From NCBI GenBank assembly GCA_016872855.1, contig VGYV01000002.1, positions 1 to 43,534 on the forward strand: a stretch of 43,534 bases of DNA. Direction: 5' to 3'. This DNA is from Planctomycetota bacterium. GTDB taxonomy: Bacteria > Planctomycetota > PUPC01 > DSUN01. The notes beneath the pieces were generated by a model that saw only the letters and a list, made by a program, of their open reading frames with translations, was not told the origin of the DNA and did not search any database. Made by a program: the position numbers and the translations under genes. How positions within the stretch are numbered: position 1 is the first letter of the stretch; each line of letters starts with the position of its first letter. Positions 1 to 43,534 of this stretch are shown in pieces.

Positions 1-137
1 GCGGAAGGGGCGCGCTGTCGTGCCGCCCCGTCGGGGCTGGCCGCTCTCCACCAGCGATCCGGCGGCTTACGCCGCCGGCTAGAGCCTTGCGTCCCTTCGG
101 GACTTCAGAGGTGGTGAGAAATGCGGGCTAAAGGCAG

Positions 138-170
138 GACTCCCAACAGGTTACGAACTCGTTGGGAGTC
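138..170 (-). terminator. Stem-loop just downstream of the 196..2913 gene (candidate intrinsic terminator)
   Basis: Perfect 10-bp inverted repeat GACTCCCAAC (138-147) / GTTGGGAGTC (161-170) with a 13-nt loop, about 25 nt past the minus-strand stop at 196-198. The following tract on the minus strand is only moderately T-rich. A second GC hairpin, CCGGCGGC-TTAC-GCCGCCGG, lies at 59-78. Confidence 0.4.
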
Positions 171-195
171 ACGCCTTCAGGCGGAATGCCCTCGC

Positions 196-2913
196 TCAGG
201 CGATGAGGGCGAGGAGGACGCCGCAGCCAAGGGTAAGTATGGTGCCGCCCAATCCGACCAGGTTGCCCACCAGCCGCCTCGTGGCCGCGGGGTCGGGGGT
301 GCCCTCCCCTTCCCTGGCCGCGGGCGGCAGGAGGGCTAGGGTGAGGAGGCCGAGGACGCTGGCCGAGCCGAACCAGGCGAAGGGGTTGTAGCCCTTCCGC
401 ATCGCGAGGCAGGCCGCCACGCCGCCCAGGCCGAGCCAGGCAAGGAGGCCCAGGAGGCCCATGCCGCCCGGGGACGGCCGGGTGAGGAACGCCATCGGGG
501 TGAAGGGCGCGGCGGCCGCGCCGAGGCCGAAGCTGTCCACGGCGCCGACCGCCTTGAACAGCTCATCCCGCTCCTTCAGCACGTCCACCAGGTTGCTGTA
601 GTCGTCGGTCCAGAGCACGCGGCGGGCGAGGAGGCGCCGGGCTCCCGGGTCCTTCTTGAGTTCCTCTTCGTGTTCCTCGACGACCTCGCAGATGGCCTCG
701 CAGTCGAGGAAGGCGCGGTTGTTGGTGACGAGGATCCAGGTGGCCGGGTCCAAGCGCTTCTCCCTGTCGGACTCGGATTCGACGATGACTGCCTCGTAGT
801 CGAAGTGCTTGGCGAGGGCGAGGACGACGGGTTCGAGGTCGAGGTAGCGGTTGGAGATGTGGACGGCGAGGACGCCGTCGGGCTTGACCTGGCGGTTGAG
901 ATAGACGTCGAATGCCTCGCGGGTGAGGAGGTGGATGGGAATGGCGTCGCTGGAGAAGGCATCGAGGGCCAGCACGTCGAAGCGCTGGGCCTCCTGGCCT
1001 TCAAGGGTGAGGCGAGCGTCGCCGAGGCAGACCTTGACGTCGGCCCCCCTGGCCTCGGCGTCTTCGAGGTAGTGGAACCACTTGGGGTTTCTGGCGATGC
1101 GTTCCACGGACGGGTTGATCTCATAGAAGCGATAGTAGTCGCCCTTGACGGCATAGGCGGCGATGGTGCCGGTGCCGAGTCCGACGACTCCGACGCGGAG
1201 CTGGCCCGAGCCGGGTTCGCGGGGGAGGTTGAGGATGGCGAGGCCGACGCCGCTCTTGCGGCCGTAGTAGGAGGTGGGCCAGAGGCGCCGCTCCTCGTCG
1301 GCGAACTGGTTGCCGTGCGAGATGCGGCCATTCTGGAGGCTGAAGTAGTGGCGCTCGCGGTCGTACTCGCCTTCTGGATGGAGCTCGGTGTACTTGAGCT
1401 TGCTGTACTCGCTGACGCGCAGGACGCCGTAGAAGTTGCGGGATAGGGAGAGGCAGTCCTTGATCGTGTGGTCGGCGGACTTCTTGAGTCCGAAGGCGAG
1501 AGCGACGAGGAGGCCGGCGAAGGCGGGGAAATAGAGGATGACCCACCACTTCTCGGCCCAGTCCCGGTGTGGCTTGCGGTCGGCCCAGAACGCCGCCATC
1601 GCCAGGGCGCAGCAGAGCCAGAGGCCAATGTGGAGCTCGAGGTAGGTGGGGAACACGCGCGGCGCGACGAGAGACACGAGCACGCCTCCCAGCGCACCTC
1701 CCGCCGACGAGAGGAGGTAGAAGGAGGTGAGGTAGCGGGGGTTGGGCTTGAGGCGCACCAGCTCGCCGTGGCAGACCATGCAGCAGACGAAGAGTGCGAT
1801 GGAGAGGCCGATGATCTGGCCGAGAATCGTCACGTCCACGCCCTTGTTGAGGACCCAGGGCACGCCGCCCAGGATGAGGCAGACGGGCTCGCTAGAGCCC
1901 AGGTCGTCCCCGAGGTAGTCCTTGCCGTGGACGAATTTCCAGGCGAACCTGGAGAAGTCCACCGCCTCACCGAAGTCCGGCTCCTTTGCAGGCTTGCCGA
2001 AGGCGACCTTGACGGGCAGCCGCACAACCTGGCGGGTGAACTCGATGCCGCCCATCGCCAGGAAGAGGAGCGCCCACCAGACGTAGCGCGGATACCACCG
2101 CGTGCTGTGGAAGCAGAGGATGAAGGAGAGGAGGTAGACCGTGAGCGGGAGGACCCAGAGGAAGGGCACGATCGCCACGTCGGCGCACATCTGATTCGTC
2201 ACGGCAAGCAGCAGGAGCGAGCCGCAGGCGGTGAGCGCCACCCACAGGATGCGGGTGCCGATGCCCGGCGGCCCCTCCGCCTCTCCCCTGCCCTCCTCTG
2301 ATGTCTTCTGTCTGCCCTCTGCCGTCTGCCGTCTGTCGTCTGCCTTGGCCGTCCGCCACGCGCAGTAGCTTGCCGCGAGCGCGAAGAGCGCGAAGCCGAT
2401 GGACCAGATGACGGCCTGTGTGCGGAGCGCGAAGGCGGGCTCGAAGAGGAACGGGTAGCTCAGGAGGGCCAGGAGCGAGCCGACGTTCGACAGGGCATAG
2501 AGGCGATAGGGCGAGCGCTGCGGGTGGGCGACGCTGAACCAGGCCTGGAGGAGCGGGCTGGTGGTGGCGAGCATCAGGTAGGGCAGGCCCACGCTGGCGG
2601 CGAGGAGGAGCAGGATGCCCCACGTCGGGTCGCTCGCGGGGTCGGGCTTCCAGCGTGGGAGGATGGGCAGGGTGGCCGCGGCGGCGACGAGGAGGGCGAT
2701 GTGGATGATCATCTGCTTGCGCTGCGGCAGCTTCGTCCGTAGGAGGTGGGCGTAGGCGTAGCCCCCCAGGAGCAGCACCTGGAAGAAGAGCATGCACGCG
2801 GTCCACACCGCCGGCCCCCCGCCGAACCAGGGGAGGATGAACTTGCCAATGAGCGGCTGAACCTCGAAGAGGAGAAAGGCGCCGAGGAAGATGGCGACCG
2901 CATACTGAAGCAA
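196..2913 (-). CDS. Polytopic membrane protein fused to a spermidine-synthase-like (class I SAM-dependent transferase fold) domain
   Basis: ORF 196..3078. The N-terminal region has many TM helices (LLQYAVAIFLGAFLLFEVQPLIGKFILPWFGGGPAVWTACMLFFQ...). The C-terminal core is VGVVGLGTGTIAAYAVKGDYYRFYEINP...FDVLALDAFSSDAIPIHLLTREAF...PDGVLAVHISNRYLDL, followed by extra TM helices. Start placed at TTG 2913, preceded by AAGGAGG (2919-2925), because the upstream part of the ORF overlaps the ThiF-like gene that stops at 2927. Confidence 0.8.
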   Translation of the reverse strand: MLQYAVAIFLGAFLLFEVQPLIGKFILPWFGGGPAVWTACMLFFQVLLLGGYAYAHLLRTKLPQRKQMIIHIALLVAAAATLPILPRWKPDPASDPTWGILLLLAASVGLPYLMLATTSPLLQAWFSVAHPQRSPYRLYALSNVGSLLALLSYPFLFEPAFALRTQAVIWSIGFALFALAASYCAWRTAKADDRRQTAEGRQKTSEEGRGEAEGPPGIGTRILWVALTACGSLLLLAVTNQMCADVAIVPFLWVLPLTVYLLSFILCFHSTRWYPRYVWWALLFLAMGGIEFTRQVVRLPVKVAFGKPAKEPDFGEAVDFSRFAWKFVHGKDYLGDDLGSSEPVCLILGGVPWVLNKGVDVTILGQIIGLSIALFVCCMVCHGELVRLKPNPRYLTSFYLLSSAGGALGGVLVSLVAPRVFPTYLELHIGLWLCCALAMAAFWADRKPHRDWAEKWWVILYFPAFAGLLVALAFGLKKSADHTIKDCLSLSRNFYGVLRVSEYSKLKYTELHPEGEYDRERHYFSLQNGRISHGNQFADEERRLWPTSYYGRKSGVGLAILNLPREPGSGQLRVGVVGLGTGTIAAYAVKGDYYRFYEINPSVERIARNPKWFHYLEDAEARGADVKVCLGDARLTLEGQEAQRFDVLALDAFSSDAIPIHLLTREAFDVYLNRQVKPDGVLAVHISNRYLDLEPVVLALAKHFDYEAVIVESESDREKRLDPATWILVTNNRAFLDCEAICEVVEEHEEELKKDPGARRLLARRVLWTDDYSNLVDVLKERDELFKAVGAVDSFGLGAAAAPFTPMAFLTRPSPGGMGLLGLLAWLGLGGVAACLAMRKGYNPFAWFGSASVLGLLTLALLPPAAREGEGTPDPAATRRLVGNLVGLGGTILTLGCGVLLALIA

Positions 2914-2926
2914 CGGAGCCTCCTTG

Positions 2927-3763
2927 TCAGTGCCCGCAGGCGGGGCAATCGGGGCGGCGCGGGATGCGCACGCCGGAGAAATCGAGGTCCCATACGTCCA
3001 GGAGCAAGGCTTGGTCGCCCAGCTCCAATGCCCCAACGAGAAGGCGGAGCGCCAGGCTGCATTGAAGGGCGCCGACAACGGCCGTGGTGGAGTTGAGGAT
3101 GCCAGCCGTCGCGGCCGTGGGCGTGGTGCCCGGAGCCGGCAGCTCGGCCAGGAGGCAGCGATAGCAGGGCGTCCGCCCCGGAATAATGGGCATCACGAAG
3201 CCTGTTGAGCCGACGGCGCCCCCCACAATCCAGGGCGTGCCGGTCTTGAGGCATACGGCGTTGATGAGCGAGCGGGTCTGAACGTTGTCCGTCCCATCCA
3301 TCACGAGGTCGAAGCCAGCGAGGAGCGACTCGACGTTCGCCGCCGTGACCTCGCACACCTGGGCGTCGAGCGCGACGGAGGAGTTGATCTCGCGGAGTTG
3401 TTCGACGGCGGCGATGGCCTTCGGCGTTCGCTCGCGCGCGTGGCCTTCGTGGAAGAGCACCTGACGCTGAAGGTTGTCCAGCTCCACCACGTCGCGGTCA
3501 ACGATGCGGAGGCTTCCGACGCCGGAACGGACGAGGTTGTTGGCGATGTTGGTGCCGAGCGCTCCGCATCCGACAAGGACGACCGAGGCCGCGGAGATGC
3601 GGCGCTGGCCGTCGGGGCCAATGAGGTCAAGAATCTCCTGGCGAATGTACCGCGAGCCGTTCAATGTCGTGCGCTCACTGCCAGTGGAACTCGTGCCTGA
3701 CGCGTGACCCGTGACGCGTGACACGAGATGGGACCGCCCCGATTTTCTCTGATCACGCGTCAC
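2927..3763 (-). CDS. ThiF/MoeB/HesA-family E1-like adenylyltransferase (probably molybdopterin-synthase adenylyltransferase, given its neighbours)
   Basis: RYIRQEILDLIGPDGQRRI...VVLVGCGALGTNIANNLVRSGVGSLRIVDRDVVELDNLQRQ is the Rossmann/ATP motif. Two CxxC pairs (CYRC, CPAC) sit near the C-terminus. The maximal ORF starts at GTG 3763. TTG 3664 (MNGSRYIRQ...) is an equally plausible start and would leave the 3698-3777 hairpin intergenic. Confidence 0.8.
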   Translation of the reverse strand: MTRDQRKSGRSHLVSRVTGHASGTSSTGSERTTLNGSRYIRQEILDLIGPDGQRRISAASVVLVGCGALGTNIANNLVRSGVGSLRIVDRDVVELDNLQRQVLFHEGHARERTPKAIAAVEQLREINSSVALDAQVCEVTAANVESLLAGFDLVMDGTDNVQTRSLINAVCLKTGTPWIVGGAVGSTGFVMPIIPGRTPCYRCLLAELPAPGTTPTAATAGILNSTTAVVGALQCSLALRLLVGALELGDQALLLDVWDLDFSGVRIPRRPDCPACGH

Positions 3764-3777
3764 GCGTCACGCGTCTC
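3698..3777. repeat. Long imperfect inverted repeat built from GTGACGC heptamers (ACGCGT cores) at the junction of two MoCo genes
   Basis: Left arm TGACGCGTGACCCGTGACGCGTGA (3698-3722). The right arm (3751-3777) is GATCACGCGTCACGCGTCACGCGTCTC, whose reverse complement matches the left arm over about 23 nt with one mismatch. The loop is about 30 nt. The right arm covers the stop codon (3767-3769) of the MOSC-MoaB gene. Confidence 0.7.
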
Positions 3778-4720
3778 TCCTCAGTCGCCCGCACTCCGCC
3801 GGGTCGCCTCTCAGCTTGGCGAGGCCGTGGGGGAGGGCGGGAAGGATGGCCTCCAGATTCTCGGTCGCTCCGCGCTCGGAGCCTGGGAGGGCGATGATGA
3901 GGGTCTTCTTGCGGATGCCCGAGGCGCCGCGCGAGAGCATCGCGTGAGGCGTCTTGGCCAGCGAGGCGGCGCGCATCGCCTCGTCGAGGCCGGGCGTCGG
4001 GCGGTCCAGGACGGCCCGCGTCGCCTCAGGCGTCACGTCGCGCGGCGAGAAGCCTGTGCCGCCCACCGTGACCACCAGGTCAATGCTGTGGCCGTCGCAG
4101 TAGTGCCGGAGCCGTTCCTCGATGAGCGGCCGCTCGTCCGGGATGATCTCGGCGGCGAACACGTGGGCGCCCAACTCGCCGGCCAGGAGGCGCGCGACGG
4201 CCGGGCCGGCCGTGTCCATCGTCTCCCCCCGCGAACAGCGGTCGCTGATGGTGAGGACCACGGCCTGGAACAGCGCGCGTGGGACCGCCTCGACGACCTC
4301 AACGGCATCGCCTGCTGCCACCTCGCCGCCCTTCACAACGCGGGCGAAGAGGCCGCGGCGCGGCATCAGGCAGTCGCCCAGCCGCTCGAAGACTGTGCAG
4401 CGATGGCCGTGGCACTCTTTGCCGACTTGCGTGACCTCAAGCTCTGCCTCGGCCCCCAGCCGCAGGCGGCTTCCGAGGCCGAGCGTGCCGAAGTCGAGGC
4501 CAGAGACAAGGACGTTTTCCGCGAAGGCGCCGGGCTTGAGGTCGGGCAGGCGCTCCCGCCACTCCTCGGCCTCCTCGGCGGAGAGGAGGCTCACCTGGCG
4601 GTGCCACTCGCCCGCGTGCGCGTCGCCCTGGATGCCGTGGTTTGCCACGAAGAGAGCGCGCTCCACAGCGTGCTTTGGCTCCCCCTTCGACTGGCTGACA
4701 CACAGGGCTTCGATGCGCAT
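3767..4720 (-). CDS. MOSC domain fused to a MoaB/MogA-type molybdenum cofactor biosynthesis domain
   Basis: The N-terminal half is MOSC-like (GIQGDAHAG...RQVSLLSAEE...GAFAENVLVSGLD...LEVTQVGKECH). The C-terminal half is MoaB/Mog-like (VVLTISDRCSRGE..DTAGP...DLVVTVGGTGFSPRDVTPEAT...PGLDEAMR...AMLSRGASGIRKKTLIIALPGS). ATG at 4720 lies 3 nt after the moaC stop. Confidence 0.85.
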   Translation of the reverse strand: MRIEALCVSQSKGEPKHAVERALFVANHGIQGDAHAGEWHRQVSLLSAEEAEEWRERLPDLKPGAFAENVLVSGLDFGTLGLGSRLRLGAEAELEVTQVGKECHGHRCTVFERLGDCLMPRRGLFARVVKGGEVAAGDAVEVVEAVPRALFQAVVLTISDRCSRGETMDTAGPAVARLLAGELGAHVFAAEIIPDERPLIEERLRHYCDGHSIDLVVTVGGTGFSPRDVTPEATRAVLDRPTPGLDEAMRAASLAKTPHAMLSRGASGIRKKTLIIALPGSERGATENLEAILPALPHGLAKLRGDPAECGRLRRDA

Positions 4721-4723
4721 CGG

Positions 4724-5209
4724 CTAATGTTCCCGCATCCAATGGCCGCTCTTGCCGCCCGACTTCTCCAGCAACCGCACGTTGCGGATTTCAATGGCCT
4801 TTGAGAGGGCCTTGCACATGTCGTACACCGTCAGGGCGGCCACCGCGGCCGCCGTCAACGCCTCCATCTCGACCCCCGTCTTGCCCGTCACCGCTGCCTC
4901 AGCGCGGATTCGCACCTCTTCACCACGCAGTTCGAGGTCCACCGCCACGTGCTCGACGGGCAGCGGGTGGCACAGGGGGATCAGGTCGCCCGTCCGCTTC
5001 GCCGCCTGGATGCCGGCGATGCGAGCGGTCTCGAAGACGGGGCCTTTCGCCACGGAGTTCGTGCGAATGGCCTCGGCCACGTCGCGCCCAACACGGACCA
5101 CGGCCTCGGCCACGGCTCGGCGACGCGTCGCCCGCTTGCCCGACACGTCCACCATTCGGGCCGTGCCTGCCGCATCCACATGGCTGAACGTCGCCCGACG
5201 GCTGCCCAT
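4724..5209 (-). CDS. moaC: Cyclic pyranopterin monophosphate synthase MoaC
   Basis: MVDVSGK..T.R.A.A...V...I......[34 protein letters not shown]...[28 protein letters not shown] is the classical MoaC signature. Start set at ATG 5209 ([12 protein letters not shown]...). The Arg/Pro-rich ORF extension to 5380 overlaps the next gene and looks non-coding. Confidence 0.9.
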
Positions 5210-5217
5210 AGCCGCGC

Positions 5218-5400
5218 CTACTTGCTGACCAGGCCCAGGAAACGAAGCATGGTGATGAAGCCCATCACCACGAGGACCAGCGCCATCAGGCCGATGGGCA
5301 CCACGGCGACGAGGTACAGCGCCCAGTCCTTGCCGCTCCACTTCGTATTGCCCTCGAACTCGTGCCCGCACTCGGGGCACTTCACCTTACGGCTCGGCAT
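5218..5400 (-). CDS. Small zinc-ribbon protein with a C-terminal TM helix
   Basis: [60 protein letters not shown]: one CxxC, then a hydrophobic helix. ATG at 5400. High G/C at third positions. Confidence 0.55.
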
Positions 5401-5535
5401 GCCCGGTCTCCTGTGCTTTGGCGAAGCCGGTCGTGCCCACAGTATAGGCCGCCGGCCCGCGGCGGTCAACTCTGACGGCGTTTGACTCGCGCCCGCCCCT
5501 TCGGTAGCCTGTGTGCCTATCGAGGAGAACCGCCC

Positions 5536-5727
5536 ATGAGCTACTGCAAGTACTGCGGCGCCTGGCAGGTGTATGTCAGCAAGTCCGACACCTGCAAGAA
5601 GTGTGGCAAGGAGCAGACCGACCCCGCCGAACTGGCCTGGTACTGCTCCCTGTGCGGCAAGTTCGAGTACCTGGGCGATGAGAAGGACATCTGCGCCGAG
5701 TGCGCGCGCAAGCAGGGGAGGAAGTGA
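5536..5727 (+). CDS. Small double zinc-ribbon protein (four CxxC motifs)
   Basis: GAGGAGA then ATG 5536. Sequence: MSYCKYCGAWQVYVSKSDTCKKCGKEQTDPAELAWYCSLCGKFEYLGDEKDICAECARKQGRK. Its TGA (5725-5727) is followed at 5729 by the GTG of the next gene (GTGACGTG junction). Confidence 0.6.
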   Translation: MSYCKYCGAWQVYVSKSDTCKKCGKEQTDPAELAWYCSLCGKFEYLGDEKDICAECARKQGRK

Positions 5728-5728
5728 C

Positions 5729-8700
5729 GTGCCCCGTGGCTCTCATTCGTGGCGGCTGGTGGCGATAACGGTGCTGATGCTCTGTGGGGCAGCGCCCAAG
5801 GGGCTGGCCGCCGGGCCGGAGAGGCATGCCTTTGCGTGCGACTTCACGAAGGGCCTCGGCAAGGAATGGCGAATGATCGGAGGAAAGTGGGAGCTGAAAG
5901 GGGGCTGCCTGAGCATGACCGACCCGGGGTCGTCGGACCCCACCAAGGCGCTCATCCTGATGGGCGAGGGGCACAATGTGTCGTCCGACGTCGTGATCAC
6001 CGCTAAGCTGCGCCTGGACGCCTGGGCAGGCGACGACTGGGCGCGCGCCGGCGTCGGCGTGTGCGCCGACCCCGCCAGCGGCCACGGACTCAACCTCGTG
6101 TTCCATCGGGGGAAGCTCGAGTTCGTGCACGACTACGTGGAGTGGGGGCCAGGCCGCGAGTTCCGCTTTCGGCCCGGCGAGTGGTACTGGATGACGCTGC
6201 ACAAGACGGCGACGGAGATGAGCGGCAAGGCCTGGCGGGAGGGCGAGCCCGAGCCCGCCGACTGGATGGTCATCTGGCGCAAGGACGTGGCGAAGGTCAC
6301 AGGATACCCCGCGCTGGTGGGGTGCTCGGCGAGCCCTGACAAGCGCGTCTCCGCTGTCTCATTCGCCCAGTGCGAGGTGAGGGTGGGCGGGGGCCCCTTC
6401 GGGTACTACATCAGGCAGGCGACATGGCACGAGACTCTGGCGGCCAGCAGGGAGGCCCTGGCCCGGCAGGAGGCCGAGCTGGCCGGCAAGTGGAAGGAGC
6501 CGCTCGGCGCCGCCAAGGCGCGGCGGGAGGGGCTGTGGGGCCTCCTCCAGCGTGACTTCGGCGGCGAAGCCCTGCGCGAGATGGCCGCCGAGCGGCAGGA
6601 CAACATCTGGGCCGAGGACTGGCCCTTCGACAAGCCCGCCGTGCTGGCCGAACGCTATGCCAACGCCACCCGGGCGGGGCTGGCCGCGCGGGCGCACGAG
6701 CTCGCCAAGAGCGTCAGGGAGCTTTCGGACCTCGAGCCCGTCCGCGAACTCTACTATCGCTCGAGGGAGGTCGAGAAGACGCTGGCCGGGTGGGGTGCGA
6801 ACGTCGAGGCGCTGCGGCGCGCCGTCGAGGACCTGACGCGCGCCTACGGCGCCGGGTATCCGAAAGGGCCTCAGTACCTGCGGCAGCTCTCAGAACTGCG
6901 GGACACGGTCGCCGGCGCCCTGCGGACGCCCGCACAGCCCGGGGACGCCGAGAAACTCCAGGACGCCGCGCAGCGGTTCGAGTCGCTCCGGCGCGAGGCC
7001 CTCCTCTCGAACCCGCTCCTGGATTTCGAGCGGCTGCTGCTCGTGAAGCGGAGGGATGCGAGGTCGTACCGGCCCATCCCCAGCTTCCGGGTCCACGGGA
7101 TCGGCAGCGGCCCAGAGAACCACCTCAACGGCTTGCCTGTAAACTTCCAGGGGAACGGCGTGTTGCGGGAGGTTCCCATTGACAACGAAATCGCCGTACT
7201 GTCGCTCGCCCGCGCGGGGGGAGAGCTCACGACCGTCTTCCGCCCGGAGAAGCTTGCTTACGTGGGGGACCTGAAGCTGCACTTCGACGCCGATCGCCTG
7301 CTCTTCTCCTCCATCGGCAGCCACAGCCGCTTCCAGATCTTCGAGATCGGCGTGGACGGCAAGGGCCTTCGCCAGGTGACACGGGGGGAGGAGACCGACG
7401 TGGACAACTACGACTCGTGTTACCTCGCCGACGGGCGAATCGTCTACGGCTCGTCGGCGCCCTTCCAGTCCGTCCCGTGCCAGCGCCGCCACGACGAGGT
7501 GGCCAACCTCTTCGTGATGAACGGCGACGGCTCGGGCGTGCGGCGCCTTTGCTTCGACCAGGACCACGACTTCTACCCCACGATGATGAGCGATGGCCGT
7601 GTCCTCTACACGCGATGGGAGTACACCGACATCGCGCACGCCTTCAGCGCGCGGCTCTTCACGATGAACCCGGATGGCACCGCCCAGCGGGCCTACTACG
7701 CGAGCAGCAGTTTCTGGCCGAACCGCATCTTCTACGCAAAGCCCATCCCCGACCATCCCACGAAGTTCGTCGGCATCATTACGGGCCATCACGGGGTCGC
7801 GCGGGCAGGGGAACTGATCCTGTTCGACGTGGCCAAGGGACGCCGCCAGGCGGACGGCGTTGTTCAGCGCATGCCAGGCTGGGGGAAGAAGGTGGAAGCG
7901 GTCCTGCGGGACGCGCTGGTGGATGGGTCCTGGCCGAAGTTCCTCCACCCCTATCCCCTGAGCGACAAGTACTTCCTCGTGGCCTGCCAGCCCACGAGCC
8001 AGGCGTGGTGGGGCATCTACCTTGTGGACATCTTCGACAACATGCTCCTGCTGCGCGAGGAGGAGGGCTGGATGCTCGTCGAGCCCGTGCCGCTGCGCCC
8101 GACGCCGCGCCCGCCCGTGATCCCCGACCGGGTGGACATCGAATCCAAGGAACCGACCGTTTACCTGTCGGACATCTACGCGGGAGAAGGCTTGAGGGGG
8201 ATTCCGCGCGGCACGGTCAAGAAGCTCCGGCTTTTCACCTACCACTTCAACTACTTCGGCACATCGGGCATCGAGGACTACCTGGGCATGGACGGCCCGT
8301 GGGATGTGCGGCGCGTGCTAGGCACGGTGCCCGTGGCGGAGGATGGCTCGGCCTACTTCAGCGTGCCGGCCAACACTCCCATCGCCCTCCAGCCGCTCGA
8401 CGCCGAGGGCAAGGCACTCCAGTTGATGCGAAGCTGGTTCACGGCCATGCCGGGCGAAGCGGTCTCTTGCATCGGCTGCCACGAGGACACGAACACCTCG
8501 CCGCCCGTGCAGCGCCCGAAGGCCCTGTCCGGCGAACCGTCCAGAATCAAGCCCTGGCATGGCCCAGTTCGGGGATTCAGTTGGGACCGAGAGGTCCAGC
8601 CCACGATTGACAAGTATTGCGTGGGCTGTCACGACGACAAGACGCCGCCCGACCTCCGGCGCGCCCCGCCGCGTCCATTCCCGCTCTCTTCGGCGCCGTT

Positions 8701-9985
8701 CCCGCCATCATACTATGCCCTGCGCCGTCTCGTTCGCAGCCCCGGGCTGGAGGGCGACCCGCGCGTCGTGCCCCCCGGCGACTACCACGCCGACACCAAT
8801 CCCATCGTCCGCATGCTCCGACAGGGGCATCAGGGCGTCCAACTCGACGAGGAGGCCTGGGACCGCCTGGTGACGTGGCTGGACATGAACGCCCCCGCCT
8901 ATGGCACATGGCTCGAAGTGCCCTCCGTGAAGGGCAATCCAGCGGTTCGCCACTGCTCCGTCCGCCGTCGCGAGCTCCTCAAGCGATACGCGGGGCTCGA
9001 CGACGACCCCGAAGCCGCGAGCTACGAGCCACGAGCCGCGAGCCCGAAGCCGAACCCGCGACCCCCAACACCGGCCCCCCAACACCCGGCCGTCCCAGGA
9101 TGGCCCTTCGACGCCGAGGAGGCCAAGCGGCGCCAGGCCGGCGCGGAGGCCGAGATGGACGCCGAGCTAGGGACAGGGGTGAAGCTGCGCCTCGTGTTCA
9201 TCCCAGCCGGGGAGTTCGTCATGGGCGATCCCGCCGGCTGTGCCAACGAAGGGCCGCCGTGCAAGGTGAGGATCGAGAGCCCGTTCTGGATGGGCAAGGT
9301 CGAAGTGACCAACGAGCAGTTCCGCTGCTTCGACCCGTCGCACCAGAGCGGCGTCGAGCCGATGCTCTGGCTGAAGTGGAGCTGGGAGGACTACGCGGAC
9401 CTGAGCCTGCCCCGCCAGCCGGTCTGCCGGGTGTCCTGGGAGGAGGCTGCCGCCTTCTGCCGCTGGCTGTCCCAGAAGACGGGCAAGAGCTTCGCCCTCC
9501 CCAGCGAAGCCCAGTGGGAGTGGGCCTGCCGTGCGGGGACCGACACCGCGCTGAGCTTTGGCCCCCGGGGCACTGACTCCGCCCCCTACGCGAACCTGGC
9601 CGACGCGGCGCTGGTCGGCCTGTCGAAGTGGCCGAGGACCCAGGTCGGGTTCTCAAGGACCGAGCGGGTCAGGCAGTTCTACATGGTGGACAGCGTAGAC
9701 GACGGGCAACAGGTCTCGGCAGCGGTCGGGTCCTACAGGCCGAACGCCTGGGGCCTCCAGGACATGCACGGCAACGTATCGGAATGGACCCGCAGCGCGT
9801 GCCTGCCGTATCCCTTCCGCGCCGACGATCCGCGCCACGCCCAGCCCGGCCTTCGCCGGGCCGTTCGCGGCGGCTCGTGGTTCGTCCGCTCCGACCTGGC
9901 GCGTTCGGCCTGCCGCGCCAGCCACTGGCCGTGGCAGCGGGTGTTCGACGTCGGCTTTAGAGTGGTGTGTGAGAGCGAGAAGTGA
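5729..9985 (+). CDS. Very large secreted multidomain protein: lectin/LamG-like N-domain, coiled region, hydrazine-synthase-alpha-like / TolB-like beta-propeller with two CXXCH motifs, and a C-terminal FGE-sulfatase (SUMF1/EgtB/PvdO) domain
   Basis: GTG 5729 after GGGGAGGAAG. Signal-like WRLVAITVLMLCGAAPKGLAAG. Propeller-like FQIFEIGVDGKGLRQVT...NYDSCYLADGRIVYGSS...LFVMNGDGSGVRRLCFDQDHDFYPTMMSDGRVLYTRWEY. CIGCH at 8468-8482 and CVGCH at 8618-8632. C-terminal FIPAGEFVMGD...VSWEEAAAFCRWLS...SEAQWEWACRAG...NAWGLQDMHGNVSEWT...VRGGSW. Confidence 0.85.
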   Translation: MPRGSHSWRLVAITVLMLCGAAPKGLAAGPERHAFACDFTKGLGKEWRMIGGKWELKGGCLSMTDPGSSDPTKALILMGEGHNVSSDVVITAKLRLDAWAGDDWARAGVGVCADPASGHGLNLVFHRGKLEFVHDYVEWGPGREFRFRPGEWYWMTLHKTATEMSGKAWREGEPEPADWMVIWRKDVAKVTGYPALVGCSASPDKRVSAVSFAQCEVRVGGGPFGYYIRQATWHETLAASREALARQEAELAGKWKEPLGAAKARREGLWGLLQRDFGGEALREMAAERQDNIWAEDWPFDKPAVLAERYANATRAGLAARAHELAKSVRELSDLEPVRELYYRSREVEKTLAGWGANVEALRRAVEDLTRAYGAGYPKGPQYLRQLSELRDTVAGALRTPAQPGDAEKLQDAAQRFESLRREALLSNPLLDFERLLLVKRRDARSYRPIPSFRVHGIGSGPENHLNGLPVNFQGNGVLREVPIDNEIAVLSLARAGGELTTVFRPEKLAYVGDLKLHFDADRLLFSSIGSHSRFQIFEIGVDGKGLRQVTRGEETDVDNYDSCYLADGRIVYGSSAPFQSVPCQRRHDEVANLFVMNGDGSGVRRLCFDQDHDFYPTMMSDGRVLYTRWEYTDIAHAFSARLFTMNPDGTAQRAYYASSSFWPNRIFYAKPIPDHPTKFVGIITGHHGVARAGELILFDVAKGRRQADGVVQRMPGWGKKVEAVLRDALVDGSWPKFLHPYPLSDKYFLVACQPTSQAWWGIYLVDIFDNMLLLREEEGWMLVEPVPLRPTPRPPVIPDRVDIESKEPTVYLSDIYAGEGLRGIPRGTVKKLRLFTYHFNYFGTSGIEDYLGMDGPWDVRRVLGTVPVAEDGSAYFSVPANTPIALQPLDAEGKALQLMRSWFTAMPGEAVSCIGCHEDTNTSPPVQRPKALSGEPSRIKPWHGPVRGFSWDREVQPTIDKYCVGCHDDKTPPDLRRAPPRPFPLSSAPFPPSYYALRRLVRSPGLEGDPRVVPPGDYHADTNPIVRMLRQGHQGVQLDEEAWDRLVTWLDMNAPAYGTWLEVPSVKGNPAVRHCSVRRRELLKRYAGLDDDPEAASYEPRAASPKPNPRPPTPAPQHPAVPGWPFDAEEAKRRQAGAEAEMDAELGTGVKLRLVFIPAGEFVMGDPAGCANEGPPCKVRIESPFWMGKVEVTNEQFRCFDPSHQSGVEPMLWLKWSWEDYADLSLPRQPVCRVSWEEAAAFCRWLSQKTGKSFALPSEAQWEWACRAGTDTALSFGPRGTDSAPYANLADAALVGLSKWPRTQVGFSRTERVRQFYMVDSVDDGQQVSAAVGSYRPNAWGLQDMHGNVSEWTRSACLPYPFRADDPRHAQPGLRRAVRGGSWFVRSDLARSACRASHWPWQRVFDVGFRVVCESEK

Positions 9986-10021
9986 GGCGCTCAGTCCTCA
10001 TGGCCTGAGAGGAGGCCTGAC

Positions 10022-13000
10022 ATGGCCCGTCGCGCTCGTGCCGCAGCGCTTGCGCTGGCGTGGGCAAGCGCCGCCGGTGCGGAGACCCTCACAATCCGCG
10101 AGCAACTGAACCAGACCTACGGCCGGGAGCTGGTGAGCTTCCCCTTCGCTGCCAAGGAGGGCGCCTGCGTCGCCGATTCGGTGCGCCTCGCCGGCCCAGA
10201 CGGCCCCGTGGCGGCGCAACTCACCGACATCGAGTACTGGCCCGGCGATAAGAAGCACGTGAAGTCTGCGCGGCTGTGCTTCATTGTGGAAGGGCTGAAG
10301 CCCCTGGCCTCCGCCCAATACACCCTGACCTATGGCCCGAAGAAGGCGACGCCCCCCGTGGCGACGGACCTCCAGGTCAAGGCCACCAGCAGGCAAGTGG
10401 AGATCACAACCAGCCAGGTCGGCGTCAGGCTCCCGCTGGGGCGGTATGAATTCACCATGCCGCCCGCGGTGGGCAACGTGCCCAGCCCGATGTTGGCCAT
10501 GCGTCTCGGTGCGGCAGCCTGGGCAGGCGGCAGCGCGTTGATCGGCGACGCGAAACTCACACCGTGGGCGGCCGAAGTCATCGAGAACGGCACCGTTCTG
10601 GCGCGAGTGCGCGTCACGTACACATTCCCGAACGGTTATGCAGCAGCGTTCGTCGCCACGGTCGTGGCCGGAGACAACGCGGTGCGCTGGGACATGGCGG
10701 TGCCACAGCACCCTCCCGACTTTGAGGTCGAGTTCCGCCTGCCGCCGGTGCCGGGGGTCAAGCAGGCCGTGACCCTGCAAGGCTACGGGCAGTGGTCGCG
10801 CTCGGACCGCACGGCGCACCTGACGCCCGGCGACCAGCCGTTCACCTGGCTCTGCCCGAACACCAGCATCGCCAACATCTTCCCTGACTGCTCGCAGGCG
10901 GTGAAGCTCGCCGCCGAAGGCGGCCAGGAGCTGCGCATCACCTCCCGCGACCCTGCGTGCTGGGCCGACCCCGTGGCGCCCATGACCTATGGCGGCTTCA
11001 AGACCTGGGACCTCGACATGATCCCGAAGTCGTGGGAGAACTGGAAGCGCAAGCGGCTGCCCCTCACATATGCCCAGGATGGCACGGTGACGCTCAGGGC
11101 CACGCTCGCCAAGGGCCAGCGGAAGTGGTCGGTCAGCAACGGCGCGCCAATCGTGGGCGATAGCCTCGACCGCGTGAAGGACATGGTGCTCGACTGGCCG
11201 GCCGACCCCAAGCAGCCGCATCCCCGCCTGTTCGTGGACAAGGCCGAGCTCGAGGACATCTGGAAGCGCGCGCGCACCGACCCCGAGCTGGCGAAGTCGA
11301 TCAACCGAAACGAGGATGCCGCCCGAATCCTCCGCGTGCTCTCCAATCCCCGCCTCCAGGTGCCCAGGAAGGAGGTGGAGACCGCCCTCAAGCCCCTCCG
11401 CGATTTCCTCTCGAAGCTGGGCAACTTCGACGTCATGCGCAGCGCCATCCGCACCGCAGCCATGTACGACGCGGCCATTGACTCCCCTTTCCTCCTCCCT
11501 GAGGACCGCACCCTCCTGCGCGCCCAGATGGCCTATCTCGCCTACCAACTGGCCGACCCGCAGACGTGGGACATGGAGCGCGGCTACCACTCGGGCAACC
11601 CCAACATGAGCTGTTCCTATACCCTATCGCTCGGCGTCGTCGCTGCCGCCCTCCGCGACCACCCGATGGCCAAGACGTGGGCTGCCCGCGCCACGCAGTG
11701 GGAGGACAAGTGGCTCGCCGACGAGGTGGGGCCGAACGGCGAATGGCTGCCCGAAGGCTCGCACTACGGCTTCGTCTCCCTCGAGCCCCTCGTCGCCTAC
11801 GCCGTCGCAGCCCAGCGCGCCGGCTTCCACGACTTCACCAACGACCCGCGCCTGAAGAAGCTCCTGCTCTACTTCGCCAAGACCCAGACCCCGCGTGACC
11901 CCCAACGGGGCAACCTTCGCGCCTCGGGCGCCTGGGGCCGCGGCACCAGCGGCGACAAGCACGCCGTCTTCGGCGTCGCTGCGCGGTTGGCCGCCAAGTC
12001 CGACCCCGCCTTCTCCCGAATCATGCAGTGGACGTGGGCCGAGCTGGGGTACCCCACCTTCATGGGCGACGGCCGCCTCGGCGGCTTCGAGCCTTACTGC
12101 CAAGACCGCCGCCTCCCCGCGCAGCCGCCCGCCTGGTCCACCGACCTCTTCCCCAACCTCGGCGTCTTCTTCGGCTCAGCCCACGCCACCCCGCACGAGA
12201 GCTATCTCATCTTCCTGTCGCACACCGACTCGCAGCGAAACCTGGACGTGTGGACGCCAGGCATCGGCGGCTTCTCGCAGTGGTTCGGCCGCGGCAAGCC
12301 CCTGAGCACCTGCTTCAACAACGACACGGGCTACGCGGTTCGCCACGAGCTGCTCCGCGACGGCGTCCGCCTTGCCCGCAACTGGGGCCAGCCCGGCGAC
12401 CCCAAGGGTCCCTTCGGCCACTACACCAGGACTGAGCCCCAGGCCGTCGCCCTTCAGCCCCGCGCCGACTACGTTCGCTCCCGCTTCACCTACACCAGGG
12501 CCGATGACCGCGACTGGTTCCCTAAGCCCGAGCCGCCCGCCTTCCCGCGTGTTGCGCCCACCAAGGAAGCCAGGCTCGACTGGACACGGCAGGTCCTCTT
12601 CGTCAAGGACGCCGACCGTGCCGGCCCGACCTACATCATCGTTCGCGACACCACCCTCGGTGGCCAGCCCACGGCCTGGCAGTTCTGGACCCTCTCGGAG
12701 GGCATTGGGGAGCCTGGGAGCTTGTGCGACAAGCCCGGCCCCAATCTCCTCCCCGCCCGCGAGCTGCCCGCCGGGAGCCGCTACACAGCTATCGGGCAGC
12801 TCAATATGGACGTGGAGTTCTTCGTCGCCAGCCCGGCCGCCACCCCGCGCCACACGCTCCGCTACGGTGGCCTCGACAACAATCGCGTGCCCGAATACCA
12901 GGACCTGTTGCACCTCCAGCAGCCCGGCGACGGCGCGTACTACGTCGCCATCTTCCCGCGCCCGCGGGGGGAGAAGGGCCCGGAATTCGCCGCGCTGGCC

Positions 13001-13405
13001 GACGGGAAGCTGATCAAGGTGGCTGGGGCGTCCGGGACGGATTACGCCCTGCTCGCGACCGACGCGACGACGGCCGCTGCCGAGGACGTGCGCGTGGCCG
13101 GCACAGCAGCCGCGGTCCAGGTGCGGCCCGCCGGCGCCACCCTCACCCTCGGCGCGGCGGGCCGGGTGCAGTGGAAGGCATTCGGCCTGCACGCCGAGCG
13201 CCCCGCCATGCTGCACGTCGCGCCGGACGCCCTGGCACTCTCCGTGCCAGCGGACGCCCCCGGCGGTGACGTGAAGATCATCGCTCCTGCCGGCTGGACA
13301 CTGAGAGAGCCGGTGCCAGGAGTCAAGCTGGCCCCCGCCGCCGACGGCTACGCCCTCACGCTGCCCGCGGGCGCGCTCACCGTGACACTCGCCAGGGGGA
13401 AGTGA
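10022..13405 (+). CDS. Large secreted protein, possibly polysaccharide-lyase-like (heparinase II/III-type fold); function uncertain
   Basis: GAGAGGAGG then ATG 10022. Signal peptide MARRARAAALALAWASAAGAE. Uniform coding-type G/C at third positions over 1127 codons. The central alpha-helical region (...GEWLPEGSHYGFVSLEPLVAYAVAAQRAGFHDF...) resembles heparinase II/III / alginate-lyase-type proteins, but this is recognised only weakly. Confidence 0.7.
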   Translation: MARRARAAALALAWASAAGAETLTIREQLNQTYGRELVSFPFAAKEGACVADSVRLAGPDGPVAAQLTDIEYWPGDKKHVKSARLCFIVEGLKPLASAQYTLTYGPKKATPPVATDLQVKATSRQVEITTSQVGVRLPLGRYEFTMPPAVGNVPSPMLAMRLGAAAWAGGSALIGDAKLTPWAAEVIENGTVLARVRVTYTFPNGYAAAFVATVVAGDNAVRWDMAVPQHPPDFEVEFRLPPVPGVKQAVTLQGYGQWSRSDRTAHLTPGDQPFTWLCPNTSIANIFPDCSQAVKLAAEGGQELRITSRDPACWADPVAPMTYGGFKTWDLDMIPKSWENWKRKRLPLTYAQDGTVTLRATLAKGQRKWSVSNGAPIVGDSLDRVKDMVLDWPADPKQPHPRLFVDKAELEDIWKRARTDPELAKSINRNEDAARILRVLSNPRLQVPRKEVETALKPLRDFLSKLGNFDVMRSAIRTAAMYDAAIDSPFLLPEDRTLLRAQMAYLAYQLADPQTWDMERGYHSGNPNMSCSYTLSLGVVAAALRDHPMAKTWAARATQWEDKWLADEVGPNGEWLPEGSHYGFVSLEPLVAYAVAAQRAGFHDFTNDPRLKKLLLYFAKTQTPRDPQRGNLRASGAWGRGTSGDKHAVFGVAARLAAKSDPAFSRIMQWTWAELGYPTFMGDGRLGGFEPYCQDRRLPAQPPAWSTDLFPNLGVFFGSAHATPHESYLIFLSHTDSQRNLDVWTPGIGGFSQWFGRGKPLSTCFNNDTGYAVRHELLRDGVRLARNWGQPGDPKGPFGHYTRTEPQAVALQPRADYVRSRFTYTRADDRDWFPKPEPPAFPRVAPTKEARLDWTRQVLFVKDADRAGPTYIIVRDTTLGGQPTAWQFWTLSEGIGEPGSLCDKPGPNLLPARELPAGSRYTAIGQLNMDVEFFVASPAATPRHTLRYGGLDNNRVPEYQDLLHLQQPGDGAYYVAIFPRPRGEKGPEFAALADGKLIKVAGASGTDYALLATDATTAAAEDVRVAGTAAAVQVRPAGATLTLGAAGRVQWKAFGLHAERPAMLHVAPDALALSVPADAPGGDVKIIAPAGWTLREPVPGVKLAPAADGYALTLPAGALTVTLARGK

Positions 13406-13429
13406 AACCCACGTCGCGATTTGGGGCGG

Positions 13430-14929
13430 TCACTTCTTTCCCTGAAGCTGCTTTCGCAACTCCTCGGCCTTCGGCTTCAGGGCTGGGTCGAGCGCAAGGG
13501 CCCGGTCGAGCTTCTCAAGCGCCTCGGCGGCCTTGCCCAATGCCGCCAGAGCCAAGCCCCAGTTGATGTACGCCTCTGCATAGCGGGGGTTGGCCTCGGC
13601 CGCCTTCGCGAACTTCTCGCAGGCCTCTCCCGCCTTGCCCATCGCACGCAGCGCCACGCCCCAATTCGAGTAGGCCTCGGCGTACTGCGGATTGGCCTCG
13701 ACCGCCCTGGCATACTTGTCGCAAGCCTCGGCGGCTCTGCCCATCGCACGCAGCGCCACGCCCCAATTCGAGTAGGCCTCTGCATATCGCGGGTTGATCT
13801 CGACCGCCTTGGCGTACTTCTCGCAGGCCTCCGACGCCTTGCCCATCGCCTCCAGCGCCACACCCCAGTTGGAGTAGGCCGCCGGGAACCGCGGGCATAT
13901 CTCCACCGCCTGGGCGAACTTCCCGCAGGCCGCCGCTGGCTTGCCCATCCCCTGGAGTGCCACCCCCCAGTTCGAGTAGGCCTCCGCGTGTCGCGGGTTG
14001 ATCTCGACCGCCCTGGCGAACTTCTCGCAGGCCGCCGACGGCTTGCCCATCGCCTCGAGCGCCGCGCCCCAGGCATCGAGCAGGGCACCCAGAGCGCTCG
14101 GGACGGGCAGGCTCACGAGGTGAATTCCTCCAATCTGGCTGAACCGCTGCGCTCCCAGCGCTTCCCGCAGATAGGCGTCGGTGTCGTGAACCTTCCCCTG
14201 TTGCGTGGACTCCATGTTGAAGCGCACGCTTCGGTCTTCGTATCGGACGAAGGCGTGCTCGGGCGCGATGACGAGGCAAAGCGGCATCCTCAGCCTCTGG
14301 CCGATGCACAGATACAGGAGCGAGAAGCCGAGGCAATCGCCCTCTTTCCGCTCGAGGAGATGGTCCGGCTCCCTGGCGCCCTCCTTGGTTGTGAGCCCCT
14401 CGCGCCCGAAGAGCTGCACGGCGATGAGCCGCGCTTTCTCCTGCGGCGTCTTCCCAGTCGCGGCGGCGGCAGCGACCCGCTCGATCAAGGCGTCGAGCTT
14501 GGCCTTGCAGGCGGGAACGTCGAGCTCACGGCTGAGGTCCCTGGCCATTCCGAGCCATTCCGCGGCCAGGTCCACGTCGTCGCCTGTGAGGAACTTCACG
14601 TGGGATGTTTGGAGAGTCCCCCGCCGGACATCCGTGCCAGCGCAGACAAGAACCTCGACCTCGTCGGCGCGACGCTCGACGACGCCGAACATGCGGCCCC
14701 TTTCAGCCGTGGCAACTACCTTGTCGCCGGCCCTCACCGGAGCATGGTCTGCAACGACGACGACGGTCTCCAGCCTGGCCTGAGGCGGGAGGGCTCTGTC
14801 TGGCAGGGGTGCCTCGGCAGCGCAGATATATCCGTGGCTGGCAAGAGCCAGCACAAGGGTCAGGTTTCGGGCGATATTGAGGGCGATAACGACCTTCGGG
14901 GGGGAGACTCTGAACGTCTGGCTTGGCAT
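13430..14929 (-). CDS. Secreted transglutaminase-like cysteine-protease-fold domain fused to a TPR array
   Basis: N-terminal signal (NLTLVLALASHGYICAAEA). Transglutaminase-core-like KEGDCLGFSLLYLCIGQRLRMPLCLVIAPEHAFVRYED. Then at least six 34-aa TPR units of the form AEAYSNWGVALxAMGKxxEACEKFAKAVEINPRY. Confidence 0.8.
   Translation of the reverse strand: MPSQTFRVSPPKVVIALNIARNLTLVLALASHGYICAAEAPLPDRALPPQARLETVVVVADHAPVRAGDKVVATAERGRMFGVVERRADEVEVLVCAGTDVRRGTLQTSHVKFLTGDDVDLAAEWLGMARDLSRELDVPACKAKLDALIERVAAAAATGKTPQEKARLIAVQLFGREGLTTKEGAREPDHLLERKEGDCLGFSLLYLCIGQRLRMPLCLVIAPEHAFVRYEDRSVRFNMESTQQGKVHDTDAYLREALGAQRFSQIGGIHLVSLPVPSALGALLDAWGAALEAMGKPSAACEKFARAVEINPRHAEAYSNWGVALQGMGKPAAACGKFAQAVEICPRFPAAYSNWGVALEAMGKASEACEKYAKAVEINPRYAEAYSNWGVALRAMGRAAEACDKYARAVEANPQYAEAYSNWGVALRAMGKAGEACEKFAKAAEANPRYAEAYINWGLALAALGKAAEALEKLDRALALDPALKPKAEELRKQLQGKK
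13556..14065. repeat. Five tandem 102-bp units (34-aa TPR repeats) inside the 13430..14929 CDS
   Basis: Unit starts at 13556, 13658, 13760, 13862 and 13964, each beginning (G/A/C)CCCCA(G/A)TT and ending ...GCCCATC(G/C)C...GC(C/G)AC. Long identical stretches such as GCCCCAATTCGAGTAGGCCTC recur. Degenerate units flank both sides. Confidence 0.85.
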
Positions 14930-14951
14930 GAGGAAGACGGCCTGTTGGCTC

Positions 14952-15662
14952 TCACCGAGCGCGCTTCACGCACCCGTGCCGCGTCCGCCGGAGCAACGCC
15001 AGCCCTGCCAACGCCAGCAGCGTCATGGATGTCGGCTCAGGAATCGCCGCCGCCGGCGCCGGTATGCCGGTGGCCCTGACCATGTTCACCCATTCGTAGC
15101 CAGCGAGATCCACGTACCAGCCGGCCTGATCGGCACTTGGGAGGTTGTCGAGGTCGGACCCGCCGCCACTGCTCCCGCCGACGTATGAGGGATAGAAGGG
15201 CCCGCCTCCGTAAGGCGGCAGGTAAGCTGCATCTTCGATCGCAGCCGGGACCGCGGCAACGCCGGTGCCGATGTACCCGCCCACGAAGAAGTAGGGGGTG
15301 GCCAACGTGTCGGGAATGTCCGCCACCACCCAGCGGGTGCCTGACCCCGTCGCCACAGCGTCCAGGAGCGCAGCCACCCTTGCGTCGGCGGGGTCCCCGC
15401 TGCTTCCGCTGTCGTTCCACAGCACAGCCCTGAACGGCGCACCCGCTGGCATACTGAGATCGAAGTAGATGGCCACTTCCGTGATGACTTCGCCGCCCGC
15501 CTGCCTGTCGAAGCGGTTCAGCCAGAAGAAATCCCAAGCCAGGCCCTGTCCTGCCGCCGCGTCCTGCGTGCCATCGTCGTACTGGTAGATCACGTCCCCG
15601 AACACGCACCCGGCCAAGCAGAGACCGACCAGCGCCAGAGACACTGAACGTCGCATTGTCAT
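14952..15662 (-). CDS. PEP-CTERM sorting-domain secreted protein
   Basis: AGGAG then ATG (15662 or 15656). Signal MTMRRSVSLALVGLCLAGCVFG. The C-terminus IPEPTSMTLLALAGLALLRRTRH fits the pattern PEP motif + TM helix + Arg cluster. Confidence 0.8.
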   Translation of the reverse strand: MTMRRSVSLALVGLCLAGCVFGDVIYQYDDGTQDAAAGQGLAWDFFWLNRFDRQAGGEVITEVAIYFDLSMPAGAPFRAVLWNDSGSSGDPADARVAALLDAVATGSGTRWVVADIPDTLATPYFFVGGYIGTGVAAVPAAIEDAAYLPPYGGGPFYPSYVGGSSGGGSDLDNLPSADQAGWYVDLAGYEWVNMVRATGIPAPAAAIPEPTSMTLLALAGLALLRRTRHGCVKRAR

Positions 15663-15837
15663 CTCCTTCTGACGGAAACATCGCCATGGACTGGTTGGAG
15701 AGAAGCAATTCTCGTGCCCGTGCATTCTCCCAAGGGGCGGTCTTACGCCGAAGTCGTAACTTCAACAGGGGGCACCACTTCTGGCGCGCATCCGACCCGC
15801 GGGCCACGCCCCCCCCAGGTCCGGAGCCACCCGGATG

Positions 15838-15946
15838 ACGGCTTACGTTGACAAGTGGCAACATGCAAGTCGCCACATTCCTGCACTCTCGCACGTTACC
15901 ACTTGCCTCATAAAGGCTTACGTCATGTTGACATTCGGCAACGTGG
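15838..15946. promoter_or_regulatory. Two copies of a roughly 25-nt motif, each containing an imperfect palindrome, in the leader/promoter region of the PEP-CTERM gene
   Basis: GGCTTACGTTGACAAGTGGCAACATG (about 15838-15865) and GGCTTACGTCATGTTGACATTCGGCAACGTG (about 15914-15946). Each core is GTTGAC-N4-GGCAAC (GTTG...CAAC palindromic ends) at 15847-15862 and 15927-15942. The region is visibly less GC-rich than its flanks. Confidence 0.4.
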
Positions 15947-15990
15947 GAACCGGGCAAATCAACATGCCCGTGCCCCCAGGATCCACACGA

Positions 15991-17112
15991 TTACTCCTTG
16001 GGCCTGGTGCGCTCGAAGAGGCGCCTGAGGGCGCGAGGGCCATAGGTCACGGCGATGCGAATGGGGTGGATAGCGTAGTACAGCGGGTGCAGGCACCTGG
16101 GCAGCGGCACGGCGAGGCGGTCCGTCCTGTTCGGCCTGAAGCCCTCGAGCAGGAGGCCCAGGCAGAAGCGTATCCTGTCGCGCAGCCGCTCCCTCGCGCG
16201 GAGCTGTGTGGCCCATCGTTCGACATTTCCGAAGGCGGCATGAGGTTCACACAAGATGAGGGGGCGAGCGGCAGCGACGAGGGGAAGCAGATGTTCATCC
16301 TTCGCCGCCAGCGCTGAGGTCTCGCCCGGCAGGGGCACGCCCAGCAGGTCCTGGGCAAGAAGGAGGCCCCAGAGGAGCCTTCGCCTGGTTCCCGTCTCCG
16401 TCGCCCGCGCCAGGACCCGAGCCCAGTCCATCTGGGGCTGCGTGGACATGAACTGCGCCAGGTCGCAGACCAGGACGAGGCGGTCCCAGCAGTGCCTCGA
16501 GCCGTGGGCGTAGAGAGCCAGGAGCATGTCCTCTGGGGCCAGCGCGGGCACCGTCGAGCCCAGGAGCGACACGGACCGCTGGCGGCCCCATACACTGGAG
16601 CTGCCGGACTCGGCGAACTCCCAGGAGTGCAGTTCCACTGTCAACCCACAATCTGCTCGTTCGAGATTCCAGCGGTACGATTTGTAGCCTTCGGAGATGA
16701 GAAGACGCCTGGCTCGCCTGAGGTCGCGCTTGCGGAGCAGGATGTCCAGGTCGGAGAATTCGCGGAACGCCACGTCTCCGTAGGCAGAGGCAGCGAGCAC
16801 GGGGCCTTTTAGGGGAATTGCCTGGAGCCCCTGCGCGTCGAACAGTTCCAGAATCCTCAGAAGCTCCGCCGCCATGGCCAGGTTGCGGATGGCGTTTCGC
16901 CGGCACTGGGCTGCAAGCTCCCTCAGACTTGTCTCGGGGACAGCCTCCGCGCAGGCCGCCGTCAGGCTGCGATAGAGCAGGGGAGTCACCCCGTTCCAAC
17001 GGGCCAGCGCCACAAGGTACGACCAGTCAATCTCCTGCTGGGCCAGGTACTTCACCCGGTCGGTCGCGCCGGGTTCCAGTTGGCTCCGTGCGCAGCAGAG
17101 AAGGAGTTCCAC
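15991..17112 (-). CDS. Uncharacterised nucleotidyltransferase family protein (NTP_transf_5-like)
   Basis: MELLLCCARSQLEP... N-terminus. PLKGPVLAASAYGDVAFREFSDLDILLRKRDLRRARRLLISEGY is the G-x-n-DLD polymerase-beta-type nucleotidyltransferase motif typical of this family. GTG start at 17112, TAA stop at 15991. Confidence 0.75.
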   Translation of the reverse strand: MELLLCCARSQLEPGATDRVKYLAQQEIDWSYLVALARWNGVTPLLYRSLTAACAEAVPETSLRELAAQCRRNAIRNLAMAAELLRILELFDAQGLQAIPLKGPVLAASAYGDVAFREFSDLDILLRKRDLRRARRLLISEGYKSYRWNLERADCGLTVELHSWEFAESGSSSVWGRQRSVSLLGSTVPALAPEDMLLALYAHGSRHCWDRLVLVCDLAQFMSTQPQMDWARVLARATETGTRRRLLWGLLLAQDLLGVPLPGETSALAAKDEHLLPLVAAARPLILCEPHAAFGNVERWATQLRARERLRDRIRFCLGLLLEGFRPNRTDRLAVPLPRCLHPLYYAIHPIRIAVTYGPRALRRLFERTRPKE

Positions 17113-17189
17113 CTCACGGCGCTGCGCCGTGGCAGCGTGGCTCGCCGGTCGCTCTGGCAGGGCTCATCTCCTGTCAAGGCTGCCTCGCG

Positions 17190-17687
17190 CTACAGGTCGT
17201 AGAGGCCGTCGTCGTAGGTCGGCGCTCCGCCGGCCCCGCCGTCGGGACCCTCCTCGCCGAGAGCATCTCCCATCTCCTCCTCGACCTTATCTGGGTCCTC
17301 GCCGGCTTCGAGGCGACGGAGCATCTCGTCCATCTCGGGGGTCAGGCTCTCGCCGCTGGCATCGGACAGGCGCCGCATGACGGAAGCGAGCTGCCGCGGG
17401 TCGTTCTCGTCCACCGACTCCATATCCCGGCTGATCTCTGCCATCGCGCGTTCCATGCGCGCCTCGTCGGCCGGGCTCAGGTCGTCGTCGGCTTCGGGCG
17501 CTGAGGATTCCCGCCCCTTGCTGCTGCCGCTGCCCTTCCGTCCCGTCGCGAACAGGGACAAGCGCTTGCTCATCCTCCGGCCGCCGCACTTCGGGCACGC
17601 CGGCGTGCGCTTCGCTGCCTCGGGAGTCCGCGCCAGAAAGTTGAAGATGCGGTTGCAGTCCTCGCAGAGGAACTCATACATCGGCAC
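17190..17687 (-). CDS. FmdB-family zinc-ribbon protein (CxxC..CxxC) with an acidic tail
   Basis: AGGAGA-N7-GTG 17687. MPMYEFLCEDCNRIFNFLARTPEAAKRTPACPKCGGRRMSKRLS is the canonical FmdB/CxxC_CxxC_SSSS N-terminus. Confidence 0.8.
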   Translation of the reverse strand: MPMYEFLCEDCNRIFNFLARTPEAAKRTPACPKCGGRRMSKRLSLFATGRKGSGSSKGRESSAPEADDDLSPADEARMERAMAEISRDMESVDENDPRQLASVMRRLSDASGESLTPEMDEMLRRLEAGEDPDKVEEEMGDALGEEGPDGGAGGAPTYDDGLYDL

Positions 17688-17704
17688 CGCGAGCTCTCCT
17701 CTTC

Positions 17705-20700
17705 TCAGCGATTCCCACCGGCCGTGGCCTTCGGGTCGGGGTCTCGTGGGCCTGGTTCAGCGGCTGGTTCGGCGGGCCTCAGCTTCAGGGCAGGGTCGCC
17801 GAGGAGGTTGTAGACCTCCAGAGCTCCCGCCGAGGAGCACCTGCCACCGGCATATCGCAACGCGTCCGCGACTGCGTCGCCCAACACGCGGTTGCCCGGC
17901 CTCAGGCTGGCCTGGAGGAACCCTTCCCCAAGCACCTTGCTCTGGCCATTGAGGAGGAGCCCCGACGGCCCCAGGAACGCAACGGCGCCGCCGTCAGGCT
18001 GCAACACCAATGCCTCGCCGAGGCACTCGTAGCCTGGGACATCGAACCGGCCGGCCACGCAACTCAGAGCGGTCACGACGGGCAGGCGGTCGCCGTTGTT
18101 CAGGGCGGCCGCGTCGTTGCGGGTCAGCAGCCCCTCTTGCGCCAGGCGGTCCATGCCGCCGTGGCCCAGGTAGTTCACGAGCAATGCCCCGTCCAGGAAT
18201 CCCTGGCGGAGCTGCCCGCGGACCACGCTCAGCGGGGCGCTCGACAAGTACGCCTTGCTCACCGAGTAGCCTGGGGGAATGCTCCGAGCCAACTCGTCGC
18301 TGTCCCGCGGGAAGTCCCCTCCCCCATCGGCGTTGTCCGCCGCCATCACGACCTGCTTCGTCCAGCTCCCCGAGCTGCGCTCGTAGGCGATGATCTTCTG
18401 GACGAGGGCGTCGAACTCCGCCGCGCCGGTCGCCGGCAGGCGCCCGATGGCCAACTGCGGCGCGAACTGGCGGTCCGCCACGAACAACCCGTAGGCCGTG
18501 CTCTTCAGGAGCGCCGGCACCAGGTTGTCGCCGTAGCCCAGGTAGTTCTTGTAGTCATACGTGCCCCTCCCGGCCAGCACGACGTACTTCGGCCCCCTTC
18601 GCCAGCTTCCGCAGGCATGTGCGAGGAACGCCTGGATCGCGTGCGGGTCAGCGATGCCGTGGTTGAACTCGTCGTAGATGTCTTCGAGCATCACCACCAT
18701 CGCGGCGAGGCCCTGGCCCGCCCGATAGGCGGCCAGGGCCTGGGCGGCCTCCTTCAGCTCCGCGGGCGCGATCAGCACATAGCCTGCGCGCTTGCCTCGG
18801 TCCATAAGCTCCGATGGCTCGTCCGTAAGCAACGACACGGGCCGCTTCGCCGCCTGAGGCGTCACGGCCAGGCAGGTGCTGTCAGGTCCTGGCGACGCGA
18901 AGCTCACCCGGTAGCCGCCCGCCGCCTCCTCGACGGTCGCCCCGATCACGTGCCTCGGCTTCCTGGGCGTGGACACGTCGAGGACGATGACCTGCGGTTG
19001 GGTGAATCCGCCGATGGTCACTACGCCGTGCCCCGCCATCGGACACAGCAACGCGTCCCCCCGGGCCTCGTAGAGCCGCTCGTAGGCCAGATCGAACGAA
19101 TCCACGTAGAAGATGCTGTAGGGGGCCCCCGTGTCGAGGATGCCCTCCACGGTCACCGTGTTTGCGCCGGGCACGAGGAGCGCCCCCGACACGGGCAACG
19201 TCAGCGACTGGGCGCCGAGGCCGTCCCACCAGGTCTCGCCAACGGCAGCGCCGTTCAGGAAGACCCGAGCGTGGTGGTCTGGCTGGGCCTTCGTGCTCGT
19301 CGCCCCCTTGAGGTGGACGGTCAAGGCGGCGCTGCCCGTCAAGGCCGCGCCGTCGGCTCGCACCGTGAAGGACTTGCGGTCTGCGCCCCGTTGGCCGCTG
19401 ACAACATAGTCCCAGAGCCAGAAGTCCCCCTCCGGGTCGCGGAAGAGGCCAGTGGCTGGGTACCGGTCTTCCTCGGCATGGACAGCTTCGGTGAATGTCT
19501 GCGCCGCAGCGGCCGGCTGGACGCCGCTCTCCCCGGTCTCGGCCATCAGGTCACCCAGGCCGAACCGCAGCCAGTACACGTTCTCGTCGGTGTAGATACT
19601 GTCAATCGCCTGGCCATAGAAGTAGAGGCCGACACCCCCCTCCGCTGGGAGATAGGCCACGGGCTCGCCGCGACAGGCGAGGGAGAAGTGGCCCAGCTCG
19701 ATCAGCCGCGCGACGGACCGCGCGGAGCCCGCGAACAGCGGCGCGAGGTCCTCTGCGGCCAGGTAGTATAGCCCATTCTCCTTCACCCCGATCTTCACCG
19801 CTTGCCCCGCGGCCCTCGCGCGGGCACGGACGGGCGTCTTGCCTGCTGCTGCGCGCCTTGCCGGGATCGCGCCCACCACGCCCGGTGCGGAGCGCGTGCG
19901 AGGCGCCTTGCTGTACGCCGGCCCGCTCGGCTCCTGCCTCGGGCCCGCAACTTCCCATCTGCCGGCTGCCAGGTTGGCCACCGTCACCTGGCATGAGCCA
20001 CAGGCGCGTTTCGCCCCGCCAGCTTCCACTTCCAGGACATCGTATGTATAGGTCTGGCCCTCCTGCACGTCGGGATCCACCACGCGGTACGTGCCCCCCT
20101 GCGGGCGGTGAAGCAATCCGGGCAGCAGACCCTCGCCGACGAGCTTGGCCTCGCCTCCGGCTCCCTCTCGGCGCGTGACGTAGAAGCCAGCAGTCCCAAC
20201 CTCCGACGCCGTATCCCACTCGACGACCACCTGCCCATCCTCCACGCGAGCCCCCTTGAGCTGAACCTGCGCGGCCGTGGGCGCGGGCCCGTTGAGCTCG
20301 ATCTCTATCTCTGTCCCTGACTCGTAGCCATCGAAGTCTGCGATCTGGATCCCGATGTTGCTGATCTCCTGACGGTCCCTGTTGTTGATCGCGTACCGGC
20401 TCCAGTTGGCCAGTCCCTTCCCGCCGCCGGTGTGGGGCACTTTGTTGTCGGAGATGTTATTGGCACGGGCGTTGTTGAGGTCCAGTCGCAGCGTCACTTG
20501 CTGGCCGAGCGAGATGGTGGTCCAGTCGCTGTCCCAGTACGTGTCGTTCGTCGAGTCACTCGATGGGTAGCCGCTCGGCCCCGTCAACCCCGTGTTGAGA
20601 AAGAGGCACACGTTGATATGCTCCGCCGGCCCGCTACGGTAGTAGACCACCATCTCGTAACAGCCGTAGGCGGGAAGGCTGGTCGCGTGGTCCAGCCCGT

Positions 20701-23212
20701 AGTCCCATGCGAAGCCTGCATCGCTGCTGGTCGGCCATGGGTCGCCCACCACGATCTTGCCGTTCTCGGCTCCTTCGAGCCTGATCCGGTAAACAACGCC
20801 CCCAGCCGCCAGCGCAGTTCGCTCAAGGAGGGTGCTGGAGCTGCCGCTCCAGCCATCAAGCTTCACGAAAGCGTCAGGATCGTTGGCTTCGTTGAGGAGC
20901 TCAACATCCGGGATGCGGTACGCGTAGTTGGGAAGCACGGTGATCGTCACCGTCCGAGTGGCACTGACATCCTTGCCGTCGCGCGCATAGTACGTGAACG
21001 AGTCGGTGGATTGGAAGCCGAAGGGCGGTGTGTAGTTCAACGAGCCGTCGCCGTTGAGTACTAGCGTGCCGTAGCTCACGTTGCTGACCAGCGTCGCGGT
21101 GAGCGTATCGTAGTCGTTGTCGGTGTCGTTCGCCAACACGCCCTCGACCGCAGAGATGCTCAGAGAGCCGTTCACTCCGACGTTGTAGGCGTCCTTCCGC
21201 GCTGCCGGCGCGACGTTGCCGGCGTGGACGTTGAGGTTTACTGTGACGGTATCGCTGTCCAATCGGCCGTCGTTCGCCTTGTAGGTGAAAAAGGACTGGC
21301 CTGGGTTGTTTGGCGTGTACGTGAACGAGCCGTTCGAGTTGAACGTCAGCGTGCCCTTGTCCGGCCCGCTGACCAGGATCGCAGTGAGCGGGTCGCCGTC
21401 CGCGTCGGTGTCGTTCGCCAACACCCCTGGGGCATACACGGTCAGAACGCCGCCCTTGGCCACGTAGTAGGTATCGCCCTGCGCCACGGGTGCCACGTTC
21501 AGCGGATTCAGCACGGTGACGGTCACGGTCGCAACATTGCTGTCCACCGTGCCGTTGTTGGCGGTGTAGGTGAAGGTGTCGGTGCCGTGGAAGCCGGGGT
21601 TCGGCGTGTACGTCACGGTCTTGTTGTCAACACTGAGGGTGGCCGTGCCGTTGGATGGTTGAGTGAGGTTGGTGATAATCAGGGGCTTGTTGTTGGGGTC
21701 CGTGTCATTTGCGAGGACATCTATGATGACCGACGTATCCTGGTTGGTGGTGGCCGTGTCGTTGAGGGCGGTCGGCCGCGGCTGCCCACCGGCCGCCAGA
21801 GTCGCCGCGTAGGCATCCACGATGCCGTAGCCGTAGTACTGATCCCTTCCCGTTGCTCCCTTGTCTTCGGCTGTGGACTGGAGGATCGAGCGGACTTGGC
21901 TTGGGCTGTTGATACCGAGGGAAATGACGAGGGCCGCCACGCCCGCCACGTGTGGGGTCGCCATCGAGGTGCCGTCGAAGAACCAGTAACTGAAGACCGT
22001 CGGGTCAGGAGGAGAATTGGGGCGGTCAGCGCCAGGGGGCTTGAACGTGTTCTGGAGGACGCCGTCGGCATAGCTATCGCCATTCTGGTCGACGTCCACG
22101 TCGCCGCCGGGGGCCACAATGTCGAGCGAAGCCCCATAGTTCGAGTAGGATGCGCGTGTCTCGTCGTAGCGGGTCGCACCTACGGCGATACAGTAATCGT
22201 CGTACGCGGCGGGATACGCGACGGCGGGCTGGCCGTCATTGCCCGATGCGCACACAATTGTGACGCCCTTGGTGTAGGCGTACGCTACCGCGTCCCGGAC
22301 AGTCTGCCCTGGGTCATAGGGGACTCCGTTCGTCACCGGCCAGCCGAGGCTCACGTTGATGACCTTGGCTCCCTGGTCTGCCGCGAAGTGGAGCCCATCG
22401 GCCAGCCACTGGGCAGTGCCGGAGCCGCTCGCGTTGAGCACCCTCACCGGCATGATCGAGCATTTGAAGGCCACGCCGGCCACCCCCAGGCTGTTGTTCG
22501 TGCTCTGCGCGATTGTGCCTGTCACATGCGTGCCGTGGCTGTTCTCATCATTCGGATGGGAATCGTTGGCGACGAAGTCGTAGCCCGCCACGAACGTCGT
22601 CTGGGCCAGGTCGGGCGCTTTCACGAAGGTCTTCCCGCTGACTGGGTCGTTGTAGTTCTCGTAGGCCACGCCCGAGTCGAGGACCGCGACGATCACGCCG
22701 GCGCCGTCCGCCATGTCCCAGGCGGGCTGGACGTTGATCCCGCCACCATTGGGCCCGTGCCACGAGTAATGCGGGCTGGTCTCATCATGGGGCAATGGAA
22801 CGTCCAAGTGCCACTGGTACCCATAGTAAGGATCGTTGGGCTGCATGAAGGCGTGGCAGATGCTGTTCGGCTCCGCATATTGGACGGTCGGCTCCTTGCT
22901 GAGTGCCGCGACCATCTCCTCGACGGTCTTGCCTGCCGGAATCCGCACCCGCTTGAACCCGCCGAACTTGCTGGTGTAGATCTCCGTCGTGCCATGCCGG
23001 CGATGGACCGCCTCGATAGCCGCCTTCTCCGCCCCGCGCCTGAACTTCACGATCACCTCGCCTGGCACGAACTTCGGGCCCTCCGGCCCGACCCACTTGC
23101 GGACCCCGAAACGCTCCGCGCCGTAGCCGTTGCTCGCGAAGGACAGTGCGCTCAATGCGGTGACGAGGAGGTAGAAGGTCCAGCGCGGGATTGCGGCGCC
23201 CACCTTGGCCAT
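17705..23212 (-). CDS. Giant secreted dual peptidase: N-terminal subtilisin-like S8 domain, cadherin/Ig-like repeats, beta-sandwich region, C-terminal gingipain-type C25 cysteine peptidase domain
   Basis: Signal MAKVGAAIPRWTFYLLVTALSALSFASNGYGAE (ATG 23212). S8 triad contexts VIVAVLDSGV / HGTHVTGTIA / GTSMATPHVAG. Repeats ...VLANDTDPNNKPL..., ...VLANDTDADGDPL..., ...VLANDTDNDYDTL.... C25-like ...MLEDIYDEFNHGIADPHAIQAFL...VVLAGRGTYDYKNY...VNYLGHGG...PVVTALSCVAGRFD (His/Cys dyad). Confidence 0.85.
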   Translation of the reverse strand: MAKVGAAIPRWTFYLLVTALSALSFASNGYGAERFGVRKWVGPEGPKFVPGEVIVKFRRGAEKAAIEAVHRRHGTTEIYTSKFGGFKRVRIPAGKTVEEMVAALSKEPTVQYAEPNSICHAFMQPNDPYYGYQWHLDVPLPHDETSPHYSWHGPNGGGINVQPAWDMADGAGVIVAVLDSGVAYENYNDPVSGKTFVKAPDLAQTTFVAGYDFVANDSHPNDENSHGTHVTGTIAQSTNNSLGVAGVAFKCSIMPVRVLNASGSGTAQWLADGLHFAADQGAKVINVSLGWPVTNGVPYDPGQTVRDAVAYAYTKGVTIVCASGNDGQPAVAYPAAYDDYCIAVGATRYDETRASYSNYGASLDIVAPGGDVDVDQNGDSYADGVLQNTFKPPGADRPNSPPDPTVFSYWFFDGTSMATPHVAGVAALVISLGINSPSQVRSILQSTAEDKGATGRDQYYGYGIVDAYAATLAAGGQPRPTALNDTATTNQDTSVIIDVLANDTDPNNKPLIITNLTQPSNGTATLSVDNKTVTYTPNPGFHGTDTFTYTANNGTVDSNVATVTVTVLNPLNVAPVAQGDTYYVAKGGVLTVYAPGVLANDTDADGDPLTAILVSGPDKGTLTFNSNGSFTYTPNNPGQSFFTYKANDGRLDSDTVTVNLNVHAGNVAPAARKDAYNVGVNGSLSISAVEGVLANDTDNDYDTLTATLVSNVSYGTLVLNGDGSLNYTPPFGFQSTDSFTYYARDGKDVSATRTVTITVLPNYAYRIPDVELLNEANDPDAFVKLDGWSGSSSTLLERTALAAGGVVYRIRLEGAENGKIVVGDPWPTSSDAGFAWDYGLDHATSLPAYGCYEMVVYYRSGPAEHINVCLFLNTGLTGPSGYPSSDSTNDTYWDSDWTTISLGQQVTLRLDLNNARANNISDNKVPHTGGGKGLANWSRYAINNRDRQEISNIGIQIADFDGYESGTEIEIELNGPAPTAAQVQLKGARVEDGQVVVEWDTASEVGTAGFYVTRREGAGGEAKLVGEGLLPGLLHRPQGGTYRVVDPDVQEGQTYTYDVLEVEAGGAKRACGSCQVTVANLAAGRWEVAGPRQEPSGPAYSKAPRTRSAPGVVGAIPARRAAAGKTPVRARARAAGQAVKIGVKENGLYYLAAEDLAPLFAGSARSVARLIELGHFSLACRGEPVAYLPAEGGVGLYFYGQAIDSIYTDENVYWLRFGLGDLMAETGESGVQPAAAAQTFTEAVHAEEDRYPATGLFRDPEGDFWLWDYVVSGQRGADRKSFTVRADGAALTGSAALTVHLKGATSTKAQPDHHARVFLNGAAVGETWWDGLGAQSLTLPVSGALLVPGANTVTVEGILDTGAPYSIFYVDSFDLAYERLYEARGDALLCPMAGHGVVTIGGFTQPQVIVLDVSTPRKPRHVIGATVEEAAGGYRVSFASPGPDSTCLAVTPQAAKRPVSLLTDEPSELMDRGKRAGYVLIAPAELKEAAQALAAYRAGQGLAAMVVMLEDIYDEFNHGIADPHAIQAFLAHACGSWRRGPKYVVLAGRGTYDYKNYLGYGDNLVPALLKSTAYGLFVADRQFAPQLAIGRLPATGAAEFDALVQKIIAYERSSGSWTKQVVMAADNADGGGDFPRDSDELARSIPPGYSVSKAYLSSAPLSVVRGQLRQGFLDGALLVNYLGHGGMDRLAQEGLLTRNDAAALNNGDRLPVVTALSCVAGRFDVPGYECLGEALVLQPDGGAVAFLGPSGLLLNGQSKVLGEGFLQASLRPGNRVLGDAVADALRYAGGRCSSAGALEVYNLLGDPALKLRPAEPAAEPGPRDPDPKATAGGNR

Positions 23213-23589
23213 CCTGTCAACGCCAGTGAGTGTACGCACGGTCGTCTCTCCTCAAAGCTGTCCAGCAACCACTTGGCCAGCCGGGCATGGGGAGCTCGAC
23301 GCAAACCTGAACGCCATGGCGGATCGTCCGCGCTTGCACGCGCCGCTCAAGCAGGTTCGCCAGGCTTCATGCCCCGCCAGCCCTGCCCAGCCCAGCCCAC
23401 AATAGTACGCATGACCTTTGAGCCTACTCGCGCCTCGCGCGGCTCTGTCGGCCGGTCTGCCCATTCCCTTCGCAGATTCTACCACCCGTTGGCTCAGAAG
23501 CGCAAGTCTTCTCCGGCTCAGACCATAGCAGATAGCGGGAGGGCACGGCGGGGGCGAATTGCGCAGGGGGTCGGTGCGAGGACCGGCGG

Positions 23590-26154
23590 CTATTTCTCGG
23601 GTGGCGCCTCGGGCAGGACGCTCAGGTCCTCCAGCAGCTTCCTGGCGCTGGCCAGCTCGGGCCGGAGGCGAAGGCATATCCTCGCCTGGTGCATCGCTTC
23701 AGTGACCCGCCCCACCTCGGCCAGGAGCCGGGCGAGTTCCAGGCGCCAACCGACCTGGCCATAGTCGAGTGCCAGGGCTCGGAGGTAGCACTCGATGGCG
23801 GCGGGGGTGTTCTTCTCCTGGCGCCAGATTGCCGCCAGGGACGCCAGCGTGGAGGCCGAGGCGTCGCCCTTCTCGCACTGTGCCTTGAGCGCCTGCACGG
23901 CGGCGACACGGGCCGCCGCCGCCAGCTCGCGGGCCTTCGCGGCCAGCTCCTGATGCTCGGGGCTCTTGTGGAGAGCCTCCGCCACGTGGAGCAGACGCCC
24001 CGAGTCCTCGCCCGCAAGGGCGACGGCGAGGTCGGGCCGTCCCACCTGCCGCAGGTAGACGTCCGCCATCTCCTGGAAGGACACGCCCCCCGCTTCGAGG
24101 CACCGCCGGAACTTGGCGAGCGAGGCGTCGAGGTCCCCCTCCAGCGCGTCCATGAGGCCGGCGAGGTAGCAGGCCGTCGCATCCGAGGGGGCGAGCATGT
24201 AGCCCTTGCGGATGCGGTCGGCTCCTGAGGGGTCGCCCAGGACGAACTTCTCGATCTGGCCGACGACGCTGTAGGCCGCGCCAAAGGTCGGGCAGACCGA
24301 GCGCGCGGCGTGGAGCTCGGCCGCGATCCGCCGCGCGAACTCGATCGTGCGGGGGGTCACTACGGTCTGGCCCGTCTTGGGGTCGGTGACGCGGCTGATG
24401 GAGCGCCAGCGGTAGACGTTGAGCCAGTGCCGGTATTCGACGTTGCCGGGGTCGGCCTCGGCGGCAGCGGCGGCGTGTGAGATGAGGGCCGCGTAGTCCT
24501 CGTTGGAGCCTTGCCAGTTTTCCTTGAGCAGTGGGGCCTCGAGGCGGAGGGCCCGCTGCCAATGGGCCTCGGCCCGCCGCGCGGAGTCTGCCCCGGCAAG
24601 GGACCATGCCCAGATGCCGGCGACGGCCAGCAGGGGCACGGCGCGCAGGAGGGCAGGAAAGGGGACATTCACCTTTTCGCCCCCTTGGGGCGCCGAAGGC
24701 TGCTGCGCAGAGAAGGAGAATGTCCCCTTTTCTGCCCGCTCGGGGTGGCCCACGCGGGCGAGGCCGAGGAGCAGGGCGCACGTGACCGCGCTGAGGAGGT
24801 GGTTGGCCGGGAGGTGCTGGCCGAAGTCGCTGAAGCTGTGCACCAGGATCGCGAGGAAGCCGAAGCCGAGGCCGAAGGCTGCCGAGCGGATGGGGAACCG
24901 CTGGCGCCGCACGTTGTGGGCGTAGGCCCGCCAGACGATGGCCACGAAGGCCAGGAGCAGCCCGAGGCCGATCACCCCCATCTCCTCGGCGGCCTGGGCG
25001 TACTCGTTCTCCGCGTGGGAGGCGAGGTCCGGGCTCATGGAGCGGTCGAACATCGGGTAGACGACCTGGTGGGTGCCGAGCCCCGTCCCGACGAGGGGGA
25101 ATCGGGTGAAGGAGGAGGCCAGGTTCTCGACGATCTGCCAGCGGCCGCCGTAGCCGTGGAGGTGGCGAAGGGTGGCCAGGCGTTCGTAGACCGCGTCGAA
25201 GCCGATGTAGAGCACGGCGATGAAGGCGCCGAGGGCGAGCAGGAAGAGGACCCAGCCGCGCCCCCGCAACGCCCCCCGGGAGGCGATGACCAGTCCCGTG
25301 AAGCCGCCCGCGACGAGGAGGGAGACCATGCCGCCACGCGTGAGCGACAGGAAGACGGTGGCGGCGCCGACGACGATCATCGCGGCAAGATACCAGACGA
25401 CTCGCAGCTCCGGGCTGCCCAGGCGCTCGATGACATCGGGGAGCCTGACCGGGCCGTGGCGGAAGCTCTCGTGGAGCTTGACGAGCAGGAGGCCGAGCGC
25501 CGCGCCGATCGAGAGGTTCATGAACTGCCCATAGTGGCTGTGGCAGATGAAGGGGCCGGAGGCCGCGACGTTGCCCGGCGTGGGGATGGTCCAGTAGATC
25601 TTCCCGTTGCCGAACATGTCCTGTGCCAATGCCAGGAGGGCGATGGCTCCGCCGGTGGCCGCGACCGCGCCCAGGAGACGCTTGATCTGGTCGGGCCGCC
25701 GATAGACATTCAGGACGACGACGAAGACGACGGCCGCCCCGAGGAGCAGCCGCAGGTCGTGCCGGGTCGCATGGGGGTAGAAGCTGAGGGCCATCGTGCC
25801 CGGTTCGCCGCCGAGGAGGTCGGTCTTCGTGGCGGCGGTGTTCGGCGAGAGGGCGCGGACGAGGCCCGTCGGCAGAGGGACGAGCTGAAGGAGGGCCAGG
25901 AGGAGAACCAGGGCGACAGGCACGTAGGCCCAGGTCCAGACGATGCTCGCGTCCCGGTGCACGAGGAGCTTGAGGGCGAAGCAGAGGGCGATGGCGCCCG
26001 TGGCCGCGACGTAGGCGAACTCGCTCCACGCCTGCACGCCACCGAGCGCGAGCGGCAGGAAGATGAGGAGGGCGAAGAGGAGGCACTCAATCGCCGCGTC
26101 GAAGCGGCTGTCCGCCGGTTCGGTCTCGTGAATCGAAACCAGTTCGTCGCTCAT
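23590..26154 (-). CDS. O-antigen ligase / Wzy_C-like polytopic membrane protein with a C-terminal TPR domain
   Basis: ATG 26154 overlaps the stop of the upstream phosphatase gene (ATGA). About 10-12 TM helices. ...FLSLTRGGMVSLLVAGGF... and ...SHAENEYAQAAEEMGVIGLGLLLAFV... are typical O-antigen-ligase motifs. The C-terminal ~330 aa are TPR-like. The upstream ORF extension to 26451 is Arg/Pro-rich and overlaps the phosphatase gene. Confidence 0.8.
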   Translation of the reverse strand: MSDELVSIHETEPADSRFDAAIECLLFALLIFLPLALGGVQAWSEFAYVAATGAIALCFALKLLVHRDASIVWTWAYVPVALVLLLALLQLVPLPTGLVRALSPNTAATKTDLLGGEPGTMALSFYPHATRHDLRLLLGAAVVFVVVLNVYRRPDQIKRLLGAVAATGGAIALLALAQDMFGNGKIYWTIPTPGNVAASGPFICHSHYGQFMNLSIGAALGLLLVKLHESFRHGPVRLPDVIERLGSPELRVVWYLAAMIVVGAATVFLSLTRGGMVSLLVAGGFTGLVIASRGALRGRGWVLFLLALGAFIAVLYIGFDAVYERLATLRHLHGYGGRWQIVENLASSFTRFPLVGTGLGTHQVVYPMFDRSMSPDLASHAENEYAQAAEEMGVIGLGLLLAFVAIVWRAYAHNVRRQRFPIRSAAFGLGFGFLAILVHSFSDFGQHLPANHLLSAVTCALLLGLARVGHPERAEKGTFSFSAQQPSAPQGGEKVNVPFPALLRAVPLLAVAGIWAWSLAGADSARRAEAHWQRALRLEAPLLKENWQGSNEDYAALISHAAAAAEADPGNVEYRHWLNVYRWRSISRVTDPKTGQTVVTPRTIEFARRIAAELHAARSVCPTFGAAYSVVGQIEKFVLGDPSGADRIRKGYMLAPSDATACYLAGLMDALEGDLDASLAKFRRCLEAGGVSFQEMADVYLRQVGRPDLAVALAGEDSGRLLHVAEALHKSPEHQELAAKARELAAAARVAAVQALKAQCEKGDASASTLASLAAIWRQEKNTPAAIECYLRALALDYGQVGWRLELARLLAEVGRVTEAMHQARICLRLRPELASARKLLEDLSVLPEAPPEK
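24651..24737. repeat. 87-nt palindromic repeat element (GGGGACATTC family) lying in frame inside the O-antigen-ligase-like CDS
   Basis: GGGCAGGAAAGGGGACATTC (24651-24670) is the reverse complement of GAATGTCCCCTTTTCTGCCC (24718-24737) at 19/20 positions. Translated on the minus strand it gives ...AEKGTFSFSAQQPSAPQGGEKVNVPFPA.... Related to the elements at 34942-35102 and 41407-41439. Confidence 0.75.
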
Positions 26155-26981
26155 CGCGGATTCCTGTGGCGGAACACGTGCCGAGCTGCACGGACTGGTT
26201 CCCCGTCCAGGAGGAGCGCCGGGTTCAGGACGCAGACGCGGCGGGCCGCGGGTTCCCCAAGTCGGCGGGCGATGGCCTCGGTTGCCTGGGTCATGCAGGG
26301 CCGCCGGGCCGCCGCGTCGTGGGCATCGCTGGCAACGAGCGCAGCCGCACCCGTGGCGAGCCAATGCCACGCCACCTGCTCCGCCAGGGGGCCGAAGTGG
26401 CCCAGCAGACTGGCGGCAGTCACCTGGAGAAGCGCGCCCCCCTCCAGCCACGGACTCATGGCCTCAGGCCTGCGGGCGAGGAAGACGTTCCGCTCCGGAT
26501 GCGAGAGGACCGGCGTGACGCCACGGGCCACGATCTCCGCCAGGAGGGGCTGGATGTTGATGAACGTGTCGTGGGGCAGCTCCAGGAGCAGGTATCTCCC
26601 GGAATCGGCCAGGGTCACGAGGCGCCCGGCGTCGAGCAGGGCGGGAATCCGCTCGTCCACGCGGACGTCGGCGCCGGCCTCGACCACGAGGGGGATTCCG
26701 CGCGCGCTGAGAGCGGCACTCAGCTCCACGACGGCGTGGCGGATGTCGTCGGCCGTCAAAGTGCTGTCGAAACGGCCCAGTTGGTGGGGTGTGGCAATCA
26801 CCGTGGTCACGCCATCGGCGACGAGCGCGTTGCACAGCTCGATGGCCTCGCCGACTGTCGCCGGGCCGTCGTCCACGCCGGGCAGGCAGTGGCAGTGCAT
26901 GTCCACGCACTCCGTGGCCGCGAAGCGTTCGAGGCGGCTGCGCTGCGCTGGCGAATGGGCATCGAGCAAGAGGCGTGTCAT
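26151..26981 (-). CDS. PHP-domain (CpsB/YwqE-type) protein-tyrosine phosphatase
   Basis: VDMHCHCLPGVDDGP...VIATPH...LSHPERN...VASDAHD are the metal-binding motifs of CpsB-type phosphatases. ATGA overlaps with both the upstream (26978-26981) and downstream (26151-26154) genes. Confidence 0.85.
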   Translation of the reverse strand: MTRLLLDAHSPAQRSRLERFAATECVDMHCHCLPGVDDGPATVGEAIELCNALVADGVTTVIATPHQLGRFDSTLTADDIRHAVVELSAALSARGIPLVVEAGADVRVDERIPALLDAGRLVTLADSGRYLLLELPHDTFINIQPLLAEIVARGVTPVLSHPERNVFLARRPEAMSPWLEGGALLQVTAASLLGHFGPLAEQVAWHWLATGAAALVASDAHDAAARRPCMTQATEAIARRLGEPAARRVCVLNPALLLDGEPVRAARHVFRHRNPR

Positions 26982-29242
26982 TCGACGTCCTCAACGCTGG
27001 GCGTCGCCAGCGCTGGCCCGTCCCCGTCGCGGCCATCGTCCTGGCTCGTCCCTCCGCGTTTCTCCCGCCGGCGGCCGTGGCCATAGCCGTAACCATACCC
27101 GTACTTGTAGTAGTAGCCGTAGCCGCTGTAGTGGTAGTAGCGGTCCTCCTTACGCGGCACGGCGTTGACGACCACTCCCAGGATCTGCGCTCCCACGCTG
27201 AGGAGGCCGTCGCGCGCGCGCTCCGCCACCTTGCGGTGGGACCTCTCGGCGCGAACGGTCAGAATAGTCACATCGCAGACGGCGCCGAGGATGCGAGCAT
27301 CGGTGACGGGCATGACCGGCGGCGAGTCAATCAGGATGTGGTCATACCGGGCCGATACCTCGTCGAGCAGGCCGGCAAACGCCTGGCTGTTTAGCATCTC
27401 CGAGGGATTCGGCGGAATCGGTCCCGTCGGCAGGACATCGAGGCATCCAACCTTCGTGCGCTGGATGACGGCGTCCAGCGGCTCGCGGCCGGCCAGGACG
27501 CTGGAGAGGCCCCGCTCTCGCTCGATCTCAAAGACTCTGTGCTGCATCGGCTTGCGGAAGTCCCCATCAATGATGAGGACTCGCTGCCCGGCCTGGGCCA
27601 TAGCTATGGCCAGGTTGCTGACAAGGGTGGTCTTGCCATCGCCCGGCTCGGGGGACGTGACCACAATCCTCTTGGCCTGCCCATTGGGAACGCCAAAGTA
27701 GATGGCGGTCCGAACCGTTCGGTAGGCCTCCGCCGCATGTGAGGCCGGCTCGGCCTCCACCTTTCTGCCGCGGGCCGCCAGGCTCTCCTTGCCGGGCATC
27801 TGCGGGATCATGCCCAGGATCGGCGCGCCGAGGGCGGTCGAGATCTCGTCGGCGGAGTGGAACCGCTGGTCCAACCACTCGCGGGCCATCGCGAGGCCGA
27901 CGCCCAGCATCACACCAATGATGAGCGCCATCGCCATCGTGTGCCTCTTGTCGGGGCTGCTCGGGCCGCCGGCGGGGACCGCAACCTCCAGGATCGTGAT
28001 GTTGAGCGCCCCTGTGTCCTCATTGACGTTGATCTGCCGGATACGGTCGTCAATCATGTCGCAGAGCTTCCTGGCCTGTTCCCACTCGGACCGGAACAGC
28101 GTGTACTGCGCGGCCTGAGCGTTCAGGTCCACCATCTCCTTGCGCTGCTCTTCAAAGGAGGCTCGAATCTGGGCCTCCTTCTTCTTCAGGGTCTCGAGCC
28201 GCGGAGCCGCGACCAGGAGTTCGGCCTCGGCAAGGCGCTTCTCGAGTTCGGCCAAGCGCTGCTTCCGCTCGGCGAGCCTCGCCTCCAGGGCCTGCATGCC
28301 CGGGTGCTCGTCCGTGCACTCCCGCTTCATCTCGGCCAACTGGACCTCGAGGCGAGCCACCTCTGCGCGGAGCAAACTCTCCTCGGGGGCGGCCGCGCTC
28401 CCGCTGCCGAGGAGCCGGCGCAGCTCGACGAAGTGGCGGAGCCGGGTCGGGTCGTTCGCGGTCTCCTTTGCCGCCTCATAGGTCGCCGTTCCGTCCAGGA
28501 TCTCGCTCTCGACCGCGATCAGCGCCGCCGAGTAGGCCTCCATCCGCTTCGACATGAAGCTCCCATCGCTCCCCTCGAACGCGAGAAGGGGGTTTGACTT
28601 CTTGAAGTCCACCATCGCCTTCAGCGCATTGGCCAGCTCCGCGTCCCGCTTGGCCTTCTCCCGCTGGAGGATTTTCAGCACCTCGGCCGCCGTGTTGCGC
28701 TTCGAGGCGTTCTGGTACGTGATATACGCATCCACTACGGCATTGACTATCTGAGCCGCATCCTCGGGGTAGGGCGACTCAAAGGAGATACTGATAATAT
28801 CGTCGCCTTTGCCCAACTGGGCGCGGAGCATGGCCTTCAGGTAGCCCACGGGATTGCCCACGCCCGCAAAGGTCCTGAGCTCGCGGATGCCGGGCCGTTT
28901 GAGCGCCTCGGCCGCGATGGGGGTGGACTTGAAAAGCGCGCACTGCGTGTTCAGGTAGCTCCACGGCCCCATCGTGAAGTCCTCGGTCCCGGGGATGATC
29001 CTGGGAACGAGCCGCTCGACGTAGACCCGCGACGTGCTGGTGTAGAGAGGGGTGGTCATATCGAGGTGGACCCACCCTGCGACGAGGGAGGCCACGACAG
29101 CCAGGGCGACAATCCAGCGGCGGCGCCAGATGGTGTGGACCAGCGAGGGCCGGCCGCTATCCCCGGGGGCGCCCAACGCCGGCGCAGGGACCGGCCCGTC
29201 GGCCCTTCGCACCGCGTTGTTCCCATTCACAGGCTCACCCAT
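26978..29242 (-). CDS. Polysaccharide co-polymerase (Wzz/GumC-type) fused to a BY-family tyrosine autokinase (Wzc-like)
   Basis: GGAGAGG-N6-ATG 29242 (the maximal ORF starts at GTG 29290). TM helix IVALAVVASLVAGWV, a long coiled periplasmic region, a second TM, Walker A VVTSPEPGDGKTTLVSNLA, ...LIIDGDFRKP, and a C-terminal Tyr cluster DRYYHYSGYGYYYKYGYGYGYGHG. Confidence 0.85.
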   Translation of the reverse strand: MGEPVNGNNAVRRADGPVPAPALGAPGDSGRPSLVHTIWRRRWIVALAVVASLVAGWVHLDMTTPLYTSTSRVYVERLVPRIIPGTEDFTMGPWSYLNTQCALFKSTPIAAEALKRPGIRELRTFAGVGNPVGYLKAMLRAQLGKGDDIISISFESPYPEDAAQIVNAVVDAYITYQNASKRNTAAEVLKILQREKAKRDAELANALKAMVDFKKSNPLLAFEGSDGSFMSKRMEAYSAALIAVESEILDGTATYEAAKETANDPTRLRHFVELRRLLGSGSAAAPEESLLRAEVARLEVQLAEMKRECTDEHPGMQALEARLAERKQRLAELEKRLAEAELLVAAPRLETLKKKEAQIRASFEEQRKEMVDLNAQAAQYTLFRSEWEQARKLCDMIDDRIRQINVNEDTGALNITILEVAVPAGGPSSPDKRHTMAMALIIGVMLGVGLAMAREWLDQRFHSADEISTALGAPILGMIPQMPGKESLAARGRKVEAEPASHAAEAYRTVRTAIYFGVPNGQAKRIVVTSPEPGDGKTTLVSNLAIAMAQAGQRVLIIDGDFRKPMQHRVFEIERERGLSSVLAGREPLDAVIQRTKVGCLDVLPTGPIPPNPSEMLNSQAFAGLLDEVSARYDHILIDSPPVMPVTDARILGAVCDVTILTVRAERSHRKVAERARDGLLSVGAQILGVVVNAVPRKEDRYYHYSGYGYYYKYGYGYGYGHGRRREKRGGTSQDDGRDGDGPALATPSVEDVE

Positions 29243-29312
29243 CGTGGGCCTCTCCGGGGCCGGAAACGCGACACGTCGGCCCCCGGCCACTACCCGCCGT
29301 TACGCGACCGTC

Positions 29313-30791
29313 TCACCGCGTGGTGCTCGGGACCAACGGGACCGTCGCATAAGCGCCGGCGCCGAAGTGCAGGACCCTGGCCCAGAACTTGTTCCAGCGC
29401 GTTCGGAAATTGGGTTCCAGGCAGATGACGTCGCCGGGCTTGATGACCACATCCAGCGCCTCAATCATGGTCATGCCTCCGATCGGGAACTGGGCCACGA
29501 CCGGCCGCCCGTCGCGGTCCTGGCGGTAGATGGTGGCATGCCGCGGGCCTGCCTGTAGATCAGTGCCTCCGGACATCGCGAGCGCCTGTTGCAGGGTGTA
29601 CCTCGCCGTGGGCGGGTACGAGTGCACGCCCGGGCTCATCACCAGCCCGGTCACTGTGAAGAGCGGGTCCTCGTAGTGCTCCACCTCGACGCTGTCGCCA
29701 TCCTGAAGGGCGACGTTGACAAGGGGGATGTTGCGGTCTCTGACGGGGACTTCGAGGGGCTTCGCATCGTGGGCCTGCCCCGCGCGGCGAATGCGGATGA
29801 TCTTGGCCCCGCCGGCGCCTGCGCCCGACGTCCTCGCCGAGCCCCCAATGCCGCCCGCCTTGGCCAGCAGCACCGCCAGCTCCATCTCGTTGCTGCGAAG
29901 CTCGTACCTCCCCGGCGAGCCCACCGCCCCGGCCGCGTAGACCGTCGCCGTGCAGTATTCGGCCACCTTCACCATGACCGTCGGGGGGGAGCCGACGTGC
30001 TTCGGGTGATAGGCGGCGGCCACGGTCTCCTCGATCTCGGATACGCCCTTGCCGGCCACAGGGACGTCGCCGACGACGGGCAAGCGGACCACTCCCGCGT
30101 CCGTGACCCGGCACAGGAGGGTCGTCCCTGCGGGCGACTCCCGGCCGCCTGGCGCGGCGCCGCCGACGACGGCCGACAGGAGCGAGGTCCCACGCTCCGT
30201 GACCCGGGCAATCACGGAGGGACGGTTCTTGACGAACTTGGGGAAGTAGGCTGCGACGACGGCCGCCTCGGTCTCGGGAAGCGTTTTGCCCGCGACCGGC
30301 AGCTCGCCGACGGCAGGCAGCCAGATACTCCCCGCCGCGCTCACGCGGCAAGCATAGGAGGGAATCCTGCCGCCATCCTCGCCCAGGCCGTGCATGACCG
30401 TGGGCATTGCCAGGTCAATCACGTCCCCCGAGCGGACGCGGTACATGTCCAGCCGCTTCTCGGGAGGGGCGGGCCCATCGTGGCTGACGGCGTCCTTTTG
30501 CTCCGGGCGCAGTTGTGCTACCCACTCGGCCCCGTCCTGGCGCGCTTCTATCTTGACTTCCAACACGTCGCGCGCGACGACGCGGTAAGGCCAAGCGAAC
30601 GGCTTGGCCACGGGCAGTTCACCGAGAGAGATTGTGGGAACCGCGGGACCGGCTGTGTTGAAGCGCGCCAGTTGCTCGCCAGTCGTAGCGCGCGGCAGCT
30701 CACACCCGCCAAGACAAAGGGGGAGGAAAGGCAGCAACCCGGCCAGCGCGGGCGCCCGAAAGCGTCTCAGCCCTATTGTGGCGAGCTTCAC
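29313..30791 (-). CDS. Outer-membrane polysaccharide export protein (Wza-like: Poly_export + SLBB repeats), lipoprotein
   Basis: Lipobox ...LLPFLPLCLGGC. YRVRSGDVIDL (polysaccharide-export motif). Repeated soluble-ligand-binding beta-grasp-like segments (...VRLPVVGDVPVAGK...; ...LQDGDSVEVE...; ...IKPGDVICLEP...). GTG start at 30791. Confidence 0.75.
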   Translation of the reverse strand: MKLATIGLRRFRAPALAGLLPFLPLCLGGCELPRATTGEQLARFNTAGPAVPTISLGELPVAKPFAWPYRVVARDVLEVKIEARQDGAEWVAQLRPEQKDAVSHDGPAPPEKRLDMYRVRSGDVIDLAMPTVMHGLGEDGGRIPSYACRVSAAGSIWLPAVGELPVAGKTLPETEAAVVAAYFPKFVKNRPSVIARVTERGTSLLSAVVGGAAPGGRESPAGTTLLCRVTDAGVVRLPVVGDVPVAGKGVSEIEETVAAAYHPKHVGSPPTVMVKVAEYCTATVYAAGAVGSPGRYELRSNEMELAVLLAKAGGIGGSARTSGAGAGGAKIIRIRRAGQAHDAKPLEVPVRDRNIPLVNVALQDGDSVEVEHYEDPLFTVTGLVMSPGVHSYPPTARYTLQQALAMSGGTDLQAGPRHATIYRQDRDGRPVVAQFPIGGMTMIEALDVVIKPGDVICLEPNFRTRWNKFWARVLHFGAGAYATVPLVPSTTR

Positions 30792-30809
30792 TTAGCAGCC
30801 CCGGCAATC

Positions 30810-31163
30810 TCACGGCCACGGCGGCAAGATTGGCGTGCGCTTCGCCGGCCGCCGAATGATGATCAGGAGCGCGGGCCTAACGACGCTACGCGTCCTCGCC
30901 TCGGCACCCAGGGTGGGTAGGCCGCCCGGTGAGCCGGCTGCTGCTGTGGGATTCACGCCGCTCAGAGGAGCAGAGGCCAGTGCCAGGTCCGTCCCGAGGC
31001 TGAAGGGGTCAAAGGCGAGCGCCTCGGCATCGACTCCCTTCGATGGCAATCGGGCCGCTGCAGGCGACGCTTGCCGCAGGAGCCCCAGAACCAAGGGGAT
31101 GGCGACTAGCGCCGCGCACGCACCGCGTCCCCCCCATCGACGCTTACGGACCGCATCTCGCAT
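30810..31163 (-). CDS. Hypothetical small secreted protein
   Basis: ATG 31163. Signal-like RKRRWGGRGACAALVAIPLVLGLL. Third-position G/C is coding-like. It fills the gap between two supported genes. No recognisable domain. Confidence 0.35.
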   Translation of the reverse strand: MRDAVRKRRWGGRGACAALVAIPLVLGLLRQASPAAARLPSKGVDAEALAFDPFSLGTDLALASAPLSGVNPTAAAGSPGGLPTLGAEARTRSVVRPALLIIIRRPAKRTPILPPWP

Positions 31164-31181
31164 CGGATGTCCCCCGCTCCG

Positions 31182-32420
31182 CTATGTGATGCCCGCGGAG
31201 CATCGCTTTGCCGGATGCGCCACTCGGCGGCGTCGTCTCCTCACGATCAAGGCGGCAAGCCCACCTCCCAGCAGGACCATGGACCCCGGCTCTGGCAATG
31301 CAAGGCGCAGGACCTCGCCCGTGAAGACGTAGTTCGTGGGGAGGTGGGTGTCAATCCAGAGATGGTCCTTCATCAAGCCGCCCCAGTGGACGAAGCCCGC
31401 GCTCAGCGCGGAACCTCCGGCGAGAATTTCGAGATCGTACATGCCGTACCCGTTCGCGGTGGCCGCAATCAGCCCAAGGGTACCAAATACGGTGTCCTCG
31501 GTGTACCCAAGCGCGGGTCCGCCGAAAGAGTCGCCTTGATGGTCAAAGCGCCAATAGAAGGAGCCGGTTCCGGGGTAGTCCTGGTGCCCGCCGAGGATAC
31601 CAGGCAGGTCGCTCAACGTCACCGGCTCGTTATCGCCGTAGTCCCACCAGACCTCGTAGCCCGGCACGGGCGCGGCAGAGGGCAGGACGTACGTGTTGTC
31701 CAGTCCCCCCGGCGTCGAAGCCAGCGCCCACACGGCGGCCCCAAGAGCCATGACGGGGTAGCCGGGGTGATCGCCCGGCGTCGAGACGTCGTGCACCATG
31801 CCCAGCGTCTCCACAAGCCCGGCCCGCCAGTCCGACAGATCCGCCGCATTCACATACGCCGCAGCGACGACATGGTGGGCGAGGCTGTTCACTACTATCG
31901 AGTTCCCACCGTCGCCGTAGTTGTACACGGTGAACCATCGGAGCTTATCCACGTACCCGGGCGTCCCGGCAGGATTCCCGGGATAGCCAGGCGGGTAGGC
32001 GCCCCCGGGATTGGGGGGGACAGCGGCGAGGCCACTGATGGCTTGATAGAGGTTGGTGAGTTCGGTTCGCCAGATGTTGGCCGACGGGGTAGCATTGATC
32101 TGGCTGAGGCGCGCAAAAGCGTACGCCTCTTCCCCAACCAGGTGGTGGGTGTTCGGAGCGATCTCGAACGCGTTGTTCCGAATCCAATCCCCCCCTTTCT
32201 CCGCGCTCGTCTTGTATGCCGGCTTCCCGGTCATCTCATAGACGCGCACGAGACCCGGGATGATGAACCCCGTCTCCCACTCCTGACCGGGCGGAGGCCA
32301 ACTGCCATTGGGGTTCTGCGCTGCCACGAGCAGGTCAGCCTGCGGCGCCCACACGTTCGCGGCAGCGACTGCGGCCAGCTCAGCAACGATGACCAACGCT
32401 AGAGAGCGATGGTGTCGCAT
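31182..32420 (-). CDS. PEP-CTERM sorting-domain secreted protein (N-terminal region possibly alpha/alpha-toroid-like)
   Basis: GAGAGGA-N5-ATG 32420. Signal MRHHRSLALVIVAELAAVAAANVWA. The C-terminus LALPEPGSMVLLGGGLAALIVRRRRRR fits the pattern PEP motif + TM + Arg cluster. Confidence 0.8.
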   Translation of the reverse strand: MRHHRSLALVIVAELAAVAAANVWAPQADLLVAAQNPNGSWPPPGQEWETGFIIPGLVRVYEMTGKPAYKTSAEKGGDWIRNNAFEIAPNTHHLVGEEAYAFARLSQINATPSANIWRTELTNLYQAISGLAAVPPNPGGAYPPGYPGNPAGTPGYVDKLRWFTVYNYGDGGNSIVVNSLAHHVVAAAYVNAADLSDWRAGLVETLGMVHDVSTPGDHPGYPVMALGAAVWALASTPGGLDNTYVLPSAAPVPGYEVWWDYGDNEPVTLSDLPGILGGHQDYPGTGSFYWRFDHQGDSFGGPALGYTEDTVFGTLGLIAATANGYGMYDLEILAGGSALSAGFVHWGGLMKDHLWIDTHLPTNYVFTGEVLRLALPEPGSMVLLGGGLAALIVRRRRRRVAHPAKRCSAGIT

Positions 32421-32626
32421 TCCCGTCCTCTCTTGGTGTTCACCTGCACGGCTGCTGGTCTCGGTTGCCAGCGAGGTCGGTGGAGCCGGACACCATATCG
32501 TCTCGACCAGTGAGGCCTAGGTCGAGAACGCAACTCACGCCACCGTCCGCGCAGGCAGGACCCACGTGGCACAGTGGCCCAGACCATCCCCGGGTTCCCG
32601 GACATCGAACCCATCCATCGCCTTGT

Positions 32627-32655
32627 AATCTACCAGAGGCACCGCCATCTGTCAA
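32627..32655 (-). promoter_or_regulatory. Sigma70-like promoter for the 31182..32420 PEP-CTERM gene
   Basis: Minus strand: TTGACA (32655-32650), a 17-nt spacer, then TAGATT (32632-32627), preceded by an AT-rich stretch (TCTTTGATTTC). It implies a leader of roughly 200 nt before ATG 32420. Confidence 0.5.
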
Positions 32656-32910
32656 GCAAGAAATCAAAGATTCCGCAGAGCGGCCATGGGCCTCGCCGCC
32701 TCCGGTGTCCCAGGGCATCCGTGACACATATATCCCCTTTCGCACCAACCTCTTAGGGAGCAAAGGAGCGGGCGGCCGCAAAGCCCGCGGGCAGCGATGC
32801 AACAGGCTGGCCCAGGCGAGCCTGCGCGCCCCTGCATAGGGCATGGGCACATATGGCAGCGCGCGCCCGAGCCGACGCTCCGGCTGCACGGGCTGTTTCC
32901 ACGCAGGGAG

Positions 32911-33810
32911 CTACGTCGCTTGCCTCTCGAGTAGCTCGGCCACGTCGGGGCCTGGCCTCCAATGAAGGTCGAATGCAGGCACGTGCGCGACCAGGTCGTC
33001 CAGGAAGCGAAGGACCATCGTCATCGGCTCGGGATCGTACCATGGGACAGATGCGACGCGCAGAAGCCGCTCGGCGGCTCCTCGCGGGCCCAGCGGCACG
33101 ATCTCGTTGGCGGCCGCCCGCCGGATGAAGTAGATGGCGCGAAGCGGGGCGCTCTCGTTCAGTGCTGCCCCCTGATCCCCGGGCCAGGGCGTGCCGTAGG
33201 CGAGGAACCTGCCGCCGACTTTCCGGAGCGCCACACGGTCGTCGCTGAGGAGCCTGAGGCCCTCACGCCCCGCCAGGTGAGCTGCCAGGGTGCTCTTGCC
33301 GGCGCCCGACTTGCCGGGGAAGATGAGCCCCTTGCCACCCATGTTCACTCCCGCCGCGTGGACGAGCGCCCCTTCGTGCCGCGCAAGGAGGAAGATCAGC
33401 AGAATCTGGTCGAGGGGGTAGGTGACGGGGGTCGCGATGGCGAGGCCGTCCCCTGTCTTGCTGGCCATCTGGTCGCTACAGTAGATCGTCACGTGGGTCA
33501 GGTCGCAAGGGAACCGGGCCGTCCAGAGCTCGGGCTCGGAAGGGCGGCGGGGATGGAGCGCGAGGACATAGCTCCCGCCGTCACGCGACAGACGCCACGA
33601 GTCTCCCGTATCGAAGACGACCCTCGGGCTCACAGGAGGAGGCGCGGCTCCCAGTTCCACGCGCACCGGCACATCGAGTGCCTCTGGGGAGCTGCCTGGG
33701 GGGATGCTGAAGGGGCCGTAGGAGGCGTCGAGGCCCCGGAGTTCGAGCGGATGCCGAGAGGTCAGGGAGAGAGTGAAGCCGGCAATGCTCAGGCTGGCGC
33801 GCAGCGCCAT
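32911..33810 (-). CDS. HPr-kinase/phosphorylase-related kinase (HprK C-terminal-domain-like P-loop protein)
   Basis: ...HEGALVHAAGVNMGGKGLIFPGKSGAGKSTLAAHLAGREGLRLLSDDRVAL...GTPWPGD shows the P-loop and downstream SDD typical of HprK-like kinases. Start set at ATG 33810. The ORF segment 33811-33954 has only about half G/C at third positions, whereas another frame there looks coding (see 33839..34009). Confidence 0.75.
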   Translation of the reverse strand: MALRASLSIAGFTLSLTSRHPLELRGLDASYGPFSIPPGSSPEALDVPVRVELGAAPPPVSPRVVFDTGDSWRLSRDGGSYVLALHPRRPSEPELWTARFPCDLTHVTIYCSDQMASKTGDGLAIATPVTYPLDQILLIFLLARHEGALVHAAGVNMGGKGLIFPGKSGAGKSTLAAHLAGREGLRLLSDDRVALRKVGGRFLAYGTPWPGDQGAALNESAPLRAIYFIRRAAANEIVPLGPRGAAERLLRVASVPWYDPEPMTMVLRFLDDLVAHVPAFDLHWRPGPDVAELLERQAT

Positions 33811-33838
33811 GTGGCTCGGTACCCGAAGAGAGAAGCGG

Positions 33839-34009
33839 CTACGACCCTGGCAGACTGCAGTTGTTGATCCAGCACGGAGAAGCGCCGGAGGCGGTCTTGC
33901 TCGCCGACTTGCAGCCAGTGGCCAACACCTCGGCTGCGGCCAGATCAATGGCACGAAGCCTGGGCTTCTCGTAGGGCAGCTTCTGCTACCGCGGGGACTG
34001 GGAGTTCAT
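33839..34009 (-). CDS. Candidate RiPP precursor peptide, interrupted by an in-frame TAG at codon 8 (33986-33988). The uninterrupted part is 33842..33985.
   Basis: Minus strand: GGAGAGGAGA-cagcg-ATG(34009) AAC TCC CAG TCC CCG CGG TAG CAG AAG CTG CCC TAC GAG AAG CCC AGG CTT..., giving MNSQSPR*QKLPYEKPRLRAIDLAAAEVLATGCKSASKTASGASPCWINNCSLPGS*. About four fifths of third positions after the TAG are G/C, which is gene-like. YEKPRL matches the YxxPxL leader motif bound by PqqD-type RRE domains. The core has 3 Cys, is Ser-rich, and ends in Ser. Too short to appear in the ORF track. Confidence 0.4.
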
Positions 34010-35246
34010 CGCTGTCTCCTCTCCGGTATTCCTCGGCGGCCTCCCCCGCGATCACCTTGTAGCGGAGATGTCCAAGGGCGCACAGGTACTCGGAGCAGAC
34101 ATCCTCCGCGCCGTTCTCCAGAGCGAAGTACGCAGGACAGTATCCACAAAACACCCGCTTGGCGCAAGCGCCGCAGGCGGATTCTGCTCTGGCCCTCTTC
34201 TCGAGGACCTGCGGGATCACCGTGTCCCATCCTGTGCGGAAGCTGTGTTCCAGGAGGCTGCACGAGGGCTCGGAGGTCATGAGGCAGGGGCTCAGACGGC
34301 CGACGGCGTCCACATGGAAGCCGGTGAGGCCTGCGGCGCACTGGTAGAGCGCCTGTGTGGGAGCGATGGCGCCCTGCCTGCGGACGAAGTCGCGCCACTT
34401 CTGAACCGTCCCCTCGTCCGCCAACTCCCTCGCCACGGCCTCGCGGGCCGGCACGCGCAGGCGCAGGGGCGTCCTGTCGCCGTCGAAGCGCGGGAAGATG
34501 GCCGCGTCGAAGCGGAACCTCACGCCCATCGCGGCCGCCAGTTGCTGCATGGCAGAGAACTCGTGGCGGTTGAGCGTCATCAGCACGGTCTTCAGGCCCA
34601 CGGGAACCCGCGCGTCGAGCAGCCGCCGCAGGCCGGCCAGGCAGGCCGCGAACGAGCCGCGCACGCCCGTGATCCTCTCGTACGTCGCCCCCGTGGCGCC
34701 ATAGAGAGTGACCTCGACTTGCCGCGGCGGCATATCGGCGAAGAGGGCCGCCGTCTCGTCGGTGACGAGCGTGCCGTTCGTGAAGACCATGACCAGCAGC
34801 CCGTTCTGCCTGGCGTGGCGGTAGATAACCGCAAAGTCCGGCCGCAGCAACGGCTCCCCGCCCGTCATGAGGAGTTCCAGGCAGCCCGCCTCCGTCGCCT
34901 GGTCGAGGATGGCGAGCCACTGAGCCGTGGTGAGCTCCCACGGGGACATTCTGCTTTCCCGCGAAGCGGCCTTCGGCGCCCCCTTTGGGGGCGGAAAGCA
35001 GAATGTCCCCCTGGGCCTGCTTTCGGATTTCCGCCCCGGAGGGGCGGACTCCGGAGTCCGCGTCTCCGACGCGGGCGGAAAGCAGAATGTCCCCCTGGGC
35101 CTCAGATAGCAGTGGACACAGGTCAGGTTGCACCGCTGGGTCAGCTCGACGCTGCCGGACAGGGGGACCCTCTGCTGAGTCGCCTTTTGGTTGAACTCGG
35201 TGAGGAACTCGACGTTGTCGGGCGGTTTGGTCAGCGAGCAGTCCAC
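33945..35246 (-). CDS. Radical SAM / SPASM-domain peptide-modifying enzyme carrying an in-frame repeat-element insertion
   Basis: GTG 35246 lies 2 nt after the PqqD stop. CNLTCVHC (CX3CX2C, 35109-35132). The core resumes at ELTTAQWLAILDQATEAGCLELLMTGGEPLLRPDF...VMVFTNGTL. SPASM motif ...CAAG...CGACAKRVFCGYCPA...C. About 55 extra residues (LRPRGTFCFPPASETRTPESAPPGRKSESRPRGTFCFPPPKGAPKAASRESRMSPW) are encoded by the 34942-35102 repeat. Confidence 0.8.
   Translation of the reverse strand: MDCSLTKPPDNVEFLTEFNQKATQQRVPLSGSVELTQRCNLTCVHCYLRPRGTFCFPPASETRTPESAPPGRKSESRPRGTFCFPPPKGAPKAASRESRMSPWELTTAQWLAILDQATEAGCLELLMTGGEPLLRPDFAVIYRHARQNGLLVMVFTNGTLVTDETAALFADMPPRQVEVTLYGATGATYERITGVRGSFAACLAGLRRLLDARVPVGLKTVLMTLNRHEFSAMQQLAAAMGVRFRFDAAIFPRFDGDRTPLRLRVPAREAVARELADEGTVQKWRDFVRRQGAIAPTQALYQCAAGLTGFHVDAVGRLSPCLMTSEPSCSLLEHSFRTGWDTVIPQVLEKRARAESACGACAKRVFCGYCPAYFALENGAEDVCSEYLCALGHLRYKVIAGEAAEEYRRGDSDELPVPAVAEAALREAQASCH
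34942..35102. repeat. Composite palindromic repeat element inside the rSAM CDS
   Basis: An 18-bp perfect inverted repeat: GGGGACATTCTGCTTTCC (34942-34959) / GGAAAGCAGAATGTCCCC (34993-35010). A 30-nt direct repeat GGGCGGAAAGCAGAATGTCCCCCTGGGCCT at 34989-35018 and 35073-35102 (84-nt period). Between them, a 45-nt module TCCGCCCCGGAGGGGCGGACTCCGGAGTCCGCGTCTCCGACGCGG (35030-35074) is identical to 41001-41045. Confidence 0.85.
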
Positions 35247-35248
35247 GG

Positions 35249-35548
35249 CTATGAAGCTTCCTGGACGAGTTCCGCCGCAAGGAGTTCGGCGATGAACTCC
35301 TGGATGTCGGCCTCCGCTCGGTCCTGTTGCACGGCAAAGGCATCGAGGACGGCATCTCGAATGTCGGCAAGCGTCCGCGTCCCGTCCAACTTCTCCCACA
35401 CGAACGCGGCGACGGGGTTGAGGCAGAAGAGCTTCTGCATGTCGGCGACCCTCCCGCGAATGGGCACGAGAAGGGTCTCGCCCACAATCTGGCGGGTCAC
35501 CACGTCGCCGCGCTTCTTGAGCACCAGGCCCGAGCTTGCATCTGCCAT
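35249..35548 (-). CDS. PqqD-family protein (RiPP recognition element-like)
   Basis: ATG 35548, 16 nt after the upstream stop. MADASSGLVLKKRGDVVTRQIVGETLLVPIRG...KLFCLNPVAAFVWEKLDGTRTLADIRDAVLDAFAVQQDRAEADIQEFIAELLAAELV is the typical PqqD/coenzyme-PQQ-synthesis-D-like pattern (...LN.sa..iW..ldG..t..ei...l...y.v......Dv..fl..L...gli). Confidence 0.8.
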   Translation of the reverse strand: MADASSGLVLKKRGDVVTRQIVGETLLVPIRGRVADMQKLFCLNPVAAFVWEKLDGTRTLADIRDAVLDAFAVQQDRAEADIQEFIAELLAAELVQEAS

Positions 35549-35564
35549 TCGGGCGCCCCCCGGG

Positions 35565-38500
35565 CTATTGCGGCCGCCGCAGGCGCAAGGCGGGGTCACC
35601 CAGGAGCTGGTAGAGGCGCGCGCTCGCTGGGCCAGCCGCAGATGCCTTCAGCACCGCATCGCCCAGAATGGCTTCCTGGCGGCCGAAGACCTGGCGGAAG
35701 AACTCGATGGCGAGGGTCTTGGACTCGTTGTTCTCCGCGAGAGCCGAAGGTCCCCAGAAGGCGATGCCGCCGCCGCCGCTCTTTAGGACGAACGCCTTGC
35801 CAAGGCACTGCACCCCCGGCAGATCGAAGCGCGCGGCCAGGCATGTGAACGCCGTGACCACGGGCATGCGATCCCCGTTGGCCAGCGAGGCGACGTCGGC
35901 TGTCGTCAGGAGGTTGCTGCCGCCGAACTGGGTCGCCGAGCCGTGGCCGATATAGTTCAGGAGGAACGCCCCGTCGTTGAGGTCGGCCAGCAGCATGGCA
36001 CGGGCGATCGCGATGGGGAACTGGGAGAGGTATACCCTATCCACGATGTAGGGCGCGGGCACGAGGCCTGACAGGTCGTCGCTGTCCTGCGGGAACGAGC
36101 CGGCATTGGGGTCGGCCTTGTCCGCCGCCAGGACCACGTGTCCTGTCCACTCTCCGCTGGCGGCCTCATAGGCGGTGATCTTGCTGACGAGGGCCGACAT
36201 CTCGGCCGCGCTCGCGGCTGGGAGCCGTCCGATGGCGAGCCCCGCGGGGGCGAGCTGGGTGTCGGACGCGAAGAGCCCGTAGTCGGTGGCCATCATCAAC
36301 GGCGGCAACAGATTGTCGCCGTAGCCCTGGTAGTTCTTGTAGTCGTATGTCCCGTTCCCGGCCAGCACAGCGTAGCGGGGCGCCGTCTTCCATGTGCCCT
36401 TCGCCAGGGCCAGGAAGGCCTGGATCGCGTGCGGGTTCGCGATCCCGTGGTTGAACTCGTCGTAGATGTCCACGAGGTCTACGGCCATCGTCTTGAAGCG
36501 CTTGGCCTGACGGTACGAGGCGAGGGCCTTCGCGCCATCCATCAGCACGTTCGGCGCGATCACCACGTAGTCCGCCCCGTTGCCGCGCCAGGTGAGGCGC
36601 GAAGGCACATCGGCCACCACGGAGACGGGGGCCTTCACCGCGTCGGGCGTGAGCGCGTAGTAGACGCCCCCAGGCGCCGCGGGCACGCTGGCCAGGAACG
36701 CCCCGTTGATCTCCTCGACCGTGGCCCCGTCGAGCAGTTCGGGGAGCCAGGGGTCGGACACGTCGAAGACGGAGATCGCGCGCTGGCTGAAGCGCCCGAT
36801 CGTCACCACGTCCCGGTCCCCTGTCTTGCACAGCAGGCTGCCGTTGACGGCCAGGTAGAAGCGCCGGTAGGTGAGGTCTAGCGAATCGAGGTAGAAGACG
36901 CTGTAGGGGGCTCCCGTGTCCCCGACGGCCTTGATGGTCACCGTGTTGGCCGCGGTGAGGAGTTGCTGGTCAAAGGGGAGCGTGAGGGTGCAGGCCTGCG
37001 TGCCGTCCCAGCGCCCCTCGCCGATGACCGTGCCGTTGAGGGCCACCACGACGTGGTGGTCGGGGTTGGCCTGGGTGGCCGTGGCGCCCTTGAGACGGAC
37101 GACGAGGGTGGCCGCCCCCGTCGGCGCCGGGTCCGGGGCGGAGACAGCGAATGCCTTGGTCGCAAGACTCGTGCTCTTGGGGGTCACATACACGTAGTCC
37201 CACAGCCAGAAGTCGGCCTCGGGGTCCGAGAAGACCGCGGTGAGGGCGAATCGGTTCACCTCAGCGTGTACCGTGTCGGCGAAAGTCCCGGGGGTGGGGC
37301 CGGCCTGCGCGCCGGAACTTGTCCCCTTGCTCATCAGCAGGCCCCTGGCGGCCTGGAGCCAATAGACGTTCTCGTCGGTGTAGATGCTCTTCATGGGCTG
37401 GCCGTAGAAGAGGATGCCGGCGTCGGCCGGCGCGGGAAGGTAGGGCACGACCTTTCCCTGGCAGGAGAGCAGGAGCCGCCCATTGCGGATGGCGACGCCG
37501 ATGGCGCTCTTCGGGATGCCCAGCAGGGCCGCGATCTCGGGGGCCTCCACGCGGTAGAGCCCGGCCTCCTTCACGGCGATCTTGATGGCCGGCTGTGCGC
37601 CCGAGGGCGCGGGCACCGACTGGGGCGGTGGGGTCGGAACCACGATCAGCTTCGCGGACTTCCCTGCCGCCGCCTTCTCCTTCGCCGCCGCCTGACCAGG
37701 AAGACCCGGCGCTTCGCCGCCCTGCACGCTTCGCGCGCGGCGGCTGAAGCCCTCAGGACCCAGGTCGGTCGCCTTCGCGTCGCGCTGTTCCTGAACTGTG
37801 ACTCGGTATGGCCCGCAGACGAGCTCGGTCCCCCGAGATTCCACCTCGATGAGCTGGTAGGTGTAGGTCTTGCCCGCCTTGGCCGAGGGGTCTGCGAGGC
37901 GGTAGGTGCCGCCCTGCGGGTCAGTGAGGACGCCGGGCACGAGGTGTTCGCTGACCTTCTGGAACTTCCCGCTGGCCTCGTTGAGGCGCAGGAGGTAAAA
38001 GCCCACGGTGCCGTGTTCCGAGGCCGTCTCCCACTCGACCACGGTCCTGCCGCCCTCGCACGTGGCGCGGAAGGCGGAGACGGTCGCCGCCGTGGGGCTG
38101 GCGCCGAACGTTGCCGTGTCGGTGAGCGTCCCGGGAGGATTGCCATCCACGTAGGTCACGGTCAAGATGTCACGGTTGTTCGCCTCGAGGATGCGGTCCG
38201 TGGTGGAGTAGCTGCCATCGTAGAGCTGCGCCTGGAGCAGTGGCCTGGTCTGGAAGACGATGTCCGTCCGCGGGGTCGTGAGCGTCTGGGTCAGCGTGAT
38301 CTGCGTCTGGCTGTTGACGATCTGGACCGTGTACTCGCCCATGTCGGGCCCGCTGAGGATCACGAACTTGTCGCCGGGCAGCACGCCATCGGTCTCGAAC
38401 TTGGCCGAGGCCGACGTCACGACGTTGGAGGATGCCGTCGTCAGATCGTTGTTCGTATTCATGAACACGTGCGAGTACGCGTCGGTCTCGCGCAGGGTCA

Positions 38501-40806
38501 CGTCCTGATAGTCGCCGGTCGGGCTGGAGACTCTGACGGTCCGGGTGTCGCGGACCGCGTCGAATGTGATCCCCGTGCCCGATGCCGCGAGGTTCTGAGT
38601 CAAGGTGATGGAGGTCTCGCTGTTGACGGTCAACACCGTGTACATCCCCGCGTTCGTGCCGCTCAGGATTCTGAACTGGTCGCCTGGCGCCACACCGCTG
38701 GTGATGAACGTGGACGACACCGAGGTCACCACCGCCAAGCCGGCGGTCGTCACCAGATCGGTCCTGGTCGTCCCGTAGTTGCTGTCCGTCACCTTGACGA
38801 AGATATAGTCGCCGTCGCTGTAGGTCGTGACGTCGTAGAGCCCCGTGCCGTTGACGAACGCCACGGTGCCGGCGTTGGGGACGAGGATGTTGGCGACGTC
38901 CGTGACAGTGCCGCCGGGGTAGCCGCTGAGGGGGGGTAGGTGTAGGTGGCCGTGGCGATTCCGCCCACGTATTCCTCGAAGGTGCCATTGTTCGGCGTGG
39001 GCGAGCTGGTGGCAAAGGACGGAAGGGGACTCGTGTTGCGGAACTCGCCCGTGTCAGGGTCGGTTTCCGTCAGGGCGATCGTCGTCGTGCCGTTGCCTTC
39101 CGAGTCGCCACGCGTCCCCGTCACCACAACGTAGATGGTCTGCACGGTATCGGGGTTGGTGTTCGCGGCGGCGTGATTCACCGTCACGTAGATGGGATCG
39201 CTCGCCGGCGTGCCCTCGGTCAGAGTGTAGCTCGTGGCGTCCGTCCCGTCGGCGCGCGTGAACCGGATGATGGGAGTCCCCGGCCCCAGGATCTGCGCCC
39301 AGTCGTCGTAGTTCACGCTGTTCTCGACATAGCGGGTCATGATCCAGTCGCCCGCGTTCACCCTGAATGTCCCGTCGTCAATCCCGCCGCCCAACGAGGA
39401 GGATGTGGGGAGGGGGTCCGCCGCATAGGTCTGGAACGTGATTGTGTCGCCAGTCTGCGGCTTGTTGGGGTTCTTGTTCTCGTAGATGGTGAACGACACG
39501 GCGCCGTTGTTTGAGGTGAACTGCGTGCCGGCGGTCGCGGTGCCCTGGGCGAGGGAGACGGTGCCGGCTACATCCCAGTTCGTGCCGTTGTAGGTCGCGG
39601 TCCAGGTCTCCGCCACCGCCGTGCGATACGTGTAGACCGTCGGGATCCAGCCCCGAGGCGTGGCGGGGTTGGAGACGGGATCGGTGGCGGCGCCCTGGTT
39701 GGAGAAGATGCCGCTGTCCTTGGCCGTCTCGCGGAGGGTGAGGGTCTCCACGTCGCCCGTCAGCGGATCGGTCACTGTGACGGTGATGGTCTCGAAGACA
39801 TTGGAGTCGGTGTTGGCATTCCGCGCCGTGACGAGGACGTACACATAGCCGCCCACATAGTAGTACTGGACGTCCGGCGCAAGAGTCTGGTCGGTGAACC
39901 TGATGGCCGGCGTGGCCAGGGTGATGACGTCGCCGAAGGGGGTATAGCCCATCCAGTCCTTCTGGAGAGGATCGGTGTTGGACGCGCTGGTCGAGTACGC
40001 CAGGCGGATCGGGGTGTCGGGGTAGACGAGTTGGTTCCCGAAGTTGTCCTTGAGTGCCGTCAAGGGAATCTGGAAGTCCACAAACCACTGCTCCGTGCGG
40101 TCGGCGATGTTCACCGCCAGGGTGTGGGAGAGGTTGCCTGCGTCCTCGATGCTCATGGTCGTCCAGCGGTTGATCTCACTCCCCTCGGGGTCCAGCATCT
40201 CCTGCGTGTTGTCGTTGTTGTACATCAGCTTCAGGGCGTTCACGTTCGTGCCGTCCAGGTCGAGCCAGTACTCCTTGTACCCGTCGCCATCGCAGTCAAT
40301 AAGGATATTCCAGTATTCCAGTGACGCGAGACCCAGTAGTCGCCGTTTCCGCCCTGGTCCTTGGGGTTGCCCTGCACGCGCAGGCGGAAGAAGACGTAGT
40401 CGTCGTTCATTGTCGCGGGGTCGTTGGGGTTCCACGCCGTTCCGCCGTTGTAGTAGCCGTACCAGACGGATGGAGCCGGCCCCGGGGCCATCGGGTTCGG
40501 CGAGGCCGAGGCGATGTCAATGCAGTCGGGCTCGACGGCCGCCGGCCCGTGGGTCGGGTCGGCGGAACTCTCGTAGTCCATGACCTTCCTGCCGTCTATC
40601 GTGTAGTAGGTGACATAGGGGTTGTTGAAGAACGTGCTCCAGGGCAGTCGCGTGTCCTTCACGCCGCCATAGAAGAGGGCGGCTGGGAGCAATACGGTGG
40701 CGAGGATGAGCGCGAAGGCGCCGAGCCGGAGGAGCGACCTGCGCCGGGCGCACCCCCTCCGCGCCCCAGTGCGATGCGACGCATGGTGCAAGCGCAACGA
40801 CCCCAT
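35565..40806 (-). pseudogene. Second giant secreted protein with a C-terminal C25 (gingipain-type) peptidase domain, split into three ORFs by two frame disruptions
   Basis: ORFs 40240..40875, 38789..40435 and 35565..38864 overlap and read as one protein once (i) one copy of the 8-bp tandem duplication ATTCCAGT/ATTCCAGT (40307-40322) is removed and (ii) one nucleotide is added to the 7-nt G run (38930-38936). N-terminal signal anchor (ATG 40806: MGSLRL...RRSLLRLGAFALILATVLLPAALF). C-terminal ...VDIYDEFNHGIANPHAIQAFL...AVLAGNGTYDYKNY...LNYIGHGS...PVVTAFTCLAARFD is paralogous to 17705..23212. Confidence 0.7.
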
Positions 40807-40884
40807 GTCAAAGTCCTTTCGTGGAGTTGCCGGCAGGGCTCTCTCTCGCCCTCTCCCCGCGAGGCTGGCACGCACCTATGACCC

Positions 40885-40913
40885 CGTATAAGGGGGTCAA
40901 GGGGCCTTGTCAA
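40885..40913 (-). promoter_or_regulatory. Sigma70-like promoter upstream of the disrupted C25 gene
   Basis: Minus strand: GAAGAAAAAGC-TTGACA (40913-40908), a 17-nt spacer, then TATACG (40890-40885). ATG 40806 lies about 70 nt downstream of the predicted transcription start. Confidence 0.45.
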
Positions 40914-40966
40914 GCTTTTTCTTCCGGGATTGCCTGACCCGAGGTGGGGGAATCCCCTACGGCAAC

Positions 40967-41111
40967 GGGGGGCCCACAGCCCCCCCGTGGGAGATTGGAT
41001 TCCGCCCCGGAGGGGCGGACTCCGGAGTCCGCGTCTCCGACGCGGAATGATTTCCGCCCCGGAGGGGCGGACTCCGGGGGGCCCACAGCCCCCACCCCCG
41101 TGGGAGATTGG
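40967..41111. repeat. Composite intergenic repeat cluster (modules X-B-B'-X)
   Basis: Module X, GGGGGGCCCACAGCCCCC(N)CCGTGGGAGATTGG, at 40967-40998 and 41076-41111. Module B, (GA)TTCCGCCCCGGAGGGGCGGACTCCGG..., at about 40999-41045 (45 nt identical to 35030-35074), with a partial second copy at 41049-41077. Each module is internally palindromic (TCCGCCCCGGAGGGGCGGA, CGGACTCCGGAGTCCG, CGCGTCTCCGACGCG). Confidence 0.8.
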
Positions 41112-41358
41112 GAAGGGCCGTCGCCCCACGCGAGGAAACGGGGGTTTGGCGGGGCAAGCCCCTCCGGGGCGGCCCCCAAACGGCGGACGGCTGGCGAGGT
41201 GGGGGGAAATGGCGTGGAGCAGGACGAGGGGTGCGTGGCGTTCAGCCCAACGAGGGCGGCCGCGGAGGCGGCACGGGCACCGGCAGCGCCGGAAGAGAAC
41301 CCGCGAGAGAGCCAGCGGCCATCTGAAGCTTCTCGTCCTGCTCCTTGCCTTGAGGTCT

Positions 41359-41386
41359 CCGAGGCCGCGCGGCGGCGCGGCCTCGG
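41359..41386 (-). terminator. GC-rich hairpin downstream of the C1-peptidase gene
   Basis: CCGAGGCCGCGC (41359-41370) / GCGCGGCCTCGG (41375-41386), a perfect 12-bp stem with a 4-nt loop. No clear U-tract. Confidence 0.35.
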
Positions 41387-41406
41387 GCGACTGCCGATGT
41401 CTGCTC

Positions 41407-41439
41407 GGGCAGAAAAGGAGAATGTCCCCTTTTCTGCCC
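41407..41439. repeat. Short member of the GGGGACATTC palindromic-repeat family, positioned like a terminator hairpin
   Basis: GGGCAGAAAAGG-AGAATGTCC-CCTTTTCTGCCC, a 12-bp perfect stem 10 nt downstream of the minus-strand stop at 41449. Its sequence matches the right end of the 24651-24737 element (AGAAGGAGAATGTCCCCTTTTCTGCCC). Confidence 0.7.
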
Positions 41440-41448
41440 CAGGCGACG

Positions 41449-43534
41449 CTATCTTGCCCTCACGGTAGCCGTGACCGGGCCGCAGTAGGCGGAGGTCAGG
41501 TCAGGGCTGAGGCGGAAGGCCTGGACGCGGTAGGCGTAGGTGCCGGCGGCCAGGCCGGAGTCGGTGTAGGTCGTGGCGTTCGGCCCCACGGTGGCGATGC
41601 GCGCGAAGACGAAGGACTTCTTCACCTTGACCCCGCGCTCGACGTAGAAGCCGCTCTCGGTGGTGGAGTTGTCCGTCCAGGTCAGGGTGACGTTCTGCTT
41701 GGAGACCGTGGCAGTCAGGCCGGTCGGGGCGGCCGGGGGCTCGGGGGCTACGACGGTGATGGTGAGTGTGGTGCTGGCGGTCGCCCCCTGGTTGTCGGTG
41801 ACGGTGAGCGTGACGGTGAAGGTGCCGGTCGTGGTGTAGATGTGGCTCACCGTCGGACCGGCATCGGCACGCACTGTCCCGTCGCCGAAGTCCCAGTCGT
41901 AGCGGGTGATGAAGCCGTCGCTGTCGTAGGACGACGAGCCGTCGAAGTCGACGATCAAGGGCTCGAAGCCTTGCTCGACGTCGGCCACGGCGACCGCGAC
42001 GGGCGGCTTGTTGCCAGTGCCGCCGAAGTAGTCGATCCAGACGTAGGCCAGTGCCTCGTCGGCAGCCTTAGGCGTGTTGGCGGCGGTGCCAACGAGGAGG
42101 TCGCCGGTCTCCGTCACCTGGTACAGGTTGAAGGAGCGGATGGCAGCGGCGTCGCCCGATGCGTTGTCCACCATGCCTGCGAACCAGCGCTTGGTGGTGA
42201 TGGCCGTGGTGGGCGCGATGTCGCTGAAGTCGAGCCAGAAGCTGCCGTCGCACGCGGTGGTGGTGCCATCGAAGGCGAAGGAGCCGCCGCCGTAGTAGAG
42301 CACGTCGTCGCTCGGGAACCAGGCATTCGCGGGCTGGGTGGCCGTGGTGTCGCCGATTCCCAGGAAGACGAGCAACTGGTCCCGCTTGAGGTGGTTCAGC
42401 GTGACCTTGGCGAGCATCGTGGGCGCGTACGAGGGCCGGGCCGTGACCCAGCAGGCCTCGCGATACCACCAGCCCTCCTGGCGCCCCGCGGCCGGGGCGC
42501 CGGGGACCGCCGAGACGGACTTCAACGCGTCGTAGGCAAACCAGGTGAAGCCGCCCTCCTGCCAGCCTGTGCCCCAGGAGTTGGCGATGCGGAGGGCACC
42601 CTTCTCGCCGGCGTCCACCGTGCCGTTGCCATTGATGTCCACCCAGATGTCATCGGAGTAGCCGACTACCGTCATGACATGCCCGCCGATGCTACCGTTG
42701 ACATAGGTGGCGCAGTTCTTGCCGACGAAGGCGTCGTCGGCCGTGGTCGAGGGGTCATCGCTGGCGGGCTTGAACTGCCAGGAACCGATGTAGGTGGCGA
42801 AGTTCAGGACGTAGCCGTTGAGAAGGAGTTGCTTGAGCTGCGCGAGGCCGGCCTCCGTGTCCACATTCAGGACGCGGCCAGCCTGGTCGGCGCGCACGTT
42901 GATGGCCGTGCGCCAGACGGCCGGGTTGAGGCACCAGGCGCGGTAGTTGCTGTCGTAGGGGAACTCGGCCCAGGTGGCGACGCCGTGCTTCTGGGCGATT
43001 GCATAGGCGTCGTAATGCCACGACCCGCCGTCCACCCCGCCGTTGACCATGTTATACGTCCACTTCGGCGAGAAGCGGAACCCGTCGCCCCCGGTCTTGG
43101 CGTCCCAGCCGCGGGCCATGGCGGTCATGTGGGTCAGGGTGTAGTAAACGGCGGAGAACTGTGCACAGGAGCCGAGCGAGCCCTGGCTGCGGATGGGGGG
43201 AAAGTAAGGCAGTGTGCTGTTGTCCACGTAGCTCGCCCCCGCCTCCGCGGGCGCGCCCTCCCCGGTTGGCTCTCCACCCACCTCGCTGCCGAGGGCCGCC
43301 GGGGCCACCTGCGTCAGCTCTCTCTGGCCCCTCTTCTTCCTCTCCGCGTTCACGCGGTCGAGGCCCAGCTTGTTCAGCCGCACGCGGCCCGCGGCAACCA
43401 TGTGCTTGTCGGCCCACTCGCGCTGCTTCGCCGTGGGCCGCAGGGCGCCGGTCGCGTGAGGATCGTTGTCCTTCCGTTGCCCACCCAGCGCCTGTGCGGA
43501 CAGGAACGCGAAGCCAATCGCCAGCCAATTCCAC
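41449..43534 (-). CDS. Secreted papain-like (C1 family) cysteine peptidase with C-terminal PKD and fibronectin-type-III domains; the 5' end probably runs off the window
   Basis: Catalytic contexts IRSQGSLGSCAQFS (Gln/Cys), GGHVMTVVGY (His), IANSWG (Asn). PKD hallmark YDWDFGDGT. FN3-like PAAPTGLTATVSKQNVTLTWTDNS...GTYAYRVQAF. The frame stays open upstream of ATG 43401 to the window edge and encodes a signal-like WNWLAIGFAFLSAQALGG, so the true start is probably beyond 43534. Confidence 0.8.
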   Translation of the reverse strand, partial: WNWLAIGFAFLSAQALGGQRKDNDPHATGALRPTAKQREWADKHMVAAGRVRLNKLGLDRVNAERKKRGQRELTQVAPAALGSEVGGEPTGEGAPAEAGASYVDNSTLPYFPPIRSQGSLGSCAQFSAVYYTLTHMTAMARGWDAKTGGDGFRFSPKWTYNMVNGGVDGGSWHYDAYAIAQKHGVATWAEFPYDSNYRAWCLNPAVWRTAINVRADQAGRVLNVDTEAGLAQLKQLLLNGYVLNFATYIGSWQFKPASDDPSTTADDAFVGKNCATYVNGSIGGHVMTVVGYSDDIWVDINGNGTVDAGEKGALRIANSWGTGWQEGGFTWFAYDALKSVSAVPGAPAAGRQEGWWYREACWVTARPSYAPTMLAKVTLNHLKRDQLLVFLGIGDTTATQPANAWFPSDDVLYYGGGSFAFDGTTTACDGSFWLDFSDIAPTTAITTKRWFAGMVDNASGDAAAIRSFNLYQVTETGDLLVGTAANTPKAADEALAYVWIDYFGGTGNKPPVAVAVADVEQGFEPLIVDFDGSSSYDSDGFITRYDWDFGDGTVRADAGPTVSHIYTTTGTFTVTLTVTDNQGATASTTLTITVVAPEPPAAPTGLTATVSKQNVTLTWTDNSTTESGFYVERGVKVKKSFVFARIATVGPNATTYTDSGLAAGTYAYRVQAFRLSPDLTSAYCGPVTATVRAR

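Follow-up and report, generated by a model that had tools for sequence, protein, structure and literature searches.

A widespread RiPP-type cassette of PqqD, radical SAM/SPASM enzyme, precursor peptide and HprK-like kinase, with a probably decaying copy in a Planctomycetota bacterium

The stretch of DNA analysed here (the window), 43,534 nucleotides from a Planctomycetota bacterium (GCA_016872855.1 VGYV01000002.1:1-43534), contains three tightly packed minus-strand genes coding for a PqqD-family protein, a radical SAM/SPASM enzyme (rSAM) and an HprK-like kinase, and raises the question whether these genes constitute a RiPP-type maturation set, on which peptide such a set would act and whether this copy still works. 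With a probability of roughly 70%, we consider that the genes belong to an unnamed, widespread RiPP-type cassette with a core of PqqD, rSAM/SPASM, precursor peptide and HprK-like kinase, and that the copy in the window has recently been inactivated or strongly attenuated.

The minus-strand trio, its narrow gaps and its position directly after a C25 peptidase gene are all found as described in the original prediction. The PqqD-family recognition element, a discrete and intact protein of 99 aa, is encoded at 35249..35548 (ATG at 35548, TAG at 35249) and starts 16 nt past the stop codon (35565-35567) of the C25 gene. It is followed after 2 nt by the rSAM gene at 33945..35246 (433 aa; minus strand, GTG at 35246, TGA at 33945), whereas the intact 299-aa HprK-like or ScmC-family P-loop kinase is encoded at 32911..33810 on the same strand (ATG at 33810). 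Between them lies a small minus-strand ORF at 33839..34009, which is preceded by the ribosome-binding site ggagaggaga, begins with ATG at 34009, overlaps the rSAM ORF by 65 nt and ends with a TAG (33839-33841) 28 nt before the kinase ATG. The nucleotidyltransferase pointed out in the same strand block, 17 kb from the cassette (15991..17112, minus strand), is indeed an NTP_transf_5 protein (PF14907, 208.9 bits), and Wza-like, Wzc-like, CpsB, Wzy_C and PEP-CTERM proteins in the surroundings bear out an EPS/PEP-CTERM setting. An Rfam scan of the cassette gave no match.

The small ORF, noticed but not assigned in the original prediction, is the precursor peptide gene of the cassette. It reads MNSQSPR, a stop at codon 8, and then QKLPYEKPRLRAIDLAAAEVLATGCKSASKTASGASPCWINNCSLPGS. 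Past this stop the peptide is recognized by the family profile HMM with E = 1e-22 and shares 37/48 residues with its intact ortholog in the related locus L001, a degree of conservation equal to that of the flanking genes. The leader motif YxxPx[L/I/V] occurs in 50 of the 55 members of the peptide family and continues in the family alignment as xx[IV]xLxxEExLxxGCK, with an xCK junction in 47/55; Ser and Thr are common after this junction, exactly three Cys are present in 42/55 and the C-terminal residue is Ser in 49/55. In a more distant cassette type, all peptides (16/16) end in Ser, compared with a background of 11%. Database searches with the peptide yielded 243 clusters, all of them without annotation, and scans of five precursor peptides against Pfam and NCBIfam at E <= 10 matched no family. 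A conserved precursor family with a leader motif, three Cys and a near-invariant C-terminal Ser makes the pathway directly testable.

The same genes are grouped far outside this genome. Our comparison set consisted of 56 rSAM-centred loci from more than ten phyla, among them Planctomycetota, Chloroflexota, Nitrospirota, Desulfobacterota, Acidobacteriota, Verrucomicrobiota and others, and each count employs the loci with enough flanking sequence. The rSAM is accompanied by PqqD within 5 kb in 52/53 loci, by the peptide in 49/52 and by the kinase in 46/47. Because the same genes adjoin the rSAM in nearly every related locus, their clustering is far beyond chance, and the proposal of a maturation set, which would have lost its basis if these genes did not co-occur elsewhere, is strengthened by the conserved small peptide that goes with them. 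NTP_transf_5 homologs (23/82 related loci, frequently at 1-5 kb distance from the kinase) and C25 genes adjoining the cassette (24/46) are recurring companions. Signal peptidase I is present in 34/45 related loci. For the window, a search for a signal peptidase remnant in the 490-nt gap past the kinase and in the rest of the sequence gave nothing with hmmsearch at E <= 10, and tblastn gave only chance-level matches outside this gap. As L001, L002 and L083, relatives from the planctomycetes, are equally without signal peptidase and yet have intact precursors, its absence belongs to the clade and does not count as a lesion.

In the window copy, PqqD, the kinase and the rSAM core are preserved. 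The PqqD protein matches PF05402 with 58.7 bits (cutoff 23.4); its best NCBIfam matches among those listed, to ScmD, lasso PqqD and PqqD, do not reach the respective cutoffs. The rSAM matches PF04055 with 71 bits, and its CxxxCxxC motif (C39/C43/C46) as well as seven SPASM-type Cys (303, 321, 358, 361, 367, 370 and 389), arranged as CX12GX4C and CX2CX5CX2C...C, are invariant in an alignment of 40 sequences. The Pfam SPASM model found no match in this protein, and no NCBIfam family reached its cutoff among the best 25 of 52 matches. In the AF2 model the core has pLDDT values above 90, and an insert and the tail fall below 50; the tail (aa 411-433), which overlaps the peptide gene, is predicted to be disordered. 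The top Foldseek matches of this model are the RiPP maturases SuiB, SkfB and PqqE. Judged by its Cys motifs, this fold and the adjoining PqqD and peptide genes, the protein is predicted to act as a radical SAM/SPASM peptide maturase.

The kinase scores below the cutoff of Pfam Hpr_kinase_C (28.6 versus 33.3 bits), and its matches to ScmC (PF27840.1) and PF07475 are precomputed database records (P0121; for PF27840 also L082). Its motifs GKSGAGKST and LLSDDRV align with those of HprK/P structures 2qmh and 1jb1 and are invariant in the family, every family-invariant residue is kept, and the AF2 model (pLDDT 91.7) finds PEPCK and HprK/P as top Foldseek matches (E about 1e-6, probability 1.0). Motifs and modelled PEPCK/HprK fold place the protein among the HPr kinase/phosphorylase-like P-loop kinases. 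When grouped at 50% identity, its relatives (E <= 1e-30) fall into about 1,700 clusters, most of which come from uncultured, anaerobic phyla.

In relatives with an intact copy, the discrete PqqD would bind the leader motif YxxPx[L/I/V], as suggested by the recognition elements of lasso peptides and of linear polyphosphorylated peptides (LPP), and would present the peptide to the rSAM/SPASM enzyme, which might introduce one or more cross-links, most likely at the three conserved Cys. The kinase, by analogy with paeninodin-type kinases, would then phosphorylate the near-invariant C-terminal Ser, and NTP_transf_5, where present, may further decorate the phosphate. A PorU-like C25 peptidase is a frequent but non-universal partner. 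What is said here on cross-linking and on the sites of phosphorylation and cleavage is, for every member, an inference. In lasso precursors, HprK homologs phosphorylate the Ser at the C-terminus and are otherwise of low sequence specificity, and a nucleotidyltransferase then adds hexose to the phosphate (PMC8498205). The analogy to C-terminal Ser phosphorylation, drawn already in the original prediction, gains weight from a peptide family that almost always ends in Ser.

A different target of the kinase is possible, if the less probable choice. It might act on a Ser or Thr inside the peptide, close to where the leader is cleaved, or serve as phosphorylase or scaffold, and the C-terminal Gly-Ser would then be used for recognition by the rSAM, an exporter or the C25 peptidase. 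HprK/P itself is bifunctional, and Ser and Thr are available past the xCK junction. In LPP biosynthesis, LppK phosphorylates Ser at core residue 3 and not the C-terminus (PMC13381572), an observation that counts against the C-terminal model. However, only the C-terminal Ser is (near-)invariant in the peptide family, and it is the C-terminal Ser that lasso HprK homologs specifically recognize (PMC8498205), which favours phosphorylation there.

The original prediction had read the cassette as intact; in this genome, three genes carry lesions. In the precursor leader, an in-frame TAG (33986..33988, minus strand) replaces the CAG (Gln) of L001, the closest relative examined, and precedes the recognition motif. 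In the rSAM gene, a palindromic repeat (34937..35103) is inserted just past CxxxCxxCY; it adds about 165 nt in frame or 48 aa (aa 52-100), is built from two direct copies and one inverted copy of a 23-nt unit, and is without counterpart in 39 rSAM homologs. Its depth of 250-1000x compared with 9-15x in the flanks marks it as a high-copy element, and its RNA is predicted to fold with -117.7 kcal/mol (z = -7.5). The giant PorU-like C25 gene (35565..40435, minus strand; Peptidase_C25 232 bits, PorU model 205 bits versus a cutoff of 420) contains a frameshift at a C7 tract (38930-38936), which breaks it into ORFs 38789-40435 and 35565-38864 and where C8 would restore the frame; a single ORF of L001 matches it first in frame -1 and then in frame -3. 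Logan contigs from four metagenome runs all contain the TAG without differences and likewise confirm the C25 frameshift, these contigs being assemblies, which hide minority variants. An assembly error was therefore rejected for both, given the agreement of four separate runs, and also for the repeat, at which Logan contigs break with a 50-70-fold excess in depth. The JGI record L082 also reads TAG but shows 100% identity to the window along its whole length (8,555 nt), so that it probably represents the same assembly and adds no independent check. None of the runs listed for the cassette is an RNA run.

None of the three lesions was seen in L001, L002 or L083, and any decay must be recent, because the kinase, PqqD and the rSAM core are undamaged and have kept every invariant residue. 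This retention, together with a post-TAG peptide as conserved as the flanking genes, would also suit a fully functional cassette, in which the TAG is read through by a near-cognate Gln-tRNA or translation begins at a CTG two codons before the Tyr, the rSAM loop is tolerated and the C7 tract renders the C25 gene phase-variable. The insert is indeed in frame and predicted to form a disordered surface loop; in the rSAM P0003, this site is occupied by a different insert, about 25 aa long, from which it follows that this loop tolerates insertions, and homopolymer tracts can slip. Nevertheless, we regard full function as unlikely, since TAG is an ordinary stop here, the CTG has no preceding ribosome-binding site, and decay is the simpler explanation for three independent lesions that are missing from the three relatives. 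Reassignment of TAG was rejected because it ends 9/22 genes in the window. Low-level function through TAG read-through or C7-tract slippage may persist in a copy that is otherwise decaying. The window copy thus appears caught early in decay; it cautions genome miners that a dead precursor may lie among enzyme genes that are still intact, and it illustrates how a high-copy palindromic element can enter an enzyme gene without breaking its reading frame.

A more speculative and rather doubtful idea concerns the fate of the product in intact relatives. The cross-linked peptide might be phosphorylated at its C-terminal Ser, phosphoglycosylated by NTP_transf_5 and coupled or anchored to surface polysaccharide by C25 or Wzy/Wzc machinery. 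PorU is a sortase-type transpeptidase in type IX secretion. If this were true, a ribosomal peptide-glycan conjugate would join RiPP chemistry to EPS and PEP-CTERM biology, and both the siting of 11/56 loci in polysaccharide loci, reminiscent of LPP clusters within capsule loci (PMC13381572), and the C25-peptide gene pairs of L011, L037 and L043 would be functional.

Very improbable is a role of the rSAM/SPASM enzyme in maturing a protein or cofactor, as an anSME-like enzyme, a haem enzyme of the AhbD/NirJ kind or one that matures the adjoining C25 peptidase: although AhbD/NirJ give the top NCBIfam scores among the matches listed (94 and 84 bits), anSME is among the structural matches (TM 0.55), a C25 gene adjoins in about half of the loci and an FGE-sulfatase-domain protein is encoded elsewhere in the window, the AhbD/NirJ scores are 5-6 times below cutoffs and cover the generic rSAM core only, the anSME resemblance is a generic SPASM fold match, the FGE protein lies 24 kb off on the opposite strand, and about 95% of loci, C25-less ones included, have both a discrete PqqD and the conserved peptide next to the rSAM. 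The case that the enzyme is an anaerobic sulfatase maturase, raised in the original prediction, finds no anSME model among the best 25 of 52 NCBIfam matches and no adjoining sulfatase gene; no other non-peptide family reaches its cutoff among these matches either, and the nearest structures are RiPP maturases.

Cassettes with such kinases have long been catalogued as "systems" without known precursor, an annotation dead end that now becomes testable. GeoRSP pairs PqqD with rSAM/SPASM and HPr-rel-A pairs PqqD with an HprK-related kinase, both known as uncharacterised systems only, but the membership considered for the present genes does not hold, with scores far below the curated cutoffs for the rSAM (TIGR04303, 69.0 bits, cutoff 400), PqqD (TIGR04302, 18.3 bits, cutoff 100) and the kinase (TIGR04352 HprK_rel_A, 43.2 bits in the P-loop stretch 145-195 only, cutoff 200). 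SynChlorMet (SCM), likewise uncharacterised, has in common an HprK-like ScmC-family protein, a PqqD homolog and rSAM/SPASM; however, it possesses two rSAMs in another gene order, and the cassette described here only one. To our knowledge, the precursor of SynChlorMet had not been identified when its curators annotated it. The SCM models (TIGR04248-04251) remain below cutoffs here (ScmC 21/125, ScmD 40.5/100, ScmE 73.3/400 and ScmF 76.3/400 bits), whereas all four pass in the SCM cassette of Methanocella used as positive control (L061 15168-19179; 260, 136, 594 and 568 bits). The more distant loci L056-L081 were rejected as SCM cassettes: by NCBIfam they are a third, uncurated type, and the true SCM is a separate neighbouring Methanocella cluster. 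Literature searches on RiPP sets of HPr kinase, PqqD and rSAM/SPASM and on SynChlorMet found nothing, and two papers that map rSAM RiPPs mention neither a kinase nor GeoRSP nor SCM.

In the PQQ (PqqD/PqqE) and mycofactocin (MftB/MftC) pathways, a discrete recognition element likewise hands a small peptide over to a SPASM rSAM, and sacti- and ranthipeptides similarly combine Cys-rich cores with SPASM cross-linking, PqqE and SkfB being among the best structural matches. All of these differ in precursor family and lack a kinase, and their curated models are below cutoffs among the matches listed; moreover, the recognition element is usually fused to the N-terminus of the synthase in sacti- and ranthipeptide systems, whereas that of the cassette is discrete.

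The closest characterised relatives are paeninodin-type lasso tailoring enzymes and the LPP clusters of 2026. Paeninodin/pseudomycoidin-type lasso clusters have in common an HprK-like kinase, a PqqD-type element, a [Y/W]xxPx[L/V/I] leader, a terminal Ser and frequently a nucleotidyltransferase. In contrast, the cassette employs rSAM/SPASM instead of an Asn-synthetase-like cyclase and a B2 transglutaminase peptidase, and its core is Cys-rich rather than lasso-like. Lasso cyclase and B2 peptidase domains were found in no large ORF of the window, the sole transglutaminase-like protein (Transglut_core2 and TPR, 13430-14929) being encoded 18 kb away. LPP clusters occur in Bacillota, and the cassette family in Planctomycetota, Chloroflexota, Nitrospirota and others. 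The LPP core set comprises a signal peptidase I of archaeal type, a discrete recognition element, an HprK-like kinase, an NTP transferase as well as an exporter similar to MsbA (PMC13381572). The window contains the recognition element and the kinase but no signal peptidase; the NTP transferase is distant, and no exporter was seen in the cassette, which has the rSAM as an extra component. LPP clusters contain neither radical SAM nor C25 (Nat Commun 2026, PMC13381572), and of their leader YxxPxVLxHQxIxFETxxS, followed by variable non-Cys cores, the cassette family shares only YxxPx[L/I/V]. The cassette connects radical SAM chemistry with the logic of kinase and signal peptidase newly described for LPP.

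The small ORF between the radical SAM/SPASM gene (rSAM) and the kinase gene, ending at position 33839 on the minus strand, is the precursor gene of the cassette. The closest relative examined, L001 (GCA_040960625.1; rSAM 67% identical), encodes MNSATQRQKKLLYEKPRLRAIDLAADEVLAVGCKAAGKSASGVVPCWTNNCSLQGS in the corresponding place, with a strong ribosome-binding site ahead of it. A total of 80 loci, taken from a scan that used a single genome for each species, were searched iteratively with custom-built profiles, and group A, consisting of the window and loci L001 to L055, covers more than ten phyla. A homologous peptide is encoded immediately 3' of rSAM in 49 of the 52 group A loci with sufficient flanking sequence. 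In the alignment of this family (A4), a Lys/Arg-rich N-terminus is followed by YxxPx[L/I/V] (50 of 55 peptides) and an xCK junction (47/55); exactly three Cys residues are present in 42/55 and a C-terminal Ser in 49/55, which is part of Gly-Ser in 36. Searches of Pfam and NCBIfam with the precursor peptides identify no matching model, and a profile search with the family among 5.8 billion proteins finds 243 clusters, all of them annotated as "hypothetical" and none with a Pfam domain. The precursor family is newly recognised, and the cassette follows known RiPP logic.

The original prediction had described three tightly packed minus-strand genes beginning 16 nt after a C25 peptidase gene within an EPS/PEP-CTERM locus, and this description is correct, since gene order, HMM identities, and surrounding genes all fit. 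The C25 peptidase ORF (35565-38864, minus strand; Peptidase_C25 232 bits, PorU-like 205 bits versus a cutoff of 420) is followed after 16 nt by PqqD (99 aa, 35249-35548; PF05402, 58.7 bits) and, 2 nt further on, by rSAM (433 aa, from GTG at 35246 to TGA at 33945; PF04055 Radical_SAM, 71.1 bits). A P-loop protein of 299 aa, the kinase (32911-33810, minus strand), starts 28 nt past the small ORF and matches Hpr_kinase_C with 28.6 bits, slightly under the cutoff. Genes for Wza-like, Wzc-like, CpsB, and Wzy_C proteins and for two PEP-CTERM proteins surround the cassette in the window. The nucleotidyltransferase gene expected at 15991-17112 on the same strand is confirmed by an HMM scan (NTP_transf_5, 208.9 bits). 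It belongs to a second block on this strand (13430-23239), which also includes genes for a transglutaminase-like protein with TPR (13430-14929), for a weakly matching PEP-CTERM protein (14952-15725), for a zinc-ribbon protein of the FmdB type (17190-17687), and for a protease of 1844 aa that combines S8 subtilase, Big_9/cadherin, and C25 domains (17705-23239). On the plus strand, the window carries a match to the Acido-Lenti-1 sRNA (59-104; Rfam 50.7 bits versus a gathering score of 37) and a gene for a 1470-aa protein (5573-9985) combining HZS_alpha, the hydrazine-synthase alpha middle domain, with a C-terminal FGE-sulfatase domain; a 1127-aa protein without family match adjoins the latter.

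As to the enzymes, the proposal of a RiPP maturation set holds, whereas the likening to GeoRSP and HPr-rel-A does not, as scores are far under the cutoffs. In the HMM scan, none of the curated NCBIfam families is reached by rSAM, PqqD, or kinase of the window. With the AhbD, NirJ, PqqE, ScmE/F, MftC, and GeoRSP models, rSAM scores 69-94 bits versus cutoffs of 265-650 bits; PqqD scores 40.5 bits with ScmD and 18 bits with the GeoRSP PqqD, and the kinase 43 bits with HprK_rel_A (cutoff 200) and 21 bits with ScmC (cutoff 125). In the precomputed Pfam annotation, the kinase is assigned to PF27840 (ScmC). The CxxxCxxC motif and seven SPASM-type Cys are retained in rSAM and are all invariant in a 40-sequence alignment. 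The core of its AF2 model has a pLDDT >90, and the nearest structures are the RiPP maturases SuiB, SkfB, and PqqE, with BlsE, MoaA, and anSME ranking next. The kinase model (pLDDT 91.7) matches PEPCK and HprK/P structurally, and its family-invariant motifs GKSGAGKST and LLSDDRV align with the HprK/P active site. The kinase family is large: among proteins clustered at 50% identity, a profile search yields 1,700 clusters when E <= 1e-30 is required and 10,170 at E <= 1e-10.

A genuine SynChlorMet (SCM) cassette in Methanocella passes all four SCM cutoffs, which validates the negative SCM assignment of the window. It forms a separate cluster nearby and adjoins a third cassette type, found in the more distant loci L056 to L081 with the gene order kinase, rSAM, PqqD, signal peptidase I, rSAM, and without curated models. 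Related peptides (WxxPxLxVLxRxxPEExVLxxCK, then a Cys-rich stretch and a final S) are encoded there, and all 16 of those found end in Ser, compared with a background of 11%; examples are located at 9166-9748 of L061 (Methanocella) and 11138-11293 of L063 (Desulfobacter curvatus DSM 3379).

Of the group A loci, 52 of 53 have PqqD <=5 kb from rSAM and 46 of 47 have the kinase as a companion of rSAM; the genes mostly follow the order [C25]-PqqD-rSAM-peptide-kinase. When the neighbouring ORFs were clustered without supervision, a gene for an archaeal/SipW-type signal peptidase I emerged as frequent just past the kinase (34/45 group A loci, L004 and L005 among those with the gene; 61/82 of all loci), and one example scores above the TIGR02228 cutoff (54.9 versus 51.85 bits). 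C25 peptidases occur in 24/46 loci, in many cases directly next to PqqD or the peptide; locus L011 possesses second C25-peptide pairs, and the order is C25-peptide-rSAM in L037 and L043. NTP_transf_5 is present in 23/82 loci and Wzc-like genes in 11/56 loci from several phyla. PqqD would bind the YxxPx[L/I/V] leader and hand the peptide to the rSAM/SPASM enzyme, which would make cross-links, probably involving the three conserved Cys. The kinase would then phosphorylate the invariant terminal Ser. In loci that encode them, NTP_transf_5 may build on this phosphate and signal peptidase I would cut off the leader. The C25 protein could serve as a second protease, as a transpeptidase, or as the peptide's partner.

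The window rSAM contains a 48-aa insert (aa 52-100) directly behind CxxxCxxCY, which is missing from 39 homologs and predicted by AF2 to be disordered. This insert is encoded by a palindromic repeat (34937-35103) that lies in frame in rSAM, with three copies of a 23-nt unit with the core GGGGACATTCTGCTTTCC and an RNA fold of -117.7 kcal/mol. In four metagenomes, its depth is 250-1000x versus 9-15x for the flanks, an excess of about 50-70 times, and its flanks differ among the many contigs in which it occurs; the repeat is therefore assigned to a dispersed high-copy, REP/MITE-like family, reminiscent of the ORF-inserting palindromic elements of Rickettsia. A hairpin (cagaaaagg...ccttttctg) at 41395-41432, just downstream of a papain/PKD protease gene (41449-43401), contains a copy of the repeat core with 2 mismatches; it may act as a terminator or represent a degenerate copy of the repeat. 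At its 3' end, the rSAM ORF overlaps the precursor gene in a different frame for about 65 nt, in the window (33945-34009) as well as in L001, L002, and L083 (GCA_041320515.1) of the Planctomycete clade. The resulting tail (aa 411-433) is predicted to lack order, so that the conservation it seems to show probably stems from the overlapping leader of the peptide.

Lesions of the window copy, like the signal peptidase of its relatives, had escaped the original prediction. In the precursor, codon 8 reads TAG (33986-33988) instead of the CAG of L001; its position is upstream of the YxxP motif, with no start codon (ATG, GTG, or TTG) between the two. TAG is a normal stop in the window, terminating 9 of 22 genes. 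Contigs from Logan for four lake-water metagenome runs carry this TAG without differences, as does the JGI record L082, which probably represents the same assembly, being 100% identical over 8,555 nt. The C25 gene is frameshifted by a single base in a homopolymer, a minus-strand C7 tract (38930-38936), so that what is one ORF in L001 corresponds to two frames of the window, with ORFs of 548 aa and 1099 aa; the sequence is confirmed in four runs, and C8 in place of C7 would restore one ORF of ~1,650 aa. Slipped-strand phase variation may occur here. A signal peptidase I gene is absent from the window and likewise from L001, L002, and L083, and its absence is thus a trait of the clade and no lesion. 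PqqD, kinase, and the rSAM core are intact, and past the TAG the peptide is identical to its L001 ortholog at 37 of 48 positions; any decay must therefore be recent. The window copy is probably non-functional, and it may retain residual function.

Lasso-associated HprK homologs phosphorylate the precursor's C-terminal Ser on its side chain, with little other sequence specificity, and in pseudomycoidin a nucleotidyltransferase places a hexose on that phosphate (PMC8498205). The linear polyphosphorylated peptides (LPP) of Bacillota, defined in a 2026 paper, are encoded by clusters first spotted inside capsule loci; a YxxP leader is bound by their recognition element, which the peptidase requires for removing the leader, and core Ser3 is polyphosphorylated by the kinase; radical SAM enzymes are not mentioned (PMC13381572). 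Our literature search found no description of LPP/paeninodin logic together with rSAM/SPASM and a Cys-rich, Ser-ended core. From the comparison with the lasso and LPP systems, the present family therefore joins the tailoring logic shared with LPP and paeninodin to an rSAM/SPASM enzyme and to a core that is rich in Cys and ends in Ser; a PorU-like C25 protein is often added.

Follow-up and report, generated by a model that had tools for sequence, protein, structure and literature searches.

A cluster of REP-type repeats lies in frame within the radical SAM/SPASM peptide-maturase gene at 33945-35246 (minus strand) of the window, the whole stretch of 43,534 nt that was analysed, and what an earlier sequence-only reading had observed of this insert holds. 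The segment is likely to be a BIME-like mosaic of two REP-type families, designated here X and H, that was copied into a linker of the maturase and is translated there as selfish DNA, not as an adaptation. This linker, which would be short, variable and exposed at the surface, joins the CX3CX2C loop that binds the [4Fe-4S] cluster to helix alpha-1. Translation of the DNA would add ~43 residues, with much Pro, Arg, Ser and Gly, as a disordered loop of low complexity.

Host gene and extent of the insert

The host gene encodes 433 aa (Pfam Radical_SAM, 70.7 bits), and directly upstream of it, in the same operon, lies a PqqD-family peptide chaperone gene (35249-35548, minus strand), the product of which was called at 99 aa in the matching JGI contig (L001). 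The start of the radical SAM gene agrees with that of the independently called P0001, while the NCBI record has a longer start. The CX3CX2C motif corresponds to C39/C43/C46 and is followed by Y47 and L48; the GGE SAM-binding motif, the C-terminal SPASM cysteines and the PqqD partner are all present, and the protein has the family residue at every invariant column of two alignments, A1 and A2 (C39, C43, C46, G129-G130(-E131), C303, C321, C358, C361, C367, C370 and C389). A total of 1337 homologues were detected, and Foldseek matched the maturase to SuiB, SkfB, PqqE and anSME.

The repeat-derived coding segment spans 34938-35102 (minus strand; 165 nt), is repeat DNA almost throughout and encodes the 55 residues R49-W103 (RPRGTFCFPPASETRTPESAPPGRKSESRPRGTFCFPPPKGAPKAASRESRMSPW; insert-encoded peptide GTFCFPPASETR), adding two cysteines to the protein. 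Its first codon is R49 (35100-35102) and its last W103 (34938-34940); R49 follows Y47-L48, so that the insert does begin two codons after the last cysteine of the motif, in frame, as had been claimed. Position-specific GC shifts from 0.90-0.95/0.45/0.70 in the gene to about 0.75/0.75/0.55 in the insert, where the GC3 periodicity is lost.

A homologous 55-aa loop, which would have spoken against an insertion, is absent from the other family members aligned. In an alignment of 120 homologues, the segment Y47-E104 has 8-14 residues in 117; of the other three, one has 17, the orthologue P0003 has 31 and the present protein has 56. Copies of this gene apart, the nearest homologue is P0002, which is ~75% identical outside the insert and has only the linker GPPSGRASEHW. 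The earlier figure of about 55 residues is therefore correct for the repeat-encoded stretch, but the net gain is only ~43-44 aa, given that homologues already carry a linker of 8-14 aa at this place.

We consider it very unlikely that the composite, or its 84-nt arm-plus-H part, is an assembly artefact in which shared repeats were stitched into the gene. Every module is repeated elsewhere, and the Logan unitigs end within the element. However, an 8,555-nt JGI contig (sample 3300020074) is 100% identical to window 30788-39342, whole composite included, so that the same structure is present in two contigs, although these come from related samples and were probably built by similar pipelines. The Logan unitigs, from SRR7989281 and SRR7979709, begin within the X loop and run through the right arm into ELTTAQW, which provides the right junction independently in two other read sets. 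Besides, the exact repeats, of 30 and 46 nt, are shorter than typical final k-mers, and the reading frame is kept, as would happen in one of three random mis-joins.

Modules of the insert and their copies elsewhere

The first component, on the plus strand, is an X-family arm with the core GGGGACATTC (34937-34959), the inverted partner of arms at 34993-35010 and 35077-35094. The perfect 18-bp hairpin noted earlier is borne out by the full complementarity of GGGGACATTCTGCTTTCC (34942-34959) and GGAAAGCAGAATGTCCCC (34993-35010), and these arms can be extended to 23 nt with one mismatch (34937-34959 / 34993-35015). The internal spacer of the doublet (34960-34992, plus strand) has small hairpins of its own (GCCCCC-TTT-GGGGGC; TTCG loop). 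With up to three mismatches allowed, the window contains six matches to the 18-mer arm where 0.05 would be expected, a count that none of 100 shuffles reached.

The second X arm lies within the first copy of an exact 30-nt direct repeat (34989-35018, plus strand) and the third within the second copy (35073-35102, plus strand), which abuts codon L48. This repeat has the period of 84 nt reported before, and its copies are 85% identical across 46 nt. Between the arms there is an H-family head-to-head dimer (35029-35074, plus strand) composed of H1 TCCGCCCCGGAGGGGCGGA (35030-35048), the abutting tags CTCC/GGAG (35049-35056) and H2 TCCGCGTCTCCGACGCGG (35057-35074), all on the plus strand. It is 46/46 identical to 41000-41045, which sharpens the 45-nt match to 41001-41045 described initially. 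The insert had been read as a single composite element containing a nested direct repeat. It is repeat DNA and the repeat is duplicated, but we find a mosaic of two distinct REP-type families, in which the duplication is a second X-unit copy with one H dimer between the copies.

Another X-family doublet is found in frame at 24651-24737 (minus strand), within a Wzy_C/TPR membrane-protein gene (23590-26157) in which it encodes ...ERAEKGTFSFSAQQPSAPQGGEKVNVPFPA...; a GC3-supported ORF spans it, Pfam detects Wzy_C in the host gene, and the DNA fold of the copy has z = -4.9. Its spacer is related to that of the maturase insert (24687-24727 vs 34942-34982, 85% complementary). At the insertion spot, the syntenic Wzy orthologue L006:13803-15551 (78% aa identity) is shorter by 15 aa and has an unrelated sequence. 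A near-identical X copy in L034, considered as the orthologue of this insertion, proved to be intergenic and not orthologous. The maturase insert is a clean case of a repeat within a coding sequence, as proposed, but the description of it as the clearest in the window must take this second in-frame insertion into account.

The remaining copies are intergenic. An H1-H2-H1 array (41000-41071, plus strand) is placed between ~32-35-nt direct repeats with another hairpin (40967-40998, 41076-41111), and an X-family singleton hairpin (41407-41439, plus strand; DNA fold z = -4.5) lies ~10 nt past the stop codon of a PKD/peptidase gene (41449-43401, minus strand), leaving two of the three X loci of the window intragenic. 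No GC3-supported ORF was found within 40876-41448. No Rfam family covers the elements, whether gathering thresholds are applied to the whole window or E <= 10 to the insert region; only sub-threshold miRNA-precursor hairpin matches appeared.

Translated copies recur in other genomes. The H unit is translated in the same frame (...SASETRTPESAPPGRK...) in L137, L149, L167 and here, and in-frame X copies were found in a gene of GluRS/GlnRS type, in one for a DUF7133 protein and, in both L053 and L093, at one shared site of ImuB-like genes.

Transposase association and origin of the mosaic

Family X, an inverted doublet with an GGGGACATTC core, is present in many phyla. The search pattern GGGGACATTC-N35-65-GAATGTCCCC matched at least 119 loci in Gammaproteobacteria, Planctomycetota, Nitrospirota, Acidobacteriota, Chloroflexota and Bacillota; among the matches listed there are 121 doublets of 55-85 nt, and several genomes give three X loci each. 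The X unit GAAAAGGGGACATTCTCCTTTTC folds as a hairpin, with the 10-nt core located in the loop and the loop-proximal stem. Two properties that the search pattern does not impose are the arm consensus RRAAAW-core-YNCWTTTYC (308 arms, among the matches listed) and the higher arm identity within an element (0.77) than between elements (0.47). These same 308 listed arms showed no consensus for a GTAG tetranucleotide, the pre-core positions being A-rich (AAAW). Among the matches listed, 104 of 108 evaluable X copies are not in frame in a CDS; the other 4 of 108 represent a lower bound, since the strict GC3-based test undercounts insertions near gene ends and misses even the radical SAM case.

In L033, a Y1_Tnp gene (PF01797, 54 bits vs a threshold of 23; best NCBIfam match, REP-associated tyrosine transposase) has two X units upstream and two inverted units downstream. 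The same layout was observed in three of four further RAYT homologues (L246, L249 and L251), L248 having the variant core GGGGACWGTCCCC, and X therefore flanks a RAYT gene in four of the five loci examined. The X-linked RAYT clade extends over several phyla, with about 2,800 homologues detected. These associations strengthen the original suggestion of a mobile palindromic repeat, since members of the family that includes the X arms are found on both sides of RAYT transposase genes. A gene between two X clusters in L109, considered as a transposase, looks like prpF when its translated ORF is inspected by eye. A Pfam scan found no RAYT or other transposase gene among 24 ORFs of the window, and we infer the mobilisation of X in this organism from other genomes. 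X is a REPIN-like doublet and, since its units flank a RAYT gene there, is most likely mobilised in trans by a RAYT (HUH/Y1) that uses single-stranded DNA hairpins as substrate. Full-text literature contained GGGGACATTC and GAATGTCCCC only in unrelated primers, and the consensus doublet had no BLAST match in PLSDB plasmids. With only four matches in a scan of viral contigs, X is not characteristic of phages.

The unit of family H is a 19-nt hairpin (stem 8 bp, loop 3 nt) beside a GNAG tag. This tag, a variant of the GTAG consensus, reads GGAG in most copies; L149 has GTAG and GCAG. Head-to-head dimers occur in the window and in L137, and tail-to-tail dimers in L143, L167, L239 and L002; the dimers of L137, L143, L149, L167 and L239 are solo, with tags GGAG...CTCC (GTAG in L149). 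A tandem array of at least seven units with a period of 52-54 nt was found in L199, and the gene following it, considered as a transposase, has no transposase features by eye. A CRISPR-like reading of the H1 copies 52-54 nt apart was discarded, as what would be the spacer is always one and the same H2 hairpin. No RAYT was detected beside H units in the fetched loci; the RAYT of L179, examined as a partner, is flanked by a different repeat.

As for the order of events, one head-to-head H dimer and an extra X arm (84 nt together) would have joined the X doublet, either through a second insertion or through template switching or duplication. As the GC-rich palindromes are free of stop codons in the frame of the gene, and each addition is a multiple of three nucleotides long, the ORF survives.

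Alternatively, the mosaic may have been built in place by template switching or microhomology-primed gene conversion, with duplication of the X arm, an origin that we regard as unlikely. The exact 30-nt direct repeat around the H dimer and the similar repeat of ~32 nt (~32-35 nt) around the intergenic H array would suit it, and X arms are often duplicated in other genomes too (L012, L016, L038, L097 and L118), although H dimers other than these two have no long flanking repeats. Only ~12 of the 165 nt of the insert are non-repeat, compared with a linker of 33 nt in relatives, which means that native sequence was lost or overwritten and that simple insertion does not explain the arrangement, a point that also weighs against our main reading. 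No target-site duplication could be detected at either the radical SAM or the Wzy-like site, and there is no clean relation of empty to filled site, as in-place construction would have it. The native radical SAM linker of L006 has GCGTCGGAG and CCGCCC in common with the insert repeat, in the same frame, but the 9-nt match may be due to chance in DNA of 67% GC. The X units flanking RAYT genes argue for the transposase-driven spread of X. A hairpin in the 'empty' L006 linker, considered as a target structure, was no more stable than its shuffles (z = 0.49).

Consequences for the enzyme and relation to known elements

The earlier reading had also called for structure prediction. In the AF2 model of the insert-bearing protein, a disordered loop (pLDDT 43-55, no secondary structure) is placed on an otherwise confident fold (core 92-99). 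The insert RNA has an MFE of -117.7 kcal/mol (z = -7.5), with a closing stem of ~23 bp. An intron, an intein or another excised element was rejected as an identity for the insert, given the sub-threshold Rfam matches only, the Pfam results without an intein domain and the low-complexity, disordered nature of the loop.

It is somewhat unlikely, in our view, that the same REP mosaic killed the enzyme and that the ORF is a very young, undecayed pseudogene. In that case, the Pro/Arg-rich loop with its two extra cysteines, together with the -118 kcal/mol mRNA structure, would keep the cluster from assembling, SAM from binding, the reductant from docking or the mRNA from being translated, and the strong fold with its closing stem fits such a loss. 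The event is recent (arms matching 18/18, module 46/46), and this perfect repeat identity implies an allele too young for selection to have acted on it much, so that purifying selection may not yet show. The frame could also have survived by chance with a probability of ~1/3, as at least three of six frames are open across the composite. Moreover, NCBIfam models fail to align over the motif, their best stretches on the maturase all starting past residue ~146. On the other hand, the remaining operon and all conserved residues are intact, neither the length nor the sequence of the linker is constant within the family or in SkfB and PqqE, and other in-frame copies occupy likely essential or conserved genes (GluRS/GlnRS-type, ImuB-like). 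In P0003, an orthologous radical SAM protein found in four samples, the same loop contains an H dimer of 18 aa that is older and has decayed, and the P0003 gene retains all family-invariant residues. As the orientation is opposite to that of the insert here, the P0003 loop was probably hit independently. The data thus lean towards toleration of the insert over an effect on the enzyme, AF2 by its nature being unable to show tolerance, and the enzyme presumably still functions. The copied mosaic would then persist as selfish DNA because the loop tolerates insertions.

We find it highly improbable that the insert has been co-opted, whether as an mRNA structure tuning maturase expression or as a functional flexible loop (e.g. 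for partner docking). The very stable fold and the two orthologues struck in the same loop are in line with such a role, but the sequence is identical to intergenic copies, conservation is limited to one strain and 117 of 120 homologues work without the insert. Scans for terminators and promoters in the insert and the intergenic repeat region found no such sites. A single H reading frame in 4 of 5 proteins might also point to function, although this preference comes from five cases only and, by reading of the unit sequences, all six H-unit frames are open.

The translated mosaic can be compared with several known systems. The BIMEs of E. coli (Gilson/Bachellier) are extragenic mosaics of two REP types in alternating orientation with short conserved linkers. 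They resemble the repeats described here in the two-type mosaic and in the tandem arrays (L199, 52-54 nt period), but the sequences are unrelated and the cluster here is translated. MITEs, derived from DDE-transposase elements, are likewise small and non-autonomous, with terminal inverted repeats and possible in-frame fusions, whereas the present elements lack a target-site duplication and are associated with a Y1/HUH transposase. No relation of the elements to IS ends was found.

Rickettsia RPEs, reportedly described by Ogata in 2000 and 2002, are AT-rich and restricted to obligate intracellular Rickettsia. We know of no transposase identified for them; the RAYT link belongs to X. RPEs are reported as palindromic selfish DNA of ~150 bp that lies in frame within unrelated genes of Rickettsia, and the insertions, which give a recurrent element-encoded peptide, are said to be compatible with predicted 3D structure and function (PMC10969869). 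Both are in-frame translated palindromes, but the units here measure 19-90 nt and occur in free-living bacteria, in a GC-rich genome (67% GC), which by description sets them apart.

The REP/REPIN-RAYT system (Nunvar 2010; Bertels & Rainey 2011, PMC3116915; Di Nocera 2013, PMC3733652) consists of short hairpin units, inverted doublets and units flanking a Y1/HUH gene. X is similar in forming inverted doublets that yield a long hairpin and in having inverted units around a single Y1/HUH gene (L033, L246, L249, L251); it may also be similar in having many copies, most of them intergenic and just past stop codons. It differs in conserving the 10-nt core GGGGACATTC in place of a 5' GTAG tag; moreover, REPIN populations are usually lineage-specific, whereas the X core is common to several phyla and the X-RAYT link is known from other genomes. 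Intragenic GTAG/CGTC-tagged REPs, as singletons, dimers and clusters, are translated in Opitutus terrae, Thauera, Rickettsia conorii and others, encoding 20-82 aa (dimers 20-30 aa, clusters 43-82 aa), and their hosts include DNA-repair polymerase and tRNA synthetase genes (PMC3733652), resembling the ImuB-like and GluRS-type cases here. The repeat families and the lineage (probably Planctomycetota) are different, and here two unrelated families meet in one radical SAM loop. With in-frame intragenic REPs already documented in Rickettsia RPEs, Opitutus and Thauera, the insert is a clean but ordinary example.

A more speculative and rather doubtful proposal is that X is an uncatalogued multi-phylum REPIN-RAYT system, the transposase of which recognizes the invariant GGGGACATTC hairpin core, and that X and the GGAG-tagged REP prefer hairpin-prone or microhomologous coding linkers in one Planctomycetota lineage, beyond what selective filtering would produce. 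If so, the same radical SAM loop would have been struck independently in two species, and the repeats would be a steady source of new disordered protein segments.

The side results on X and H leave the general picture unchanged. For the REPIN field, they offer an GGGGACATTC-core family with a RAYT clade, BIME-like H arrays and recurrent same-frame peptides. The insert is also of value for annotation, as family HMMs cannot align over the cluster motif, and it identifies a probably permissive loop in SPASM maturases with a possible use in engineering. It constitutes a well-delimited case of translated REP-type selfish DNA two residues from a catalytic metal site, and shows that a phenomenon first described for the RPEs of Rickettsia also occurs in a GC-rich lineage that is free-living and probably planctomycete.

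The radical SAM gene and its repeat-derived segment

The radical SAM/SPASM gene (33945-35246, minus strand) encodes a 433-aa protein with the Pfam Radical_SAM domain, whose top NCBIfam matches are the SPASM maturases AhbD, NirJ, PqqE, ScmE/F and the mycofactocin maturase, all far below the family cut-offs. Its start, directly past the PqqD stop codon, agrees with those of homologues; the product derived from NCBI (P0121, 484 aa) begins at a GTG farther upstream (region 35244-35399) and overlaps the PqqD gene. PqqD-family and peptidase C25 genes precede the gene and an ScmC/HprK-like gene follows it, and these surroundings are a peptide-modification cassette beside an exopolysaccharide locus with Wzz/tyrosine-kinase, Poly_export, CpsB and Wzy-like genes. 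The peptidase C25 (PorU-like) genes at 17705-23239 and 35565-38864 are paralogues: in stretches offset by a constant ~17.8 kb, their nucleotide identity is ~73-75%. Elsewhere in the window lie an Rfam gathering-level match to Acido-Lenti-1 RNA near the window start (RF01687, 59-104, plus strand, 50.7 bits against a threshold of 37), a gene for a 1470-aa protein with a hydrazine-synthase-alpha middle domain (HZS_alpha) and an FGE-sulfatase domain (5573-9985), and a 102-nt tandem repeat present four times (13485-14071), which corresponds to ordinary TPR repeats of a transglutaminase-like/TPR protein.

The cluster motif C39-X3-C43-X2-C46 is followed by Y47 and L48, then by a segment encoded by repeat DNA (R49-W103; 35102 down to 34938, 165 nt), after which the conserved ELTTAQWLAILD...GGEPLL picks up again. 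The elements described in the sequence-only reading were recovered: the hairpin arms (34942-34959 and 34993-35010) are fully complementary over 18 bp, extending to 23 nt with one mismatch; the 30-nt direct repeat is exact (34989-35018 and 35073-35102, period 84); and the module shared with intergenic DNA (35029-35074 and 41000-41045) is identical at 46 of 46 positions, where 45 nt had been noted. With up to three mismatches allowed, the window contains six occurrences of the arm 18-mer, where 0.05 would be expected. Codon periodicity, strong in the flanks, collapses across 34935-35100: GC is 0.90-0.95 at third and ~0.45 at second positions in the flanks, compared with ~0.75/0.75/0.55 over the three codon positions within the insert.

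Across the whole insert region, an 8.5 kb JGI contig of a different sample shows 100% identity, and two Logan unitigs from further runs start within the element and continue past its right arm into the radical SAM gene; gross misassembly of the composite is therefore unlikely. Because the unitigs are interrupted in the repeat, the Logan gene calls begin at M100, within the insert. The 84-nt unit and the 54-nt period of the second repeat family (family H) are each divisible by three, so slippage between the 30-nt repeats would not shift the reading frame.

The expectation that homologues lack the insert was borne out. The Y47-E104 segment measures 8-14 residues in 117 of 120 homologues, 17 in one, 31 in P0003 (an orthologous radical SAM protein) and 56 here. 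Copies of this gene aside, the nearest homologue is the syntenic P0002, with ~75% identity outside the insert and the linker GPPSGRASEHW; SkfB and PqqE, which by sequence are the closest of the solved structures, likewise have short linkers at this position. Thus, although some 55 residues are indeed repeat-encoded, as first proposed, the net gain is only ~43-44. DNA alignment gave no clean empty site at the linker. Of the 165 nt, only ~12 are non-repeat, and the native 33-nt linker has therefore been largely lost or overwritten.

An AlphaFold2 model built on a 120-sequence alignment gave a core pLDDT of 92-99, and residues 48-100 were modelled at pLDDT 43-55, without secondary structure; the nearest structures were SuiB, SkfB, MoaA, PqqE and anSME. 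Much as anticipated, the insert is rich in Pro, Arg, Ser and Gly (a hand count of the translation gives 12 Pro and 8 Arg among 55 residues), and it adds two cysteines; all family-invariant residues in the alignment of homologues are kept. That P0003 has an older insert, and that the loop varies naturally, speaks for tolerance of the segment by the enzyme. The allele is too young for a selection signal, as the repeats are perfectly identical. In coding-strand RNA, the insert is predicted to form a multibranch fold with a closing stem of ~23 bp (-117.7 kcal/mol, z = -7.5), and a scan of the insert found no terminator-like or promoter-like site.

The two repeat families

The palindromic arms belong to family X, hairpin units arranged as inverted doublets. 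A search with the pattern GGGGACATTC-N35-65-GAATGTCCCC, taking one genome per species, returned at least 119 loci, several per genome; among the matches listed, hosts were Gammaproteobacteria (Steroidobacteraceae, Woeseiaceae and others), Alphaproteobacteria, Planctomycetota, Nitrospirota, Acidobacteriota, Chloroflexota and Bacillota. Beyond the pattern, the arms share an A-rich 5' flank and the continuation YNCWTTTYC (308 arms), and arm identity is 0.77 within one element versus 0.47 between elements. A single arm is a small hairpin with the conserved core in its loop region, and pairs form long hairpins of 55-85 nt. Direct duplication of an arm beside a doublet is common (L012, L016, L038, L097, L109 and L118), the same layout as in the radical SAM gene. 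Copies appear to lie mainly between genes; under a strict GC3 test, 104 of 108 evaluable ones were not in-frame in a CDS; at L109, the order is acnD - X - prpF - X - rsmG (names from translations). An intergenic copy in the Planctomycetota MAG PPR_0503 (L034:558-648) is, with its spacer, ~93% identical by eye to 24651-24737 of the window, and the radical SAM protein of that host (P0008) shows only ~56% identity; by this comparison, the element is conserved far better than the genomes.

At one locus (L033), two X units upstream and two inverted units downstream flank a 225-aa ORF encoding a Y1_Tnp protein (PF01797, 54 bits), whose best NCBIfam match is the REP-associated tyrosine transposase (RAYT; 68 bits, below the cut-off of 80) and which has ~2,800 homologues at E <= 1e-10. 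In three of four fetched RAYT homologue loci, GGGGACATTC lies upstream and GAATGTCCCC just downstream of the gene, and the fourth carries the variant core GGGGACWGTCCCC. From these X units flanking RAYT genes, we infer that family X is a REP/REPIN family with a cognate RAYT, though, unlike classical REPs, it has no GTAG tag. At that fourth locus, L248 (2770-2900 and 3690-3710), the RAYT homologue is flanked by the variant palindromic core GGGGACTGTCCCC/GGGGACAGTCCCC rather than GGGGACATTC.

The 46-nt module belongs to family H and consists of H1 (TCCGCCCCGGAGGGGCGGA), CTCCGGAG and H2 (TCCGCGTCTCCGACGCGGA). In a metagenome scan for H1, the two units occurred together only on contigs of 66-70% GC among the matches listed. 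One contig end (L199:1-360) holds at least seven tandem H2-H1 units with a period of 52-54 nt directly upstream of a membrane-protein gene; solo dimers arranged as GGAG-H2-N5-H1-CTCC occur in L143, L167 and L239, and L149 has two units tagged GTAG and GCAG. Both hairpins fit the scheme GNAG, 8-bp stem, TCC loop, and would be alternately oriented variants of a single tagged REP. In the window module, the two meet head to head with their tags abutting (CTCC|GGAG), an architecture like that of E. coli BIMEs and of the GTAG-tagged REP dimers of Di Nocera et al. (PMC3733652). On both sides of the intergenic H1-H2-H1 array stands a ~32-35-nt direct repeat (40967-40998 and 41076-41111) with a further hairpin, GGGGGC-CCACA-GCCCCC, an arrangement like that of the X arms around the H dimer of the radical SAM gene. 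Where the ThiF-family and MOSC/MoCF genes meet (3697-3784), there is a separate inverted repeat of CGTGAC/GTCACG heptamer-like units; its 33-nt arms are 82% complementary.

In-frame copies in other genes

The radical SAM gene had been singled out as the window's clearest case of a repeat colonising a coding sequence; it is not the only one. A Wzy_C/TPR membrane-protein gene (23590-26157, minus strand) contains an in-frame X doublet (24651-24737); the gene's syntenic orthologue is 78% identical, 15 aa shorter and has unrelated sequence at the X site. In the relative represented by L006, the orthologue has there a different 42-nt stretch with its own small GC hairpin, GAGGGGC-CCCGA-GCCCCTC. Further in-frame X copies were found in a DUF7133/cytochrome c protein of a Gemmataceae MAG (L020:5828-5899), in a GluRS/GlnRS-type catalytic domain (L087:5083-5159), and at one shared position in the ImuB-like (IMS domain) proteins of two separate loci, L053:492-568 and L093:2788-2860. 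The internal spacers of the latter two differ, and their position reflects a hot spot or else an old insertion common to both.

Family H units are translated as ...SASETRTPESAPPGRK... in proteins of L137, L149 and L167, in the frame and orientation seen in the radical SAM gene. P0003 (MBM4031479.1), from another Planctomycetota MAG, carries 18-19 additional residues in the same radical SAM loop (L002:10140-10235, also L003-L005), which correspond to H2-AATCC-H1 in an orientation relative to the gene opposite to that in the window. Its gene, found in four samples, is ~66% identical outside the insert, and its H units are partly decayed, with 17-18 of 19 matches and lost tags. This segment is best read as an independent, older insertion into the same permissive loop.

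Proposed origin and relation to known systems

REP-type units would be mobilized on single-stranded DNA by a RAYT-like HUH transposase, an association that other genomes demonstrate for family X and that is inferred in this one. An X doublet would have landed in the radical SAM linker, and the H dimer with a second X arm (84 nt) would have been added in a second event. The second insertion or duplication suspected from the nested direct repeat is thus kept, in both forms: insertion, or template switch/duplication, the latter hinted at by the exact 30-nt flanking repeat and the ~32-nt repeat around the intergenic H array. Survival of the ORF would reflect a filter that passes lengths that are multiples of three with no in-frame stop and, on the peptide side, a hydrophilic, disordered peptide in a putative surface linker. 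The native linker of L006 (4520-4552) shares GCGTCGGAG and CCGCCC, in the same frame (PP..ASE), with repeat-derived sequence at 35040-35075; these strings may be microhomology used in integration, or coincidence. Targeting of the linker by the repeats is possible, and the empty-site linker of L006 shows no more structure than its shuffled versions.

The first in-frame palindromic repeats reported from genes were the Rickettsia RPEs (Ogata 2000 and 2002, summarised in PMC10969869), and REPs within ORFs of several species were described by Di Nocera et al. 2013 (PMC3733652). Such intragenic REP dimers encode 20-30 aa and clusters 43-82 aa, and their hosts include error-prone polymerase and tRNA synthetase genes (PMC3733652); the radical SAM insert matches this description. 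Our literature search returned nothing on two repeat families combined in one loop beside an Fe-S motif, on repeated colonization of the same radical SAM loop, or on a GGGGACATTC-core, RAYT-linked family across several phyla, and all three appear to be unreported. The two-family loop, its repeated colonization and the multi-phylum X family refine the existing picture of intragenic repeats rather than overturn it.
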